A stretch of 64,000 nt of DNA. Origin: a virus. Made by a program: the position numbers and the translations under genes. Each line of letters starts with the position of its first letter. Position 1 is the stretch's first letter. The stretch spans positions 32,001 through 96,000 of IMG/VR virus record IMGVR_UViG_3300045988_125079; one strand, 5' to 3'. Shown one piece after another: positions 1 through 64,000 of this stretch. The notes beneath the pieces were generated by a model, which saw only the letters and a list, made by a program, of their open reading frames with translations, did not search any database and was not told the DNA's origin.

Positions 1-19
1 TCAGCTCCTTTTGTTTTCT

Positions 20-95
20 TGGCACGCCTGTTTCGATTCGAACGAAAATCCACTGGGTTTAGAGCCCATTCCTTTACCAATTAAGGTACAGACGC
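20..95 (-). tRNA. tRNA-Sup(CUA), amber suppressor (possibly Gln-derived)
   Basis: 76-nt minus-strand cloverleaf. Acceptor GCGTCTG/CAGGCGT with G1-U72 and U4-G69 wobbles. D arm CCTT-AATTGGTA-AAGG. Anticodon loop C-U-CUA-A-A. T arm TTTCG-TTCGAAT-CGAAA. G73 and CCA are encoded. Confidence 0.8.
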
Positions 96-264
96 TCATA
101 TAGCTGTCTTTCCAGCCGCCATCGGTTTATGTTTTTGTTCCGCAGAACTACTAACAATACCATCACATCAGCCGCACGCGCTAATGCTGGCTACAATAGT
201 TGCAACTCGAAAACTACTTACCGCGTGGTGCAACCGGCGGGTTACGATCAGATTAGATTAGTAC

Positions 265-798
265 CTAATCTTCATTTGAGATAAGTTTAATATCCATGAC
301 TCTGCATGGCAAATTATAAAACTTGCACCATTTCTTTACTGAGTTTCCAGTAACATTAAACATTCTTCCGATTTGATCAAATGGAGTGTCTCTAATTAAT
401 TTTTTCAGATTTTCTCTTGTTGGCCAACAACTATGAAGTTTATTTTTATGACAGGAAACACAGAGCTTTGCTTTTCTGTCGATAATCACTCCACATACTT
501 GACATCGATTTATTTTTTCTTCACACCAATATGAACCATCTTCATATTGATGACACATACCAAAGTCTTCGTGCAGCATGTGGAAACGAGTATGGTCGCT
601 TTGGGTTGCAAATACTATAAGATTTTCTGGACGATTATCGTTTCGGATATGGTTTATATGATGAACCACTTCTTCACGTTTCAACGGCCTCCCTATTTTT
701 TGCTCTGCAACCAAAACATGTTCATACACCATTCCACTGGTATTTGCATGTAAATGATTTGGGCACCAAACTAATATGTAACCATTTGCTATTGCCAT
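265..798 (-). CDS. HNH homing endonuclease (paralog of 1433-1987)
   Basis: ORF 265-1026 trimmed to Met77 (MAIANGY), which aligns with MGYANGY of the paralog; the upstream part overlaps tRNA-Lys. HNH core EVVHHINHIRNDNRPENL. CxxC...CxxC zinc ribbon. C-terminal NSVKKWCKFYNLP. Ends in TAG, with TAA 4 codons later. Confidence 0.8.
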   Translation of the reverse strand: MAIANGYILVWCPNHLHANTSGMVYEHVLVAEQKIGRPLKREEVVHHINHIRNDNRPENLIVFATQSDHTRFHMLHEDFGMCHQYEDGSYWCEEKINRCQVCGVIIDRKAKLCVSCHKNKLHSCWPTRENLKKLIRDTPFDQIGRMFNVTGNSVKKWCKFYNLPCRVMDIKLISNED

Positions 799-821
799 AT
801 GATAAACCTCCCGCCAGTAAC

Positions 822-900
822 TGGTGTGATCGATGGGGCTCGAACCCACGAAAACCCTCTGATTAAAAGTCAGATGCTCTACCAACTGAGCTACGATCAC
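822..900 (-). tRNA. tRNA-Lys(UUU)
   Basis: Acceptor GTGATCG/CGATCAC. D arm GCTC-AGTTGGTA-GAGC. Anticodon loop CTTTTAA. T arm GTGGG-TTCGAGC-CCCAT. A73 and CCA are encoded. Variable region is 8 nt. Confidence 0.85.
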
Positions 901-1352
901 ATATACAAACCACAGAGGGATGTCACCTGTGGTCTTTTGTCCTGGCTTTAACGGGTCAGGCGTCCGGCATTTACCGTTACTCTTCAGAGCACTATTGGCG
1001 ATATGCTTATCCACTGCGGTTCTCAAACTCGATCATCCTTTTTGGTCAAGCCTCTTCCGGGTTATAGCCGCGCTACATAAGGTTTTCAATGTTATTCCTT
1101 CATTACTGTTTTCGAGCTGGTGAGACTTACGCACAGTTGCGCTCGGAATGCGGATCTTACATCGTCAGGGCACGCAGTTTGACCAAGCTTGCTACATCGG
1201 TCCCTGATCAGGAGTGTGACTGCCTCGCTAATCCTGTTGCAAACATCATCGATAATATCATTTGGGTCTGTGGATTTATCTCAGACGGAAAACGCATTAT
1301 CAATCGGAGGGAATTATGAACTCAAATTCAATTATCAAATCAACTTGCACAT

Positions 1353-1427
1353 TGGTGGTCCCGGCCTGAATTGAACAGGCGCACACGGAGCTTCAATCCG
1401 CTGCTCTACCAACTGAGCTACAGAACC
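1353..1427 (-). tRNA. tRNA-Phe(GAA)
   Basis: Acceptor GGTTCTG/CGGGACC with two G-U pairs. D arm GCTC-AGTTGGTA-GAGC. Anticodon loop TTGAAGC. T arm GCCTG-TTCAATT-CAGGC. CCA is encoded. Confidence 0.85.
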
Positions 1428-1432
1428 GTAAT

Positions 1433-1987
1433 TTATATCGTCAACCATTCTTCATTTGTATAATTTTTTATATCGCTAGATTTAAATGGCAAATTATAAT
1501 ACTTGCACCAGTTCTTTATGCAATTTCCAGTTACATTGAACTGTCTCCCTATTTGTTCAAAAGGAAATGATCTTATCAGATTTTTCAAAGTTTCTCTTTT
1601 AGGGCGTCCGTCTCGTCCTTCCTCCCTGTAACATTCTCGGCACAGAGTAGCTCCAGGATATATAACACAACCGCAACGCACACAATGATTGATTTTTAAT
1701 GGGTTGCTTTTACACGAAACCGTTCCATCAATATCAAATGTACATAAAGTAAAATCTTCTTCATTCATATGGAAAATCGAATGATCCTTTTTGGTCTTAA
1801 AAATCATTAAGTTGTCTGGATTATTATTGGACCGATTATGATCAATATGATGCACTACTTCTTCAGCAGTTAGATATCTTCCAAGTTTCTTTTCTGCAAC
1901 TAAAACATGTTCATATACCATTCCACTAATATTCGCATGTGGATGATTAGGCATATAAATTCGAACATATCCGTTAGCATATCCCAT
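1433..1987 (-). CDS. HNH homing endonuclease
   Basis: HNH core EVVHHIDHNRSNNNPDNL. Zinc ribbon CVRCG...CRECY. C-terminal GNCIKNWCKYYNLP. Clear paralog of 265-798. Wedged between tRNA genes. Confidence 0.85.
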   Translation of the reverse strand: MGYANGYVRIYMPNHPHANISGMVYEHVLVAEKKLGRYLTAEEVVHHIDHNRSNNNPDNLMIFKTKKDHSIFHMNEEDFTLCTFDIDGTVSCKSNPLKINHCVRCGCVIYPGATLCRECYREEGRDGRPKRETLKNLIRSFPFEQIGRQFNVTGNCIKNWCKYYNLPFKSSDIKNYTNEEWLTI

Positions 1988-2009
1988 GATTTTATCCTCC
2001 TAATTTATT

Positions 2010-2076
2010 TGAAGAAGTAGGATTCGAACCTACACTCGGGCTTTCGACCCAGCTCTACCAGTTAAGCTATTCTCCC
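2010..2076 (-). ncRNA. degenerate tRNA-like RNA (truncated anticodon arm)
   Basis: Acceptor GGGAGAA/TTCTTC with G3-U70. Normal D arm (GCTT-AACTGGTA-GAGC) and T arm (GTAGG-TTCGAAT-CCTAC). Only about 17 nt occupy the position of the anticodon arm plus variable loop. Loop TCGAAAG lacks U33. No CCA. The 5' end is preceded by the AUAU leader seen at other tRNAs here. Confidence 0.45.
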
Positions 2077-2189
2077 ATATAAACGGCAGGTTTTGTTACG
2101 CCCCTGCCTTGGCGCTCACCATTTATCAGCCATGCGGTAAACGACGGGGCTTATGTAATCGACCCACGAACCTACGCCCATGGATTTTA

Positions 2190-2290
2190 AAGACCTTTGA
2201 CCTGTATTCGTTATTATTTGACCGTTGATAAAAGTTTAACCTTTGAACTTTCAACCTTTAATCTTTAAATAAATAAACTTTAACCTTTCC
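2190..2290. repeat. array of AACCTTT-like heptamers (AAAGGTT on the minus strand)
   Basis: gaccttt, aaccttt, gaacttt, aaccttt, aatcttt, aaacttt and aaccttt are spaced about 8-15 nt apart in a non-coding spacer between tRNA-like genes. Confidence 0.5.
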
Positions 2291-2350
2291 GAAGAATTTG
2301 AGTCAATTACGTGTTGGCCCTCAGGACAACTCCTCCTCTTGACTCGATGT

Positions 2351-2420
2351 TTTTGAATATCGGAATCGAACCGACAAGACAGATTTTATGTCTGCGCCTT
2401 AACCATTTGGCTAATTCAAA
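2351..2420 (-). ncRNA. non-canonical tRNA-like RNA (anticodon undetermined)
   Basis: AU-rich acceptor TTTGAAT/ATTCAAA. D arm GCC-AAATGGTTAA-GGC. T arm GTCGG-TTCGATT-CCGAT. The anticodon stem is either AGACA/TGTCT with loop TAAAATC or GCAGA/TCTGT with loop CATAAAA; both lack U33. The variable region is too short. Confidence 0.45.
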
Positions 2421-2598
2421 ACCCAAGTATTGTTAGAATATATTTATACTTGATCTTCATATAGGCTTATCAGGCCGCTTTTATATGTGACTATTTGCTT
2501 CTTTATTTATTTGATTTCACTCTAGCGCCGCCGTCATTGGCAAAGAGCGAACAATTACAGTTTGTCGTTTTCAATAAACAGTGAATATGTATCAATGA

Positions 2599-3240
2599 TT
2601 AGTATTCGATTGTGATTTCGGTAGTTGCATTAGATTCAGATAAAACCGCGTCAACCTCAGCTTTGAAACTATTGATTTCGTCGGCCAGATTTTCCTTAGT
2701 TTTTTTAATGTTAATACCGTCAATCAGAATCATAGTTTCGCGCTCAATGTAACCATCTCGCATATCGCGAATTGCATCAGGAGACATCCCGTCTTTGTCG
2801 GCGGGGTTATTGCTTCGAATGACAAAATCATCCGCACGATCACTCAGGCGAGAATTCGTAGTTTCAATTACACTGACTGCATTGGAATACTGTCGCTCCA
2901 TCTGATTAAGCAGATCACTCAAGAAGTCGATTCCGTGCTGATTCATCCAAATAATTTGAGCGATAGTGTAGTCCTTACCGCATACAGTGCGATGGGTAAC
3001 AGCGTTAGACTCGGAGATAGCGCGCTTAATAGCATTCAGGCGAGCAATTAGGTCTTTGATTTTATCCAGTGAACTCTGACCATTTGCCTTATACTCTTCA
3101 ATGGTGACACCACCAAGCTTCTTCATGCTCTGCTTAGCAGCTCCGCAGAAAACAGCTTCACGAGTCAGCTTAGAAATCCGGTCTTCCAAAACGTTAATTT
3201 CAGCCAGTGCACGATGAATTGTCATAGTTTCAGTAGTCAT
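2599..3240 (-). CDS. hypothetical protein (213 aa, helical/coiled-coil character)
   Basis: ORF track. ATG start. Fits the minus-strand gene array. Confidence 0.65.
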   Translation of the reverse strand: MTTETMTIHRALAEINVLEDRISKLTREAVFCGAAKQSMKKLGGVTIEEYKANGQSSLDKIKDLIARLNAIKRAISESNAVTHRTVCGKDYTIAQIIWMNQHGIDFLSDLLNQMERQYSNAVSVIETTNSRLSDRADDFVIRSNNPADKDGMSPDAIRDMRDGYIERETMILIDGINIKKTKENLADEINSFKAEVDAVLSESNATTEITIEY

Positions 3241-3292
3241 AGTCGTTCTCCTTTAAAATATATAATCTTTAATGCGGTAGCCCGCTATTCAA

Positions 3293-3368
3293 TGGTGCTG
3301 GGGGTGGGGCACGATCCCACAACCTGAAAATTACAAATTTCCTGCGCTACCAATTACGCCACTCCAGC
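3293..3368 (-). tRNA. tRNA-Thr(UGU)
   Basis: Acceptor GCTGGAG/CCCCAGC with an A6-C67 mismatch. D arm GCGT-AATTGGTA-GCGC. Anticodon loop TTTGTAA. T arm GTGGG-ATCGTGC-CCCAC. CCA is encoded. Confidence 0.8.
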
Positions 3369-3998
3369 TTATGATGTGAGCATGTCTGCCCACATATTTA
3401 AAATGGATTCGATTGGATCTTTCGTAACAAACCCATTCAATTTTGATTCTTGCGATTGAACCGCCAAGTGATTTTTATATGTATCAAAGTACCTAAGCAC
3501 CTGTTGATGAATGCTATTTGTTGTCCTTCCGTCCTTTAAGTACCGACGGTACTTCCCTGCTCCAATTTGATATCGAAGCAATGCTGACGAATCGTTTTCT
3601 GTGAACTGTTTATGATATGCAAGGAGCGCTACTCCGCACCGAATTCCAATCTCGTCATCCAACAATTCCCTCATTGAATTGATACCAAGCGTCCGATGTA
3701 AAAAATCAAAGTTAACTTCATTAACCTGCATCAAACCGTAGTCAATCGTACCGTTAGAATTTTTATGTGTCAGTCCACTTTGAAAACGACTTTCATTATA
3801 TATAACAGCAACAGTCAAACTGTAATCAACGTCATATTCGTTACATATCTCCGCTGTATATCTTTTTAAGTCAGGAGACCAGTTTTCATATTCTTCAATT
3901 GGATTTTCCGCATTAGCAGCCGTTGAAACGACGGCAACGCAAAACAACATAACTATTACCGCACAAATCCATTTTGTAATTGTAATTCTGTACTTCAT
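3369..3998 (-). CDS. lytic transglycosylase (SLT domain) with N-terminal signal/TM segment
   Basis: AVIYNESRFQ...DYGLMQVNE matches the SLT catalytic Glu and GLMQ motifs. The N-terminus is hydrophobic. Confidence 0.8.
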   Translation of the reverse strand: MKYRITITKWICAVIVMLFCVAVVSTAANAENPIEEYENWSPDLKRYTAEICNEYDVDYSLTVAVIYNESRFQSGLTHKNSNGTIDYGLMQVNEVNFDFLHRTLGINSMRELLDDEIGIRCGVALLAYHKQFTENDSSALLRYQIGAGKYRRYLKDGRTTNSIHQQVLRYFDTYKNHLAVQSQESKLNGFVTKDPIESILNMWADMLTS

Positions 3999-4000
3999 GC

Positions 4001-4019
4001 CAACTGTTATTATCTACCC
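4001..4019 (-). promoter_or_regulatory. conserved 19-nt motif, copy 1 (minus-sense GGGTAGATAATAACAGTTG)
   Basis: Plus-strand text CAACTGTTATTATCTACCC is identical at 33469 and 40384, and matches 18/19 at 54630. This copy ends 2 nt upstream of the ATG of 3369-3998. Confidence 0.5.
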
Positions 4020-4037
4020 TATACATTTTTTAAGAGA

Positions 4038-4055
4038 AAGAGCCTCTCGGCTCTT
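4038..4055 (-). terminator. hairpin after 4066-5100 (weak terminator candidate)
   Basis: AAGAGCC-GAGA-GGCTCTT lies directly downstream of the stop codon. The trailing run TCTCTT is a poor U-tract. Confidence 0.35.
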
Positions 4056-4065
4056 AGTCTTATCA

Positions 4066-5100
4066 TTAAATTTTTTTAGCTTTAGATGCCATCATACAAT
4101 AATCTGCGTAAGTCATCTCACTGCCGTATGATTTCATATGGCTTATTACATAATCAGATCCGTAAGTCAATTGATCCAGTCTCATCTGGTGAAAACTTTT
4201 TAATTTTCGAATCACGGAACTTCTTATATAAATATCTTTATACGGAGAATTATCTGGCAAAAGCATCGAAGCTTCTTTTTCGAAACTTATTAATTTGTGT
4301 GCGTAATGTACACTTATCTGATCCTGAACCATATTTCTTCTAACGACATTACGCACTAGATATGGACTATCTACATATTCAACTATTCGTGTTGTTTGTT
4401 TATCGCCAAGGTTTACAATTGCTTCATATCCAGTGCTAATGACTGAATTCCAAATTGTACGAAACGCAAAATCATTATCGATTGTAACAGTTTTAACTGA
4501 ATGATCTTCTTTATTTACATCTGTTTTTAAAAGATCTCTTATACTGTCAAAGTCAAATTGGTAATATAACAAAATAACAACCGTAGCTGTCATTGCGTAT
4601 CGTCCACCGTAAAATAAGTTTTGAACATAATTCATAAAGGATTCTTCGTCTTCAAAAATGAAATCGCTTTCATATTTATCATTTTTCTGAATCGCTTCAA
4701 CTTGTTTTGCGGTTATTTCTGATTTCGTACCAAAAGCATTCTTTTTAGGACTTGTCCTATTAACCATAACTCCATGGGTTTTATATGTTCGTGCATTAAT
4801 ATATTGATTTTCATAGCACCATAACACATAACTTTTCATTACGGCTGCAAGCCTTCTTTGTGTTCCGGAACATAAACTATTAAACCATAAAAGATATACA
4901 TCGTCCATTTCTGGAGAACCCAACGAAAATTCGCAAAAATCCTTGTTGTACCTTTTTTCAATAGGCCCAGTATGTCTGAAAACAGACAATACCGTATTCT
5001 CCCTGGATTTTTGTGTCTTGCCTGTTTCGCCCTGACCAACGTAAAAATCAATGAATTCGGCCTTTCTATCACGATTATAGATTTTATCATCTACATTCAT
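4066..5100 (-). CDS. hypothetical protein (344 aa)
   Basis: Long ORF with ATG start in the minus-strand array. No motif recognised. Confidence 0.7.
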   Translation of the reverse strand: MNVDDKIYNRDRKAEFIDFYVGQGETGKTQKSRENTVLSVFRHTGPIEKRYNKDFCEFSLGSPEMDDVYLLWFNSLCSGTQRRLAAVMKSYVLWCYENQYINARTYKTHGVMVNRTSPKKNAFGTKSEITAKQVEAIQKNDKYESDFIFEDEESFMNYVQNLFYGGRYAMTATVVILLYYQFDFDSIRDLLKTDVNKEDHSVKTVTIDNDFAFRTIWNSVISTGYEAIVNLGDKQTTRIVEYVDSPYLVRNVVRRNMVQDQISVHYAHKLISFEKEASMLLPDNSPYKDIYIRSSVIRKLKSFHQMRLDQLTYGSDYVISHMKSYGSEMTYADYCMMASKAKKI

Positions 5101-5192
5101 TTCAGTTACTCCTCACACAGTGCGGTTTGTGTATTATTTATATTTTACACTATGTAAGAAGGTTTTGCAATGAAAAGATTTAAAATCTACGG

Positions 5193-5609
5193 TTATGCGA
5201 TAGCTTTTGGGTTGGTAGTTTGAGCCACCACATTCAGAAGCGGACATTGAATCATCATGGCGTTCACAGCCTTTGCCCAGTTTGCTTCAGTAAAAATGCC
5301 AATCGGCTCACTAAGCTGCAAATTGCGAATCGTATCTCTGCCCTCAACGACAAGAGTAGAGTCTTTCTTTAACCCTTCAACTTCGCCAGCCTTATAATCA
5401 ACATGAACAGGATTGCGACTGGCGGTTCGTTTTGTTGTAAACGGAATGACCTCGCATTGTCCAGATTTTTTGTTGTAAATATTGTTGGATACGATTAGAT
5501 ATGGATGAATTCCAATATACTTATGTACACTGGTTTTCGCTTCGCTTTCAGCTACATAGCCAAACCTAATCTCTCCGATCTTTGGGACGCTCTTGCCAGC
5601 CATGAACAT
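5193..5609 (-). CDS. MazF/PemK-family toxin-like endoribonuclease
   Basis: GEIRF...HPYLIVSNNIYNKKSGQCEVIPFTTK...GLKKDSTLVVEGRDTI follows the PemK/MazF pattern (RPxlIVS..N....viPiTs...S.v). Start moved to Met13, which has AAGGAGG 8 nt upstream. Confidence 0.6.
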   Translation of the reverse strand: MFMAGKSVPKIGEIRFGYVAESEAKTSVHKYIGIHPYLIVSNNIYNKKSGQCEVIPFTTKRTASRNPVHVDYKAGEVEGLKKDSTLVVEGRDTIRNLQLSEPIGIFTEANWAKAVNAMMIQCPLLNVVAQTTNPKAIA

Positions 5610-5651
5610 ATTTATGACCTCCTTGTTTATGGCTTGTCTTTTCATGGTCCC

Positions 5652-5680
5652 ATTATATCACTCTAAAGGGTAGTTGTCAA
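5652..5680 (-). promoter_or_regulatory. consensus sigma70-type promoter (TTGACA-17-TATAAT)
   Basis: Minus-sense TTGACA (5680-5675), a 17-nt spacer, then TATAAT (5657-5652). Lies just upstream of the MazF-like gene. Confidence 0.6.
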
Positions 5681-5704
5681 CCGTTTGTGACTATTTGTGA
5701 TGAT

Positions 5705-6037
5705 TTATTTAAATCTACCTTTTAGAAGTTCAAACCTTATAGATTCTTTTGAAAGATCGGATTTTGTAATAACCTCAGTTTTTCTCCCATTTTCAAAGAT
5801 CTCGCATTGGAATTTATTTCCAGTTATAACAAATCCAGCCTCTTCTTGTAACTCAGGGTTAACATTATAAAGTGTCCCCCAAATCGCGTAGCTTTTCTTT
5901 CTTTTTATCAATTCAAGATTTTGGGACCGTATTCTAACATAAAGACCATTATCTTCATCACCTCCTCCCCATATAAATATATTTGAAAATGACATAAGAT
6001 AATTAAAAAACTCTTCCGCAGTAAAAGTCTTTATCAT
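5705..6037 (-). CDS. hypothetical protein (110 aa)
   Basis: ORF track. ATG with AAAGGGGAAA upstream. Confidence 0.6.
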   Translation of the reverse strand: MIKTFTAEEFFNYLMSFSNIFIWGGGDEDNGLYVRIRSQNLELIKRKKSYAIWGTLYNVNPELQEEAGFVITGNKFQCEIFENGRKTEVITKSDLSKESIRFELLKGRFK

Positions 6038-6148
6038 TTTTTTGTTTCCCCTTTAAACAACCGCATTTTGTTAATTCTCTGCGGACTTCTCTTTTCGGTT
6101 GTTATTTTACCATATTATAGTTGTAAAATCAATAGAATTAGTTGTTCT

Positions 6149-6547
6149 TTATCTCAGCTTCTGCATCCACTTCCGCGAAATCTCGTTCTGATGTAGATAA
6201 TAAGTAACTCCCGTCACGTCATTCACAACCACATCATCATACGGGATACCCTTTTCATTAAGGTGAGCGATGAACCAACGCTTGGTCAGATAACACATCG
6301 GAGTTTTCCAAGGGTCGCCATAATCCAGTTTGCATTTTTTACAAGCATTATAATGGTTGCCGCACATATCCCACCACTCTTTACGAACACGCTCTCGCAT
6401 CCGCAGCACGTCTGGTGTGCCGACATATCCCATCTCTTCAACAGCTTTATGTACGGCTTTCTTCTGTTTGATGGATTGACCGGCATTGATGCCCGCACTG
6501 GCACCCAAACCCAACAGACCTAAAACGAACGAAGCAGCTCCACTCAT
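6149..6547 (-). CDS. hypothetical protein with N-terminal TM/glycine-zipper segment
   Basis: ORF track. AAGGAGG upstream. N-terminus SFVLGLLGLGASAGINAG. Confidence 0.6.
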   Translation of the reverse strand: MSGAASFVLGLLGLGASAGINAGQSIKQKKAVHKAVEEMGYVGTPDVLRMRERVRKEWWDMCGNHYNACKKCKLDYGDPWKTPMCYLTKRWFIAHLNEKGIPYDDVVVNDVTGVTYYLHQNEISRKWMQKLR

Positions 6548-6564
6548 GATGTTTTCCTCCTTGA

Positions 6565-6870
6565 TTATTCCATTGCAGTTTCAAGATCAAAAGTCGCACT
6601 CTCGAAGTCTCCATCAAGAGCATAAAGTATATTTTCAATATGATTAGATGCGCTAGAAAGATAATCACAGGCTCGGTCTGCTTTATCATATCTTTCACCA
6701 TCCTGAAGATTTTCTGGGATATTGTCTCGATAATTTTCTTCTTCATCCAAAATGTTATCGATTGTATCCTTTGTATTTTCTAAATCTTGCAATAAGTCAT
6801 TCATCTTTTGCTCAAGCTCATTTAGATGGTTAATAGTACCTTGAATTGCTTTTCTACGTTCTTTATTCAT
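6565..6870 (-). CDS. hypothetical acidic coiled-coil protein (101 aa)
   Basis: ORF track. ATG with AAGGAA upstream. Confidence 0.6.
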   Translation of the reverse strand: MNKERRKAIQGTINHLNELEQKMNDLLQDLENTKDTIDNILDEEENYRDNIPENLQDGERYDKADRACDYLSSASNHIENILYALDGDFESATFDLETAME

Positions 6871-6879
6871 TATTATTCC

Positions 6880-7506
6880 TTATTCAAACAGATCATTACG
6901 AATCCTTGGACGATATACACGATTTTCAGACCAGTCAATTGCTTTTTGGACCTTCCCTGTTCCCCAATCTCTTAAGGTGAAATAAGCAATACCTTCTAAA
7001 AGCTCTTTGATATCTTTACAATCACGTCGTTTCATTCTAGCTTTTTTCAACTCATTCTCAAGATAGCATCGTCTTACTGCGTTCGAATTTTGGAGTTCTA
7101 TTGCATGTTCAATGTCTGTGATCTCCAAACATGCCTCTTTTAATTCTTTACAGATGTCATTATATGTATCATTCAATCGCCCCAGAGTATCGTCAACGGC
7201 TAAAAGTCCTGCTTTTACTCCAGCCAATCTTTCTGAGTCCGGAACTTTTGTACGCACTCCTTCGACATGTTCGAACTCGTTATCTTCAATTTCGCAGGGT
7301 GGAACTGTTCCGCCATTTTCTGCGATCTCTTTCTTAGTAACAGCCCGATATCCTTTTCCTCGAAAAATATTAGGAAAACAATTTAACTGCTTTTTTACCC
7401 TGTCTTCATCGTAAACACAGGCTTCACTCAGTTTTGGAGTTTCAACTAGAACATTATCCTTGGTTCTCTTTAAAAACGTGGTCCCATTTGTGATAACATA
7501 ATCCAA
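6880..7506 (-). CDS. hypothetical protein (208 aa)
   Basis: ORF track. TTG start 10 nt after AGGAGG. Confidence 0.6.
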   Translation of the reverse strand: MDYVITNGTTFLKRTKDNVLVETPKLSEACVYDEDRVKKQLNCFPNIFRGKGYRAVTKKEIAENGGTVPPCEIEDNEFEHVEGVRTKVPDSERLAGVKAGLLAVDDTLGRLNDTYNDICKELKEACLEITDIEHAIELQNSNAVRRCYLENELKKARMKRRDCKDIKELLEGIAYFTLRDWGTGKVQKAIDWSENRVYRPRIRNDLFE

Positions 7507-7548
7507 AAATTATCATCCTCCTACCTTATTATAATAGAGGTCTACAAA

Positions 7549-8157
7549 TTAATGTTCCTTTAACACTACTGACTGTCCTTTTTCAAGTGCCCAACAATTT
7601 TTGCCTGCATAAGCGCAATCTTCACAATGACCAGAACATTCACACGCATCTGTAGGAGCTTCACATATACCATTCTTGAATGAAATGTATGCAACTGGAA
7701 GATTGTAGGGATTATTCATATTATAATTGGGCCAAAAAGAAAACAGAATATGTAAATTATTGGGTATTTTATTATCTGTAGCCAAATACTCGTTGATAAG
7801 ATCATATTTTTTAGTGAATGCCAAAAACTGGGTGCGAGGCAACTTAATTGCAATTCGACACATCATTTCAAAATAGCGCCTGTCCACGATGTCGCCACTT
7901 ACATGCCATCTAAAATAAAAAGACCCATAGGCGGCCGCAGTTGCTTGAACTTCAAAGCCGTCAGGGTCTGATAACCACAAATTCAAATTGTTGTCATAAG
8001 CGTTCCGCACAACACCTCTCCAGTCGAAATGACGGACATAACATGTCTTTGCGCATGGAACGCCCGGAGCACACGTTGCAATACGAGGCATCGAAATTGA
8101 TTTGATACTCCCCATTTTGCTGTTTGCGTTCGACACTGACAGCTTTAACATATTCAA
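7549..8157 (-). CDS. Cys-rich phage protein (reminiscent of the mycobacteriophage Gp88-type family; unverified)
   Basis: N-terminal SKMGSIKSISMPRIATCAPGVPCAKTCY and C-terminal CECSGHCEDC cysteine clusters. Confidence 0.55.
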   Translation of the reverse strand: MNMLKLSVSNANSKMGSIKSISMPRIATCAPGVPCAKTCYVRHFDWRGVVRNAYDNNLNLWLSDPDGFEVQATAAAYGSFYFRWHVSGDIVDRRYFEMMCRIAIKLPRTQFLAFTKKYDLINEYLATDNKIPNNLHILFSFWPNYNMNNPYNLPVAYISFKNGICEAPTDACECSGHCEDCAYAGKNCWALEKGQSVVLKEH

Positions 8158-8225
8158 TTCTTCACGGCCTCTCTCCGAAGCCGCACTCCTTCCTTATTAT
8201 AATAGCACTGTATTAGTCCAATAAT

Positions 8226-8372
8226 TTAGATATCTAGAACCGGTTCATCAGGCACCAAAGGATCGAATCTCGCTTCCACGTCCAAATCGTAATGATATGG
8301 GATGCCAAGACGATCTAGTTCTTCCTTGAAAATTTCAGCCAATTCATCCGGTGTATAGTCTTCGATTTTCAT
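8226..8372 (-). CDS. small hypothetical protein (48 aa)
   Basis: Hand-translated MKIEDYTPDELAEIF...VLDI. The ATG lies 1 nt after the stop of the upstream gene. Below the ORF-track length cutoff. Confidence 0.4.
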   Translation of the reverse strand: MKIEDYTPDELAEIFKEELDRLGIPYHYDLDVEARFDPLVPDEPVLDI

Positions 8373-8373
8373 T

Positions 8374-9159
8374 TCACACTACCTTTAATGCCATTCGATT
8401 GATAGTAACAACTAACTCGTTGACACGGTTTCTATCGATGGTGTCCGGCAAAGCAGTGTTCGCCTTATCGTACTGCAGGCGTTTTTCATATTCTTTGTGG
8501 AAATCTTTTACATCATGCTTGATATAACCGTTTGTAGCCTGGAATTCACCGTTTCGAGCCATCATCAATAGGTCGTGGTTTTCCGCTCGATTCGTAATGA
8601 TTTCACCCTTTTCCAAGATGTCAAATACCGTGAGATAAAGACGAATCATATTCATGATGGTTTTGTTCATTCGCTTCTTGGTGATCTGATCTTCTGGGTG
8701 TTGATTACACCATTCGCCCAAAGTGACTGCCTTCTTGAACAATTTATCTGCAAAGCCACCAAACGAATACACGACCTGTCTGGACAGGAACAACTTCTTA
8801 TTATCTATCAAAAGCTTTGTGGCCGGATGATAGCTTATAACGAGATCATCAACATTTCCAAGCTGCTCCAGCATGTTCGGATTGCCGCTACACATGAGCT
8901 TAACTGCTTTATTGAAGCTAAATACCGTTGTATCAGTGGTTTCATCGACCCAGTGATCGAACGTGTCCATGCCAAGCAGCTCATATTCTGTATTAAGCGC
9001 GACACCACGGATATCCACATCAGATCCTGCTACATTCGTTCCATAAGCATGGCTACCGCCAATAGTCAGAAACATCAAATGCTTGCTTAGGTGTGGATCA
9101 GTACGTAGAAAATCATACGGTTTGCTATCAATAATACGTTGTAATTCTTCTCGTGTCAT
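8374..9159 (-). CDS. Pol-beta-superfamily nucleotidyltransferase (RlaP-like)
   Basis: GGSHAYGTNVAGSDVDIRGV is the GS...DxD nucleotidyltransferase signature. Start trimmed to MTREELQ, which has AAGAGGTGG upstream. Confidence 0.65.
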   Translation of the reverse strand: MTREELQRIIDSKPYDFLRTDPHLSKHLMFLTIGGSHAYGTNVAGSDVDIRGVALNTEYELLGMDTFDHWVDETTDTTVFSFNKAVKLMCSGNPNMLEQLGNVDDLVISYHPATKLLIDNKKLFLSRQVVYSFGGFADKLFKKAVTLGEWCNQHPEDQITKKRMNKTIMNMIRLYLTVFDILEKGEIITNRAENHDLLMMARNGEFQATNGYIKHDVKDFHKEYEKRLQYDKANTALPDTIDRNRVNELVVTINRMALKVV

Positions 9160-9292
9160 TTTTACCACCTCTTTACGTTTTAGATTATTAACATCACAGC
9201 AATAAAACAAAATGCCCACATCGGAACAATTAACCATACCCAATCAAGGCAAAAATCAATAAATTGAGATAATAATCTCAAAATAAAGTTCA

Positions 9293-10132
9293 TCATAACC
9301 CTGTTTGCACCGTATCAAATTCGATCGTCTCTCCTGTTTCTTTATTGACACCATACCCTACCACATGAACGATATAAGCCGGCCAGCGCTCTTTGTTTTC
9401 ATCAATGGCGATACGAACAGTACCTTTGAAATTTTTGATCCAAGTTACACACCAAGGCTTTTCAAGATGATCATTGTATTTTGGATTAAACTTTAAGACG
9501 GAGACCAAATCAGCCACACATACCATACCGGCATCTGCGCAGAATTCGCCCAGTTTAACCTTCGTTTCTGGCACGAATGTAGTACAACCCCAATCACCGT
9601 AGTAAGTATTGGACTCTATTCCAATGATGCCATGGCTGCTGATATCGCAACATTCAAATTTTCTCCGCTCGTCATTTGACATATTATGAGACAGATAACA
9701 TGGATCTGTAATGATAATATCCCCATCAAACTCCATAATACCATCTTCTGCTTCAAGATAACGATCTTTATATTCTAAGAATTCTTCATATTTTTCTGCC
9801 ATATCTCGCAGTTTTTCAAATTCCTTCGAGATTTTCTTCAGCGTTTCATCGGGATCTGCACCCCTTTCGATATCATGCTTAATATACCATTTCACAAAAA
9901 AAGAGCCACTATCCGTTTCTGTAACCAATCTATGTACATCGAAACTGTCTGGTTCCTCGTTAAGCTTTGCAAGCGCCTCAAACAGTTTTATCTCGACATC
10001 AACAACACGACGATCAATAGTGCTCTTAACCCATTCAGGAATTCGATTCCATTCATCTACCAATGCCTGTGGATAATCTTTAAACTGTTCATGATATTCT
10101 TTATTCTTCTGTTCTACCCATTCATGTGTCAT
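9293..10132 (-). CDS. hypothetical protein (279 aa)
   Basis: ORF track trimmed to MTHEWVEQ, which has AGGAGA upstream and abuts the stop of 10135-10650. Confidence 0.6.
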   Translation of the reverse strand: MTHEWVEQKNKEYHEQFKDYPQALVDEWNRIPEWVKSTIDRRVVDVEIKLFEALAKLNEEPDSFDVHRLVTETDSGSFFVKWYIKHDIERGADPDETLKKISKEFEKLRDMAEKYEEFLEYKDRYLEAEDGIMEFDGDIIITDPCYLSHNMSNDERRKFECCDISSHGIIGIESNTYYGDWGCTTFVPETKVKLGEFCADAGMVCVADLVSVLKFNPKYNDHLEKPWCVTWIKNFKGTVRIAIDENKERWPAYIVHVVGYGVNKETGETIEFDTVQTGL

Positions 10133-10134
10133 AT

Positions 10135-10650
10135 TTATTCTCCTATCAGATTCGGATTCGTTGAATTCCAAATTTCTTGAGACGTATTTTCGCCATCATC
10201 CGACAGTTTATCGACCCAAGCATTGAGCACCTCACGGTACACTGTCATATTTGGACAAAAATGACTGTTGGTGAATACCGGCATATCGTCATTGCACAGA
10301 ATTCTCATGATAGCAGCACACACAGCGGCGGATCTCGATACACCAGCAGCACAATTCACGCAGAACCAATCGGTCTTATCTGCTTCGTGGTTATCCAAGA
10401 CAAAATTTACAATATTCCTAGCTTGAACATTCGTAATACATGTACCTTCCAGATTGGTGGTACAATCATCAAACTTCAGTGGTAAGAACGTAATGTTGCC
10501 TTCGCACTTCTGAAAATTGATATGATAACCATTCGCCTCAGTAATAGAGATAAACCGAATTCGTTCAAAATGCGATTCTTGAATAAACTTTTCTGCTTCG
10601 TCGGCGCTCATAACGGAGAACTTCCATTTGCCACGATACATGGTAATCAT
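10135..10650 (-). CDS. Cys-based (dual-specificity/PTP-like) phosphatase
   Basis: VNCAAGVSRSAAV matches the CX5R(S/T) active-site loop. Start at MITMYRG, which has GGAGGG upstream. Confidence 0.6.
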   Translation of the reverse strand: MITMYRGKWKFSVMSADEAEKFIQESHFERIRFISITEANGYHINFQKCEGNITFLPLKFDDCTTNLEGTCITNVQARNIVNFVLDNHEADKTDWFCVNCAAGVSRSAAVCAAIMRILCNDDMPVFTNSHFCPNMTVYREVLNAWVDKLSDDGENTSQEIWNSTNPNLIGE

Positions 10651-10651
10651 T

Positions 10652-11230
10652 TTATCCCTCCTCGATACCGAATAGTTCTTCGCCAAATAAGAAAAACTCT
10701 CCGCCAGTCAGTTCGTCATTCACGTCATTTAATTGATCAAACCTAAAATGAGACGGATCAATATTGATATGTTTGAAACCGGCCTCTGGCATATCCAAGT
10801 CATCACCATAACTGGAAATATAATCATCCAGACATTCGTAATACTGATAGCAACTGTTATAAATCTCCTGTTCATCATAATCAATCGTCATTTCTCCACA
10901 AGCAAAATGCAACTGATCATTCATTCCAAACTCGGAAATAGCAATCAAGCCGTCACTACCATTTACATTGTCCTTTTTAATGACTCCATTTGGATACACA
11001 TCTTCAAAATAAGACCAATCAGATGAATCAACGCCACCACCGTTCTGTTCGATATGATGCTTCAACTTGAGAATTAGGTCATCTTTTGTTGTGCAGCTCC
11101 CCCAGTTAACGAATTGTATGAGTTCATCTGCAATTGTTAAAGACGGCCATGTGTATGCACCCCAACGATAATGAATCGTAGCGATATCTTCGCCAAAAGC
11201 GTGAATCTTAACAACTAACGGTTGACTCAT
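10652..11230 (-). CDS. hypothetical protein (192 aa)
   Basis: ORF track. Its ATG overlaps the stop of the next gene. Confidence 0.6.
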   Translation of the reverse strand: MSQPLVVKIHAFGEDIATIHYRWGAYTWPSLTIADELIQFVNWGSCTTKDDLILKLKHHIEQNGGGVDSSDWSYFEDVYPNGVIKKDNVNGSDGLIAISEFGMNDQLHFACGEMTIDYDEQEIYNSCYQYYECLDDYISSYGDDLDMPEAGFKHINIDPSHFRFDQLNDVNDELTGGEFFLFGEELFGIEEG

Positions 11231-11544
11231 TATTTCAATTTCCCTTCTTGATATAATCTTCTTTTATATTCTCGAACTTTTCGAATCGTCTTTGCCCGTT
11301 CTTCTCGATCTTGCTTATAATTCATCCAATGATTTTTTATGTACTCATCGTTTTTTGCTTTTGATTCTTCATTTACAATCAACAAAATAGTTTTATGAGA
11401 TACATTATACTCTCGTGCAAGTTTTCGAAGTGAATATGTACCAGTTTGATATTTACGAAGTATTTCTGTCTTTTTTTCGGAAGTTAATTTTACACGCCGA
11501 TCTTGTTGCTCAGACAAGCGAATATTCTGCCACTTACTCGCCAT
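11230..11544 (-). CDS. small HTH DNA-binding protein
   Basis: YSLRKLAREYNVSHKTILLI is helix-turn-helix-like. Start trimmed to MASKWQN; the longer ORF-track N-terminus overlaps 11534-11866. Confidence 0.55.
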   Translation of the reverse strand: MASKWQNIRLSEQQDRRVKLTSEKKTEILRKYQTGTYSLRKLAREYNVSHKTILLIVNEESKAKNDEYIKNHWMNYKQDREERAKTIRKVREYKRRLYQEGKLK

Positions 11545-11866
11545 CTTCCTCAACCACCGGTCCAAAGTATTCGCCAAGCACTTCATCCCAAATTTCGTTT
11601 TCAGGGACATTGCAATCAAACTCATCCATAAAACGACTGGCGAGATAGTCAATATCTTCAATTGCATCATCGTAAGATACACCGTATTCCTTTTCAAACG
11701 CGTTCTTATCGCCGTCAAGCCATTCTAGGCGCTCATCAATAAATCGCTTTGCATCCATTTCACGATAGTGTGCTTCCTGATACCGATACGCCGCTTCAAT
11801 CTGATCTTCATTCATGACATAAGATGCTCCAGTAACACTGCTTACAACCACGATGTCTTTATCCAT
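11534..11866 (-). CDS. hypothetical acidic protein (110 aa)
   Basis: ORF track. ATG start in the operon array. Confidence 0.6.
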   Translation of the reverse strand: MDKDIVVVSSVTGASYVMNEDQIEAAYRYQEAHYREMDAKRFIDERLEWLDGDKNAFEKEYGVSYDDAIEDIDYLASRFMDEFDCNVPENEIWDEVLGEYFGPVVEEDGE

Positions 11867-11868
11867 AA

Positions 11869-12036
11869 TTATCCCTTTACTGCCTCAATACACACTAACT
11901 CATCTTCATAGTCGTTCATTTCGTTTTCATCGTACATAATCTTAGCAATTTTTTCAGCTTCTTCTTTTGAGTTTGCTTCAACAACGGTTTCATAATATCT
12001 AATTGCTGAAGCATAAACCGTATATTTATATTTCAT
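11869..12036 (-). CDS. small hypothetical protein (55 aa)
   Basis: Hand-translated MKYKYTVYASAIRYYE...CIEAVKG. ATG overlaps the upstream TAA (TAATG). Below the ORF-track cutoff. Confidence 0.45.
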   Translation of the reverse strand: MKYKYTVYASAIRYYETVVEANSKEEAEKIAKIMYDENEMNDYEDELVCIEAVKG

Positions 12037-12227
12037 TAAAAATACTCCTTCAGTGTTTCCTCCAAATATTCAAATCCGTTATAATCTTCAATGATTTCAT
12101 AATGCCCTGGTTCTACCCATCCACCACAGCACAAACACAAAACTCGATCGTCATTAAAAATAATGCCAAAGTGAATATCATCCGGTTCATCGAGATCCTT
12201 AAATTTAATCAGGCTCCTTGCTTCCAT
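12036..12227 (-). CDS. hypothetical protein (CCGG/zinc-like motif)
   Basis: ORF track 12036-12299 begins with GTG inside the HD gene. Trimmed to the first ATG (MEARSLIKF). Confidence 0.5.
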   Translation of the reverse strand: MEARSLIKFKDLDEPDDIHFGIIFNDDRVLCLCCGGWVEPGHYEIIEDYNGFEYLEETLKEYF

Positions 12228-12250
12228 CTTTACACCGTCCAACAATTGTC

Positions 12251-12811
12251 TTATACTCCAGCAATATGACTTGCCATCATGTCCGCTGTGTGTGTCCACA
12301 ACACATTCTGAAATTGACCAATGGCTCGATTATAATACTTCCATTCGTTTGTATCTGTCTCATAGGCACCCATATGCCATCGAATGCATGCAACTTCTTC
12401 CTCTGTCAGGGTGATAACACTCGCCAGCATACAGATGGATTTTTCGCCATGATGACTGAAAATAGAATCGTTCAGATACTCATATGTTCCTTTATCCGGA
12501 ATAAAAAGATACTGATCTGTTTTGCAAACATCATGCAACAGCCCAATTAGATACGGAGAGCGTGGATTTCCCCATTTCAGTCCTAACTTATCTGTCAGCG
12601 AAACAAGAGCCTTAACAACAGCGATGCTATGCTCTGCCAAACCACATGGATGAGAACCATGATATTTTGCAGATGCAGGAGCTACCCAAAAATTATGATG
12701 ATTTAGCCACTGAGTGAGTTTCATATAATCATCCCATGTTAAATACTTTTTCAAATCTTCATAAATTTCGTTTTTGAGTTCAACTTGCTTCTTTTCAATT
12801 TCTTCGTTCAT
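12251..12811 (-). CDS. HD-domain phosphohydrolase
   Basis: AEHSIAV...LIGLLHDVCK gives the H...HD metal-binding motifs. Confidence 0.75.
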   Translation of the reverse strand: MNEEIEKKQVELKNEIYEDLKKYLTWDDYMKLTQWLNHHNFWVAPASAKYHGSHPCGLAEHSIAVVKALVSLTDKLGLKWGNPRSPYLIGLLHDVCKTDQYLFIPDKGTYEYLNDSIFSHHGEKSICMLASVITLTEEEVACIRWHMGAYETDTNEWKYYNRAIGQFQNVLWTHTADMMASHIAGV

Positions 12812-12813
12812 TT

Positions 12814-13029
12814 TTATTCTCCTTTGCTTTTTAAAATATCTTTACGTACCCAACTTTCAAAACTCTCTACTACTTCATCGTCAAGCTCGTATTGATAATA
12901 AAAATCAACTTCACCATGAACATCAATACGATACATAGCCATAACGAAACCGTATTTTTCATTTGAAGCGTTAACATATCCGATTGTGCAATATCCTTTA
13001 TGTTGCTCGCATTGATCAAGTTTCCACAT
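12814..13029 (-). CDS. hypothetical protein (71 aa)
   Basis: ORF track. Tight spacing with neighbours. Confidence 0.55.
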   Translation of the reverse strand: MWKLDQCEQHKGYCTIGYVNASNEKYGFVMAMYRIDVHGEVDFYYQYELDDEVVESFESWVRKDILKSKGE

Positions 13030-13038
13030 ATAAACCTC

Positions 13039-13302
13039 TTAATCCTGACAAATATCTCCGTCCTCAAATCGAACCGAGGCTACATAGTTTTCATCATTCT
13101 TTTTATATCCAACAGTTTGAATATTGCCAAATGTTGAATTATATTCCGTTATTGATACCAAATTATTCCAGTCTACATTCACACCATCTTCAGAAAAGAA
13201 GATGCCGATACCAGGATAATCTTCTGTTTCACCAGTTGGACGGCACACAAGGTATCCACCGGGAATCTTGATTTTCATATCTATTTCATTAATAGGGATC
13301 AT
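13039..13302 (-). CDS. hypothetical protein (87 aa)
   Basis: ORF track. GGAGAT upstream of the ATG. Confidence 0.55.
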   Translation of the reverse strand: MIPINEIDMKIKIPGGYLVCRPTGETEDYPGIGIFFSEDGVNVDWNNLVSITEYNSTFGNIQTVGYKKNDENYVASVRFEDGDICQD

Positions 13303-13332
13303 ATTATCATCTCCAACAAAAGCATGATTCCA

Positions 13333-13536
13333 TTACTCAACATCTTCGAACTCACAATTTTCTTCATCTAGCTCATCACTGTCGGTAATGTATTCAAGAG
13401 TTCCAAGGGGAATTTTAGTGATATGTTCTTTCGCATATTTAATAGCTTCATCAATATTCATACTATCAGGAACATCAATAAAACTATTATAAACGGCCAT
13501 ACAATTTACAGTTACAGCCAATCTTTTCATACTCAT
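13333..13536 (-). CDS. hypothetical acidic protein (67 aa)
   Basis: ORF track. AAGGAG upstream. Confidence 0.55.
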   Translation of the reverse strand: MSMKRLAVTVNCMAVYNSFIDVPDSMNIDEAIKYAKEHITKIPLGTLEYITDSDELDEENCEFEDVE

Positions 13537-13619
13537 CTGCTCCTTTATTATGTTTTATTGTTTTGTATTGGCAGCGGTTATGCCTGCCCCAGTACCGCCA
13601 ATCACCTGGCATACGATTT

Positions 13620-13820
13620 TTACTTTAGCATCCCTTCGATCTTGTCAACCAAGGTCCAATACTCCATACCATAGAGACACGCTTCGTTATCGCCCTCATG
13701 TCGTTCAGCTTGCTCGTTAGAATCTTCGCACGGAACTTCAATCCCCTTCTGATACAGAAGGTCATCAAAGAGATCGACAATTCGTGCAGCAAGTTCTCTT
13801 TTCTTGTCCATCTGATTCAC
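13620..13820 (-). CDS. hypothetical protein (66 aa)
   Basis: ORF track. GTG start 8 nt after GAGGAG. Confidence 0.5.
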   Translation of the reverse strand: MNQMDKKRELAARIVDLFDDLLYQKGIEVPCEDSNEQAERHEGDNEACLYGMEYWTLVDKIEGMLK

Positions 13821-13825
13821 TCATT

Positions 13826-14014
13826 TTACTCCTCAAAGTCAATATCAAAAGAAGTAGTTCCGTCTTCGTTTTCCCGATAATTCATTTCAGCGAGAGAGTC
13901 CATACACTCCTTTAACTTCTTTTGCGTGTTCTCTACATCCGGATGGCTTAGAAGATACTGGAGTCGTTTTGCTCCATCAGCACTCAAAATAATATCTCCA
14001 TTAACGTAGTGCAT
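13826..14014 (-). CDS. hypothetical protein (62 aa)
   Basis: ORF track. ATG start. Abuts pncA. Confidence 0.55.
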   Translation of the reverse strand: MHYVNGDIILSADGAKRLQYLLSHPDVENTQKKLKECMDSLAEMNYRENEDGTTSFDIDFEE

Positions 14015-14015
14015 T

Positions 14016-14582
14016 TTATTCCTCGTTTACAATTTCGATTTGACACATCTTCATGGCGGCAAGTGCATTCTTGTGAGACTCAGGAGTAACGCCGGCACAG
14101 CAGCTTGCATCCACAATGATAGGTACCGACGGTAGAGCAGCTTTGAGCAGCATTGCATTAGAGATCACGCAGATATCAGTACAGAGACCAACCAGAGTAA
14201 TAGAAGTGATGTCCGCACTGGTGCACCAAAAAACATCTTTCAGATCACTTGCCAACCGGAATGATCCAAATGTGAATTTATCGTAAACCGGATTATTTTC
14301 ACACCAGTCTTCATCGGGGATCGTTGCATCGACCTCATCGACAAGCTGCCAGCCTCGTGTACCGCGCAGACAATGTTTAACAGGAAGGCGCTTGCCCTCT
14401 TGGGTTTCGAGATAATTGTTATGGTGAGTATCCCGGGTATACAGGACCTTACCTTTCCAACTCTTGATCTTCTCCACAACCTTCGGCACAATTGCCTGAG
14501 CTTCTGGAGTGCCAAGAGCGCCGGTCACAAAATCGTTCTGCATATCCACAACAATCAGAATATCAGCCTTTGTCTTTTCCAT
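14016..14582 (-). CDS. pncA: nicotinamidase / isochorismatase-family hydrolase
   Basis: ILIVVDMQNDF and TLVGLCTDICV provide the Asp, Lys and Cys catalytic pattern of PncA-type enzymes. Confidence 0.75.
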   Translation of the reverse strand: MEKTKADILIVVDMQNDFVTGALGTPEAQAIVPKVVEKIKSWKGKVLYTRDTHHNNYLETQEGKRLPVKHCLRGTRGWQLVDEVDATIPDEDWCENNPVYDKFTFGSFRLASDLKDVFWCTSADITSITLVGLCTDICVISNAMLLKAALPSVPIIVDASCCAGVTPESHKNALAAMKMCQIEIVNEE

Positions 14583-14594
14583 AAGAACTCTCCC

Positions 14595-15794
14595 TTAATT
14601 GTATTTCCAAATATATCCACCTGCTGATTTTTGTTTTCCTTTACAGCAGTTATAAATATTCGAGTGTTTGATGTTGTAATAGTTCGCAGCATCCGTCATA
14701 CTGCCCCATTCTTTAATTAAATTTCCAGTTTTATCATATTGGAGTACCTTTCGCTTTCCGCCGATATGCTCTTCTTTGCTTTTCGCAAACGCCACAACGT
14801 CATCAACGTCAAGTCCGTCCTCGTCATAAGCCCAAGCGTATCCTTTTGCCATATAAGCTTTCCGGTTACAGCACTCAGAAATTGCTCCATCACTTCCATT
14901 TACGGCTATAGCAGCTTCTGTTATTGTGTCATACCGCGCAACAATTTCTTTAGAATTCACATCTATTTGACAGACTTTTGCCCGATATCGTTTGTGTTTA
15001 TGAACACGCATTTCTTTTTCATGATATTCGTATTTATCAATACATTCTTCATTGAGCATTTGTTGGTAGAATTTTTGAAATATTTCTTCGATACGATTAA
15101 AATGAGTGTATTTAATATAAAGGATTGGAATTTTATGTTCTTCGCAATAATCGGATTTTATTTTGTCCAATCGTTTTCGTTCTTCAAGATTCTTTTCTTT
15201 TTGCTCTTTACATTCACCATTGAATGTAAATGGGTAATAATGCTGTTCGCCTTGTAATTCTACAAGAAACAGTAACTTTTTACTCTCATGGTGAAATATC
15301 GCGAAGTCAAAAGGTAAAGCTCTTGTATCTATACAATCAGCAAATTTATATTGCTGAATATATAAGATATTATTTTCAGACAGATATTGTTGCAGAATAT
15401 ATTCTGCTTTTGAAGAAACACAGCCGCATGATATTGTTTGCCCTGTAGTTAAAGCAGATATTGATACATAAGCGTATCTCCCACAGTCACATTCACATGT
15501 CCATATGGTTCTTTTTCCCGGTTTTCGTACAGGGCATAAAGCCACTAATTTACCAAAACGCTGACCAGTAACATCAACAAACTTAATCTTTGATGTGTTC
15601 TCACTTTGAAAACATCCACATGATCGTGTATGTCCAGATTTTAAATGTGTGCCGGCAACGACAACTTCGTTTCCACAATCGCATTTACAAATCCAATGTG
15701 GTTTATGTTGACCAGACGGTGTTATTCTGTCTTCTGCAGGTCCTATAACTGTTAATCGACCAAATTTTTGACCTGTTAAATCCTCCCTACTCAT
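14595..15794 (-). CDS. homing-endonuclease-like protein (Zn-ribbon repeats + Vsr/PD-(D/E)xK-like core + NUMOD1-type repeats)
   Basis: Two N-terminal repeats GQ(K/R)FG(R/K)L.V..W.C.CDCG...SCGC. Central LPFDFAIF...LVELQGEQHY. Two C-terminal repeats ending GY(A/I)W(A/K)Y. Confidence 0.65.
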   Translation of the reverse strand: MSREDLTGQKFGRLTVIGPAEDRITPSGQHKPHWICKCDCGNEVVVAGTHLKSGHTRSCGCFQSENTSKIKFVDVTGQRFGKLVALCPVRKPGKRTIWTCECDCGRYAYVSISALTTGQTISCGCVSSKAEYILQQYLSENNILYIQQYKFADCIDTRALPFDFAIFHHESKKLLFLVELQGEQHYYPFTFNGECKEQKEKNLEERKRLDKIKSDYCEEHKIPILYIKYTHFNRIEEIFQKFYQQMLNEECIDKYEYHEKEMRVHKHKRYRAKVCQIDVNSKEIVARYDTITEAAIAVNGSDGAISECCNRKAYMAKGYAWAYDEDGLDVDDVVAFAKSKEEHIGGKRKVLQYDKTGNLIKEWGSMTDAANYYNIKHSNIYNCCKGKQKSAGGYIWKYN

Positions 15795-15828
15795 AAATCA
15801 CTCACTTTCTATTGTAATTTTTTACAAT

Positions 15829-16581
15829 TTACTTGACCCAGTTTCTCATAAAGGTAGGCATTGGAAGCATTTTAAACATATTTGCATTGTGAAGCCTATC
15901 GATTTTTGCTGCCGTTTCAGTATCCCCACCAAAGTCTCCAGTACGAATATACTTATCCAGAAATTCGTATGTGAATCCAAGATTGTCTTCGTCCGTTTTA
16001 CCACTCAACCCATCCTGCGGAATTTTGTTGATAAACTTATCAGGCAAGCCAAGCAAAGTTCCAACCGCCTTAACTTCGGTTACTGTTAAATCGCCCAATG
16101 GACTAAATTGACCAACAGTGTCACCAAAAACACTTCCATACCCGGTGTACCGCTCACTATAGTTCGAATTATTGCTCACCCGCCCATTCCTGCTCTGTGC
16201 CACCATGAACAGAGTTGCCATACGGATGCGAGCCGGCAAATTCACACGAGCCTGCTTGGTATCCACGATCCCACCAGTACGGCCAGATTCCAGCAGTGTA
16301 TTCACCGTGCCCGCGATATTGATCTCATGTGAGTCGATGTCGAGGTACTTCACTACCTCACGCGCCACATCAATATCGCTCTGAACACCCTGCGGCATCA
16401 GAACACCAATGACGCGATCCTTGCCAATGGCCTCACAGCACAGAGCCGCCACAATAGTAGAATCCTTGCCACCAGAGATTCCGACGACTGCGTTGCACTC
16501 AGGGCCGTTCTTACGGAAGTAGTTGCGAATCCAGTTGATCAATTCTTCCTTAGTTTTCTTTGCATCGAATGTATAATTCAT
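15829..16581 (-). CDS. nadE: NH3-dependent NAD+ synthetase
   Basis: GISGGKDSTIVAAL is the PP-loop motif (SGGxDS). Length of about 250 aa fits NadE. Confidence 0.8.
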   Translation of the reverse strand: MNYTFDAKKTKEELINWIRNYFRKNGPECNAVVGISGGKDSTIVAALCCEAIGKDRVIGVLMPQGVQSDIDVAREVVKYLDIDSHEINIAGTVNTLLESGRTGGIVDTKQARVNLPARIRMATLFMVAQSRNGRVSNNSNYSERYTGYGSVFGDTVGQFSPLGDLTVTEVKAVGTLLGLPDKFINKIPQDGLSGKTDEDNLGFTYEFLDKYIRTGDFGGDTETAAKIDRLHNANMFKMLPMPTFMRNWVK

Positions 16582-16594
16582 AATTCATTCCTCC

Positions 16595-17059
16595 TTACAG
16601 TTTCCACAGCTCCACATCAACACCCTGGAATGCAGCATCAATATTCTTTTTGACCGTATCCCAGTTTGCACCGCCACGGACACAGCCGATCTTATACGGC
16701 ATTGCTACCTTGAGGTTTCCAGCACGAGCGATATCTGCAACGGTACTGAGCGCTTTTGTCAGAGCATCGATAGAGGTGTACTGCTTCCCGTTATAACCGA
16801 AATCTTCCTGACCGAAACAGTTAGCGATCCAGCGGCTCCCCTCTTCATTCACAGGAACTAGCTGTGCTACACCGAGATTCTGAGCAGGATCATTCATACA
16901 GCGCTCACATAGATCACGATACTGTTCGTATACGGCTGGATACCGTTCACGAACTTCTTTAGCAACACCGGACCCCATAACACCCTGACAATTGACCTGA
17001 TGACAGATAATGTCAGCATCAGAATCAAATACGTTGCCCTCTTTGATCACAACAGCCAT
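16595..17059 (-). CDS. macro-domain protein (ADP-ribose binding/hydrolase)
   Basis: ICHQVNCQGVMGSGVAKEV is a typical macro-domain glycine-rich loop. Start set at the Met 9 nt after GGAGG. Confidence 0.7.
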   Translation of the reverse strand: MAVVIKEGNVFDSDADIICHQVNCQGVMGSGVAKEVRERYPAVYEQYRDLCERCMNDPAQNLGVAQLVPVNEEGSRWIANCFGQEDFGYNGKQYTSIDALTKALSTVADIARAGNLKVAMPYKIGCVRGGANWDTVKKNIDAAFQGVDVELWKL

Positions 17060-17065
17060 CAGCAT

Positions 17066-17278
17066 TCACCTCCGATTCAACTCTTTGATTCCAAAATATT
17101 GCGCTCCTCGTTGACTACGCAAATTAAACTGCTCAAGCTCTGGGGTCCATACAACCACATCCATCTCATCAAAAGCCCCTGCATGAATTAACTTCAGAGC
17201 TTCTTTTCTATCGCATTTGCGAATAACTTTTCCATCGTACCAAAAGCGAATTAAGTTATCAGTGGGTTTATAAATCAT
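17066..17278 (-). CDS. hypothetical protein (70 aa)
   Basis: ORF track trimmed to the ATG (MIYKPTDN), which overlaps the NAMPT stop (TGATG). Confidence 0.5.
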   Translation of the reverse strand: MIYKPTDNLIRFWYDGKVIRKCDRKEALKLIHAGAFDEMDVVVWTPELEQFNLRSQRGAQYFGIKELNRR

Positions 17279-18756
17279 CAAAACTTTCCTTCCCACAGTC
17301 GATCGCGAACTTCTTTCAGACTGTACTCTTTTACCATCTCGCCATTACGGAATACAGTCTGCAACAGGTTGCCGTCGGAATGAGCAGCGTGATCCATCAA
17401 GCCATCTGTATAGGTCAGTTTTCCAGAATCATCCTTGGTGACATAGCACATACCCTTCAGACTCTTCTTAAAGTGATCAGTGTCGGTTTTGGGGTCTTTG
17501 AAGATTTGAATCTCCTTGCCATTGACCACTCCATAAGTTGCCTTAACTGCCATGCCAAAAGTATCGCGGGTAAACGGCTTCAACTGACCATTCTGCTCGA
17601 TGCACTGCATGGAAAAAGAACCAACACCGAGACTGACATTATTGCAGGCGAAGCCGTGTGCTTTGAGTTCGGCATAAATCTTTTCACAGCGCTGCACAGT
17701 AATCGAATCCCCGTATAGTGCCTTCACATGCGGGTCGAGCACCTTGTAGCCCTTACTGTTGACTGTGCCACCGAAGATATCCCACAGATGGTAAACAGTC
17801 TGCGTGACGATTTCTACCGGATCACCAGAGTCGCCACGAATCAGCAGCGTGCCATTGTGCGCCATAATCTCGTCTTTGAGCTGGGGTAGGATATTATCGA
17901 CCAGATTCCAATAGTCGTAGGAATCAGATACCATACTGAAGCTCATATTGGGATACAGCTCAGTCAGCGCCCGGCGGATGAAAGTGATCTCGTCTCCATC
18001 GACAGCGAAGTTAGAACACATCACACTATGCTCGGTGCTAATAGCGCCAAACGCAACGGGCTCCTTAGTGCAATCACAGCGATACATTTCTTCCAGATAC
18101 GGAATCGCAGGAACAGTGGCCGTATTCAAAAAGCTCAGACACCACCCAGCGCTGGATTTGACAGCAGACTGCATACACTCCTGACCACGGAAACTGAAAT
18201 CGCCCAGAGCACGAGCATGAGGCACGCCATCCTCCACGGTTTCATCGTAATATTTGTCCACGATATCGCGGTACAGGGTGCCGACCGTTGCAGAAATCAT
18301 CGGATGCCACAGCTCAGAGCTCATAAAGGATTCGAGGAACTGCGGAACCCATGCGAAATCAGGATGCGTATTGCTCATCTCAAGGAACGGCACATGAATC
18401 GGGCAGCGAGTGCCCTCGGGCAGTGCTTTGATCTCGACAGGAAGATAGCCCAGGTCATGCAGGGCAGCAATCTTATCGATATCATAAGCGTCTTTGCCAA
18501 TGGTTGCGTCCAGGACACGCTGATAATTTGAGACAACCCACTCCTTTGGGAAATCAAAAAACCAACGTTTAAAATAATTCTGCAGATAATTCTTGCAGAA
18601 CGCCTGAACACCAAACACGACGACTTCATCCACGCCATCCAGACGGCTCATACGAGGAGTAAAGTAACTGACCAGCTTGGTAGTGCCAGCCGGGAACTGC
18701 TTACTGTGAGTTGTCTTGTAGAAGTCACACAACAGCATCGGGTTAATATTGATCAT
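17278..18756 (-). CDS. nadV: nicotinamide phosphoribosyltransferase family (NAMPT/NadV; may instead be the NARP1 Namat type)
   Basis: 492 aa. N-terminal LLCDFYKTTH. Overall NAPRTase/NAMPT-like layout, including ALYGDSIT. Confidence 0.75.
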   Translation of the reverse strand: MININPMLLCDFYKTTHSKQFPAGTTKLVSYFTPRMSRLDGVDEVVVFGVQAFCKNYLQNYFKRWFFDFPKEWVVSNYQRVLDATIGKDAYDIDKIAALHDLGYLPVEIKALPEGTRCPIHVPFLEMSNTHPDFAWVPQFLESFMSSELWHPMISATVGTLYRDIVDKYYDETVEDGVPHARALGDFSFRGQECMQSAVKSSAGWCLSFLNTATVPAIPYLEEMYRCDCTKEPVAFGAISTEHSVMCSNFAVDGDEITFIRRALTELYPNMSFSMVSDSYDYWNLVDNILPQLKDEIMAHNGTLLIRGDSGDPVEIVTQTVYHLWDIFGGTVNSKGYKVLDPHVKALYGDSITVQRCEKIYAELKAHGFACNNVSLGVGSFSMQCIEQNGQLKPFTRDTFGMAVKATYGVVNGKEIQIFKDPKTDTDHFKKSLKGMCYVTKDDSGKLTYTDGLMDHAAHSDGNLLQTVFRNGEMVKEYSLKEVRDRLWEGKF

Positions 18757-18775
18757 TTCAAATCCTCCTTAAATC

Positions 18776-18940
18776 TCAGCTTTTATCGGCATTCACAAGC
18801 GTTCTTAATGCAACAATCCCCATTGAACACGCTTCATACTTCTGTACATCTTTTTCGTCAAAGCAGTTAAATCCAGCTCTCATATCAGAAAGTGTATGAA
18901 TCGCATTCCAAACTTCTTCTTCGGTGTATTTATATGCCAT
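18776..18940 (-). CDS. small hypothetical protein (54 aa)
   Basis: Hand-translated MAYKYTEEEVWNAIH...NADKS. Fills the gap between 18756 and 18964. Below the ORF-track cutoff. Confidence 0.4.
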   Translation of the reverse strand: MAYKYTEEEVWNAIHTLSDMRAGFNCFDEKDVQKYEACSMGIVALRTLVNADKS

Positions 18941-18963
18941 ATCTATTCAACCCATTTTAGAAC

Positions 18964-19245
18964 TTAACTTTTATCGTTAATCCTCCAGTCCAATTTTTGA
19001 CCACATTGTCTGCAGTAGTGATCATATTGACCAATTAACGTTGTATTGCACTTTGGGCATCTGTAGCTTTCATATTTTGGATCGACTACGACTTTCTTGC
19101 TCTCAATCCGATTGAAGTAATCACTCAAAACATCACTTATCATTGCTTTTTCAGACCAGTATGCATCTCCGTATTTGATACTTTTCGTTAAGCGCTGATA
19201 TGCACTAAGGATTTCACCTTTTGCATACTTCATATCAGTCCTCAT
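18964..19245 (-). CDS. zinc-ribbon protein (93 aa)
   Basis: CPKCN...CRQCG. An alternative ATG lies at 19233. Confidence 0.55.
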   Translation of the reverse strand: MRTDMKYAKGEILSAYQRLTKSIKYGDAYWSEKAMISDVLSDYFNRIESKKVVVDPKYESYRCPKCNTTLIGQYDHYCRQCGQKLDWRINDKS

Positions 19246-20062
19246 CCCAACGATGCTCCAATACAGTAATTTTGTCGTGCTTTCCAGTGAAGATACTGTC
19301 CGTAGTGTAAACCCCGTGAATCAGTTCCGGATCGTCAAACAGATGGCCGCGTTCCTTATCCAGGATACTGTTCTCGCAGTGGCTGACATACATATCGATA
19401 TTACCAGCACCCAGTTCCTTCAGCTTCTTGGCCGAATAGAACATGGTACCGCCGTAAGAGCAAATATCGTCAATCATCAGAACCTTTTCGCCAGGCTTCA
19501 CTTCGCCAACGACATCCAGACCGAGAATCTTACCAGTCGCCCAATCGCGCTTTTTATCGCCATGGATAATATAGGCACTGCACTTTGCTCGATCCAGTGC
19601 CCAGTGAACAGTTTCCTCGTATCGTTTCATTGCCCCTGCATCTGGGAAGTAGATCACATCCGGCTTGCTCTCCTCGATTACCTGACAAATCTCACGAATC
19701 GGAGTGTGTACTTCACACCGATCGATCAGAGCGGGAGCCACGTCGCTATGAGGATCAAATACAACAACGCGGCTGAATTCACATCGATTGATCTCCTCTG
19801 CGAACCACTTGAGAGTGAATACATCATCGTCACTATGAACGCGATCCATACGGGCGTTCGGAATATACGGCATAAACAGCTCGACTTCTCCCCCGTTATC
19901 TTTTACATCCTTTGCAATCATAACGACGGCGGGAAGTTCAGCCATAGATTCAAATGTCCAGACGATGCTGATCACATTCAGATAATTGATAGCTCTATAC
20001 TTCTTGATCAGCGGAGTGCCGTCAGGGAAAGAATCGATTTTATAATAATTTGCTTTAACCAT
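19235..20062 (-). CDS. prs: ribose-phosphate pyrophosphokinase family (Prs; may instead be the NARP1 Adps type)
   Basis: LFMPYIPNARMDR, VVVFDPHS and VLMIDDICSYGGT parallel the Prs motifs IPYFGYARQDR, VDLHA and VDDMIDTGGT. Confidence 0.75.
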   Translation of the reverse strand: MVKANYYKIDSFPDGTPLIKKYRAINYLNVISIVWTFESMAELPAVVMIAKDVKDNGGEVELFMPYIPNARMDRVHSDDDVFTLKWFAEEINRCEFSRVVVFDPHSDVAPALIDRCEVHTPIREICQVIEESKPDVIYFPDAGAMKRYEETVHWALDRAKCSAYIIHGDKKRDWATGKILGLDVVGEVKPGEKVLMIDDICSYGGTMFYSAKKLKELGAGNIDMYVSHCENSILDKERGHLFDDPELIHGVYTTDSIFTGKHDKITVLEHRWDED

Positions 20063-20073
20063 ATCGAACCTCC

Positions 20074-21177
20074 TTAAACTGCGTAATGCAGGCTACGCCC
20101 ACCACGACGTTCAAACATAATATACTTAACCGTTTCCTTTTCAAATGCAGCGTAGTCTGCCTTTTCCCACTCATAATCTCGGTCATAGGGATTTTCGACT
20201 CTGAGATTCTCACCAGAAATCTTACACTTACCAGTCTGCTGATCGAATTCAATATTATCCGTATTGAACCGAATCAAGTAGCTGTCCTTGCCCACAATCG
20301 GGGTGAAGTAATCAGAATAATCATGACCGCCATTAAACAAATCATAACTACCATGGCTAATAGACTTTTTACCGCTTTCAGTTACTGCCGTGACAGTATA
20401 GGCCATGTCGTCCAGATTGATGATGTTCAGATCCATGATGGCATCCTTAAATGGGGTACCGAGATTCAGCTCGAAAGCGATGGACCGCAGACAATCGTAA
20501 TTCAGAGTGACACGAGAAGAGAACTGAATAACAGATTCAATTTCGCCATAATACTTTGGATCAAGCTTGTCCTGCAGATAAGTACGAATCTCTTCAGCCT
20601 GCGGATAATCGAAGCGAAAATGATAATGGAAACGACCCGGACGGTTTACCAGATAATCATTCAGACTTCGCAGTTCATTGCACGTGACCACAAACAATTT
20701 CTTGCCTGCGGTAGTGCCGTCGAATAGACTCAGCATAGTATCCTGTGGCGTATTGTCATCTGTTTTGCGGAATGTTTTATCAAACTCGTCAAACAGAACC
20801 ATAACTTCCTGCGTGATTGATTCAATAAAACTTGCAATACCGGGGACGTATTCACTTACCAAAATGACAGGATAGCCCTCATCAATAGCGGCCTTAGCGA
20901 TCATTTTAGCAGTCATAGACTTACCGATACCCTTATCACCGCTGAGAATCACACCAAGATTTCGAGTAAACACTTTAAACGTACTCATTACCTTGGCTGC
21001 CTTTTCACTGGCGACACCATACACCTTTTCATCAACAACCATATCAGGACGACGAACCAGATAAAAACCGGTCATTTTGGAGAAACAGATGTCATATGTG
21101 CCTGCTGGAATTTGGTCATAAGCCTGCATGTCATCGCCGTACAGATGTAAACGGCCAGAGCTTTCAACAATTTTCAT
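20074..21177 (-). CDS. AAA+ ATPase
   Basis: Walker A GDKGIGKS. Walker B VLFDEFD. Confidence 0.75.
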   Translation of the reverse strand: MKIVESSGRLHLYGDDMQAYDQIPAGTYDICFSKMTGFYLVRRPDMVVDEKVYGVASEKAAKVMSTFKVFTRNLGVILSGDKGIGKSMTAKMIAKAAIDEGYPVILVSEYVPGIASFIESITQEVMVLFDEFDKTFRKTDDNTPQDTMLSLFDGTTAGKKLFVVTCNELRSLNDYLVNRPGRFHYHFRFDYPQAEEIRTYLQDKLDPKYYGEIESVIQFSSRVTLNYDCLRSIAFELNLGTPFKDAIMDLNIINLDDMAYTVTAVTESGKKSISHGSYDLFNGGHDYSDYFTPIVGKDSYLIRFNTDNIEFDQQTGKCKISGENLRVENPYDRDYEWEKADYAAFEKETVKYIMFERRGGRSLHYAV

Positions 21178-21188
21178 ATTGGCACTCC

Positions 21189-21575
21189 TTAGTTCAGCTC
21201 TTCCAGCTTCTTCATTAGGTCGTCGATGCCCATATCTTCCAACTCTTTATCCTTCTTCTTAGCTACGATCTTCATAATTTTATCGCGCTGTGCCTTCTTC
21301 TCGGCTGCGCTCGCACGAGCCTCGGACTCGGCCAGCTTGACGGATACGATATACTTGACCAGCTCAATCTTGTTTGCCAGTTCGGTATCCTCGGCGCTCT
21401 TAGCCGCCAGCAAAGAGTCTTCGTCGGCGGTTTTCTTCTGGCGGTTCAAAGCTTTAAAGATCGCATCCAGAGCCTCAACGTTCAGATCCCACAGATCTTC
21501 AACAGTCATAACACCCTTATAGGTGAAGCGATAGCGGTTACGAGTTGCGATCTCAAATAAATTCTTCTCCATCAT
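21189..21575 (-). CDS. hypothetical coiled-coil protein (128 aa)
   Basis: ORF track. Ala/Lys/Glu-rich helical sequence. Confidence 0.6.
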   Translation of the reverse strand: MMEKNLFEIATRNRYRFTYKGVMTVEDLWDLNVEALDAIFKALNRQKKTADEDSLLAAKSAEDTELANKIELVKYIVSVKLAESEARASAAEKKAQRDKIMKIVAKKKDKELEDMGIDDLMKKLEELN

Positions 21576-21585
21576 AATTCTCCTT

Positions 21586-21849
21586 TTACAATAACGAGTG
21601 ACAAGTTAGCCGCTTAGAATTCTCAAACATATCATCAGACCACAGCCAATTCATAGTATCTTCTTTAAGCTGATATCGGTCTTCTCTATATCCACCAATT
21701 GTCACAATTTTCCCGCAGAATTTTTTCATGTCTGAAACAAATCCAACTTTAATATCAGGGCATGGCCCAGATCGCATGCTATATATTTTCAGTTGTTCTA
21801 AATTCTGTTTTACACGCACCCTATCCCCAGGTTTGTAGCGATATTCCAT
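21586..21849 (-). CDS. small beta-barrel-like protein with CxSLL-COOH tail (LTCHSLL)
   Basis: MEYRYKPGDRVRV...WLWSDDMF...LTCHSLL. Start trimmed to the ATG aligned with paralogs. Confidence 0.7.
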   Translation of the reverse strand: MEYRYKPGDRVRVKQNLEQLKIYSMRSGPCPDIKVGFVSDMKKFCGKIVTIGGYREDRYQLKEDTMNWLWSDDMFENSKRLTCHSLL

Positions 21850-22022
21850 TATGATTCCCCATTCGTCATGTTCCTTCCACAATGAGGGCAGAACCGAGAT
21901 AAATGTTCATAATAATGTTGTGCTAAAATGTTATAGCGACAATCAGCGTCGTATCCACATTTTTCACAAAAATGCCATCCGTTTTCATCTTCCACCCATG
22001 TAGAAATATCGTTCTCGTTCAT
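21849..22022 (-). CDS. small zinc-ribbon protein (57 aa)
   Basis: Hand-translated MNENDISTWVED...CEKCG...CPHCG. Its stop overlaps the next ATG (TAATG). Confidence 0.45.
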   Translation of the reverse strand: MNENDISTWVEDENGWHFCEKCGYDADCRYNILAQHYYEHLSRFCPHCGRNMTNGES

Positions 22023-22031
22023 AGAATCTCC

Positions 22032-22298
22032 TTATAATAATGATTTGCAAGATAACAGATTTGCTAAGCCTAAAAACATCTCATCTGTCCATAGGATATT
22101 GTTTTGAGCTTCTTCTATGACATATCGATTTAAAACATACCCCATGACCGTCACAGTTTTCCCCTCAAAAGGTTTTCTTGCTTTAAAAGATCTTTTTACG
22201 ACAACTCCAAAATCTTGGGATAACATCTTATAATTATGACCTTCTTCGAAGCAATCTATCACGCGAACATGGTCTCCGGGTTTATATTGATATCCCAT
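22032..22298 (-). CDS. small beta-barrel-like protein with CxSLL-COOH tail (LSCKSLL)
   Basis: MGYQYKPGDHVRV...ILWTDEMF...LSCKSLL. AAAGGAGAG upstream. Confidence 0.7.
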   Translation of the reverse strand: MGYQYKPGDHVRVIDCFEEGHNYKMLSQDFGVVVKRSFKARKPFEGKTVTVMGYVLNRYVIEEAQNNILWTDEMFLGLANLLSCKSLL

Positions 22299-22308
22299 AA
22301 TCTCTCCT

Positions 22309-22575
22309 TTACAGCAGTGACCGACACGTAAAAGGATTAGCCAGACCGACAAACATATCATCAGACCAAATAGTGTCTTTATTTGACTCTTCGATCATGT
22401 ATCCGCCCAGTCTATATCCGGAAATCGTTACAACTTTCCCAGCAAGACGTTTTCTTGTCGGCAACGACACTCCGATTGTCAGAATGCTTTTACCAGAAGA
22501 CATATAATGGTTTTTCCCTGGTTCAAATTTATCTATCACGCGAACTCTATCCCCAAGCTTATATTTGTAATCCAA
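22309..22575 (-). CDS. small beta-barrel-like protein with CxSLL-COOH tail (FTCRSLL)
   Basis: (TTG)DYKYKLGDRVRV...TIWSDDMF...FTCRSLL. Confidence 0.65.
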   Translation of the reverse strand: MDYKYKLGDRVRVIDKFEPGKNHYMSSGKSILTIGVSLPTRKRLAGKVVTISGYRLGGYMIEESNKDTIWSDDMFVGLANPFTCRSLL

Positions 22576-24645
22576 TTAAATCACCACTTTCAGAACTCGC
22601 TCAGTAGCTCCCTGCACCTTGACAATGAAGGAGTCATGCTTTGTCTCAGAGAAACCAACGCCAGACAGCTGGTCATCGACAGACTGGACCGCCATCTGAG
22701 AACCGAGAGCTTCAAACACCCGCTTATGCTGCAGAAGTTCTGCTTTCAGAAATTCGTTGTAGAATCCGTTCGGCTTTTCAGGGTTGACACAATCCTTCAG
22801 CATAAAGAAGTAGTGACGGTTGCCGTTTCCGGTCTGCTCGTCCCAGTAGTTTGGAGAGTACATGGCCACAGAAACAGGAACGAACTGGTTGGAATTCACA
22901 CTCCAGATTTCGCGGGTGCTGGTAGAACTGGGCAGCTGCTCCTTGATAGAGAACTTGCCATCCTTCAGCGTGACCTTTGCCACGGCGACATTCTGACCCT
23001 GATGCAGCGGCTTATCGTAGTTAAACGAGTAGATGTTGCCATCGAACTCGATCTCAGCACGGAAACCGGTTTTTCCGCCACGACCAGCGAAACAATGAAC
23101 ATAGAAACTGTATTCGCCCTCCTTCATCTTTTTGATATCAGGCCAGGTGATGTTCTCGACTGCGACACGATTACGACCAGGCTGCATGATGTCAACATCC
23201 AGAACACCGCCCGTAGTGTAATTACGTTTTGCGCCAAAATAGATGTGGTTCTTATCGGGTTCAATGCAATGAGCATCCTCATCGTTTTCGTCCCACTCGC
23301 ACGACATATCATTCCACTGAATAGAGAAACGCAGAACGCCGTCGATTTTACCGCCAGCATTTTTGACGTTCTCCCGGATCTGGCTGTCAGTCACGTTACC
23401 CGTATATGCCCAACTAAAACCGTTCGCCCACTTGAACATAGATGGCGCAGCCTTATCCTGCGGCGCAATCAGAGACACCATATTCTTCTCGAAACGATTC
23501 TCCATGAACAGTTCCAGCCCAGTCGCAGTCGGAAGCACGTCCTTGATGAACTTGTCGATGCCGATTTCCTCTGCACGACCAAACTTCTTAGGATCAATCG
23601 CAACAGTCTTAGCCATTGCTTCAAACGGATTTGTAGCACCAGCAATACGAGGAGCAGCGTCACGATTACAGAACAGGATATTGTTGGCAGTGATATCGTC
23701 CAGAGTAGCAAACCGACGACCCAGACTGTTCATATAACCCAGCTCAGTGACGGTTTTCTGTGCATCCTCCAGCATCTTCTTGGTGAAAATCGCCTTGGGA
23801 CGCTTATAGTTAGCTGGTGCAACCACCTTTTCAAAAGCAGTCACAGCAGAATCCACATCCATACCTTCACTCAGATTAATAAGCAGAGTACCGATTGCAG
23901 TGTTACGAATACGAAGCTGTCCCATATCGCCCCATGCCGGTGCCAGCCAAACATAAGCGGCCTTGTTCTCAGCCGGAGTATTGTCATATTCAATCTTGTT
24001 AGTCTTAAATACCTTGACGGCGTTTTCAAATTCCTTACCGCGATACAAACTATTCTGTGCAATCAGCTCCAGAACAGTATCAACAGCATCCATGGTCAGT
24101 TCTTCCAGAGAACGCTTGTATACGTTTGCGGAATCACGCCACTGAGCCATCTTGGTAGCCACATCATCAGGCCGCACAACGAAACGCTGCGGAATCTTGA
24201 CTGCGAAATGATCCCAAGTACGCACATCCTTGTGGTTTTCATCGTACTCATAGTTCATCTCGGTGCCGAACATATTACCAGAACCGATCATATTGCGACT
24301 GACAAAGTACGGATTCACAATAGTGCGGCTCTTCACATAAGCATCCAGAGCGTCCACAACAGGCTGATACTTGGCAGACTTTGCATCGAAATTCCACACA
24401 GTAATCATTTTTCCATCATCAAACGCCACCAGCTTGCCGATATTCTTCACAAAACGGCGGCAGCAGGAACAATCATACTCACGGCGCTTACGGAACAGCT
24501 CATTCATACCGGCCGGGAAGCTGTCAAGATACAGATTGTACAGTTCATCCTCGTCTGCATCGGTGATAAACAGTGGATTCTCACCCTTCACCATCTCATT
24601 GAAGTGGTCCTGCAGAAGTGCGCGAAATTCCTTAAAATCAGACAT
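22576..24645 (-). CDS. large conserved hypothetical protein (689 aa)
   Basis: Long ORF with balanced composition. N-terminal REYDCSCCRRF cysteine motif. The 723-aa plus-strand ORF opposite it is judged a shadow. Confidence 0.75.
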   Translation of the reverse strand: MSDFKEFRALLQDHFNEMVKGENPLFITDADEDELYNLYLDSFPAGMNELFRKRREYDCSCCRRFVKNIGKLVAFDDGKMITVWNFDAKSAKYQPVVDALDAYVKSRTIVNPYFVSRNMIGSGNMFGTEMNYEYDENHKDVRTWDHFAVKIPQRFVVRPDDVATKMAQWRDSANVYKRSLEELTMDAVDTVLELIAQNSLYRGKEFENAVKVFKTNKIEYDNTPAENKAAYVWLAPAWGDMGQLRIRNTAIGTLLINLSEGMDVDSAVTAFEKVVAPANYKRPKAIFTKKMLEDAQKTVTELGYMNSLGRRFATLDDITANNILFCNRDAAPRIAGATNPFEAMAKTVAIDPKKFGRAEEIGIDKFIKDVLPTATGLELFMENRFEKNMVSLIAPQDKAAPSMFKWANGFSWAYTGNVTDSQIRENVKNAGGKIDGVLRFSIQWNDMSCEWDENDEDAHCIEPDKNHIYFGAKRNYTTGGVLDVDIMQPGRNRVAVENITWPDIKKMKEGEYSFYVHCFAGRGGKTGFRAEIEFDGNIYSFNYDKPLHQGQNVAVAKVTLKDGKFSIKEQLPSSTSTREIWSVNSNQFVPVSVAMYSPNYWDEQTGNGNRHYFFMLKDCVNPEKPNGFYNEFLKAELLQHKRVFEALGSQMAVQSVDDQLSGVGFSETKHDSFIVKVQGATERVLKVVI

Positions 24646-24934
24646 TGTTATTCTCCTTTGCTTTCATATAATTTTTGAGAAAAATACTCAAAAGTTCATC
24701 GGTGACTTCAAATCCTTGCCAGATTCGAGAGCTCTTATCTGTTCCAACTTGAGCATATAAATTTGTATTGCAATCAACCTCAATTGTAGAATCCGGATAT
24801 TTTTCAATCTCGTCATACTCATCAATTGCACTATTATTTATATAAAGATCAGCCTCATTTCTGCTATCAAAAAAACGAGGGAATTCGCACGATCCTTCAG
24901 AATCATATTCAAAAACACACCAGATCTTGTTCAT
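24638..24934 (-). CDS. hypothetical acidic protein (98 aa)
   Basis: ORF track. ATG start. Confidence 0.55.
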   Translation of the reverse strand: MNKIWCVFEYDSEGSCEFPRFFDSRNEADLYINNSAIDEYDEIEKYPDSTIEVDCNTNLYAQVGTDKSSRIWQGFEVTDELLSIFLKNYMKAKENNNV

Positions 24935-24943
24935 ATAACCACC

Positions 24944-25210
24944 TCATAATAATGACTTGCATCTAAACTGATGAGTTATTTTTTCAAACATTTCATCGCA
25001 CCAGAGCCAATTACACTCTTTTATTTTATACGATCCAAAAGATGAAATATGGTCAATATGAACTAATTTCCCACGCATTGCCATCATCTCTTCAATAACA
25101 TAATCGCTTTCCTGTTCAGCATATGGCCCAGATTTCATACAATAAAGATGACCCATACTTAAATCTTTACGGACACGAACTGTATCTCCAGGCTTATATA
25201 GATAATCCAT
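24944..25210 (-). CDS. small beta-barrel-like protein with CxSLL-COOH tail (FRCKSLL)
   Basis: MDYLYKPGDTVRV...WLWCDEMF...FRCKSLL. GAGGAG upstream. Confidence 0.7.
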   Translation of the reverse strand: MDYLYKPGDTVRVRKDLSMGHLYCMKSGPYAEQESDYVIEEMMAMRGKLVHIDHISSFGSYKIKECNWLWCDEMFEKITHQFRCKSLL

Positions 25211-25221
25211 ATTTTCACTCC

Positions 25222-25482
25222 TCACAAGAGAGACTTACATACAATTCGACCCTCCGGTTCAAACATTTCATCTGTCCAATGCCAATTAATTTCGTTTAAG
25301 AGATATTGACCGCATGAAAATCCCTTGATATGGACAAACTGACCACGGAATTTCATCATATCGTCATTGGTGCTATTTGAACCATACTTGTAATCAGGGC
25401 CAGATTTCATACGGTACGATTGTTTGGTACTCAAATCGGCTCGAACCCGAACTCTCTGTCCAACTTTATATTTGTAATCCAT
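25222..25482 (-). CDS. small beta-barrel-like protein with CxSLL-COOH tail (IVCKSLL)
   Basis: MDYKYKVGQRVRV...WHWTDEMF...IVCKSLL. Confidence 0.7.
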   Translation of the reverse strand: MDYKYKVGQRVRVRADLSTKQSYRMKSGPDYKYGSNSTNDDMMKFRGQFVHIKGFSCGQYLLNEINWHWTDEMFEPEGRIVCKSLL

Positions 25483-25490
25483 ATTTCACC

Positions 25491-25763
25491 TCAAAGAAGA
25501 GACTTGCATGTAAGTGGCGTTAACGGTTCAAACATTTCATCGACGAAATAATTGCACTTACCATCTTCGATGATCTTGTACTTTCCATTTGCTTTATGAG
25601 AAATATGAACTATCTTTCCTGCCCAATTTGTTCTAATGCTGTATGTAGCGTAAGTGCTTGCATATCCTGGACCAGACTGCATTTGATATACATGTCCACC
25701 TTCAAGATGCTGCTTTACTTTAACAGCCTGTCCATTCCTGTATTTATATTTACTTTTCGACAT
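25491..25763 (-). CDS. small beta-barrel-like protein with CxSLL-COOH tail (LTCKSLL)
   Basis: MSKSKYKYRNGQAVKV...YFVDEMF...LTCKSLL. Confidence 0.7.
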   Translation of the reverse strand: MSKSKYKYRNGQAVKVKQHLEGGHVYQMQSGPGYASTYATYSIRTNWAGKIVHISHKANGKYKIIEDGKCNYFVDEMFEPLTPLTCKSLL

Positions 25764-25783
25764 TTTCTTTTACCTCCCAAAAT

Positions 25784-25876
25784 TTACAAAAGACTCGTAC
25801 AGTAAATAAATTTTGCAGGCACGAGCATTCCATCACGTACTTGTACCGCATCGCCAACTTTATACATACACGCCAT
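25784..25876 (-). CDS. 30-aa mini-protein with CxSLL-COOH tail (IYCTSLL)
   Basis: Hand-translated MACMYKVGDAVQVRDGMLVPAKFIYCTSLL. Lies between the integrase stop and 25763. Below the ORF-track cutoff. Confidence 0.5.
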   Translation of the reverse strand: MACMYKVGDAVQVRDGMLVPAKFIYCTSLL

Positions 25877-25879
25877 TTT

Positions 25880-26686
25880 TCATTCTCCATCAAACCAATC
25901 AGAAACTCGATCCGACATCCTGTCCATCTTTTCCTGTGCAGCCTTACAATACCTCATTGTGATTCTTTCATCGCTATGATTCAATTTCATCTGGAGAAGC
26001 TGCAGAGTATTTCCTTCGTCTTGAGTCCCCTCTGCACTCTTTAGCGCTGCCATTGCATATGTTTTTCGCATTGTATGTGTAGACAATTCAATATCAAGGC
26101 CGCACATTTTACCGGCATTTTTCAGGATACCATATATCGATCGAACATTAAGCGAACCGCCCTTCTGGCTCTGGAATAAAAACACATCTCGTGAGACTTC
26201 AAAATGCTGCTCGTCGTAATATTCTTTCAAAACTTCGGCAGCCATTTTAGGAATTTTACAGATATTTCGCTTTCCTGTTTTCTGCTCAAAAACATCAAGA
26301 TGGCTCTTTACTTTACCATTTAGTGTATAAACATCTTCCGTCTTTAGTTTTACAAGATCGCTGCAACGAAGACCGACAGAACAACCAAGAATGAACAGCG
26401 TTTTATTCCTGATTCTATATCCGACCTTACCGTTTTTACCAAGATAATCTACTACTTTTTTGAACTCCTCTTTAGATTGAATCGGACTAGCCGGAGTCGG
26501 CTTCTTTCGTCCATCGCAAGTGTAAAGACTTGTTGTTTTCGTCTTCTTTTGTTTTTTTCGAGCAGCTGTTACGGCGTCACGAATCATCTGCTGCAATTCA
26601 TCTTCAGATAACGTAATATGAGCTTCGTCAGAAGAATTAGGAAATATAATCAGCTTATCTTTTTCTTTTACCGCTGCTTCTGCCAT
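25880..26686 (-). CDS. tyrosine recombinase / phage integrase family
   Basis: GLRCSDL (Arg I), HTMRKTY (HxxR) and LNHSDERITMRYC (His and catalytic Tyr). Confidence 0.8.
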   Translation of the reverse strand: MAEAAVKEKDKLIIFPNSSDEAHITLSEDELQQMIRDAVTAARKKQKKTKTTSLYTCDGRKKPTPASPIQSKEEFKKVVDYLGKNGKVGYRIRNKTLFILGCSVGLRCSDLVKLKTEDVYTLNGKVKSHLDVFEQKTGKRNICKIPKMAAEVLKEYYDEQHFEVSRDVFLFQSQKGGSLNVRSIYGILKNAGKMCGLDIELSTHTMRKTYAMAALKSAEGTQDEGNTLQLLQMKLNHSDERITMRYCKAAQEKMDRMSDRVSDWFDGE

Positions 26687-26713
26687 ATTGTAGCCTCCTT
26701 ATATGTGTTACAT

Positions 26714-26968
26714 TTACAGCAAACTTCGACACGAAAACGGTGCAGCACCTTCAAGCATTCCGTCCGACCAGAGATAGTTTCCATCATCTATATCGAGAAT
26801 ATAAAATCCACTTTTGTATCCTACGATTTTAGTAGTCATCCCTTCATAACTCGACATATGTAAACCAAGTCCGCAGTAATTCCCAGGACACGGTCCAGAT
26901 ACCATTGGAAGATTTTTTACCGGAGATTCTATTTTGACTTTTTGTCCAATTTTATATTTGTAATTCAT
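26714..26968 (-). CDS. small beta-barrel-like protein with CxSLL-COOH tail (FSCRSLL)
   Basis: MNYKYKIGQKVKI...YLWSDGML...FSCRSLL. Start trimmed to the ATG aligned with paralogs. Confidence 0.7.
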   Translation of the reverse strand: MNYKYKIGQKVKIESPVKNLPMVSGPCPGNYCGLGLHMSSYEGMTTKIVGYKSGFYILDIDDGNYLWSDGMLEGAAPFSCRSLL

Positions 26969-27034
26969 ACTATACCTTTCTTTCACACTCTCTTCTAATT
27001 GGTTGGAGGCCAGAGAGGAGTTCAAAGCGAGAGG

Positions 27035-27282
27035 ATTTAATTTGATTGGCGAAGCGATAAATTAAATACGAACGATTTGAATCCGCGCGTCCGCCGAAGG
27101 ATCAAGGGCGACTCCAGCTTCGCTGGGTCGCCTGCGATCCGCAGGTCGGACCTGGCTGAATGCCAATGCGGGTGGAAGATCCCCGATGCGCTCCTCCCGG
27201 AGGGCGAGCGAGGGGATCGACATGCCTTACCATTATCTCAACAGTTGGAATCTCCAGCTGCCTAAATTTCATTTAGTATTCA
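27035..27282 (+). ncRNA. GC-rich structured element, copy A (unclassified family)
   Basis: Nested perfect helices: ATTTAATTT/AAATTAAAT, GGCGAC/GTCGCC, CCTGCG/CGCAGG, GATCCCC/GGGGATC. The 3' module has hairpin CAGTTGG-AATCT-CCAGCTG, hairpin CTAAAT-TTC-ATTTAG, then TATTCA. The G-U pair forms only in plus sense. Strand and RNA-versus-DNA nature are uncertain. Confidence 0.4.
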
Positions 27283-27299
27283 AGAGAGATCAAACAGTT

Positions 27300-27662
27300 T
27301 TACTTTTCAACAATAGAATCCGAATCATCTATTTCTTCTGACTCTTCATCGAGAGCGTCATCTAGTTCCAATAAATACTGATTCAAGGCGTCTCGGCCAG
27401 CCTCAAGCATTGCTCGATGGATTTCAGGTTCTGCATCCTTTAAAAGATCCCCACAAAGTGCAAGATCCTCAGCTTCAAACCCCGTAGATTCCATATCCTT
27501 GATGGCATCCGCGACATCTGAAGGGGCCCAAAATACCATAGCACGATGTTCGTCTTCATCGAGGACTTCAACATCGTCATTTACCACTGCTCTCACATAA
27601 TCAGCGACATTTTCAAGCAGCTCAGGTGGCACAGAACCGTCACGACACATAATTTCAATCAT
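27300..27662 (-). CDS. highly acidic small protein (120 aa; DNA-mimic/anti-defence candidate)
   Basis: Asp/Glu-rich throughout (for example LDDALDEESEEIDDSDS). Start at MIEIMCRDG with GGAGGA upstream. Immediately downstream of the RT. Confidence 0.6.
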   Translation of the reverse strand: MIEIMCRDGSVPPELLENVADYVRAVVNDDVEVLDEDEHRAMVFWAPSDVADAIKDMESTGFEAEDLALCGDLLKDAEPEIHRAMLEAGRDALNQYLLELDDALDEESEEIDDSDSIVEK

Positions 27663-27675
27663 AAATCCTCCTTTG

Positions 27676-28908
27676 TTATGCGGCATCTTTTGGACGAAGA
27701 TCGTCTTTAATCATAGCCATCACATCAACATGGTATTTGTTGTTGGCTTTTGAAATCAACGCTTTGATTTTGTCTTTTTCTACCATTTTATAATAGCTGA
27801 TAAGACCATTAAGCTCCTGAACGTCTTCAATTGTCCAAGGAGCATTTTCCTTTTTACAGCGGATATAGTTGGACATCATAATCTTGAATGTCTTGATGTT
27901 ACGCCATCCAACCGTGATTTCATTGTTCTGATTCCACATCAAGCCGAGCACCCAGTTTTTACTCGAATGACGATTGCCGTAATGAGTTTTTTCTTCATTC
28001 AGAGTAAATGGAGCATGGATATACGCCAGAATATTTTTGATTACATCCTGCATCTCCATATAGTCAAAACTCAAATAACAACTAATCGTGATATCATCCG
28101 CATATCTTGTATAAGTAAAATCACGAGTAATGCCATCTTTCATTTTGAAACCATGACGAATTTTTCGACTCAGCAAATGATCAAATGGAATCATCATGAC
28201 ATTCGTAAGCCAAGGACTCAAGGGGCTTCCCTGCGGTAATCCATTGCGAAGAAAAGCAATCTTTAATGCATCACTCAACGCTTCATGGCCGCCGAATGGA
28301 TCTTGCATGATAAGAGCGAACGGATAAATCACACTCAACATTCCCATAACAAACTCTGGATTAGAGCTGGGGAAAAATCCGTGAAAGTCGAATTTTACAG
28401 ACCAGTTATTTTCATAAATAACCTGCTCTTTTTCTCCTGTTGTCGGGTTCGTTTTAGTCCGCACATGCCCTTCCTGATGTTTTTTCACAGCAGTCAAAGT
28501 AGACCGATGCGGAACATAAGCATGTGCCGCAGTATGATAGTCTGCAAGCATAAAGCTTTTTAACAACGTTTGCAGTTCGTTCAATGCGTCACTAAGGATT
28601 TTGTCTGGAGCATCAATTGGCCGCATGCCACCTGTTTTTTTGGGAATTTCATAGTGAGTATAGTGAACAGACATATCCGGTTCAGATTCGAGCTGTTCGT
28701 ATTTCTTATTAAACGCTTCGAGTTCTCGAATCATTCGGTTAATATCTGTCATGGCTCTCAAACGTGGGGTAAGTTCGTCTCTACAAACAGTCACAGTCGA
28801 AGTAACATCTTCTCGATATTTCAATTTCTCAGACTCGATAATGCCTGCAAGAATCTCATCGATTGTGATCTGTCTCGTTTTAGGGGCTGCTTTGTATGTA
28901 ATATACAT
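27676..28908 (-). CDS. reverse transcriptase (retron/Abi/DRT-like, stand-alone RT domain)
   Basis: RT motifs KKTGGMRPIDAP (1), HAYVPHRS (2a), KFDFHGFFPS (3), GLPQGSPLSPWLTN (4), YTRYADDITIS (5) and KNWVLGL (7). No endonuclease, maturase or Cas domains. Confidence 0.85.
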   Translation of the reverse strand: MYITYKAAPKTRQITIDEILAGIIESEKLKYREDVTSTVTVCRDELTPRLRAMTDINRMIRELEAFNKKYEQLESEPDMSVHYTHYEIPKKTGGMRPIDAPDKILSDALNELQTLLKSFMLADYHTAAHAYVPHRSTLTAVKKHQEGHVRTKTNPTTGEKEQVIYENNWSVKFDFHGFFPSSNPEFVMGMLSVIYPFALIMQDPFGGHEALSDALKIAFLRNGLPQGSPLSPWLTNVMMIPFDHLLSRKIRHGFKMKDGITRDFTYTRYADDITISCYLSFDYMEMQDVIKNILAYIHAPFTLNEEKTHYGNRHSSKNWVLGLMWNQNNEITVGWRNIKTFKIMMSNYIRCKKENAPWTIEDVQELNGLISYYKMVEKDKIKALISKANNKYHVDVMAMIKDDLRPKDAA

Positions 28909-28929
28909 ATTATCTTCCTCTTATCGTGA

Positions 28930-29165
28930 TCTAAATAGGTCTCAGCTCATTCCAAGCCTGATCGCAGTGCGGATCTTGACTATGTTGTTGAGCGATACAT
29001 CGTAAAATTTCACCCTGCAGTGACGCTGATGACGTCGACTACCTGGAGGATGGCCGTTGCCTCCGCGGTACCTCCATGGCCATCGGCGGCTCGCGGGGCA
29101 CCTCCCTCGTTCTACCTTTGCGAACCAATCGGATCTCCGGTTGGACTGTGGTTAACAGTAATTCA
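28930..29165 (+). ncRNA. GC-rich structured element, copy B (same family as A and C)
   Basis: Helices GATGGCC/GGCCATC and CCGCG/CGCGG. The 3' module is CTACCTTTGCGAA, hairpin CCAATCGG-ATCT-CCGGTTGG, hairpin CTGT-GGTTA-ACAG, then TAATTCA. Confidence 0.4.
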
Positions 29166-29185
29166 TCACGATTTTATTTCAAATT

Positions 29186-29860
29186 TTAACTTGCAATAAC
29201 ACTATGCTGATAAGGATCAACAACAATCATCTTGTTGACTTTATTCTTCCCCATAGCAAATCCGATGAAATTCGTAACAGCCTGACAGCAGATTTCACGA
29301 ACTGTCGGAGCAAGTCCCTGAACAACGCCACATGCAGAAACGGGCGTACTTGCCGTGGCTTCTTCGTGAGTGAAATCCATAGAATTTTTGAGATTTTCCT
29401 TCATGGATTCATCCATCCAATCAGCCGCCCAACACTGAGCGTCGTAAAGACCGGTTCGGATATCAAACACGCCCTTAATATTGGGATTATATTTGTTCTT
29501 CTCCATGAAATCTTTTCGAATTTCAATGTTGTCAACAGCCAGGAAAACATATCCCTGAACCTGTTCACCATGCCAACCATTGGGTTTGATGATGATATCG
29601 TCCTTCGCGTCAGGATTAATCATGCAGATGAGATTTGCAACAGCTTCAACCTTCGGATGACCAATATCCTGCTGGAAAAACATTTGGTTCACGATATTCT
29701 TCGATTCAACGATGTCCATATCCCAAAGCGTAAAATTAGTGAGGCCGTATCGAGCCAACAGCTCAGCCACAGTCGAACCAACAGAACCACAGCCAATGAT
29801 ATGCACCTGGCCACGAATTTCTTTAGGATTGAAAATCATCTCAATCTTGCTCAGATTCAT
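29186..29860 (-). CDS. ThiF/MoeB/E1-like adenylyltransferase (short, no obvious catalytic-Cys domain)
   Basis: HIIGCGSVGSTVAELLARYGL is a Rossmann GxGxxG motif at the N-terminus. 224 aa. Confidence 0.75.
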   Translation of the reverse strand: MNLSKIEMIFNPKEIRGQVHIIGCGSVGSTVAELLARYGLTNFTLWDMDIVESKNIVNQMFFQQDIGHPKVEAVANLICMINPDAKDDIIIKPNGWHGEQVQGYVFLAVDNIEIRKDFMEKNKYNPNIKGVFDIRTGLYDAQCWAADWMDESMKENLKNSMDFTHEEATASTPVSACGVVQGLAPTVREICCQAVTNFIGFAMGKNKVNKMIVVDPYQHSVIAS

Positions 29861-29877
29861 TTGTTTATCCTTTCTTT

Positions 29878-30840
29878 TTAATCCTGAAATGCATCAATGT
29901 CGTTATAATACGGCCAGCAACTCGAATTACCGACTGCTTCCAATTCTTCAGGATGCTCTTCGTAATACTTGGCGAGATTGCTTTTTGCCGGCACTTTCGG
30001 AGCGGCGCTGCCAGTTACCGTCTTCTTCGACTCTTCTTTTTTTGTCCCGACCAACGGGGTTTTCGGGTACGTAACGGTGGAGCCGTATACCTTACTTGCA
30101 CCCGCGCCTCCTGCAGAATATCCTCCATTGCTTCCAATTGCGTTTGCGCTGTAATTGGTATTTCCGGTCCAATTCCCTGTCGCGCCATATACAGGTGTTG
30201 TGGCAATTTTGTTCTTAACAATCTGGTCTGCGTTTTCGAGAAATCGAGAAGAATCAAAATCACCAACGGTGACATTCACATCCTCTCCTTCATAGATAAC
30301 GTTTGCCTTCAGATCAATAACCCGAACATTATACTCACGCCGCTTGTTCCAAATCATAAAGATTTCATAGCTATCCATCGGCATAGTATCAACGAAACGC
30401 CACTGGTCTTCCATATCTGTAGCACTCGGGGTGACTCCCATATTGACATGAGAATGACCTTGAAAATGCAGACTGTTAAAATCCTCATCGGGCAGCTTCG
30501 CGTACCACATAGAATACTCTCCCCAATCGGTATTCACGGTCGCTCCCGTGACAGTCTGGGGATAAAGCAGAATCTTAGTAATCTGAAAGTGAGTATCATC
30601 GATTCGATTCACCGTGCCACACCACGCGACTTCGGACGAGAAGTGGTTAATCAGAGCGAACATCTGATGATATGCTTCGTAGGTGAAATTCACTGTGATT
30701 GCATTCTTCTGCTTTACTGCAGGAAATTCTGCGCTATATGTAAACTTATCACTGCGGATATAATTCATAGCCATCAGCTGTTCATAAAGCTTCTGTGCTG
30801 CGTTCTTTGCGTACTCCTGTGAAATCTTAATCGGCTTCAT
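29878..30840 (-). CDS. JAB/MPN (JAMM) metallopeptidase with Gly/Ser-rich C-terminal extension
   Basis: HFQGHSHVNMGVTPSATD matches HxH-x7-S-xx-D. A low-complexity tail follows. Confidence 0.75.
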   Translation of the reverse strand: MKPIKISQEYAKNAAQKLYEQLMAMNYIRSDKFTYSAEFPAVKQKNAITVNFTYEAYHQMFALINHFSSEVAWCGTVNRIDDTHFQITKILLYPQTVTGATVNTDWGEYSMWYAKLPDEDFNSLHFQGHSHVNMGVTPSATDMEDQWRFVDTMPMDSYEIFMIWNKRREYNVRVIDLKANVIYEGEDVNVTVGDFDSSRFLENADQIVKNKIATTPVYGATGNWTGNTNYSANAIGSNGGYSAGGAGASKVYGSTVTYPKTPLVGTKKEESKKTVTGSAAPKVPAKSNLAKYYEEHPEELEAVGNSSCWPYYNDIDAFQD

Positions 30841-30854
30841 TTATATCTCCCCTT

Positions 30855-32327
30855 TCAAGCAGCCGCCGTTTCCTTTTCTTTCTTTAAGATTTCGAACACC
30901 TCTGCGACTGTATAAAGATTACCAGCATCGTCCTCAAGATATTTCTTGGTAGAAATGGTTCGTTCATTGAACAGATCATGCATCAATTCGGAAACCACCG
31001 TAGAATCACCCCAGTTCAGGTAAGAACTGGAGCAGATAATAGTAGTAAGAGTCCCAATGAAATCATGATTCTGAGATAACGATTCAAAGGTCGCTTCATA
31101 GCCACCGTAGCAAGCATGGCGATCAATGTGCGGCTGACGGATACGATTTTCCATCATCTCCGGATGATCTTCCATATCACACTGAGTGACAACACGAACA
31201 CGATCATCAGAATTCACGCGCCATTCACAATATGTGCGGATCTTAAAGCGATGTTCTTTCCAAATAGCGCAGAAGAATTCTTTCGTTTCCTCAAAAGAGT
31301 ACGGGCTCTTCTGATAGATGTAGTTTCGTGCATCCCGTTTGTTCTCGACACTGTGCCGGAAAGCGCCTTCATCACAGTCATTCAAAAAGCCGGTGTAACC
31401 AACATACAGGTTGTCATCGCTCTTTCGGAGAAAGCTCAGAACTTTATTCGCTTTCAGATAATTTACAATAGCTGCCTCGTCTTCGTCTGTACAGCAAGCA
31501 CGATTACGAATTGCTTCAAGACGAATCTGCGCATCGTCCAGCTTGCTCCGATACTGGCGAATCTGATCGAAAGTATCCGTGATCCGACGTTCATAGCTGC
31601 GGATTTCTTCTTCTCCGCGACTAATAATCGAGTCATAATTGGCACTGCAGAATCCCTTCAGGCTTGCAGCCAATTTCTTTCCATAGAAATCGCCAGCGTC
31701 ATAGATCTTCTGCATGGCATCGCAGAACTTGGCATCCTCTTGATTGTATAAAAACTGGATAATGGCCTTTTCTTCTTCTGTAATCGGCACTTTCTTAAAG
31801 CACCAAGGAGTCAGACGGGGAAAACAACTCGCCGCCATATGCATAGCCTGCATAATTTTTTGACGGCCAACAAAGATGATAGTTCCCTTCTTTTTCTCAT
31901 TCTGGTAAACCGTTACATCACCAGCCTTATCAATGTACTGTGAGACATCATCAAGTTTCTTCCAGCCGAGCTTCTTATAATCCTCGTTATATTCTTCGCT
32001 CTTTTTCATGATTTCTGTAGCATTATCGGTATCGAGGATATTAACCAGAACACCATAACGGAAAGTCTTAAAAGGACTGTCTTCGTGAACAAACGTCTCT
32101 TTCGTCAGTTCGCTCTCCTCAGAGCTAAAATAACTCGTGATAACCTGCAACTGAATGCGGCCGCCGATCTCATTCATCGCCTTCAAACGTTCCTCGTTCA
32201 GAAACATTCTCATAACAGCCAGCAGCGTGTTGTCTTTCACTTCGGTATCGTTCTGAGAAAGGATATTCTGATAAGCATCGTCACACTCATTTGTGCCAAG
32301 CTTAACAATAATCGGGTTGAAAGCCAT
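30855..32327 (-). CDS. hypothetical protein (490 aa) in the ThiF-JAB cassette
   Basis: Long ORF. AGGAGGAAAAATT precedes the ATG. The segment QPHIDRHACYGG might be an E2-like His...Cys site, but this cannot be judged by eye. Confidence 0.7.
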   Translation of the reverse strand: MAFNPIIVKLGTNECDDAYQNILSQNDTEVKDNTLLAVMRMFLNEERLKAMNEIGGRIQLQVITSYFSSEESELTKETFVHEDSPFKTFRYGVLVNILDTDNATEIMKKSEEYNEDYKKLGWKKLDDVSQYIDKAGDVTVYQNEKKKGTIIFVGRQKIMQAMHMAASCFPRLTPWCFKKVPITEEEKAIIQFLYNQEDAKFCDAMQKIYDAGDFYGKKLAASLKGFCSANYDSIISRGEEEIRSYERRITDTFDQIRQYRSKLDDAQIRLEAIRNRACCTDEDEAAIVNYLKANKVLSFLRKSDDNLYVGYTGFLNDCDEGAFRHSVENKRDARNYIYQKSPYSFEETKEFFCAIWKEHRFKIRTYCEWRVNSDDRVRVVTQCDMEDHPEMMENRIRQPHIDRHACYGGYEATFESLSQNHDFIGTLTTIICSSSYLNWGDSTVVSELMHDLFNERTISTKKYLEDDAGNLYTVAEVFEILKKEKETAAA

Positions 32328-32378
32328 AATTTTTCCTCCTATATGTAATTTTTATTTCAGGAGCCCAGATACTGGACA

Positions 32379-32408
32379 TATATAAGGCAGACTTTAACCG
32401 GCCTGCCA
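32379..32408 (-). terminator. rho-independent terminator candidate after the 76-aa gene
   Basis: Minus-sense GGCAG-gccggttaaagt-CTGCC followed by TTATATAT. Confidence 0.45.
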
Positions 32409-32483
32409 GCGGCTGCAATGCTTAGAATATCGTTGTAACCAATAACGATTTACTTTTTATTTGCGATTCTTTTCGTTAATCGT

Positions 32484-32714
32484 TTAACGGGCGTTATCAT
32501 GCTTCGCGACGACCGTGATATAGCATGCATCACCGACGCCCAGAGCAGTCAGAGACATGTTCAGCTTGTCGGGGGTCAGGATCGTACCATCCAGAGTAGC
32601 CTGAGCAGCGCTGAAATCAACGCCATTCTCAGTCAGGATCTCACGGGGAGTCTTAGTAGAAGCAGCGGGAACGGTGTTACGGTTGCCATTGGTAACGAGA
32701 GTAACGAAAGTCAT
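32484..32714 (-). CDS. ThiS/MoaD-like beta-grasp (ubiquitin-like) protein lacking a Gly-Gly end
   Basis: VTLVTNGNRNTV...TPREIL...GVD...ATLDGTIL...LGVGDACYITVVAKHDNAR parallels the ThiS/MoaD pattern (vNGe..v...tv.eLl....vavNg.iv....L.dGD.veiv). GC-rich codons. Confidence 0.55.
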   Translation of the reverse strand: MTFVTLVTNGNRNTVPAASTKTPREILTENGVDFSAAQATLDGTILTPDKLNMSLTALGVGDACYITVVAKHDNAR

Positions 32715-32834
32715 AATATGTACCTCTTTCTAATTTGAAAAATATTTTGAAACGCCAATCAGCGAATCATCTTAATGAATGCCGGACGTATTGCGCTGGA
32801 ACATCCGGCGTGGAACCAATGCTCTGCTTAGCTC

Positions 32835-33272
32835 TTACTCAGCGTCAGCAGTGTGCTCAGGCTCGACCTCGTCATCGATGTTGATAGCTGCATTCATAGC
32901 GGCCTCATCAGCAGCGATGCTCTCCATTGCCGCATCAATCTGAGCCTCGATCTTCTCGCAGTTGACAATGGTCAGACCCAGATAGTCGCGAACCCATGCC
33001 TTGATGGCATCAGGAGTCTTCAGGTCGGCGGGCACCGGACGGCTCAGAACTGCAACCTTCTCACCGGTAACAGAATCGTTTGCAAACACGACACCGTTCT
33101 TGGAGATATCGTCCTTAGAATCGACCATCATGGCGCACACCGGAGTCTTGTCCTTGCCTTCGCCCTTGTACAGAACCAGAGCATCAGGACGGAACTTGGT
33201 GACCTTCTTCAGAGTCTCAACATTGAACTTGGAAGCGACGAACAGGGAATTGAACTTAACAGTTGCCTTCAT
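32835..33272 (-). CDS. hypothetical protein (145 aa, acidic C-terminus)
   Basis: ORF track. ATG start. GC-rich codon usage like the 76-aa gene. Confidence 0.65.
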   Translation of the reverse strand: MKATVKFNSLFVASKFNVETLKKVTKFRPDALVLYKGEGKDKTPVCAMMVDSKDDISKNGVVFANDSVTGEKVAVLSRPVPADLKTPDAIKAWVRDYLGLTIVNCEKIEAQIDAAMESIAADEAAMNAAINIDDEVEPEHTADAE

Positions 33273-33468
33273 AGTGTTTTCTCCTTTTTAATAAGAAAGT
33301 TTTTATGTAAACGAGCAATCACCCGTTTTACCTTGTTTGTAACAGCTCCTTCATATCATCCAGAGCCTCATCCCATGTGTCAGCAGATTGAATAAACTGG
33401 CCATTATCCGCTGACACGAGTTCATAATGGCCGTCAACATACTTGATATACATACTTTCCTCCTTATC

Positions 33469-33487
33469 AACTGTTATTATCTACCCT
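33469..33487 (-). promoter_or_regulatory. conserved 19-nt motif, copy 2
   Basis: CAACTGTTATTATCTACCC is identical to copy 1. Followed in plus-strand text by the inverted repeat TACCC-tttaaat-GGGTA. Confidence 0.5.
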
Positions 33488-33502
33488 TTAAATGGGTAAA
33501 AA

Positions 33503-33730
33503 TTATAATAGCGACTTGCAACAAATCTGATCGGAACATGGTTCCCATAGCCAATTAGGACACCATGAAATATGTATTTCACCATGTGAAAATGGATCGA
33601 TCATATCAACAATAATCTGTCCTTCTTCGTCAACAGCCACAATTTTCCCTCGCTTATGATAGTTGGTATCAGTGGCCGAGCATTCATTTCCAATTCTTAC
33701 CATCTGTCCGATACGAAATTTATATTCCAT
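33503..33730 (-). CDS. small protein with CxSLL-COOH tail (ICCKSLL)
   Basis: MEYKFRIGQMVRI...WLWEPCSDQICCKSLL. Confidence 0.7.
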   Translation of the reverse strand: MEYKFRIGQMVRIGNECSATDTNYHKRGKIVAVDEEGQIIVDMIDPFSHGEIHISWCPNWLWEPCSDQICCKSLL

Positions 33731-33739
33731 ATTTCCCCC

Positions 33740-33985
33740 TCATAGCAAAGACTTACATTCAAACGAAGGGCAGCGATCAAAATAGTCTGGTGATTTTCGC
33801 CATCGATACCCTTTCTTTAGCGGCGGATAACCAACAAGTGACACTTCATCTTCTAAAAGTTCCACAGTGAGTGTTCCATTAGGTGCAATGTCGACTACTT
33901 TGCCAAGTTTTCTTTGTGCCTCATCGCACCACATGTCATCAATATCAGTCGTTCTGACAAGATCCCCAATTTTAAATTTAGTCAT
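33740..33985 (-). CDS. small protein with CxSLL-COOH tail (FECKSLL)
   Basis: MTKFKIGDLVRT...DRCPSFECKSLL. Confidence 0.7.
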   Translation of the reverse strand: MTKFKIGDLVRTTDIDDMWCDEAQRKLGKVVDIAPNGTLTVELLEDEVSLVGYPPLKKGYRWRKSPDYFDRCPSFECKSLL

Positions 33986-33997
33986 CAGCTAATCCTC

Positions 33998-34234
33998 TCA
34001 CAACAACGATTTACAAACAAATGGCTTTGTTTTTACCTTCACCCAATTATCAGCAGTGAGCCACCATTCATAACCAGCCCCTACGTCTTCTCCGCTGCCG
34101 ATATCGGGCATTGCCTCAAGCATTTCAACAACGATATAGTCAACGTCTACTGCCTTCACGATTCCTTTCTTCCCGACATTCCCAGGAGCCCACATATGGG
34201 GAGCCGAAGCGACAATATCACCAACCTTAACCAT
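33998..34234 (-). CDS. small protein with CxSLL-COOH tail (FVCKSLL)
   Basis: MVKVGDIVAS...VKTKPFVCKSLL. Confidence 0.7.
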   Translation of the reverse strand: MVKVGDIVASAPHMWAPGNVGKKGIVKAVDVDYIVVEMLEAMPDIGSGEDVGAGYEWWLTADNWVKVKTKPFVCKSLL

Positions 34235-34243
34235 TTTTTCACC

Positions 34244-34468
34244 TTACTTGAGTTTCTTCAAGATATTCTCCTTCATGACTTTGCACAAAGACTCAACGTA
34301 TGCCTCCTTCATTTTCTTGGACATTTTCTCATTATTAAGATAATCTGCAGTGGTTTCAATCATAGAATTGCCTACGATCTCCATCACATCACCCTTATCT
34401 TCGCCTTTATCCAAAGTAATGTCAGTCAACACGCCGTTGAAGGGAGTAGTGCTAATAATCAGTTTCAT
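34244..34468 (-). CDS. hypothetical protein (74 aa)
   Basis: ORF track. ATG start. First CDS after the tRNA array. Confidence 0.55.
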   Translation of the reverse strand: MKLIISTTPFNGVLTDITLDKGEDKGDVMEIVGNSMIETTADYLNNEKMSKKMKEAYVESLCKVMKENILKKLK

Positions 34469-34508
34469 AATACTTTGTCCTTTCGCTTTTATTATTAATA
34501 TTCGAACA

Positions 34509-34589
34509 TGGTGCGGCTAGAGGGACTTGAACCCTCACCCGAAGACCAGATCCTAAATCTAGCGTGTCTGCCGATTCCACCATAGCCGC
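34509..34589 (-). tRNA. tRNA-Leu(UAG)
   Basis: Acceptor GCGGCTA/TAGCCGC. Anticodon loop TTTAGGA. Long variable arm. T arm GAGGG-TTCAAGT-CCCTC. CCA is encoded. Confidence 0.85.
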
Positions 34590-34728
34590 ATATAAATTAG
34601 GTACACCTGCACTCCCGATTCTCCAAGCAGGACAACTTCCATTTCGGACCACTACATCCGAAACATTAGGGCGCAACAAGGAAGTCGTGGCTATTTTATT
34701 GATCGTACTTTTACCACTATGTACCTAT

Positions 34729-34851
34729 TGGTGCCGCAGAGCTGAGTCGAACAGCTACTGTGCTCACATCATCATCCTCTACCCTATCCTTGTCATGACT
34801 AAGAATTCGCTGTAAAGGAATCACCATGATTATTGCATTACCTCTTGCGGC
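34729..34851 (-). ncRNA. expanded tRNA-like RNA (123 nt) with acceptor stem, T arm and CCA
   Basis: 5' GCCGCAA pairs with 3' CTGCGGC-A-CCA. T arm AGCTG-TTCGACT-CAGCT. The interior is about 47 nt too long for a tRNA; it holds stem ATTCTT/AAGGAT with loop AGTCATGAC. The AUAU leader precedes the 5' end as at genuine tRNAs. Confidence 0.4.
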
Positions 34852-35061
34852 ATATAAAATGTTCAGGCCGGATCATCTTGCTGTTTAACCACTGTTTCGT
34901 ATTCCCGCTATCGTTCATGAACTCTCATCATCGATTGCTTCGTGGCACCTGAACCCCCATTTTGTTAGAGACCTAATGGGCAAAGCTGTCTACCTACACC
35001 GGTTGTGAACGGACATACCCGGCTGGATTCAGACACTGGAGTCTCAAACCGTTTCGTGTCG

Positions 35062-35135
35062 TGGAGCAGTCAACGAGAATCGAACTCGCCCATCCTGCTT
35101 GGAAGGCAGGCGTACCACCACTATACGATGACTGC
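35062..35135 (-). tRNA. tRNA-Gly(UCC)
   Basis: Acceptor GCAGTCA/TGACTGC. Anticodon stem CCTGC/GCAGG with loop CTTCCAA. T arm GCGAG-TTCGATT-CTCGT. CCA is encoded. Confidence 0.85.
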
Positions 35136-35354
35136 ATATAATTCCCAGCTCAACTTTCATTGGCTGGGCTCGGCTTAACTTTGGCCTATTGCATTCGATA
35201 CAACACGTTCGCAAGATTATATCAAAAGAGCCGAGAATAATAGACTTCCTCTGCAGAAAGGTAATAGACAGAGGCTTTCGTTAACCCCTTTCGGGGTGGT
35301 ATCCCGCACAGGCGCGGCCGGATCTGACCGCTAAAGACCCTACCCATACGAGAT

Positions 35355-35440
35355 TGGTGCTACCGACCCGACTTGAACGGGCACGTCGTTACCGACAAGA
35401 GATTTTAAGTCTCCGGTGTCTGCCATTCCACCACGGTAGC
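35355..35440 (-). tRNA. tRNA-Leu(UAA)
   Basis: Acceptor GCTACCG/CGGTAGC. Anticodon loop CTTAAAA. Long variable arm TGTCGGTAACGACGT. T arm GCCCG-TTCAAGT-CGGGT. CCA is encoded. Confidence 0.85.
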
Positions 35441-35527
35441 ATATCAAAGCTGTCTGTCCAGCAGTCAACCGTCTTTCCGATTTGCCAAACCGTTTTACCC
35501 AATAGACTCCCGACTCGATCGAGCCGG

Positions 35528-35610
35528 TGGTGTTTCGGATGGGACTTGAACCCACATGCTTGCGCAGAAGTTTTTGAGACTCCCCTGTCTGCCGATTCCA
35601 GCACCGAAAC
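35528..35610 (-). tRNA. tRNA-Leu(CAA)
   Basis: Acceptor GTTTCGG/CCGAAAC. Anticodon loop CTCAAAA. Long variable arm. T arm GTGGG-TTCAAGT-CCCAT. CCA is encoded. Confidence 0.8.
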
Positions 35611-35650
35611 ATATATGCTCGTCTTTCCGAGCCGCCACTGCTTGCGCAGG

Positions 35651-36562
35651 TTACTTCATATCATTCAGTACAGGGATGCTGGTATCACCGCCGACATAAG
35701 TAGGAAGCTTACCATCCCACTTTTCATACATCTGCTGCTGAATCAGCCGGTCAGTCAGAGACTCAGAGATGATTTTATTCGCCTCGGCTTCTGCGTTCGC
35801 CTTGGAAATCTTGGTCTGATTCTCAATCTCCTGCGCCTCGTCATTGCGCTCGGCCACAAAAGACTTGTTAATAGCAGCCTGAACAGACGCATCGTCGTAC
35901 TCGATGCCATCCTTCATACCAAGAACAGTAATCGTGATACCGCGCTCTGCAAAATACTCAGTCACATCCTTGCGGACATAATCCATAATCTCGGCCTTCT
36001 TCTCAAGGATCTCATTCATGGTGTACTTAGCGCACATTTCAACAAAGTCAGCTTCAACACGAGCACGGATTTCAGTATCCATAATCTCGGAGAGCTGCTT
36101 GTTATTGTAGGAATACAGGAACTTGACTGCATCGTTTTCAGTGTAGATCTGAGCAGAGCAGTTCATACCGACGGAGAAGCCAATAGACTCTTTGCTTTCG
36201 GCAGAGATGGACTGGTTGACAGTGCTGGTGCCACTATCCTTGCCCTCGGACCATTCACGAGTAACAGGAGTTCTATTGACGACGACTAACATATTATCCG
36301 GAACCCAAGTACCAATAATGTCAGTCGGCGACAGATGTCGCTTCGAGTAAGTAATGTACACCTGCTTGGCTGCCACCTTTGCCTCGGCGAGCATTGCCTC
36401 ACTCTCAAAGGACGCCTGATTTTCCCCACCCTCTGAAAGTGAAATCAGAAATGCAGTTTCATGAGGTTCGATTGTATGCACCTCTTTCTTAGTGCACCCC
36501 GTAAATGTCATCGCCATCACGATTGCACATGAAACTACGAAAATCTTTTTGAATTTCTTCAT
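35651..36562 (-). CDS. SPFH/band-7 (stomatin/prohibitin-like) lipoprotein
   Basis: Signal peptide with lipobox MTFTG-C. SPFH-like core followed by an Ala/Glu-rich helix (KANAEAEANKII). Confidence 0.7.
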   Translation of the reverse strand: MKKFKKIFVVSCAIVMAMTFTGCTKKEVHTIEPHETAFLISLSEGGENQASFESEAMLAEAKVAAKQVYITYSKRHLSPTDIIGTWVPDNMLVVVNRTPVTREWSEGKDSGTSTVNQSISAESKESIGFSVGMNCSAQIYTENDAVKFLYSYNNKQLSEIMDTEIRARVEADFVEMCAKYTMNEILEKKAEIMDYVRKDVTEYFAERGITITVLGMKDGIEYDDASVQAAINKSFVAERNDEAQEIENQTKISKANAEAEANKIISESLTDRLIQQQMYEKWDGKLPTYVGGDTSIPVLNDMK

Positions 36563-36574
36563 TCGTTCCTCCTT

Positions 36575-36799
36575 TTAATTTTTGAATAGAATATATACCA
36601 CAGCTCCAATCGCAAGCGACAGAGCTACAGACACCGAAAAAGCCAACTCGCTAATACGGCCGTAAAGAGAACTTATGCTTCCTGTTGCCATTTGAACAAG
36701 CGAGATGTGCCGCAGGAGCTTTTCGAAAATATCATCGAGACTCAAAAACGAAACAACCGATGCGCAGGCTGCCAGCAATAAATCTTTATGTTTTTTCAT
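36575..36799 (-). CDS. small membrane protein (74 aa)
   Basis: Two hydrophobic segments. Immediately upstream of the SPFH gene, in an NfeD-like position. Confidence 0.55.
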   Translation of the reverse strand: MKKHKDLLLAACASVVSFLSLDDIFEKLLRHISLVQMATGSISSLYGRISELAFSVSVALSLAIGAVVYILFKN

Positions 36800-36872
36800 A
36801 GCTTACCACCTCAGAATCCGGTCTCAGCTTTGCCATAAATTGGGTCATGATGACAAAACTCACACATTTGAA

Positions 36873-37544
36873 TTACTCCTTATCAAAGATATCCGTGTAC
36901 TTCGTGTACAGTTTACCGTTGTGGAAGTAAGTATTGTAATCGCACTGTTCAATATACCACCAGCGTTTCTGATGACCGGCCTTCAGGAAGTCATGCAGAT
37001 GATAAGTTGACTCGTAGTTCTCGTCCACACGCTGCCGGAACGAAAGCTCGTCAATCTCATCTGACGTTTCGACGTAATCAGCGATTCCATTGATTTCGTC
37101 CTCAGTCATATCGTCATCCACAACAAAGACCACTCGAACGATTTCGTTACCTCGACGACAAACATTCTCAATCTCATCTGTCGTATGCAGGTGATATACA
37201 ACACGGTCGAACTTATCAAACGGAAACAACATAATCTCGTGATTGTTTTCTGCATCAAAGTAACTGGTATGCAGCTCAATCTTGCGAAAAGAACGCCAAC
37301 ACGTCTCGAAAAAGCCACGCCACCATGCCTGATGCTCCCACCAGTGGAAAAGTGGATCGCCTCCTCCAGAAACAGACACCCAGTTGCAATCGTTGCATTC
37401 GTTATGAAGAACTTGCCACAGCTGAGCATAAGAAGAATACTCCCCTGTCGGTGTCATCTTGAGCTTGTTATTACGGACGATACACTCAGGGCAGCTGTAA
37501 TGGCAGCCGAAGTTCGTGATAATACTGAGATACTTGTCAGTCAT
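36873..37544 (-). CDS. small radical-SAM enzyme (activase/QueE-like size)
   Basis: FGCHYSCPEC matches CX3CX2C. SGGGDPLF is a glycine-rich SAM-binding motif. 223 aa. Confidence 0.7.
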   Translation of the reverse strand: MTDKYLSIITNFGCHYSCPECIVRNNKLKMTPTGEYSSYAQLWQVLHNECNDCNWVSVSGGGDPLFHWWEHQAWWRGFFETCWRSFRKIELHTSYFDAENNHEIMLFPFDKFDRVVYHLHTTDEIENVCRRGNEIVRVVFVVDDDMTEDEINGIADYVETSDEIDELSFRQRVDENYESTYHLHDFLKAGHQKRWWYIEQCDYNTYFHNGKLYTKYTDIFDKE

Positions 37545-37566
37545 CTTGATTTACTCCTTTTTTAAA

Positions 37567-37824
37567 TTATGCATACCACTTGGGTTGTTCCATATAAATT
37601 TTTGCTCCTTTGGTAAATCCAAGTCCCATAAGAAGATCAGCGATTACTGCATCCATATCTTCATGGACTCCGTCATAAGGAGGATACGGCCAATGAAGCT
37701 CGTCCATCAGTTTGTCGAACTCGTCGATAATTTCTTGAGGAATCTGAATTTGCCCTTTGAATTTATCAGCCCATGCTCCATATTCGGACTCTGGTTTAAG
37801 CTGTTTCTCATTGTCGTAAAACAT
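37567..37824 (-). CDS. hypothetical protein (85 aa)
   Basis: ORF track. ATG start. Confidence 0.55.
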   Translation of the reverse strand: MFYDNEKQLKPESEYGAWADKFKGQIQIPQEIIDEFDKLMDELHWPYPPYDGVHEDMDAVIADLLMGLGFTKGAKIYMEQPKWYA

Positions 37825-37870
37825 TTCATTTTACCTCATTTGTTTAAATTGTTTCGTTCGTACATTATTA

Positions 37871-37948
37871 TGGGACGTGTCGGATTCGAACCGTGATACA
37901 TAGACCCAGTTATGAGCTGGGCTCTCTAACCAATTGAGATAACGTCCC
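37871..37948 (-). tRNA. tRNA-Met/Ile2(CAU), with a weak T stem
   Basis: Acceptor GGGACGT/ACGTCCC. D arm TCTC-AATTGGTTA-GAGA. Anticodon stem CCCAG/CTGGG with loop CTCATAA. T loop TTCGAAT with only 3 clean stem pairs. No CCA encoded. Confidence 0.7.
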
Positions 37949-38353
37949 ACAGAGAGGAGGATTTAACCATGTACACCATCAGCGAGGAGCAAGCGGCTTA
38001 CCAATGCGCAATACTCGGTCGCGTCAGTAGATACAACACATAAGCGATTAGGTCTCTTATGGTGTCCATCCTCAAAGGCTGCCCTTTTCAAATTCACTCT
38101 CCGATACTCTGGGCACCGAGCATCTATGCCACTTTCGCAGGCAGTGCCAAATTCGCCTACTCATAATAGAGCCATGCACATCCACTGTGGCGGGTAGCTA
38201 CTCCCGTTGCATCATGGTTATTATTTTCGGTCAGAGCGTTATGGGTGTGTCAGAGGGGGAGTATGATCACCCACGGTGGAATTGCGCCACCCCAGCGACC
38301 GCGCACTACACTACGCTGCCGCATCGAACCTAGCTTTGCGGCTTGCACCGCTA

Positions 38354-38737
38354 TGGACCCGGTGGGATTCGAACCCACGTCCAAAACTAATACTCGATTA
38401 CAATTTTCTTACGCAATAGCCAGCATTTAGAATTTTGAAAAGGAATTCATGCCGCCGACACAGCAACCTTAGGGACGTAACGGTTGTTACATCACTCCAC
38501 CACTCGGTTTTGACGTCCGAGAACGCTAGTGTTTCTTACCGTTTACATCGGGTTCCGGGATTTATTCTTTGAACCGTCAAGCATTTACCTGCCTATCAGG
38601 ATGCTGTTTTGGGCACGGCATCAAGCCGCGCAACGATAACTGTTGTTGTTAGCGTTTATTTGTTTTTTGCCTCGTAAGGTGATGGCCGACCTGCGAATTG
38701 TAATTTTTCTTAGCCCTGTCGAAAACCTTTCGGGCCC
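38354..38737 (-). ncRNA. ~384-nt structured RNA closed by a tRNA-like acceptor stem and T arm
   Basis: 5' GGGCCCG pairs with 3' CGGGTCC, giving a G3-U70 pair. T arm GTGGG-TTCGAAT-CCCAC. A long-range 9-bp helix joins ATTACAATT and AATTGTAAT. Internal helices include GGACGT/ACGTCC and GTAAC/GTTAC. The 5' end follows the AUAU leader. Confidence 0.35.
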
Positions 38738-38743
38738 ATATAG

Positions 38744-38785
38744 AGAGGTCTCCAGGAATCAAACCCAGAAGTAATCATTGACCTC
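38744..38785 (-). ncRNA. tRNA minihelix-like RNA (acceptor + T-arm only)
   Basis: GAGGTCA...CTGGG-TTTGATT-CCTGG-AGACCTC. The AUAU leader lies 5' of it. It is directly followed by the leader of the next unit. Confidence 0.3.
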
Positions 38786-38929
38786 ATATAAAAGCAGGAT
38801 TATCGTACCTGCACAGCAATTTCAGCTACGGCAATTCAATCAAAAAGAAATTTGCAAAACATACGAAGCAAATGAAAAGGAGGTAATTGAATTGCTTTAT
38901 ACACAGGGGAATGCCGAAACCCTGCGCAA

Positions 38930-39005
38930 TGGTCCAAGTGACAGGTTACGATCCTGCTGCCTCATGCTCCCAAAGCACGCGCTCTGCCAATTGAGCTACA
39001 CCTGG
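38930..39005 (-). tRNA. tRNA-Pro(UGG)
   Basis: Acceptor CCAGGTG/CACTTGG. D arm GCTC-AATTGGCA-GAGC. Anticodon loop TTTGGGA. T arm GCAGG-ATCGTAA-CCTGT. CCA is encoded. Confidence 0.85.
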
Positions 39006-39071
39006 ATATATGCCGGTCTTTCCCGGCCGTCAGCCCCGCGCAGGGCAATGGAGGATGAGAAAATGTCTTAG

Positions 39072-40364
39072 TTAGGAAACCGCATCCAACGCTTTCGCAG
39101 CTTCCTTGAAGATTTTCATGTTCTTCTCCGATTCTGCGAAGATATCGGTTTTGGACTTTGGTGGACGGTTATGAGCACGAACATATGCTTTTGTTAAGCG
39201 ATTCATCTTTGCAACGCCCACAATGTCATAAATCTTCTGATAGGTTACCCAGTATCCAACTGTCTTGTCACCACGTTTTTCAGCGATTGGTTTAATAATC
39301 GGAAGCGTGATGCTCGCTTTATAGTATTTCTTTTTCTTAGATTCAGCAACAATCGAAACCGGCTCTTCGGATTCAACCACGCGACATTCAGCTTCAACGA
39401 CAGGTTCGGGTTCAGCAGCACGTCTCTTCGGAATTGCATCAGCCGGAATGATAGGAGGCGTCTTTGTAAGCACCCCCTTAATTCCCTTCTTGACTTCGGC
39501 ATTGTGCTTTTCGTTTTCACAGCGGTCTTTCATAATCGACATGAAGATCGATTTATACATCTCACTTGCCTCGATTACATCCAAACCGCTGATGTTTTTG
39601 AGACTTCCCTTATAATCAGTTTGTCTCACGAATTCTTTACGTGCATCCTCAAAGAACCAACCATAGTTGCGCCCCAGATAATCGTACCCCTGATGCAATA
39701 CGCAATTCAGAGTCAAACCTGTCAGGCTGACGATTTTGTTAGCCAGATCGTAAACTTCAGTCCGCCATTCACTACGCCCTTTCGGTGTCTGCCTCGGAGT
39801 GTAGGACCCAGGCTGTGTGCTTTGAAGTTTTCTTTCGAGCTGTTTGCAAACGAATAAGACATTATCAATGGCCTGTCTGTCCTGTTTGCGGGCAGTCTCG
39901 AATGCATCAAGCTTGGCCATCATCTCGTTTTGAATTTTCTGAACCGCAAGGACTTCTTGGTTCATCAACTCGAACCTTTGCTGACCCGTTGTTTTGACTG
40001 TGTAAGAGCCAGTCTTTCGAATCGCAGGAAGCACTTCACTGGTAACCCAGCGTTTAAAACGCTTGGCGGAATCAAGCTTACTTCCGAAAATCAAAGCATA
40101 CAGACCGGACTCGTTAATGACCGTCATAAGCCTGTTTTGGCCTGACCCGTTAAAACGACGGGTCAGCCTATCTTCCGTATCAACGTGCTTTCTTAACGCC
40201 TGGTCTGTATCTCCATACCCAAGCGCAGCTGCCACGTCTTTCCCTACAAACCAAGGATCAGAGTCGATCATAATAGAACGAATACTGCCAAACTCCTCGC
40301 TCGCAAACGCCCTGAGTACAGGCGGTTCACACTGTTTAACACTCTCTACCTTTTCTGCATTCAT
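39072..40364 (-). CDS. BRO-N domain protein (antirepressor-like)
   Basis: N-terminal FGSIRSIMIDSDPWFVGKDVAAALGYGDTDQALRKHV is typical of Bro-N. 430 aa. Confidence 0.7.
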   Translation of the reverse strand: MNAEKVESVKQCEPPVLRAFASEEFGSIRSIMIDSDPWFVGKDVAAALGYGDTDQALRKHVDTEDRLTRRFNGSGQNRLMTVINESGLYALIFGSKLDSAKRFKRWVTSEVLPAIRKTGSYTVKTTGQQRFELMNQEVLAVQKIQNEMMAKLDAFETARKQDRQAIDNVLFVCKQLERKLQSTQPGSYTPRQTPKGRSEWRTEVYDLANKIVSLTGLTLNCVLHQGYDYLGRNYGWFFEDARKEFVRQTDYKGSLKNISGLDVIEASEMYKSIFMSIMKDRCENEKHNAEVKKGIKGVLTKTPPIIPADAIPKRRAAEPEPVVEAECRVVESEEPVSIVAESKKKKYYKASITLPIIKPIAEKRGDKTVGYWVTYQKIYDIVGVAKMNRLTKAYVRAHNRPPKSKTDIFAESEKNMKIFKEAAKALDAVS

Positions 40365-40383
40365 TGTCCTAACCTTTCTTTTG

Positions 40384-40402
40384 CAACTGTTATTATCTAC
40401 CC
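40384..40402 (-). promoter_or_regulatory. conserved 19-nt motif, copy 3
   Basis: CAACTGTTATTATCTACCC is identical to copies 1 and 2. Lies about 20 nt upstream of the ATG of 39072-40364. Confidence 0.5.
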
Positions 40403-40550
40403 TCTACGAGAACAGAATACCACGTTGTCCTCTACATGTCAACTGTCATTTCGAACAGTAGATCATAATTGTTTTTGTGTGTTTTATGTTATTTGTTCCA
40501 TTTTTATAAAAAGTTTTCAACATCATCCTTCCATGTATTTTTGTTTCATC

Positions 40551-40841
40551 GAGATCTGATGAGTGCTGAGCGGTCTTCAGGCTGCCTGAGGCTGCAGGAG
40601 GTTAACGATGATTGGATGTCTTACCTGCGGACTGCCGGTATTTGGATTATTTCCTTGGCCAGGAAAATGCTGCTAGGTCGGACATTGGTACGTTTGGCCT
40701 GTCTAACAGGTGCCCTGAAGAAGTGAGTACCTGCGTGGGTCGACGTCGTCGCCTGGAAGGCGACATCTCGGTGCGGGCCTACCTCGTCCTACCTTTGCGA
40801 AACAGTTGGATATCCAGCTGCACTACTTTCGTAGTTATTCA
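40551..40841 (+). ncRNA. GC-rich structured element, copy C (same family as A and B)
   Basis: Helices GTCGCC-tggaa-GGCGAC and CCTGC/GCGGG, the latter with a G-U pair in plus sense only. The 3' module is CTACCTTTGCGAA, hairpin CAGTTGG-ATAT-CCAGCTG, hairpin ACTAC-TTTC-GTAGT, then TATTCA. Confidence 0.4.
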
Positions 40842-41061
40842 TCTCGATGTCCTTGATCAGCTTGCGTTTATTGTCTATGCGGAGCTATCAAAATCGACCA
40901 TTAAAATCACCTCTTTTCAAGTATGCCTTTTTGTTCCAATAATTATGCAGGCAAAACAGGGACAACGTGCACCAGTAGAGTAACTTCATTACTGAACCCC
41001 GTTATGTTATTTTACCCCTTGTTTATCTTAGACTTTTCAGGCTAAAAATTGATTCTGGCTT

Positions 41062-41406
41062 TTATTCAGCAGCCGCAGTTGCTTCTCTATACCGTTTAAA
41101 CCGTTCCGTGACCTTAGCTTTCTGCTCTTCAGTCATAACACGTTTAGGCTTAAACCCAACCAGCTTCTTCGGTACCGAGTACCAACGAGTCAAAACTTCG
41201 CCAGCAGATGTCTTGTACTCTCTGACGAGCTTATAGCTTTCAGGATCACGCTCGCACATCTTGTCAAGCCGCCTCCAAAAAACGGGATCAGTCGAACAGA
41301 TCTCAGCCTGTTTACTGGTCGCGCCGATCGTAATAATAGTCTCCTGCTCTTCGCGGGTAATACCAGGACCACCCTTTGGAGTAGTATTCACAGTCATATT
41401 TTCCAC
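41062..41406 (-). CDS. hypothetical protein (114 aa)
   Basis: ORF track. GTG start, or ATG at 41397. Confidence 0.55.
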   Translation of the reverse strand: MENMTVNTTPKGGPGITREEQETIITIGATSKQAEICSTDPVFWRRLDKMCERDPESYKLVREYKTSAGEVLTRWYSVPKKLVGFKPKRVMTEEQKAKVTERFKRYREATAAAE

Positions 41407-41435
41407 GCATTATCGTTCCTTTCTTACCGTGACGA

Positions 41436-41702
41436 TTATTCGTACCACGAAATCACAATAACATTGTCGAGTCCAGTATCATACGTCACACCGTCAATCT
41501 CAATCGAGGCATAGCCATAGTGCCGCCCCGATCGTGCTTTTGAGCACTCGCCTTCAACCAGCAATGTACCATCAGGATTGTAGACCTTGGCATATTTTAC
41601 TCGCGTACTCTTTTCAGCATCTGGGTTCGAGTTTTTGACGCAACCGGTCAACAACAGAACAGTAGCCAGTACGATCGCCGCGAGCAGCTTATGAAATCGC
41701 AT
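41436..41702 (-). CDS. small lipoprotein
   Basis: MRFHKLLAAIVLATVLLLTG-C gives a signal peptide plus lipobox. Confidence 0.65.
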   Translation of the reverse strand: MRFHKLLAAIVLATVLLLTGCVKNSNPDAEKSTRVKYAKVYNPDGTLLVEGECSKARSGRHYGYASIEIDGVTYDTGLDNVIVISWYE

Positions 41703-41707
41703 AAAAG

Positions 41708-41787
41708 GGTTCTCCTTTCTTTCCTTTCTCTTCTTTCGCTCTTTCTCCTTGATGGTTCCTCTTCTTTTCCTTCTTCTTCTTCCCCCT
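41708..41787 (-). repeat. ~80-nt polypurine tract (minus sense) in the 5' leader of the lipoprotein gene
   Basis: The plus-strand text is almost pure C/T (ttctcctttctttcctttctcttctttcgctctttctcc...cttcttcttcttccccc). Confidence 0.6.
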
Positions 41788-42066
41788 TACAATCCCCTAA
41801 TAATAATAACTATAATAACATCTCCTTAATTCTCTATTACACAATCATCACAATCTAATTAATCTGTTCCTAAAATTATTTCTCGCCACACTTCGCTCGT
41901 CGCTTGTTTGGCTTCGAATCAGAGTCGCTTCGCGCTTGGACTTCGCCCAAACCCGTTTTGTTTTTGTTTGATTGAATTCGAGTAGTGATTTCGTTAGGAA
42001 ATTGCATGTATTTTTGTTGTGTTATGATTTATGTTTTTAATGCTTTCAACAGAGTTTTCAACATTG

Positions 42067-42321
42067 TTACAGAAGCGACTTGCAATAAAGCGGCTCTTTA
42101 TGACGTAGAAATTCGTATTGTTCACTATATAAACAATCTTCAATATATCCGTCTTTAAATTTCATATGTGGACACCGATCGTTATAATCCTCATCCAAAT
42201 CATATTTGTCCCAGCCAAGAAATTCACATTCTTGTTCATTATAATAATCAAGATTTCTACAATGAAGTCTGAATATTGAACCTGGAATCCAAATTTCTTC
42301 TTGCGCCGTTACTTTCGTCAT
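42067..42321 (-). CDS. small protein with CxSLL-COOH tail (LYCKSLL)
   Basis: MTKVTAQEEIW...RHKEPLYCKSLL. The body is unlike the YKxGD family. Confidence 0.65.
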   Translation of the reverse strand: MTKVTAQEEIWIPGSIFRLHCRNLDYYNEQECEFLGWDKYDLDEDYNDRCPHMKFKDGYIEDCLYSEQYEFLRHKEPLYCKSLL

Positions 42322-42417
42322 TTGCTGGACCTCGTTTCAAGTAAAATTAGGAACAGAAGATTCGTATTTAACGATAATACGTTTCATGGTTTGACTCTTT
42401 AATTAACTTTTGCATAC

Positions 42418-42445
42418 ATTATACAACCGTTAGGCGTATTGTCAA
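42418..42445 (-). promoter_or_regulatory. near-consensus sigma70 promoter (TTGACA-16-TGTATAAT)
   Basis: Minus-sense TTGACA (42445-42440), a 16-nt spacer whose last 2 nt are the TG extension, then TATAAT (42423-42418). Confidence 0.55.
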
Positions 42446-42508
42446 CCCCTTTTTGATGTAATTTTGAGGTAGCAGAACAACTTTTAAGAGTTAAGAACGT
42501 TCCAAATT

Positions 42509-42721
42509 TCAGTAGCTTCGCTCATATATAGTGCCATCTTCTCTAATGATTGTTACGTTCTCTAGGCCAAAATTATAAGCAGCGATGTGCTTTGCTTTAA
42601 CATAATCGCGACTCAGATGTAGAATTTTGTTACAGTCACGGACTCGCCGCTCGTAGTTGGATCGTGCAGTGATCTTCCAGCCACTCTTCTCGCAGTACAT
42701 GACGAACTCACGCATTGACAT
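42509..42721 (-). CDS. hypothetical protein (70 aa)
   Basis: ORF track trimmed from the TTG start to the ATG preceded by AGGAGG. Confidence 0.5.
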   Translation of the reverse strand: MSMREFVMYCEKSGWKITARSNYERRVRDCNKILHLSRDYVKAKHIAAYNFGLENVTIIREDGTIYERSY

Positions 42722-42807
42722 TGGCCTCCTGTAACTCAACGATCTTAGTTGATTTGTTTGAAGATTTTACAACTGTATGGAGTGAATTAAGTAACACTTA
42801 AAGAAGT

Positions 42808-43224
42808 TTAGCTAATGCGAATCAGCCCTGCTCCAACGCCCATCTTCACACCGATTGCGCCAAACTCACTGAATTCCGGTGCATTGTAGTTGACCGCATA
42901 AACACAAGGACACATATTTTCAATGTCGCCCCAATCCCACGGCCATTCATCTTTCTCGTCGCTGACATAAAGCAGATTGTCAATGACGCCGAGCTCCTTA
43001 TGGAATGACCGGATCACACTGTAAACAAGTCCGCCGTACTCTTCTTCAAATTCGTGGACAGCTGCTTTCTGTTGGTCGTCTAGAGCGTAAAAAGCGCCCC
43101 AAGGCGGCTCACTGGATAGCGGTGTACCGTCTGCCTCGAACAGTTCAATTGCTTCATGAAAGAATCCAAACGCTTTCATCCGCTTGATAGCTTCGGCGCG
43201 CTTCTCTTCGATTGATACCTTCAT
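42808..43224 (-). CDS. hypothetical protein (138 aa)
   Basis: ORF track. ATG overlaps the upstream stop. Confidence 0.6.
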   Translation of the reverse strand: MKVSIEEKRAEAIKRMKAFGFFHEAIELFEADGTPLSSEPPWGAFYALDDQQKAAVHEFEEEYGGLVYSVIRSFHKELGVIDNLLYVSDEKDEWPWDWGDIENMCPCVYAVNYNAPEFSEFGAIGVKMGVGAGLIRIS

Positions 43225-43502
43225 TAGTTATCGCCTCCTTCAGGAATCACTTCGATCGTCTTGATTGAACCCGGCGAAAAACTCCGCCCACGAAGATCTT
43301 CCAACTTCGACAGGAAATCGAGAAGCGTATGCCAGCTAGTTGGCTTGTACTTCTGTTTTGCTCCCGCACTCAGGGTTGCTTGAAGTTCGCCAACGATATA
43401 GTCATCAAGGAAGTCCAGTCGAGCACCCGCCTCGCCGTCTTCCCAGCGACCTGTTTCGCTATTCCACTTAGCGACGTCATATGTAACCAGAATCGATTTC
43501 AT
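43224..43502 (-). CDS. hypothetical protein (92 aa)
   Basis: ORF track. ATG overlaps the upstream stop. Confidence 0.6.
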   Translation of the reverse strand: MKSILVTYDVAKWNSETGRWEDGEAGARLDFLDDYIVGELQATLSAGAKQKYKPTSWHTLLDFLSKLEDLRGRSFSPGSIKTIEVIPEGGDN

Positions 43503-43870
43503 TATACTTCGCCCCTTTCAATCAGCATTCTCGCCGCTTCTTTCAGGATACAGACACCCTGTGCACAACTCGCCACATCGATATTATGCTGTCTGTAAAG
43601 CATCCAGATCCCGCCAAAGAAACATACCGGGTCGCCAGCGGTATAACCAGCTGCATTCTGCCACAAACCCAGACCGGTATTGTTGAACAGCTTGTCCTTC
43701 TTATAGGCCCGCCGCAGCCCTTCCGGTGAAATAGGAATGTACTGTTTGACCTTATCTAGACCGCCAAAATAGTCGATATAACGAGCATAAATTTCACGAT
43801 GATCGAGTTCCATGCCCGTTCGCTTATCGATAGTGTTGCAAATGATACCGCATGCCTGATCAAGTGTCAC
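43502..43870 (-). CDS. hypothetical protein (122 aa)
   Basis: ORF track. GTG start 8 nt after AAGGAGGG. Confidence 0.6.
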   Translation of the reverse strand: MTLDQACGIICNTIDKRTGMELDHREIYARYIDYFGGLDKVKQYIPISPEGLRRAYKKDKLFNNTGLGLWQNAAGYTAGDPVCFFGGIWMLYRQHNIDVASCAQGVCILKEAARMLIERGEV

Positions 43871-43884
43871 AACTGCGTCCCTCC

Positions 43885-44172
43885 TTATTTATTGGATTTG
43901 CATTGATATTTTCGCTCAACTAATTCAGCTTCAGCACAAGTCATGCCATATCGCCATCGGATATCAACAACGGATTCGACCCAGTTTCCAGTCTTACGAT
44001 TCTTTATGACACGAACCTCTTCAACATCTTTGTGAATCTGTGTGCCGGGTTTCGGGAGATAAGTCAAAACGGTTTCCTCAGAATGTTCCAGATCATATGA
44101 GCCAACAAATGTACAATCACGTTTGATCAGATCAAAAATTTTCTTACGGTTCTGTTTGGACAAGTTTCGCAC
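43885..44172 (-). CDS. hypothetical protein (95 aa)
   Basis: ORF track. GTG start 10 nt after AAGGAGG. Confidence 0.55.
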   Translation of the reverse strand: MRNLSKQNRKKIFDLIKRDCTFVGSYDLEHSEETVLTYLPKPGTQIHKDVEEVRVIKNRKTGNWVESVVDIRWRYGMTCAEAELVERKYQCKSNK

Positions 44173-44190
44173 AGCTGCGCCGCCTCCTTA

Positions 44191-44457
44191 CTATTCTTCG
44201 AGTGTGATATCATCGTGACCAGCATCTTCAAGTGGTTCATCTGTTGCAAGCGCAATGATCTCGTCAATGTTGTTTTCGATTAGATATTTGACATCTTCCA
44301 GTCGCTGATCCAGAATTTCTTTCATCTGGGTTCTGACTGCTGTTTCACCGATATATGCGTAATTGCACTTCAGAGCCAGAATCAGGTCGTCAAACGTAAC
44401 GGGATCGAGAATCGTATCGCTGGTGAGCATGTCTTTGCCGAGTTTCCATTCAGACAT
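44191..44457 (-). CDS. hypothetical acidic protein (88 aa); ends TAG-TAA
   Basis: ORF track trimmed to MSEWKLGK, which has AAAGGAGA upstream. The TAG terminator is immediately followed by in-frame TAA. Confidence 0.55.
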   Translation of the reverse strand: MSEWKLGKDMLTSDTILDPVTFDDLILALKCNYAYIGETAVRTQMKEILDQRLEDVKYLIENNIDEIIALATDEPLEDAGHDDITLEE

Positions 44458-44488
44458 CTTGCGGGTCTCCTTTCTGCGACAGTCGTGC

Positions 44489-44803
44489 TTAAAATCTCCT
44501 GAACTGTACAAACTTGCCGTTAGCGTAGCAGGGAGAGTAGCACTGAATTCTTGTACCGTATCGCTCAAGGAATGCGTTTACAAAAACAGGTTCGCCCTGA
44601 AGAATTACAGCTTCCGGTTTCATGGTCATAACTGTATCAGCCGTATCCCATGCGAGAACTCGGACTCGGACAGAGGAATCAGTCGGCACAATAGTAGGTA
44701 GCGCCCAATCATGAAGAGTGCCATCTGTGCACATCTTTCGTGCTGCATCGAGCTGAGCGTTGGACCATTGGGCGATAGAAAGTTCCGTCATATTGAGAAC
44801 CAT
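44489..44803 (-). CDS. hypothetical protein (104 aa)
   Basis: ORF track. AAGGAGG upstream. Confidence 0.6.
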   Translation of the reverse strand: MVLNMTELSIAQWSNAQLDAARKMCTDGTLHDWALPTIVPTDSSVRVRVLAWDTADTVMTMKPEAVILQGEPVFVNAFLERYGTRIQCYSPCYANGKFVQFRRF

Positions 44804-44819
44804 TGCTACGTTTGCCTCC

Positions 44820-45164
44820 TTATTCTTTTACGGATAGTTCTTTTGCCATAATTCTTTCGCGCATCTCAGCTCCAGTTGAGGAAAAGTAATCGCGAGTAAG
44901 AACCCATGCATCTTCTTCGCCGCAGATTTCGGAAGGCTCTTTGAACAAACGAATTGCTTCGTCTGGCTTTTTACCACCAAAGATTTCCTTCTTAGCCGCA
45001 TCTGTGATACAAGGATCATTGTAGAGATTATGCCACCATTTTTCTTGTTCTTTAAGATACTCAAGTGCTTGTTCTTCAGTAACAAAAAGATCGTAATGAA
45101 ACTTGTCGTCGTGAATAGTTTCGTCACGGTCTTCATGGGACATAAAAATTCCCCAAACAAACAT
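44820..45164 (-). CDS. hypothetical protein (114 aa)
   Basis: ORF track trimmed to the ATG 9 nt after AAGGAGG. Confidence 0.55.
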   Translation of the reverse strand: MFVWGIFMSHEDRDETIHDDKFHYDLFVTEEQALEYLKEQEKWWHNLYNDPCITDAAKKEIFGGKKPDEAIRLFKEPSEICGEEDAWVLTRDYFSSTGAEMRERIMAKELSVKE

Positions 45165-45180
45165 ACTGCGCCGCCTCCTT

Positions 45181-45387
45181 TCATCCCATTTCGATCGTGA
45201 CACTGTTATATTCAGGGGTTCGATACATCACATCAGTTTCCCACTTCTTGGCACAATCGTAACTGGCGAATGCACGGCGGACCACCTTGAGCGGGATTTT
45301 GCCATTGTTGTCGGCGTAGAATGTAATCTTGTAATGCTGGAGCCGATAGCTAGCGTCTGCATAATCACCCATGCTGTGAACCCTCAC
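45181..45387 (-). CDS. hypothetical protein (68 aa)
   Basis: ORF track. GTG overlaps the upstream TGA. An alternative ATG lies at 45372. Confidence 0.5.
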   Translation of the reverse strand: MRVHSMGDYADASYRLQHYKITFYADNNGKIPLKVVRRAFASYDCAKKWETDVMYRTPEYNSVTIEMG

Positions 45388-45653
45388 TTCACTTCTCTTG
45401 ATTCGATCTGGACAAAACGCTCAAGCTCGTCGCCGTCTCCGTTCTTCCAACAATAACTAAGATTGCGTCCATCAGTATCGAACACAACGTCATAGCACTC
45501 CGGGTCTGCACTCACCGATTTTGCCATATCGGTCAACATTTTCATAGCACAATCGAGACTGCTATAGACATCCCCATTGTAATGATTGAACATCACCCAC
45601 GACTGGCCTTTGACTCGCTTGGAATAGGAATTATCTAAAATATGTACCATCAT
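45384..45653 (-). CDS. hypothetical protein (89 aa)
   Basis: ORF track. Confidence 0.55.
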   Translation of the reverse strand: MMVHILDNSYSKRVKGQSWVMFNHYNGDVYSSLDCAMKMLTDMAKSVSADPECYDVVFDTDGRNLSYCWKNGDGDELERFVQIESREVK

Positions 45654-45711
45654 TGTTACAACTTCCTTCTTTTTATCCGCTGCATTCTCTGTGGATTATA
45701 TATAGCGACGC

Positions 45712-45948
45712 TCATACCATATAGAAGTAAGAATACTTGATTTCTGGAGCGTATTTGTACTGGGTGACACACTCCAGCCCAATGATATGTTTGTTGCCTT
45801 GTAGGAGCGCCTTCTGACCTGGCGATAAAGTACAGTCAAGCAGCACCCGCATTGCCGGCTGACCACCCTTCAAGAGAACATTCTGATACTCGATCACATG
45901 GCTTTTGATCCTTGGCGGAAGGGATTCAATCCGTTTCGCGGTGTTCAT
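45712..45948 (-). CDS. hypothetical protein (78 aa)
   Basis: ORF track. GAGGAAA upstream. Confidence 0.55.
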   Translation of the reverse strand: MNTAKRIESLPPRIKSHVIEYQNVLLKGGQPAMRVLLDCTLSPGQKALLQGNKHIIGLECVTQYKYAPEIKYSYFYMV

Positions 45949-46263
45949 GTTGATTTCCTCTTTTCTTTTTGTGTGTGCTATTGTATTGGATGTGGTTACG
46001 TCTGCCTCGGTACCACCAGTCGCCCGACATTAACTCACCATTCTGCGTTTTGTATCCCATATTTCAGGCGAGGAACATGGTCGGTGACACCAGATAACTT
46101 TTTACAGCAATTATCAATACTGTACACAGAAAAGACCTTGTACTCCAATAGACATGGTCACATATCTATGTAAGAATGCGATTGATTGACTTGCCATTTA
46201 TTAACGCCCTTATACAGGTCTTACATAATCATTAATGACTACCGTCAATCAATTTTGCAGCGA

Positions 46264-46295
46264 TCATAAAAGAGGCCGCTGACTTTTGGCCTCTT
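46264..46295 (-). terminator. rho-independent terminator
   Basis: Minus-sense AAGAGGCC-aaaagtcagc-GGCCTCTT followed by TTATGAT. Confidence 0.55.
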
Positions 46296-46354
46296 GAACG
46301 GTGTCCAGAGGGGCACCGAAAGTCTATTCGTTTCATCAAGTATATTGTTAGGCG

Positions 46355-46462
46355 TCAAAACAGTTTGTATCGCCATGCCATGAAAACTTTCTCATTGGAT
46401 TCAGACGCGACCTTGCACCAATGGCAATACCCTATCGGCTTGCTATTCATGTCTAAAAACAT
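46355..46462 (-). CDS. 35-aa peptide (CxxC)
   Basis: ORF track 46355-46573 (GTG start) trimmed to MFLDMNSK, which has AAAGGAGG 10 nt upstream. Confidence 0.4.
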   Translation of the reverse strand: MFLDMNSKPIGYCHWCKVASESNEKVFMAWRYKLF

Positions 46463-46742
46463 GTAATTTGAACCTCCTTTCTGATGTGTTCGTTCGCTTA
46501 CACGACCTTTAAGATACTTACGAAATTCAATTTTGAATCCGTGCACTGACTCGCGATCGAAAAACGTTTTCACCCTCGGGCGGAACGCTTGCTCTTACTG
46601 CTACGCTTTTTCAACGTGCTTTTAAAACTGGGCTTGGAACCAGCACGGTTCTGCAGAACTCGTGGCCGCATTACACTCCGGCACTATTGCACCGGAGCGT
46701 CCTCTGCGTTATTCATCGCAACAATCGAAATAAACGTCATAA

Positions 46743-46751
46743 ATTATATCA
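46743..46751 (-). promoter_or_regulatory. extended -10 element (TGATATAAT)
   Basis: Minus-sense TG-A-TATAAT, about 280 nt upstream of the 35-aa ORF. No clear -35. Confidence 0.35.
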
Positions 46752-46823
46752 CCAATAACATCTTCGATTGAGCGATTGGAAATCATTGTATGTAGTAAAC
46801 TTTTGGCAACGGTGTACCGCTGG

Positions 46824-47195
46824 TCAGGACCGCACCACTTTCAACTCGCCGCGCTTACGGTTAGGTTTCGTGCCAGGCATGTAAATTGGCCTTGCAGTAG
46901 CCACCTTTGTGACCTGCTCTTCGACTGCAGGACTCAGCGGCTTAACATCCTTCGTGCTCCGTGCCGGCGTAATACTTGCATCGTCATTCGGCAGACGGTA
47001 TGGGCCAGCAAAATGAGTCTTGCGCAAATTCACGTCAACCGCTTCCAGGTCGTCCAGACTGAGGCCACGCTTGGCGACCTCGTTCGGAGTAAACAATTCT
47101 CCAGCAACAATAGCTGACCAGTATTCGATACCGCCGCGCCTCCTGACCAGGTAAGGCTTACCATCAGACGTTAATTTGACACGATAAAACAGCAT
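46824..47195 (-). CDS. hypothetical protein (123 aa)
   Basis: ORF track. GAGAGGTAAA upstream. Confidence 0.6.
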   Translation of the reverse strand: MLFYRVKLTSDGKPYLVRRRGGIEYWSAIVAGELFTPNEVAKRGLSLDDLEAVDVNLRKTHFAGPYRLPNDDASITPARSTKDVKPLSPAVEEQVTKVATARPIYMPGTKPNRKRGELKVVRS

Positions 47196-47211
47196 TTTTA
47201 TTTACCTCTCT

Positions 47212-47457
47212 TCAAATTTTGTATATTGCAATCATGAGCACCGCAGCGATCATGGTTACATACAAAGTAGCTACAATCGGCTCTTCGTGAAATATTTCCA
47301 CAACTTCATACCAGCATTTTTGGCAAACCTTGCAAAGCCGATTGTATGTTTTAAAACAGCCCAGATAGTAAAATCCTCGGCCGATCTGAATACCTGCCGT
47401 TGAGATTACAAGAACTCCGATTGTTCCGAGAATCCATTCAAACACGAATCGCGCCAC
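47212..47457 (-). CDS. small membrane protein (81 aa)
   Basis: Two hydrophobic helices and a CxxC motif. GTG start is uncertain. Confidence 0.5.
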   Translation of the reverse strand: MARFVFEWILGTIGVLVISTAGIQIGRGFYYLGCFKTYNRLCKVCQKCWYEVVEIFHEEPIVATLYVTMIAAVLMIAIYKI

Positions 47458-47460
47458 CTT

Positions 47461-47703
47461 TCAGATTTTAATAAACTGATCCAGATATAAACGAAGGCCG
47501 AGCATTTTGAAAAACGCCCGACCTGTTGTTGTATATGAGATTTTACGATAGCCGCAATCCCGTCGACTTTCACCGTTATTGATTGCTACACGGACGCGTT
47601 CTTCACCAGCTACACAATCGTAACGAAGGATTTCATATCCGCCATGATTACAGACCGGATACACAGCGATCGCCCGTGACAGTTCGACTGTAGCGCTTTT
47701 CAT
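47461..47703 (-). CDS. hypothetical protein (80 aa)
   Basis: ORF track trimmed to MKSATVEL. Overlaps the 3' end of 47648-48022. Confidence 0.45.
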   Translation of the reverse strand: MKSATVELSRAIAVYPVCNHGGYEILRYDCVAGEERVRVAINNGESRRDCGYRKISYTTTGRAFFKMLGLRLYLDQFIKI

Positions 47704-48022
47704 AAACCATTCTCGCCTTCTTTCCAAACATGTTTCGTCCACGTTTAGTCATCTGTCCATCGTCATGAACAATAAACCCATTATGATCTGTAATAGTCGC
47801 AATCAGCTTGCCGCCCCGTTCAATTTGCTCCCAGACAAGATGTTTTGGAATGTTAGATTTATAGCTTGCAAGCTCTTTGAATCCATTTCGTGCCTGCTCA
47901 AAAAATTGCGGACTGAGATACGTGTCATTGAGTTTGACGATTTTCAGGATTTCCAAATTCTCATTGATAACGACGCCAAACATTTCTTCAGCGACGTTTT
48001 CATAAATCTCGCTGATTATCAT
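47648..48022 (-). CDS. hypothetical protein (124 aa)
   Basis: ORF track trimmed to MIISEIY, directly after the stop of 48024-48746. Confidence 0.5.
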   Translation of the reverse strand: MIISEIYENVAEEMFGVVINENLEILKIVKLNDTYLSPQFFEQARNGFKELASYKSNIPKHLVWEQIERGGKLIATITDHNGFIVHDDGQMTKRGRNMFGKKARMVYEKRYSRTVTGDRCVSGL

Positions 48023-48023
48023 T

Positions 48024-48746
48024 TTAGAAATCATCCCCTTCTTCGTCTTCGCCAATGTAACACATCTCTTGTTTCAAGCCGACTTCTGGAATCACCTTAA
48101 CAATGGAAGCCCGGCGGATTCGCCCGACTTTCAATTCGTATTTGAGCAGCTCAAACGTGGATCTTGCCGCTGCTTGAATTGGAAATCGCAATATTTGTTC
48201 TTCGCCAGTCAGGTGGATGATGCGAACTTGATATAACCCCTGCGGCTTAGGCTCTGTCGTGTAATCTTTAGGAAGAGACCGTGCCAGGACTTTATATTTG
48301 CCGTCTCCAGTCTTTTCGCAAAGGCACACCGAGTAGCAATTCATATTTTCATTGGCTGTTTTCCAACCAAGAAACTCCTTATTCGCTTCTTCAAGTGTAG
48401 AATAGAATTTCTTACTGATACCAGAACCTCTTTTAGAGCCTTTTATAAGTTCGAGCTGAACCATATACTCAGGCGGGGATTTTTTGGTTTGTTGCTGTGT
48501 TGCCCTGAGTTCTTGTACTTCGCCATCTTTTAGATTCAGAGCAAAGAACACAGCGGTTTCAGTGGCAGGATTCGAACTAGTGATATAGTTCTCTTTTTTG
48601 TCGAGCTCGTCGCAAATTTTTCTGATTTCTTCGAGTTGTTTTAAAGCATTTTCTGCCAGAGAACAGTTACGATATTGGATAGTATTTTCGTATTTGTGTA
48701 ATGCTCCAAACCATGCAAGTTCAAAGATCTGTTTCACAGTCAGCAT
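48024..48746 (-). CDS. hypothetical protein (240 aa)
   Basis: ORF track. ATG start. Confidence 0.65.
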   Translation of the reverse strand: MLTVKQIFELAWFGALHKYENTIQYRNCSLAENALKQLEEIRKICDELDKKENYITSSNPATETAVFFALNLKDGEVQELRATQQQTKKSPPEYMVQLELIKGSKRGSGISKKFYSTLEEANKEFLGWKTANENMNCYSVCLCEKTGDGKYKVLARSLPKDYTTEPKPQGLYQVRIIHLTGEEQILRFPIQAAARSTFELLKYELKVGRIRRASIVKVIPEVGLKQEMCYIGEDEEGDDF

Positions 48747-48800
48747 TCGATTTTATTCCCCTTTTTCTGCTGCTACCTTGCAGTGTTCTTACTCGTCGGT

Positions 48801-49283
48801 TTACACATCGCCTCGCACAATGCCCATCACGGGAACACGCTGGCCTTCGCCCTGTTCAAACACATGAGCCTCGGTAGCGCGACCACCATAAACTTCACGC
48901 TTAGCCAGCTCAAAGTTTTCTTCAGCTTCCTTGTAGCTTCTGCACGGGTATTCAATTTGACCAAGACAAACCCATTTGATAGCAATAACATAAGGGGCTT
49001 CAGCAATCACCTGCTTATATGATTCCCGTCCACGATTCATGGAATCATTGCGCTCTTTAACTGCTTCTTCAGCCAGCTTGATTGCCATATCGGCACTGGT
49101 CGGGTGCTGCTTATGTTTTTCTTTCAGATAGACAGCTTCGATTGCATTCAAAGTCCCTTCACAGTCTTTTACAAGAGCTGCCGTTTTAGCACAGGGAATC
49201 GAATCATAAATAGCGCGTGCCGATTCGTATTCGTTCATTGCGCCCTTACGTGCATACTTGAGAATAGTCAGATTATCCAGCAT
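48801..49283 (-). CDS. hypothetical protein (160 aa)
   Basis: ORF track. AGAGAGGTAAATAAAA upstream. Confidence 0.65.
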   Translation of the reverse strand: MLDNLTILKYARKGAMNEYESARAIYDSIPCAKTAALVKDCEGTLNAIEAVYLKEKHKQHPTSADMAIKLAEEAVKERNDSMNRGRESYKQVIAEAPYVIAIKWVCLGQIEYPCRSYKEAEENFELAKREVYGGRATEAHVFEQGEGQRVPVMGIVRGDV

Positions 49284-49314
49284 TTTTATTTACCTCTCTT
49301 TGCTTATATATATA

Positions 49315-49881
49315 TCAGTCTGCTTTAGTGCAGTCAGACCACAGAACATCTTCCACGAAATCGTCAGAAAAATCCGGAGTTCCATTTGAATTGATAACGA
49401 GTGTCGCACTTTCACCGCGCTGCAGTGGGCAGAACCCGTAAAAGAACCAGTCTTCACCGTACTGGTCAGAAAACCAGACGCATTCACTTTGATTGTAGAT
49501 GCCGAAGACAGTTCCCTTCAAAATATAACGGCCAAGCGGTCCAACGGCCACATTGGCATAGGAACTTTGAATCGGATTTACCGCTACAACTTCGTCGTCG
49601 TAGATATACTCGGGTGTACCAGCGTCGCTCATTACGAGCTCGACTTCTTGCCCAACGATAAAATCAGGGTCGGCATTAAAAGCCCAAAGCTGGCCACGTT
49701 CATCCAGCGCAGTAAATTCACCGTCGATTTCGCTCCAGATTGTTCCGGCTTTGGTGTATGTCTGCTGAGGCATGGTGCCGGCAGCGTTTGCACTAGGAAC
49801 AGGAATTGCGAATATTGTAGTGATGAGGATAACGGCTGCGATGATAACAGTCATTCCTCGAAGCGAACGCATTGTTTTCAT
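49315..49881 (-). CDS. secreted protein (signal peptide)
   Basis: MKTMRSLRGMTVIIAAVILITTIFAIPVPSANA-AG. Confidence 0.65.
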   Translation of the reverse strand: MKTMRSLRGMTVIIAAVILITTIFAIPVPSANAAGTMPQQTYTKAGTIWSEIDGEFTALDERGQLWAFNADPDFIVGQEVELVMSDAGTPEYIYDDEVVAVNPIQSSYANVAVGPLGRYILKGTVFGIYNQSECVWFSDQYGEDWFFYGFCPLQRGESATLVINSNGTPDFSDDFVEDVLWSDCTKAD

Positions 49882-49929
49882 AATGATTTACCTTTCTTTA
49901 ATTCAAATGGATTCGTAACAGTGGCACTT

Positions 49930-50139
49930 TTAACGGCGGTGCTTCTCTCGCGCTTCGGCTGCAAAGCCCAGCTGCATGAAGAAAATTGCCAGCAGGATCA
50001 GCACCATAGCCGTAATAAACGCACCGTCCGAAACGATGCCGCCGGTCTGACAGGTGCCCTCAAGGCCCATGCTGTACAGCAGGCCCACGCAAAAGCTGCT
50101 CATCGCCAGCAAGTACCAAACGCCAGATTTGATTCTCAT
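49930..50139 (-). CDS. small membrane protein (69 aa)
   Basis: Two hydrophobic helices. AAGAAAGGAAAA upstream. Confidence 0.55.
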   Translation of the reverse strand: MRIKSGVWYLLAMSSFCVGLLYSMGLEGTCQTGGIVSDGAFITAMVLILLAIFFMQLGFAAEAREKHRR

Positions 50140-50154
50140 GTGGATTTTCCTTTC

Positions 50155-50292
50155 TTATTCTATCCAGCTTTTTGCGGAGCTTACATAATCAACACCCGCA
50201 TTCTGCAATGCTTCACGATATACAGTGGCCAGTTCGGTGTCGCCAAACATAATCGCTAAATCATAGGCGGATTCAATTGCGATAATGGACAT
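50155..50292 (-). CDS. small hypothetical protein (45 aa)
   Basis: Hand-translated MSIIAIESAYDLAIMF...SWIE. GAGGTG upstream. Below the ORF-track cutoff. Confidence 0.4.
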   Translation of the reverse strand: MSIIAIESAYDLAIMFGDTELATVYREALQNAGVDYVSSAKSWIE

Positions 50293-50305
50293 GACATCAC
50301 ACCTC

Positions 50306-50599
50306 TTATGCTTTGTAATTGCGGCACTTCACACCGTTCTGACGGCGAGAACAAGTCATACGCTTACAACCTTCACAACCGCCACAAGCTGCAACTGAAA
50401 TCAAATCATACACAGGATGAGCGACAATCAGGTCGTAACAGCCGGGTGTACTAGGAGTGTGCCAGCGATTTGGCTCGATTTCGATTGCATTTTCTGGCAG
50501 AGAGTCAATCTGAGTGGACAAACCCTCTTCGTCATAGCGAATCAAAGTGTATCCAGTCAGCCTATAACCGGGTTTAGCCGGAAATTCAAACGATTTCAT
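50306..50599 (-). CDS. hypothetical Cys-rich protein (97 aa)
   Basis: ORF track trimmed to MKSFEFPAK, which has AAGGAGA upstream. C-terminal ACGGCEGCKRMTC. Confidence 0.55.
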   Translation of the reverse strand: MKSFEFPAKPGYRLTGYTLIRYDEEGLSTQIDSLPENAIEIEPNRWHTPSTPGCYDLIVAHPVYDLISVAACGGCEGCKRMTCSRRQNGVKCRNYKA

Positions 50600-50771
50600 A
50601 ACGGATTCTCCTTTGCTTTTGCATGGGTAAAATGCCTGCTGGGGCGTACTGGGGCGGTATACTATCTTCCCCGTGACCGCCAATCGCACGGCATAAGAAA
50701 AGAGGTAAAAGAAAACGCCAGCACTTGTGTCTTGCGGACGCACTTGCTGACGTTGGGGTTGGTTATTAAAT

Positions 50772-50799
50772 TTGGGCGGTTTTATGTCATGCCCGGGAC
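50772..50799 (-). promoter_or_regulatory. conserved 27-nt post-stop motif, copy 1 (GTCCCGGGCATGAC core)
   Basis: 22/27 identical to 51746-51772. Lies 8 nt downstream of the stop of 50808-50993. Confidence 0.4.
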
Positions 50800-50807
50800 G
50801 TGCAGGG

Positions 50808-50993
50808 TCAGAGTTCGTTGATTTCTACTCTTATAACGGTTTGGTTTTCACCGTAATTCAGCTTCATAGCATACAAAGTCAAATCACGAAACTCTTCTGC
50901 TTCTTTCTTCGTAGCAAAATTAGTTGTCGTTAAGACTTTCGGTTCGTCTCTAAGGCAACTGATAGTTTTAACTACGAATTTATTTTCAGCCAT
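50808..50993 (-). CDS. hypothetical protein (61 aa)
   Basis: ORF track. GGAGGTAAATTT upstream. Confidence 0.55.
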   Translation of the reverse strand: MAENKFVVKTISCLRDEPKVLTTTNFATKKEAEEFRDLTLYAMKLNYGENQTVIRVEINEL

Positions 50994-51071
50994 AAATTTA
51001 CCTCCTGCGCTGGAATGGGATTAAACTAATCGCATTATAACGAACAGCGGAAGTAAATTCAAGGCGAAAAT

Positions 51072-51665
51072 TCAACGTTTACCAGATTTTACAGGAAACT
51101 GAGGATTAAGAGGACGGTAACCGTCGGTCGTATTGCCGTCCATATACTGGGCCATCTTATTATCCATAAAACGAATTCGACCATTCACATCAATCTGGCC
51201 ACCGTAGATTTCTTGGCTCGCAATCTGATACTCTTTCGAGAGGACAATTGGTGAATTACCGGCACTACGACCGATACCTTTGCCTTTAAACCGACGAATA
51301 CAAGATTTGCAATTGTCAGAAAACGCACGGTTATACATTGCATTTTCACAACGCCTTACAGAATCGGTTTGTTTTTCAGATTTGGATTTGATTTTCCAAA
51401 CCTGAATACGATGCTGGTGGACTGCTTCAAGAAGGAACGCGCTGATTTTAGTGGGACAAATTCGTACCCACTTAGAACCATTGTTCAGGATCACCATAGA
51501 AGGATATACACCAACTGCTGTCGCATATGGCTTAGTGATGAAATGAACACCACCGAACGAACCATAAAGTTCATTCAAGTTTACAACGTTACCACAGAAC
51601 AGCGTGGGCGTTTTTGCTTGAATAACCCATGCCTTCTGCGCATTGTCTCTGTAATTCGTTTTCAT
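51072..51665 (-). CDS. hypothetical protein (197 aa)
   Basis: ORF track. AGAGGTAAA upstream. Confidence 0.65.
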   Translation of the reverse strand: MKTNYRDNAQKAWVIQAKTPTLFCGNVVNLNELYGSFGGVHFITKPYATAVGVYPSMVILNNGSKWVRICPTKISAFLLEAVHQHRIQVWKIKSKSEKQTDSVRRCENAMYNRAFSDNCKSCIRRFKGKGIGRSAGNSPIVLSKEYQIASQEIYGGQIDVNGRIRFMDNKMAQYMDGNTTDGYRPLNPQFPVKSGKR

Positions 51666-51745
51666 TGCGCATTTACCTCTCTTTTCTATCAGAATCTTAG
51701 TTTAAAGCCCCCGCGCCACGTCAAGGCGTTCTGAATTTGCGGGAG

Positions 51746-51772
51746 TGAGCAGTTTAACGTCATGCCCGGGAC
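51746..51772 (-). promoter_or_regulatory. conserved 27-nt post-stop motif, copy 2
   Basis: Lies 7 nt downstream of the stop of 51780-52418. See copy 1. Confidence 0.4.
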
Positions 51773-51779
51773 AGCGCTA

Positions 51780-52418
51780 TTAAACAGCAGGAATAACAGA
51801 CTTGAGTTCGTCTACATCAAGAAGTTCTTTTTCGCTGATGAGCCCTCGATTGTACAGTTTGAAATGATGGTCACACTGCTCTTTTGCGAGGGTCAAAATA
51901 ATATCAGTTAAACCGTATTTGATGCAGGCTTTTTCTGCATAAGCTAATTTTTTTGCAGAATAAGAATTTGCGTACAATTTATCTGCAAGGTACGCTTTTT
52001 TATACTCAGATTCACACTTTCTTACAAATGCACGTTCACACAATTTGATTTTGCGCTGGTGCTCTTCTACAGACAGCATACACCACAGCAGCTGCCCCAA
52101 CAAAATTTCTTTCGTATCGGCGTTGACGACAGGCTTATTCTCAGGCCGTGTATACATGATATACCCATCCCTTGCGTTCTCAACGTACTTGACAGGCATA
52201 CCAGCACTCAGCATCTTGAACACCGTGTCGTCATTCACATTGGAAAGCCTCTCTCCGCCTTCCATGACGACATTGTATGCAGGACGAGCGACGATCTCGA
52301 CATCTGCGCTTGCAAAGTCGTGGGTCAGGTCATAAACCATCTCGTCAAGCTGGTAATAACCATGCTCACGAACATGGCCAAAACCGATGTTTTCACGAAT
52401 GATGTAAGGGCAGGACAT
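51780..52418 (-). CDS. hypothetical protein (212 aa)
   Basis: ORF track trimmed to MSCPYIIRE, which has AAGAGG upstream. The longer N-terminus is Pro/Arg-rich and spans a terminator. Confidence 0.6.
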   Translation of the reverse strand: MSCPYIIRENIGFGHVREHGYYQLDEMVYDLTHDFASADVEIVARPAYNVVMEGGERLSNVNDDTVFKMLSAGMPVKYVENARDGYIMYTRPENKPVVNADTKEILLGQLLWCMLSVEEHQRKIKLCERAFVRKCESEYKKAYLADKLYANSYSAKKLAYAEKACIKYGLTDIILTLAKEQCDHHFKLYNRGLISEKELLDVDELKSVIPAV

Positions 52419-52481
52419 AACGACAACCTCTTTTCTGAGTGTACAAAATGCGCCACACTCTAAGACGCTACGCATACTGCG

Positions 52482-52514
52482 TTGGAAAGGGGCCGCTTTG
52501 AACGGTGCGACCCC
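52482..52514 (-). terminator. rho-independent terminator
   Basis: Minus-sense GGGGTCGC-accgttcaaa-GCGGCCCC, with a G-U pair in minus sense, followed by TTTCC. Confidence 0.5.
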
Positions 52515-52539
52515 GAAAGGGTATCCGTGAGCTGCGTGG

Positions 52540-53355
52540 TTACTGCTTATCTTCGGCGGCTTTGGTCTCTTCGGCCTTCTTGGTGCGACCGTACAGAGCG
52601 TCCAGAATGGCCTGCTTCTCTTCCTGAGTCGCATGGCTCTTATTGACGAGGGTCACGACTGCCACAATGTCGATACTGTGGGCTTCGTAGTCGGCCACCT
52701 TCTTCTCCAGCTGCGCAATCTTGTCGTCTTTTTCCTTGGCTTCTTCTGCGGCCTTCTGCTCTTCTGCAGCTTTATCAGCGGCTTTTTTCTCGTTAGCGGC
52801 TTTGGTGTCTGCAGCCTTCTTTGCCTTTGCATCGTTGGCGGCCTTGCGTGCTTTCTTGAAGTCTGCCGCGCTGATACGGGCAAGAGGTTGACCGTTCAGA
52901 ATGCGGGCGGTCTCAAAGATGAGGTAGTTCAAGAAGCAGTCAGAAATTTTGCTTGCATCACCCGCGGCATCCGCTCTTGCATCTGCGGACACTTCGCCCA
53001 TCAGCACAAGGTCAGGCACGGTTACGCTATACAGAGGACGCCGCTTCCCGTCTGCCTTGTTAGGGTCGCGACTGCCCAGACCGTAAAACCACATTGCCAT
53101 AGACTTGCGTGCCTTTTCTTCTGCGGCCTTCAGCGCGGGGAGATCTTCTTCGGCAGTGCCCTTGCTTTCGCGGAGCATCACCATTGCCGCGATATCAGCA
53201 TACACTGCATCCGACACTTTCTTGATGCCCTCGACCGTGCCAACGACACGGAAGTCCTCAAGGGACTTTTTGGTGATAGCGGACACTTCCTGCTCAGGGT
53301 CAGCAATTGCCATGACCAGAGTAGCCAGTTCAGTCAGTTTTACGTTCTTTGCCAT
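52540..53355 (-). CDS. hypothetical protein with Lys/Ala-rich (histone-H1-like) C-terminal half
   Basis: KKARKAANDAKAKKAADTKAANEKKAADKAAEEQKAAEEAK. First gene of the minus-strand block. GAGAGGTAAAG upstream. Confidence 0.65.
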   Translation of the reverse strand: MAKNVKLTELATLVMAIADPEQEVSAITKKSLEDFRVVGTVEGIKKVSDAVYADIAAMVMLRESKGTAEEDLPALKAAEEKARKSMAMWFYGLGSRDPNKADGKRRPLYSVTVPDLVLMGEVSADARADAAGDASKISDCFLNYLIFETARILNGQPLARISAADFKKARKAANDAKAKKAADTKAANEKKAADKAAEEQKAAEEAKEKDDKIAQLEKKVADYEAHSIDIVAVVTLVNKSHATQEEKQAILDALYGRTKKAEETKAAEDKQ

Positions 53356-54592
53356 AATTCTTTACCTCTCTTTTGCGATTGTGTACAGTGCTATCCGTAT
53401 GATAACACTTGACGCGGTGCAAACTTGCGCTTGCGCCGTCTCAAGTGCCCGCCATGCTTTTACACATGACGAACACTGAAAAACTGTTATTTTTGTACGC
53501 TAAAGTGGTAGTTTTAAGCCTTGCTTTAGCGTAAAAGTGACTGCACAAATTGCGCTTGTATTCATGCAAGGCATTCCAGCTTTTGACATTTTGCAAGCTT
53601 GCGATTGCACGTCCACCACTAAAGAGTATAGTTAGGACTTGTGCAACGGCTACTTTTGTGCGTGCCAGCGCTTTTCCGACACTTATCGGGCGGTATCTGG
53701 CACATCATCACAGTGCACCCTATTAAGGCGCACCTATAGCTTATTTATCCAGTCGGCTATAGTCGGCAAGGTATATGCTATCCCCACGGAAGGCGTTTGA
53801 AATGGGACGCAAGACGAATACACACAAGTTGCAACGTCCGGCATAGTTCCCGCGCCAAAGCGTGGTCGTTCTACCTGTTTAAATTTTCAAAGTGCAACTG
53901 CTCCCCGGAAGCGGGTGCCGTTCCGGTGTTTCCCGTTCCCTCTGGAGTGACTACAGTATAGCCTAAATAATTTTTTTGTGCAACATGTCTACATGCCAGT
54001 TATCAGAACGCCAGTATAAAGAATGGCCGTGCCAGCCTATATATAAATAGGTATAAATTCCGTTCTGCCAGCAAAGTAAATAGCACCTTTTAACGGTAGG
54101 TACGATTTTCCGAAAAGCCGCATGATTCCTAGAGAAAATGGACATTCGGCGCGGCACGTGGCGGGGGTGGTTAAAAATCGAGAAATGGGGTGTGCCAGCC
54201 CTAAAGGGCTAAGTTGTTTCATCTCCCCATCACCAAATTATCTCTTCGGTTCCACCTTTAGTGTGCGTCATTTGTACATTAGCTTCGTGCTTCAATTCCT
54301 GTCCACGCATCACAACTTTGCTCATTTTATTCAATTAATCCGCTTAACAGCCCGCTTTCCTAAATCGCCACAAACTATATCCGAAGCTCCATCCGGAAAT
54401 CATCGTGTCATCGTTATATTTTATTATGTATTATTTTGTATATTTTCTGCCATTTGTTGCCATTTATTGTATTTTATCGCTGTTAAAAACGCATTAAATC
54501 GCTATATTTTCATCGTATTTTCGCTATTTTTTCGCCATTTATTGAATATTTTATTAAATTTCGCCTCATTCCGGAAATATTCATAATTTTAC

Positions 54593-54621
54593 TTGATATT
54601 TTGCATATTTAGGGGTATAAT
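54593..54621 (+). promoter_or_regulatory. sigma70-type promoter (TTGATA-17-TATAAT) for the plus-strand block
   Basis: TTGATA at 54593-54598, a 17-nt spacer, TATAAT at 54616-54621. Confidence 0.55.
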
Positions 54622-54629
54622 TATAAAAA

Positions 54630-54647
54630 CAACTGTTATTATCTACC
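54630..54647 (-). promoter_or_regulatory. conserved 19-nt motif, copy 4 (18/19 match)
   Basis: CAACTGTTATTATCTACC(g) is in the same plus-strand-text orientation as copies 1-3. Lies just downstream of the plus-strand -10. Followed by the inverted repeat CTACC-gtatagaat-GGTAG. Confidence 0.45.
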
Positions 54648-54698
54648 GTATAGAATGGTAGAGTAACATTTATTATAAGAAAGGACTGAATATCTGTT

Positions 54699-56027
54699 AT
54701 GAAATTTTATGACACTTCCGCCCTACTCGATCTCGGTGCTGCAGCATTCACAAGTCAGTTCTTGATTGCAGACATGACTTTGCACGAGTTAGAAGATATT
54801 AAAACAAGTGGTAAAAAGAACGAAGAAACTCGTTAGAAGGCACGTACCGTAACCCGCCTGCTTGCTGAACACCGCGACGATGGTAGCTTCCGAGTAGTAG
54901 CCGTTCCCATGTCTTCCCTATTCTACATCTTGGATGGCAAGCCAATCAGTGACAATAATGACGCGACGATCATGGCAACCGCCTATTGGTATCTGGATGA
55001 GCTGTGTCACAATTTGAATGACGCGATTGAAGCCGGTCTCACAGACGCACAGCGACAGATCCAAGCTGATATCGATTCTTTTAAATTTGTCACCAGCGAC
55101 TTAAGTTGTGCCAATATCGCCAGCGGTATTCTTGATCTACCGACTGAGTTCACTTTTCCTAACGCAACAGCTGCGAAAAACGACTATAAAGGATGGATAG
55201 AGGTCGCCCTAGAAGATGGCGGCGAAGAAGCGTTGGCTATGGCCTACTCTAAAGATGTCGAGCAGAAGAACTTGTTTGATACGCCCACTAACGGTTATGT
55301 CTTAATCCCAAATGCAGACGCTGATGGTAACACGGCTGGACTTCGCTGGGATGGCTCGCGCTATGTACCTATTAAGTATAAAAAAATCAGCAACCGCTTC
55401 ACTGGGGACATTCGCCCTCTCAACAATCAGCAGAAACTCGCCTTTGATATGCTGCAGAACGACAACATCACCGTCAAGATGCTTGCTGGAACATTCGGCA
55501 GTGGTAAAACGATGCTCATGGTGTCATCCGCTATTGATATGATCGAGAAACATAAAATTGACAAACTGATCTGGATTCGCAACAACATCGAAGTCAAGAA
55601 CACAAAAGAACTGGGAGCACTTCCCGGCACTCTACTAGAGAAGCTAGGAGCGGCCTCATTTGCTGGACCTCTTGCAGACCATTTGGGCGGAGAAAGCGGT
55701 TTGGAGTATTGGATCAAGAATGGGCAAGTAGAGGTGGCGCATCTCGGCTTCATTCGTGGGCGCGACTATAAGAATGCTATCTTGCTAGTATCAGAAGCAG
55801 AGAACTTGACAAAAGAACACATCCAGTTGCTGCTCGGCCGTGTAGGTGAAGGATCTATGCTGTGGCTTGACGGCGACTTGAAGCAGACGGATGAGGCGGT
55901 ATTTGAAAATAACAGTGGTATGCGCAAGGCAATCTCTGCTTTGACTGGAAATCCGCACTTTGCTTATGTGTACATGCCGAAGACAGAACGCAGCGAGACC
56001 GCACAGCTTGCCGATCTACTCGATTGA
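54699..56027 (+). CDS. phoH: PIN-domain + PhoH-like ATPase (YlaK-like), with in-frame TAG at 54834-54836
   Basis: ATG at 54699 gives MKFYDTSALLDLG...HELEDIK (PIN-like) in the same frame as ORF 54909-56027, which has Walker A GTFGSGKT. The two parts are separated by a single TAG. Confidence 0.7.
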
Positions 56028-56040
56028 GGCGTCGCGCAAG

Positions 56041-56475
56041 ATGATAGAAGTAAAAATAAGCGGCCTGAAAGTAGCGGACTACTGGTCTCCTACCGACGGA
56101 TGGAACTATGACGCCATTGATAGTCTTGCAAAAGAATTGTACGACCGCTACCGAGAAGCCGAAGCCGAACAGACAGTGGAGTTATTCAAGAACTACATAG
56201 AAAAAATGAGTATACTACATGAAATCGATCCATTCTCTATTGACTATATCCGCGATCAGATTGAGTGGATGATTCGTCCTTTGATGCATCGTGGAATGAC
56301 GATGAAAAAACGGTTGCAGATAAACGCATTGACCTATGAGATCGTAGAAAAGTTGCTTCCCTCTTATCTTGATAATATGGCTATGCTACATCAGTTACAA
56401 AAAGAATTAGAAAATGCGGCTTTGCATCGATATTTGATTACGCCATTTGGCAAAAGGACAGCTGTATGGAAATAA
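56041..56475 (+). CDS. hypothetical protein (144 aa)
   Basis: ORF track trimmed to MIEVKISG. Confidence 0.55.
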   Translation: MIEVKISGLKVADYWSPTDGWNYDAIDSLAKELYDRYREAEAEQTVELFKNYIEKMSILHEIDPFSIDYIRDQIEWMIRPLMHRGMTMKKRLQINALTYEIVEKLLPSYLDNMAMLHQLQKELENAALHRYLITPFGKRTAVWK

Positions 56476-56714
56476 TGAATGAAGCTAATTTGAATATGTT
56501 CTGGGCGATTGATGAGTATTTGACTTATAAGATGTCGCGATACTTTAATGCGTATATTCTTCTGATTGGTTTAAAAGACGATTCTGGTTTCTTTATGAAT
56601 TTTGAAGGTGGCAAAGGTGGAGTCGAAGGTCATTTATATAAAGAAAAAGGTCCAGCGGTATTCGCATTTATTGGCGACAATTACAAGATTCTACGAAATG
56701 ACGATGCAAAGTAG
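56466..56714 (+). CDS. hypothetical protein (82 aa); ends in TAG (would extend to 56771 if TAG is sense)
   Basis: ORF track. The next in-frame stop after the TAG is TGA at 56769-56771. Confidence 0.5.
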   Translation: MEIMNEANLNMFWAIDEYLTYKMSRYFNAYILLIGLKDDSGFFMNFEGGKGGVEGHLYKEKGPAVFAFIGDNYKILRNDDAK

Positions 56715-56790
56715 ATTGTAGATTTAGCATTAAAACTATGCAGTCAATACGAAGATCAATTATTTAATTGAATAGGAGGTTCCACAGGGT

Positions 56791-57264
56791 ATGTATAAAA
56801 TATTCGCTCCACGCGGCGGTGGCCGCACCTATCAAATATGTAAATACGCGATTGAAAACGACTGCGACATTATTGTGCCCGCTCTGAATTCTATCCAACA
56901 CATTATAACGATCATAATGCAAATCTGCTATGATTCTAATGGTGAATATGAATATATTGATGACAATAACAATTTGCGTGATATCAAAATTAAAACACCA
57001 AACGACACGATTGTGATCCACGTTTTTGACGCTGATAGTTTCCGACATGCACAATTTGGCCCCGCCAGAAGAAAACCCGTGGTGATCGACGATATTGATG
57101 AATGTATGAAGCGTATTATAAATTCCGACTTGATTGAAGCTATTTCTATAGCTACATATGACCCATCTGATGTCGCACTTCATCCTAAAATCACAGATGC
57201 AGATGATCCAGCTATAGGAAGACCGGCACTGCAACCGCAACTGACCTGTAGGAGTTTACTATGA
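56791..57264 (+). CDS. protein with P-loop-like N-terminus and CxSLL-COOH tail (LTCRSLL)
   Basis: APRGGGRT...VVIDDID...LTCRSLL. AGGAGG upstream. Confidence 0.65.
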   Translation: MYKIFAPRGGGRTYQICKYAIENDCDIIVPALNSIQHIITIIMQICYDSNGEYEYIDDNNNLRDIKIKTPNDTIVIHVFDADSFRHAQFGPARRKPVVIDDIDECMKRIINSDLIEAISIATYDPSDVALHPKITDADDPAIGRPALQPQLTCRSLL

Positions 57265-57605
57265 CAACAGATATTTTTGGAACGAGTAATTTTAAAAAGA
57301 ACGAAAAGGAAATACTAGACCTGGCTCGACATAAATTATATGCAGAACTTAGTGAAGAGCGTGGACGTAAAGTAGATTCAGTAACGATTTATGTTGATAT
57401 GGATCGCAGATATATACATTATGACTGGGATTTAACTTTTACTCTTAATCCGAAATATTTTATCAAAGTCGGAATTATATCTGGGTTACGGATGGAAATT
57501 ATTGAAGGCGACGCTGCAGAACTAATTTATAAGCGATATCTTGAATTGGTTAGCAAGTATACAATGCAATCTAAAAAATCGTTTGTTTGTAGGAGTTTGC
57601 TATGA
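57261..57605 (+). CDS. protein with CxSLL-COOH tail (FVCRSLL)
   Basis: The ATG sits inside the previous gene's tail codons (cTATGA), with AGGAG 7 nt upstream. Confidence 0.65.
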   Translation: MTTDIFGTSNFKKNEKEILDLARHKLYAELSEERGRKVDSVTIYVDMDRRYIHYDWDLTFTLNPKYFIKVGIISGLRMEIIEGDAAELIYKRYLELVSKYTMQSKKSFVCRSLL

Positions 57606-58021
57606 ATTACACTGTAACCGCCAGAGTCGCAATGCTGACTTCTGTAAATTATAATGCCAAAAATGGAATATACGTCCCATTAAACGATAATAACATGGTA
57701 TGGGTCATGCCATTCAAATCGTACCGTGATTTTAGAGCATGGTATTTAAGAGCAGACGATAGTTCAAAAATATTTCATCAGATATGGTTTGGACCCGGAT
57801 ATACCTATGATTCCATGAGTGATGTAGCGACACGGCTTGCAAAAGAATTTGATCAGCTTAACAATATGGATTATTACCGACTTGTTAATAACGATAGTAT
57901 TTTAGATTTGATACATCCTATCAAGCTTGACTATACGTGGACTTTCGATCATGTCGTAAAAATCACAGCGCCATGGTATGAACGAAATAAAAAGAATCTC
58001 GTATGCTACAGCCTATTGTAA
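57602..58021 (+). CDS. protein with CxSLL-COOH tail (LVCYSLL)
   Basis: Same ATGA-type coupling as 57261. Confidence 0.65.
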   Translation: MNYTVTARVAMLTSVNYNAKNGIYVPLNDNNMVWVMPFKSYRDFRAWYLRADDSSKIFHQIWFGPGYTYDSMSDVATRLAKEFDQLNNMDYYRLVNNDSILDLIHPIKLDYTWTFDHVVKITAPWYERNKKNLVCYSLL

Positions 58022-58047
58022 ACGTAGTGGGGAAGGAACTTCGTAGA

Positions 58048-58320
58048 ATGACACGAGAAGAAACTATAAAGTTAGTTGCTGAGAGCATATTTAGCGATCC
58101 AAGTATTAAGGCAACTCAACGGCAAGATGATCTTATTAAAGTAATAACATGTATGGCTGTGAATGGTGTTGACCATGTTTTGTATAAAGATAAAAAATAT
58201 AGACTTGATTGCGACGCAGGTTGGTTATTGTCTGACTTTATTATAAACGATTTTTATACATATCCGAAACCAATATACATAAATAAACAGCAGCCGCTAA
58301 TTTGCAGGAGTTTATTATGA
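58048..58320 (+). CDS. protein with CxSLL-COOH tail (LICRSLL)
   Basis: ORF track trimmed to MTREETIK, which has GGGGAAGGAA upstream. Confidence 0.6.
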   Translation: MTREETIKLVAESIFSDPSIKATQRQDDLIKVITCMAVNGVDHVLYKDKKYRLDCDAGWLLSDFIINDFYTYPKPIYINKQQPLICRSLL

Positions 58321-59075
58321 ATAGAATTGATTTTCAAAATGGATCGTAGATTCAAACGATAGAAACCAATCACGACGAATCTCAGGATGAAGTAATTAAT
58401 GTTTGGTCTGCAGATGGCAAACCAGTTAGAATCTGTCGTGAAAGCAATCCGAGCATTCAAGTGGTAAAACAATGTGCTGCAGATTATATAAAAAGATGGG
58501 CTGAAGTAAAACATTCAATTTCGACAATGCCTGAAGTATCAGACAAGTTTGACTATGAGTTTTATAACTACTCCCCTTCTCCGACTATTAATACGATTGA
58601 TTTATTTAATCGAGAATATGAAATGATAGTAAATGCAGAACGACAATCACATAAAGAAGAGGACGATATGAGAATTTTATTTGTAAGTCCAGAAAAATAC
58701 GATGCCGTATGTTCTTGGTATGATAATTTAGACACTGTACAAAAACACCGTAAAGTAATCGTAATATGCAAATCGCCGGACGAATTCCGTGAAAAGTTTG
58801 ACTATAGTAAAATGAATGCACAGTGTACTATGTTCTACTTTGATGAATATCTTGGATTGGCTAAGTCGTTTGAATATTGCAAATTATTTACTAAGTTGTA
58901 TGGAGAAGCTGATGTTAGATACATCTGTGGAAATAAAATGCGACAGATAAATATAGATGATTTAATGTGCCGCAATACATTTGATTGGTTTAAAGAGTTT
59001 TCTGTCGTGCCAGAATGCTTGGAAGATCTTATTCGAAATAGTAAGAGAGCCTTCGTTTGTAAGAGTCTATTATGA
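58317..59075 (+). CDS. protein with CxSLL-COOH tail (FVCKSLL) and in-frame TAG at 58347-58349
   Basis: The coupled ATG at 58317 (ttATGa) gives MNRIDFQNGS-TAG-IQTIETNHDES..., in frame with ORF 58461-59075. Confidence 0.55.
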
Positions 59076-59111
59076 TGTTTAATATAAAAAGCATTAAAGA
59101 GGTGAACACAT

Positions 59112-59300
59112 TTGGAACCCATCAGAGCATACGATCTCATCAACGGTTACTTTACACCAGAAATTAAAACTAATTCGTTTGTAATCGACAGAGCTAAAAA
59201 TGTACAAGATGAAATTGAAGATTTACGAAAACAGCTTATTGCTGTACAACGTGAGTTAGAAAAAATGAAGAAGCCCTTCCGTTGTGAATCGCTTCTATAA
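59112..59300 (+). CDS. coiled-coil protein with CxSLL-COOH tail (FRCESLL)
   Basis: TTG start 5 nt after AAAGAGGTGA. Confidence 0.55.
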   Translation: MEPIRAYDLINGYFTPEIKTNSFVIDRAKNVQDEIEDLRKQLIAVQRELEKMKKPFRCESLL

Positions 59301-59311
59301 GGAGGTCATTT

Positions 59312-59590
59312 ATGAAAGAAGATAATTTTTCAAAACAGGATATTTATAATATTGGATTCGCCGTAGTTGATGCGGTACGCGATTACGCAGTTACATATGA
59401 AAATATTATTGACGCAATTCAGATTTATGCTGAATGGCAAGAGTTAATTGGTGGTGCCTCGCTCCACGATACACTCTGGATGGATGATGGAACGCCAATG
59501 TCTCCTTCTTTGACGCGATATTTGTATTGTAAGCTATACGGGCTGAAAGAATATGATAACAACGACGAGGAGGATTATGGCGATGAGTGA
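59312..59590 (+). CDS. hypothetical acidic protein (92 aa)
   Basis: ORF track. AAGGAGG upstream. Confidence 0.6.
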   Translation: MKEDNFSKQDIYNIGFAVVDAVRDYAVTYENIIDAIQIYAEWQELIGGASLHDTLWMDDGTPMSPSLTRYLYCKLYGLKEYDNNDEEDYGDE

Positions 59591-59759
59591 TCGCAAGCGT
59601 AATAAGGTTTCGAAGAGTACATATATGCGCGAAGCTCGTAAACAGCGCATGATTGAAAACCAGTTTATGCACGAAGTTGAGAAGGCTCAGGAAGCCGCGC
59701 AGCCCAAACATGATAAGTGGCAGCGTAACAAACGGCGCGAATGGGATGATGAAGAGTAA
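59577..59759 (+). CDS. small basic protein (60 aa)
   Basis: ORF track trimmed to MAMSDRKRNK, which has GAGGAGG upstream. Confidence 0.5.
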   Translation: MAMSDRKRNKVSKSTYMREARKQRMIENQFMHEVEKAQEAAQPKHDKWQRNKRREWDDEE

Positions 59760-59767
59760 GGAAGGAG

Positions 59768-60139
59768 ATGTATCGCAGCATGGATAAAGAGCCTAAAAAG
59801 CCGGGCGGAGAGAATGATACAGAGCGAGACGATATTCAGGAGATCCGTGTCAACTCTATTCCGCTGATGGTGCTTATCGCTGGTGTTTTAAGTTCCGTTG
59901 ATTTTGTTGATTGGATGTTTACTATCGCAGAAATGCTGGTTGTATTCGTGCTTACATATCAGATTCTAGGGCGTGTGCTCTTTACTGCTCTGGTGGTTAC
60001 GCCCATTTTGGTTGTGTTTATCAGCAGGTGTTTGGCGGCCTACGATGAGATCACGTATAGCGACGACGATATGGGCGGCGATAGCGAAGATAACGATGAT
60101 GACCATTTTAACGACCACTGGAACAATTTGATTCATTGA
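59768..60139 (+). CDS. membrane protein (2-3 TM) with acidic C-terminus
   Basis: Hydrophobic segments IPLMVLIAGVL, MLVVFVLTYQILG and VVTPILVVFI. Confidence 0.6.
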   Translation: MYRSMDKEPKKPGGENDTERDDIQEIRVNSIPLMVLIAGVLSSVDFVDWMFTIAEMLVVFVLTYQILGRVLFTALVVTPILVVFISRCLAAYDEITYSDDDMGGDSEDNDDDHFNDHWNNLIH

Positions 60140-60152
60140 GGAGTGATATTAT

Positions 60153-62696
60153 TTGTTTAGTCCACCATTATATAGCGTACTAAAATTTAACTTGAATTAT
60201 ATCGTTTCTCATAACTATAATTTTAAACTGACACCAGAAGAGATGGAGCAGTATAAAGTCTTGCAGGGTGACGATATGCTGTTCAGACAGATTCGGCTCA
60301 TTTCCGACGACTAGAATAAATTCCAGCGCTTTATTATCTTTGTTGATGCAACAGGCGGCCAAAACCACCCTGATGCTATCGATCATTTAGTAGAGCATGG
60401 ATTCAAATTTAATGGTCAAAAATATCTGTTCTGTGAACGTAGTGCAAGTATGGTTCGTCAGAGTATGTTGAGTTTTGTTGAGCGACATATCTACCCTGAA
60501 CTCGATCGCCGTGTAAGCATGGAACTGGATTTTTCTGAGACACCAACTGTCCTGAGCAAGTATTATGCATATCGTGGTTTGATGCTGAGCAGCTGCCACT
60601 GTCTGGAGAACTGGTATCCCAAAATGATTGTTGTTCCAGATTATATGACAACGATCAAGAATCAGTGGATCGAGTACCTGGTAGACAAAACTGTGACGTT
60701 TAATGACCGCAAAACAGGCAAAGAACGTACCTGGACCCAGAAAGATATCGCCACAAAAACAGTTGACATTGATATCAACGCCTTTGATGGTGCTGGAATA
60801 TGCCACCCAAGTATCATGCGCGAATTTGAAAAGCGTATCGGTACTTCTGAACGGATGAATAGCTTGATTCTACGTGCTCCATATATCAAGGGTTGCTTAC
60901 ACGAGATTGATTACGAGCGTTTTTTTGAAGAGAACGGCGTTACAAAAATCAAGGATATCTGGGGTATGGAATATGATGTAACACCTGGCAGTGAACCAAT
61001 GATTATTATTACTGCTTCAATGTACAAGGGTCTCAAATATTTCAAGAAAACTGGTACCTATTCTGACTGGGAGAGATACTGGGAACTCTTCAAGAAGTAC
61101 GATAACTGCCTTGGTGTAGCCAAATGGAACTTTACGCTTGAACAAGAACCGCTTTCCACCCGTAGCAACTATCAGGTTATTCAAGACCTACAGCTTGACA
61201 ATGAGTCTTTTAAGCATCTAGCCGACGACAGCATTACCTGGTATCAGAATATTGTCAAAGGCGACCCGATTTATACATACTGCTTCCTTGGTTTACTTGC
61301 CGAGAACAATGACCCGATGAATCATTACATGGCTGCTGCCCTGCGTAATCCAGTGATGGTAAAAGAGCCGGCAATCAAAGATTATATTCACTCGCTGCTT
61401 GATAAATATCGCAATGAGATGAAGTGCGGTCGGCTTTGGATGAATGCTACTTTTAAGTTCTGGGCTCCTGACCTTATCGCACTATTGCAGCATATTGGTG
61501 GCCTTCCTGTGACTGGCTGCCTTGAAGACGGTGAGTTCTACAGTTTCGATCGTCGTGGTGTGATGGAAGGAGACCGCTTAATTGAGCGCAATCCCCATAT
61601 CTCTGTTGCTGAGCATGTAAAGGCCAAGGCCGTAGACAACGAATACACCCATAAATACTGCAGCCATCTTCAGAATGTTGCTATGGTGAATATCAAATCC
61701 ATCGTGGCTTCCAGACTTAATGGTTCAGATTTTGACGGCGACCTGGTTTTAATCATCGACAATCCGCTGATGATGAGTGGTGTTCCTGATAATATCCCCA
61801 TTACACTTGATGTTGAAGATAAGATCACTGCGTTAGCAGAATGTGATATTGTGAAGAACAAAGTTGCTTGCACCATTCGTGGATTGAAAAGTTCTATTGG
61901 TGAGATCTCAAACTACGCAACTGCATACCATAATAAGGTTCCGACCATGGAAAAGACCAAAAAGCTCTATCACGATAATATTTCGCTTTTGAGTATCTGC
62001 AACGGAAAAGCTATCGATTATGCCAAAACCGGTGTTCTGTATCCGATCCCGCGTAATGTAGCAGCTTATGGTCGTCCTCTACCCTACTTTATGAAGTATG
62101 CAGGTCCTTACTACGCACGTTTACATAATCTCAGCAAGGCACATAGCAACATGAACCTGCTTTGCATGAGTCTGGAGCGTTGGGAGCGCGGTGTACGGTG
62201 GCGCAAAGAGCCGGCAGGCAGCTTTGATTGGCATATCATGTACGACCCAGAGGTCTCCTATGACCAGGCAGTCTTTGATGAGATCGAAGCCATTTTCTTG
62301 GATTTCAACAAATGCCGCAAGGAACAGCTTGAGTTCGAAAAGAAATGCCGCAACTGGCAATTATATCATAAGGACATCGAGTCGCGTATTACCAAAGAAG
62401 AAGCCAAGACATATGAAACGAACTGGCAGGCGATCTACAATGTCTACCGTAACAAGTGCAAGCTGGTGTGTCCTGATGTGAGAGAGCTGGCGAATATTCT
62501 TGTAGTGCTTTGCTATGAGAAGTATCCAAATAAATTTAAGAAGTTCTTGTGGCACATGGCCGGCGCTGGTGTGGTCGAAAATATCAAGCCGGTTCTTGTT
62601 CAGTTACCAGTTCACGACCCGAACGGTGAGTATGAATATCTTGGCCAGCGATATAGTTTGGCTGAACCGAAAACTTATGAAGCGAGGGTGAAATAA
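60153..62696 (+). CDS. YonO-like single-subunit RNA polymerase (DPBB, DFDGD), with in-frame TAG at 60312-60314
   Basis: NGSDFDGDLVLII resembles the universal NADFDGD Mg-binding loop. ORF 60450-62696 extends upstream in frame through one TAG to a TTG at 60153, which lies 9 nt after GAGGAG. Confidence 0.6.
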
Positions 62697-62697
62697 T

Positions 62698-62997
62698 ATG
62701 GATAATTTGAAAGATCCGGTTACAATGGATAAACCCGAGCAAATGAATACACTTCATTGTCTATTTTGCTGCTCTACAAAAGTATATCCTGTTGTTGGAA
62801 AAGATATAAAATGTAAAAACAAATATCCGCCATATCAAGAAATTAAAATTCCAAGTATTGATGGACTATATTGCCCTGATTGTAAAACAGCTTATGCTAT
62901 AGACAAAAATCTTGACGATGTAATTCAGCAGTGTAGAAATATTTCGGGTGATTTAAATTTTTATCCATCAGAAATAAAGGAGAAAATTGATGTTTAA
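62698..62997 (+). CDS. zinc-ribbon protein (99 aa)
   Basis: CLFCC...CKNK...CPDCK. Confidence 0.55.
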   Translation: MDNLKDPVTMDKPEQMNTLHCLFCCSTKVYPVVGKDIKCKNKYPPYQEIKIPSIDGLYCPDCKTAYAIDKNLDDVIQQCRNISGDLNFYPSEIKEKIDV

Positions 62998-63250
62998 TCT
63001 ATTCAAAAAGAAGAAACCACAACAGGAAGAAGCTCCACAGCAGATGGAATGCCCCAAGTGTGGCGGAATCATGACACTGACAAATGGACTAACATATACA
63101 TTCCACTGTCGGGGGCAAGAACTCGAAGCCTCAAATGTTACCGCCATGAAATGCGCGAATTGCGGCGAAATGATGTTTAGCTGGGACGAGGCTCAACGTA
63201 TTCAAAAATTCGCTCATGAATCTGTGGGCTGGGAGGATAAAACAGAATGA
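62987..63250 (+). CDS. zinc-ribbon protein (YgiT/MqsA-N-like)
   Basis: CPKCGG...CANCGE with the typical spacing. Confidence 0.55.
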   Translation: MMFNLFKKKKPQQEEAPQQMECPKCGGIMTLTNGLTYTFHCRGQELEASNVTAMKCANCGEMMFSWDEAQRIQKFAHESVGWEDKTE

Positions 63251-63531
63251 GTTATCAGTGTTTTAAGACAACGGTTGTCACTTGTGTAATTTTGTTATGT
63301 TCACTCTTAGGTTTGGGAATCTGGGCATCCATTCCACATAAAAATGATACTGGCGACAAGTCAGTTTGCAACACAAAGACCTTATATCGTATTTCGGATA
63401 CAGAATTGATTTATGATGATAACACAAGGATCTTATATTATTGTTTATACAACGGTTTTATGTCTCCATACTACAATGCACGTGGCCAGCTTTGCCGCTA
63501 TGTTAATGGCGAAATTGTACCAATCGAGTAA
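63247..63531 (+). CDS. small membrane-anchored protein (94 aa)
   Basis: N-terminal TM segment VVTCVILLCSLLGLGIWA. Confidence 0.55.
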   Translation: MSYQCFKTTVVTCVILLCSLLGLGIWASIPHKNDTGDKSVCNTKTLYRISDTELIYDDNTRILYYCLYNGFMSPYYNARGQLCRYVNGEIVPIE

Positions 63532-63546
63532 GGAGGTTATGTAAAA

Positions 63547-63699
63547 ATGAATATGGCCGCGTTAATTGCATATTGGAGAGCTAGACCATTTTCGTTCATA
63601 GAAAAGTATTTTCATCTTCGTCTATATTGGTATCAAAAATTATATTTACGAATGATCTATGATAGGAGGTTAAATGGCATATACAACTTTCTACTGTAA
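63547..63699 (+). CDS. small hypothetical protein (50 aa)
   Basis: Hand-translated MNMAALIAYWRARPFSFIEKYF... AAGGAGG lies 10 nt upstream. Overlaps the next ORF by 26 nt. Confidence 0.4.
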   Translation: MNMAALIAYWRARPFSFIEKYFHLRLYWYQKLYLRMIYDRRLNGIYNFLL

Positions 63700-64000
63700 T
63701 GAAAATATGTTGCTTGATCATTGGCAGGACTATCACGAGTCAAATCTGATGTTGCGAAACCTGCTAAAGCGAACCTCCCTCTCCCCTATTGAATGCGCCA
63801 CGTTTTATTATGAGCGGATGAAAAATCCTGAGTCTGTCAGTTATGATCGCAGCCACTTGATTCAGATGTTCAGCAGAGGTCGTAAAAATAACGCGCCTAT
63901 ATTTGACGTACATCAAGTTGTACTTTATCAGAAAGATCTGGACTATATTACAGAGGCGCGCCGAAAATATCATATCAACTACGCACAATTACGTGTTCTG
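63674..64000 (+). CDS. hypothetical protein, 5' partial (runs off the window)
   Basis: ATG after ATAGGAGG. Open to the window end (MAYTTFYCNENMLLDHWQDYHE...). Confidence 0.5.
   Translation, partial: MAYTTFYCNENMLLDHWQDYHESNLMLRNLLKRTSLSPIECATFYYERMKNPESVSYDRSHLIQMFSRGRKNNAPIFDVHQVVLYQKDLDYITEARRKYHINYAQLRVL

What the first reader, a model, noticed from the sequence alone, without database searches (positions are those of the whole stretch)
60153..62696. In-frame TAG near the N-terminus of the RNA polymerase gene
Upstream of the track ORF (60450) the same frame stays open to a TTG at 60153, 9 nt after GAGGAG, apart from one TAG at 60312-60314. The sequence reads ...MEQYKVLQGDDMLFRQIRLISDD-TAG-NKFQRFIIFVDATGGQNHPDAIDHLVEHGFKFNGQKYLFCERSAS-MVRQ... 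The upstream peptide has ordinary globular composition. Full-length polymerase would then depend on tRNA-CUA, a possible timing switch.
Basis: partly seen in the sequence, partly recalled or inferred. Interest (0 to 1): 0.7.

Follow-up and report, generated by a model that had tools for sequence, protein, structure and literature searches.

The report
Amber codon read as tryptophan
The stop codon inside this gut phage's RNA polymerase gene is real and is read through, because the phage carries a mutated tryptophan tRNA that turns TAG into a sense codon across its late-gene block. This is a known kind of phage code change, but apparently to tryptophan rather than the usual glutamine.

Summary
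The polymerase gene is one 847-codon ORF (TTG 60153 to TAA 62696, Shine-Dalgarno GAGGAG 9 nt upstream) with a single TAG at 60312-60314.

It is neither an error nor a pseudogene. The TAG is fixed in 19 distinct haplotypes from several metagenomes. Codons 1-53, codons 55-99 (which hold no in-frame start codon) and the rest of the gene are under equally strong purifying selection (pN/pS 0.022, 0.029, 0.019). Homologues are uninterrupted, start at the same N-terminus, and have Tyr, Asp or Asn at this loop position.

The TAG is not special to the polymerase. The + strand block from 54.7 kb onward (PIN-PhoH, small genes, polymerase, then terminase and portal in relatives) carries in-frame TAGs and no TAG terminators. 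The - strand accessory block, which holds the tRNA(CUA) at 20-95, has none.

Across relatives, in-frame TAGs occur only in contigs with tRNA(CUA). That tRNA sits in the slot where sister phages have tRNA-Trp(CCA) and differs in the anticodon loop at one base. Ten of 14 fixed TAG columns are Trp in relatives and none is Gln. So TAG most likely means Trp, while public gene calls use Gln.

The timing-switch idea is the published model for recoded phages. It is plausible here but untested.

The parts
60153..62696 (+). Single-subunit two-barrel (YonO/QDE-1-type) RNA polymerase gene. It has 847 codons, a TTG start, a TAA stop and one in-frame TAG.
   Evidence: sequence. (Pfam RdRP PF05183, 61.3 bits against a cut-off of 23.8). 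(phrog_8308, 3e-92). (SPbeta YonO, 23.6% identity over 82% of the query, E 3e-19). (the model of a 71% homologue matches QDE-1/RDR2, E 1e-22, TM about 0.5).
60138..60143 (+). Shine-Dalgarno GAGGAG, 9 nt before the TTG start. It overlaps the TGA stop of the upstream gene 59768-60139.
60312..60314 (+). In-frame TAG, codon 54 of the polymerase. It lies in a surface loop between helix 42-51 and strand 57-65. Relatives have Tyr (26), Asp (25) or Asn (3) here.
   Evidence: codon table across 78 loci. (AlphaFold model of P0002; pLDDT of the N-terminal blocks 85-96). (the TAG is retained in 19 haplotypes).
60450..60452 (+). ATG for Met100. It looks like the start of the standard-code ORF but is an invariant internal residue of the E-R-S-A-S-M-x-R motif. 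No Shine-Dalgarno sequence precedes it.
61728..61742 (+). Catalytic D-F-D-G-D motif (residues 526-530). D526, D528, G529 and D530 are invariant in 39 homologues.
20..95 (-). tRNA with a CUA anticodon (amber suppressor). It is a type I tRNA with a G73 discriminator and anticodon loop CUCUAAA. It lies in the slot after tRNA-Lys(UUU) that holds tRNA-Trp(CCA) in non-recoded relatives.
   Evidence: tRNA model, 58.6 bits. (synteny and alignment; the best non-self similarity is to tRNA-Trp, score 31 against at most 16 for other types).
54699..56027 (+). PIN-PhoH gene, the first gene of the recoded + strand block, with an in-frame TAG at 54834-54836 (codon 46). The Pfam PIN_4 domain spans the TAG.
   Evidence: (PIN_4 residues 5-101; PhoH 1e-35). 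(relatives have Y 46 / A 22 at the site).
56466..56771 (+). Small gene with an in-frame TAG at 56712-56714 (codon 83). The site is Trp in 17 relatives.
58317..59075 (+). Gene whose ATG overlaps the TGA of the previous gene, with an in-frame TAG at 58347-58349 (codon 11). The site is Glu in one distant relative and TAG in three close ones. This is the least certain of the four sites.
54593..54621 (+). Best sigma-70-like promoter match in 52-64 kb (TTGATA, 17-nt spacer, TATAAT; 11 of 12), about 78 nt upstream of PIN-PhoH. It is a candidate host-RNAP promoter for the block that includes the polymerase gene. It is a consensus match only.
   Evidence: overall the scan is at chance level: 36 found against 31.4 expected.

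Best explanation
The polymerase gene is one continuous 847-codon ORF. Its TAG at codon 54 is translated as a sense codon by the phage's own tRNA(CUA), most probably as tryptophan.

This tRNA descends from a phage tRNA-Trp through a C35-to-U change in the anticodon (CCA to CUA). The lineage that carries it has accumulated TAG codons in the + strand block that runs from PIN-PhoH through the polymerase into the terminase, portal and structural genes. TAGs at invariant Trp positions are synonymous TGG-to-TAG changes. TAGs at tolerant surface positions came from Tyr, Glu or Ser codons. The polymerase site is of the second kind: TAC (Tyr) in the sister lineage became TAG in a variable loop.

The - strand accessory block, which encodes the tRNA cluster, stays in the standard code.

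Shown: the ORF is continuous and under selection on both sides of the TAG; TAG reassignment co-occurs with tRNA(CUA); recoding is block-wise; TAG aligns with Trp.

Inferred: charging with Trp by the host TrpRS; competition with host RF1; and the consequence that polymerase, PhoH and the packaging and structural proteins can only be completed once the suppressor tRNA has accumulated. That would be a translational gate on the late programme, and because the polymerase itself is gated it would form a feed-forward loop.
For: Continuity of the ORF:
- 415 homologues are nearly all 820-860 aa and share the same N-terminus.
- MT836002 and Thomasclavelia phage TR-TP1 have uninterrupted ORFs, and TR-TP1's annotated CDS starts 54 codons upstream of the point that aligns with the first post-TAG residue.
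- Q38, D40, R45, R48 and M100 are invariant.
- The N-terminal 110 residues form one ordered alpha/beta unit with strands on both sides of position 54.
- Within the TAG clade (19 haplotypes, 95-96% DNA identity, above 99% protein identity), pN/pS is 0.022 for codons 1-53, 0.029 for 55-99 and 0.019 for 100-847. There is no in-frame start codon between the TAG and 60450.

Reassignment:
- There are four verified in-frame TAGs in window 54.7-62.7 kb and no TAG terminators in that block.
- Contigs with tRNA(CUA) have 210 in-frame TAGs in 30 loci, against 23 TAA and 22 TGA. Contigs with tRNA-Trp(CCA) have 5 in 7 loci, which is noise level.
- The tRNA-region block is at noise level in both groups.
- The sister lineage L015, with TAC in the polymerase, pairs with tRNA-Trp(CCA) (L144) and has no in-frame TAG.

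Amino acid:
- Of 14 TAG columns fixed in three or more loci, 10 are Trp (9 invariant), 3 are variable and contain Tyr, 1 is Ser/Leu, and none is Gln.
- Mean BLOSUM62 score is 7.29 for W, 1.86 for Y and -1.60 for Q.
- tRNA(CUA) is syntenic with tRNA-Trp(CCA) and most similar to it, and has the same anticodon loop apart from nucleotide 35.

Selection for read-through:
- The base after TAG is a purine in 14 of 15 fixed columns, against 50% after TGG.

Model:
- The layout matches the published early-standard/late-recoded model.
Against: - There is no expression, proteomic or aminoacylation data. Decoding and the amino acid are inferred from comparative genomics only.
- The polymerase site itself says nothing about the amino acid, because relatives have Y, D or N there.
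- A tRNA-Trp with U35 is known to be mischarged with Gln in E. coli (Su7; my own knowledge), so partial Gln insertion cannot be excluded.
- Four of the 14 fixed columns are not Trp.
- For the gating role: TAG density in the polymerase gene (about 1 per 2.5 kb) equals the block average. Three tRNA(CUA) genomes (L047, L050, L051) have no TAG in the polymerase.
- The expression timing of the tRNA, the host and the host's RF1 activity are all unknown.
- The promoter assignment is a consensus match in a scan that is at chance level overall.
Confidence: 0.8

Rival explanations
1. TAG is read as glutamine (genetic code 15), as in crAss-like phages and phAss-1 and as assumed by the public gene call for this very gene.
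For: The public cluster P0001 (1061 member sequences) shows Q at the site, but only because the caller applied code 15; the DNA has TAG. Code 15 is the only amber reassignment reported by Borges et al., and phAss-1, from a broader related group, was assigned Gln. U35 is a GlnRS identity element in E. coli (my own knowledge).
Against: None of the 14 fixed TAG columns in recoded contigs is Gln in relatives. Nine are invariant Trp. Q has a mean BLOSUM62 score of -1.60 and is positive in 0 of 14 columns. The tRNA(CUA) resembles tRNA-Trp (score 31) and not the phages' own tRNA-Gln(UUG) (score 11), and it occupies the tRNA-Trp slot.
Confidence: 0.1
2. The TAG in the polymerase gene has no regulatory purpose. 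It is a neutral by-product of living with a suppressor tRNA: a Tyr-to-TAG change drifted to fixation at a tolerant loop position.
For: The position is variable (Y/D/N) and lies in a loop. TAG density in the polymerase is not enriched relative to neighbouring genes. Some tRNA(CUA) genomes lack any TAG in the polymerase (L047, L050, L051). Seven different polymerase columns carry TAG in different lineages, with no single conserved site.
Against: 47 of 77 polymerase genes carry a TAG, and these arose independently at seven columns. The two large lineages both have it within the first 54 codons (residues 20 and 54), where premature termination is cheapest and most complete. TAGs show a strong 3'-purine context, which implies selection on decoding efficiency. 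In-frame TAGs are confined to one strand block. None of these observations separates drift from selection for gating.
Confidence: 0.4
3. The TAG is a genuine stop. The gene is split or decaying, giving a 53-residue peptide plus an N-terminally truncated polymerase that starts at ATG 60450, or no functional polymerase at all.
For: Under the standard code the longest ORF is 60450-62696.
Against: There is no start codon between the TAG and 60450 and no Shine-Dalgarno sequence before 60450, yet codons 55-99 have pN/pS 0.029 within the TAG clade. Met100 is an invariant internal residue. A start at Met100 would remove most of an ordered 110-residue domain. The TAG is kept in 19 haplotypes without any further disabling mutations.
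Confidence: 0.03
4. The TAG is an assembly or sequencing error, or it encodes pyrrolysine (following ARAGORN's 'tRNA-Pyl' label).
For: ARAGORN labels any CUA anticodon as Pyl.
Against: The same TAG is present in every locus of the ~99%-identical group (24 independent IMG/VR contigs, from at least six metagenomes) and in a Logan assembly. The tRNA has a canonical cloverleaf: a D-loop with GG, a T-loop TTCGAAT, a 5-nt variable loop, and a full-length match to the general tRNA model. tRNA-Pyl lacks these features (my own knowledge). TAG columns align with Trp.
Confidence: 0.01

Closest known systems
Amber-recoded gut phages using genetic code 15 (crAss-like, Lak, Garnet, Amethyst and some Agate clades: Borges et al., bioRxiv 10.1101/2021.08.26.457843; Peters et al., PMC9523058; phAss-1, PMC10607447)
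   Same: The phage encodes a tRNA(CUA). In-frame TAGs are concentrated in the late, structural and packaging block, while the block that encodes the tRNA stays in the standard code. Close relatives use the standard code. The proposed function is translational gating of late genes.
   Different: Here TAG aligns with Trp and not Gln, and the suppressor is a tRNA-Trp derivative. Recoding is light: about 13% of Trp-type codons and usually one TAG per gene. The phage's own YonO-type RNA polymerase is among the gated genes.
NCBI genetic code 32 (Balanophoraceae plastid, TAG = Trp; my own knowledge) and the 19.4% of phage suppressor tRNAs given a Trp isotype by Kienbeck et al. 2024 (PMC10879173, 'rarely reported code 32')
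   Same: TAG is read as Trp. In Kienbeck et al. the Trp isotype of some phage tRNA(CUA) was predicted computationally.
   Different: The plastid case is an organelle-wide code, not a switch during infection. Kienbeck et al. reported isotype predictions only, without codon-level alignment evidence, synteny with tRNA-Trp(CCA) or gene-level mapping.
YonO of Bacillus prophage SPbeta and the QDE-1/RDR cellular RNA-dependent RNA polymerases (two double-psi beta-barrel single-chain polymerases)
   Same: Pfam RdRP domain, the DxDGD catalytic motif, the fold, and a phage single-subunit polymerase of about 840 residues. YonO transcribes SPbeta late genes (my own knowledge of Forrest et al. 2017).
   Different: Only about 24% identical to YonO. 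No in-frame stop is known in yonO. The N-terminal ~70 residues are conserved only within the closer family (47% identity or more).
E. coli Su7 (supU), an amber suppressor derived from tRNA-Trp by the same C35-to-U anticodon change (my own knowledge)
   Same: The same single-base route from tRNA-Trp(CCA) to a CUA anticodon.
   Different: Su7 is a laboratory or spontaneous suppressor and is largely charged with Gln by GlnRS. Here the comparative data require a Trp-compatible residue, and the acceptor stem has diverged (G1-U72, C2-G71) from the syntenic tRNA-Trp.

Membership tests
YonO / QDE-1-type two-barrel RNA polymerase (Pfam RdRP PF05183) | Match to the Pfam RdRP model above the gathering threshold | tested here: met
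   61.3 bits against a cut-off of 23.8, E 9.5e-17, residues 20-595 of the post-TAG peptide.
YonO / QDE-1-type two-barrel RNA polymerase (Pfam RdRP PF05183) | Catalytic DxDGD loop | tested here: met
   D526-F-D528-G529-D530, invariant in 39 homologues.
YonO / QDE-1-type two-barrel RNA polymerase (Pfam RdRP PF05183) | Fold similarity to solved QDE-1/RDR2 structures | tested here: met
   The model of the 71%-identical homologue P0002 (pLDDT 90.7) matches QDE-1 5fsw_A with E 1.2e-22 and TM 0.54, and RDR2. It matches crAss-like phi14:2 gp66 weakly (E 7e-4). A sequence-profile search of the PDB found nothing.
YonO / QDE-1-type two-barrel RNA polymerase (Pfam RdRP PF05183) | DNA-dependent transcription of phage late genes | not testable with these tools
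   Requires biochemistry or infection transcriptomics.
Stop-codon-recoded (amber-reassigned) phage | Multiple in-frame TAGs inside conserved genes and domains, in excess over TAA and TGA | tested here: met
   Four sites in the window. In 30 tRNA(CUA) relatives: 210 TAG against 23 TAA and 22 TGA.
Stop-codon-recoded (amber-reassigned) phage | Phage-encoded suppressor tRNA with a CUA anticodon that co-occurs with in-frame TAGs | tested here: met
   Window 20-95. Co-occurrence across 42 paired contigs.
Stop-codon-recoded (amber-reassigned) phage | TAG avoided as a terminator in the recoded block, with the early block in the standard code | tested here: met
   0 of 13 (window) and 0 of 18 (L016) genes in the block end in TAG. 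The tRNA-region block has in-frame TAG at noise level. Window 1-54 kb has no convincing read-through ORF; relatives were available only for about 0-13 kb and 50-64 kb of the window.
Stop-codon-recoded (amber-reassigned) phage | Host uses the standard code; recoded peptides are detected | not testable with these tools
   The host is unknown. Distant homologues are in Clostridia: Anaerolentibacter and Gehongia and Thomasclavelia phages. No proteomic data are available.
Genetic code 15 (TAG = Gln) | In-frame TAG aligns with Gln in homologues, and the suppressor is of Gln type | tested here: not met
   0 of 14 fixed columns are Gln. Q has a mean BLOSUM62 score of -1.60. The tRNA(CUA) scores 11 against tRNA-Gln(UUG) and 31 against tRNA-Trp.
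TAG = Trp code (as in NCBI code 32) | In-frame TAG aligns with conserved Trp | tested here: met
   10 of 14 fixed columns are Trp, 9 of them invariant in 23-71 relatives. W has a mean BLOSUM62 score of 7.29.
TAG = Trp code (as in NCBI code 32) | The decoding tRNA is a tRNA-Trp derivative | tested here: met
   It occupies the same slot between tRNA-Lys(UUU) and tRNA-Ser(UGA) as tRNA-Trp(CCA) in about 12 relatives. The anticodon loop is CUC[C/U]AAA and the discriminator is G73.
TAG = Trp code (as in NCBI code 32) | The tRNA is charged with Trp and Trp is found in the protein | not testable with these tools
   Needs an aminoacylation assay or mass spectrometry.
Pyrrolysine decoding (tRNA-Pyl) | Atypical tRNA-Pyl architecture: short D-loop without GG, 3-nt variable loop, 6-bp anticodon stem (my own knowledge) | tested here: not met
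   The D-loop is AAUUGGUA, the T-loop is UUCGAAU, the variable loop has 5 nt and the anticodon stem has 5 pairs. There is a full-length match to the general tRNA model.
Split gene / internal re-initiation | A start codon with a ribosome-binding site downstream of the stop, and relaxed constraint on the bypassed segment | tested here: not met
   There is no ATG/GTG/TTG between the TAG and 60450 and no Shine-Dalgarno sequence before 60450. pN/pS for codons 55-99 is 0.029.

The most novel reading that the evidence does not exclude
A widespread human-gut phage lineage runs a natural amber-to-tryptophan genetic code. It was created by a single anticodon change (CCA to CUA) in a phage-borne tRNA-Trp whose unmutated form still sits at the same locus in sister phages. 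The phage uses this code to gate translation of its own single-subunit RNA polymerase and of the packaging and structural genes that polymerase presumably transcribes, forming a two-layer (transcription plus translation) late switch. Public gene calls currently mistranslate these proteins with Gln.
Probability: 0.45. Interest if true: 0.75.

Novelty: new variant of a known kind. Interest (0 to 1): 0.6.

Why it matters
[quoted passage not shown] The only hint of TAG-to-Trp is a tRNA isotype prediction.
- **Three kinds of evidence here.** This lineage supplies codon-level, tRNA-level and phylogenetic evidence for amber-to-Trp. It includes natural intermediates: sister phages with tRNA-Trp(CCA) in the same slot and no in-frame TAG, and one contig (L132) with both tRNAs.
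- **Annotation.** Pipelines that assume code 15 put Gln at invariant Trp positions of the terminase, portal, PhoH and polymerase. One such cluster alone has 1061 member sequences.
- **Biology.** A gated phage RNA polymerase is a concrete, testable node for the hypothesis that recoding times the late programme.
- **Genetic-code engineering.** The phage tRNA is a natural amber suppressor that apparently works with host TrpRS in Clostridia and competes with RF1, helped by a 3'-purine context.

Tried and rejected
- Mechanical ORF coverage with each stop codon made sense in turn did not discriminate between codes.
- An exact-pattern search for the tRNA's anticodon arm in viral contigs found nothing, because relatives' tRNAs have diverged. 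I reached them through a neighbouring gene instead.
- ARAGORN on 40 polymerase loci found no tRNAs there.
- dN/dS between the window and the TAC sister lineage was unusable because synonymous sites are saturated. I replaced it with within-clade pN/pS.
- The PDB sequence-profile search gave no hits.
- The promoter and terminator scan was at chance level overall.
- Pfam on ten unannotated ORFs gave nothing. Among the roughly 30 larger ORFs scanned there was no release factor or TrpRS.
- The 'one TAG per gene' pattern in L016 is not statistically significant on my own rough estimate (about 0.13 probability of no gene having two).
- An N-terminal bias of polymerase TAG columns (2 of 7 within the first 54 residues) is not significant either (about 0.07).
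- Literature phrase searches for amber/TAG/UAG 'to tryptophan' returned nothing. The library is incomplete, so this is weak evidence of novelty.
Full report
**1. The observation**

TTG lies at 60153-60155 and GAGGAG at 60138-60143, nine bases upstream and overlapping the TGA of the preceding gene. The frame is open to TAA at 62694-62696 except for one TAG at 60312-60314, which is codon 54 of 847. The first ATG, GTG or TTG after that TAG is the ATG at 60450, which is why the standard-code ORF list starts there. The product is a YonO/QDE-1-type two-barrel RNA polymerase:
- Pfam RdRP scores 61.3 bits against a cut-off of 23.8, and phrog_8308 gives 3e-92.
- It is 23.6% identical to SPbeta YonO over 82% of its length.
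- It has a DFDGD catalytic loop.
- The AlphaFold model of a 71%-identical homologue (pLDDT 90.7) matches QDE-1 and RDR2 with E about 1e-22.

**2. The gene begins at 60153, not 60450**

- Of 415 homologues, nearly all are 820-860 residues long and begin M-[FY]-[SA]-P-P-L-Y.
- The closest GenBank relatives have uninterrupted ORFs: MT836002 (66% identity, TTG start) and Thomasclavelia phages TR-TP1 and TR-TP2 (41%). TR-TP1's annotated CDS starts 54 codons upstream of the point that aligns with the first post-TAG residue.
- In an alignment of 39 homologues of 47-71% identity, Q38, D40, R45 and R48 are invariant. All four lie upstream of the TAG. Met100 is an invariant internal residue of an E-R-S-A-S-M-x-R motif.
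- In the model, residues 1-110 form one ordered alpha/beta unit (pLDDT 85-96) with strands on both sides of position 54. That position lies in the loop between helix 42-51 and strand 57-65.

**3. The TAG is a fixed feature that is translated**

Among 75 related IMG/VR loci, every locus of the ~99%-identical group has TAG at this codon: 24 in the codon table, and 22 full-length genes plus the window. They come from at least six metagenomes. The ~95% sister group (L015, L019, L035) has TAC. More distant groups have TAY (Tyr), GAY (Asp) or AAY (Asn). A Logan assembly carries the same TAG.

Within the TAG clade there are 19 distinct haplotypes at 95-96% DNA identity but above 99% protein identity.

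| Polymerase codons | Segment | pN/pS |
|---|---|---|
| 1-53 | Upstream of the TAG | 0.022 |
| 55-99 | Between the TAG and Met100 | 0.029 |
| 100-847 | Rest of the gene | 0.019 |

Codons 55-99 hold no in-frame start codon and can be translated only by reading through the TAG. This is the strongest single argument that the TAG is decoded. It disposes of the assembly-error, pseudogene and split-gene readings.

**4. The TAG is not unique to the polymerase**

Read-through ORF scanning and comparison with relatives identify four in-frame TAGs in the window's + strand block.

| Window position | Gene | Evidence | Residue in relatives |
|---|---|---|---|
| 54834 | PIN-PhoH, codon 46 | Pfam PIN_4 spans the TAG | Y/A |
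| 56712 | Small gene 56466-56771, codon 83 | Alignment with relatives | Trp in 17 relatives |
| 58347 | Gene 58317-59075, codon 11 | ATG overlaps the previous stop; least certain | Glu in one distant relative |
| 60312 | Polymerase, codon 54 | See sections 2 and 3 | Y/D/N |

- None of the 13 genes in that block ends in TAG.
- The best sigma-70-like match in the region sits just upstream of PIN-PhoH at 54593-54621, but the scan as a whole is at chance level.
- In close relatives the block continues beyond the window's end into a metallophosphatase, small and large terminase, and portal. Each of these has one TAG.
- The - strand block (about 1-52 kb) holds accessory genes: NAD salvage, nucleotidyltransferase, HNH nucleases, recombinases, a reverse-transcriptase-like gene, an anti-repressor, the tRNA cluster and a tmRNA. 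It shows no convincing in-frame TAG.
- In relatives, the tRNA-region block has in-frame TAG at noise level whether or not the contig is recoded.

**5. The decoder**

The window encodes a tRNA with a CUA anticodon at 20-95 on the - strand. I fetched the tRNA regions of 77 relatives through a neighbouring gene. The tRNA order is conserved...Phe-(Tyr)-Lys(UUU)-[X]-Ser(UGA)-Glu-Gln.
- Slot X holds tRNA(CUA) in 45 loci, tRNA-Trp(CCA) in about 12, and nothing in 6. One contig has both tRNAs.
- The CUA tRNAs are much more similar to the syntenic tRNA-Trp than to any other tRNA type (score 31 against at most 16). They share the G73 discriminator and the anticodon loop CUC[C/U]AAA, which differs only at nucleotide 35.

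Pairing the loci by contig name gives a clean correlation.

| Contig group | Polymerase-region loci | In-frame TAG | TAA | TGA |
|---|---|---|---|---|
| tRNA(CUA) | 30 | 210 | 23 | 22 |
| tRNA-Trp(CCA) | 7 | 5 | 7 | 2 |
| Neither tRNA in the slot | 4 | 4 | 0 | 0 |

The TAC-bearing sister L015 pairs with tRNA-Trp(CCA) (L144) and has no in-frame TAG.

**6. Which amino acid**

I grouped the TAG sites into orthologous columns. Of the 14 columns fixed in three or more recoded loci:
- ten are Trp in non-TAG relatives, and nine of those are invariant Trp across 23-71 sequences;
- three are variable positions that include Tyr (the polymerase and PIN-PhoH sites among them);
- one is Ser/Leu;
- none is Gln.

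Scoring all 20 residues against those columns gives W 7.29, Y 1.86, F 0.70 and Q -1.60. The pattern is what a TAG = Trp code predicts. TGG-to-TAG is synonymous and can occur at invariant Trp positions, whereas TAY-to-TAG is a replacement and survives only at tolerant positions.

Within the polymerase gene itself, seven independent TAG columns exist across lineages. All are at Trp or at Trp/Tyr/His-type variable positions. One is at residue 20 in a second large lineage of 16 loci.

The base after an in-frame TAG is a purine in 14 of 15 fixed columns and in all four window sites, against 50% after TGG codons in the same genes. By classical knowledge of amber suppression context (my own knowledge), this suggests selection for efficient read-through against RF1.

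**7. Mechanism proposed**

- **Shown:** a continuous, constrained ORF; block-wise TAG reassignment tied to tRNA(CUA); correspondence of TAG with Trp.
- **Inferred:** host TrpRS charges the tRNA. Early in infection TAG still terminates, so PIN-PhoH, the polymerase and the packaging and structural proteins are truncated. The polymerase would end after 53 residues, which is cheap and complete. Once tRNA(CUA) from the standard-code block accumulates, full-length proteins are made.

If this YonO-type enzyme transcribes the late genes as YonO does in SPbeta (my own knowledge), gating the polymerase as well as its targets would form a feed-forward loop. This is the published model for recoded phages, applied to a new gene.

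The evidence does not show that the polymerase TAG is selected for this role:
- TAG density in the polymerase equals the block average.
- Three tRNA(CUA) genomes lack a TAG in the polymerase.
- The site is a tolerant loop.

I give neutral fixation about 0.4.

**8. Comparison with what is known**

- Amber recoding with suppressor tRNAs and late-gene bias is well described. Borges et al. state they observed only TAG-to-Gln and TGA-to-Trp in phages on standard-code hosts.
- phAss-1, from a broader related group of Clostridia phages, was assigned Gln.
- The only hint of TAG-to-Trp that I found is in Kienbeck et al., who predicted a Trp isotype for 19.4% of 180 phage suppressor tRNAs and called it 'rarely reported code 32'. 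Phrase searches found nothing else, but the library is incomplete.
- The public gene call for this very polymerase (P0001, 1061 member sequences) translates the TAG as Gln and starts at Met31.

I therefore file the polymerase as a member of the YonO/QDE-1 family, the genome as an amber-recoded phage, and the code as a Trp variant rather than code 15.

**9. Verdict**

On its own, an in-frame TAG in a recoded phage is ordinary. The case is moderately interesting because of the well-supported amber-to-Trp assignment, the syntenic CCA/CUA tRNA series, and the fact that the phage's own RNA polymerase is gated.

Noticed in passing
window 57602-59300 (+); also L016 6549-8715: Tandem small proteins upstream of the polymerase share a C-terminal motif C-x-S-L-L-stop (LVCYSLL, LICRSLL, FVCKSLL, FRCESLL; CVCESLL or CYCESLL in L016). 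The codons differ, so the conservation is at the protein level. The function is unknown; it could be a C-terminal signal or degron.
   Followed up: partly
all in-frame TAG sites; window 54834, 56712, 58347, 60312: The base after an in-frame TAG is a purine in 97% of 325 sites and in 14 of 15 fixed columns, against 50% after TGG in the same genes. All four window sites are followed by A. This suggests selection for efficient suppression.
   Followed up: yes
L016 4874-19879: Eight consecutive larger genes (PIN-PhoH, g7288, polymerase, g12923, metallophosphatase, TerS-like, TerL, portal) each carry exactly one TAG and none has two. The pattern is suggestive of one gate per gene, but my rough estimate is not significant (about 0.13).
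   Followed up: partly
window 44191-44193 and 265-267 (- strand): The few TAG terminators in the standard-code block have back-up stops. One TAG is followed directly by TAA; the other (an HNH gene) is followed by TAA three codons later.
   Followed up: partly
window 46628-46708 (-): Type-P5 twister ribozyme match (45.9 bits against a gathering score of 37.6) among small - strand ORFs.
   Followed up: no
window 38351-38737 (-): Phage-encoded tmRNA (Rfam 92.4 bits; ARAGORN tag peptide ANNNSYRCAA), flanked by tRNA-Met and tRNA-Pro. A tmRNA in a genome that creates premature-stop products early in infection may be relevant to the recoding.
   Followed up: no
window 2009-2076 (-): An additional tRNA-like element found by Rfam (39.5 bits) but not by ARAGORN, next to an HNH endonuclease gene. 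HNH genes (265-1026, 1433-1987) are interspersed with the tRNAs.
   Followed up: no
L098-L114 and others, in the slot after tRNA-Thr: Relatives carry odd tRNAs that ARAGORN calls 'Tyr(ata)' (21 loci) or '???(at)' with a two-base anticodon (21 loci), just downstream of tRNA-Thr.
   Followed up: no
window 15832-18756 (-): An NAD salvage module: nicotinamide phosphoribosyltransferase (17281-18756, phrog_448, 2e-162) and NAD synthetase (15832-16581).
   Followed up: no
window 22507-24675 (+), 30858-32327 (-), 27679-28908 (-): Large ORFs of 723 aa and 490 aa have no Pfam or PHROG match. A 410-aa reverse-transcriptase/polymerase-like ORF (phrog_2825, phrog_1423) lies nearby.
   Followed up: no
L016 against window 50-64 kb: Strong mosaicism. 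A contig whose polymerase protein is 100% identical shares only window 59282-62701 (92% DNA identity) and 63664-64000 by blastn. Its PhoH carries a TAG at a Trp position where the window has TGG, while the window's PhoH has its TAG at a different codon.
   Followed up: partly
singleton TAG columns in relatives: TAGs present in only one or two loci often align with Gln, Thr, Glu or Ile and are followed by a pyrimidine. They are probably ordinary nonsense variants or errors rather than recoded codons. Some are in non-recoded contigs.
   Followed up: partly
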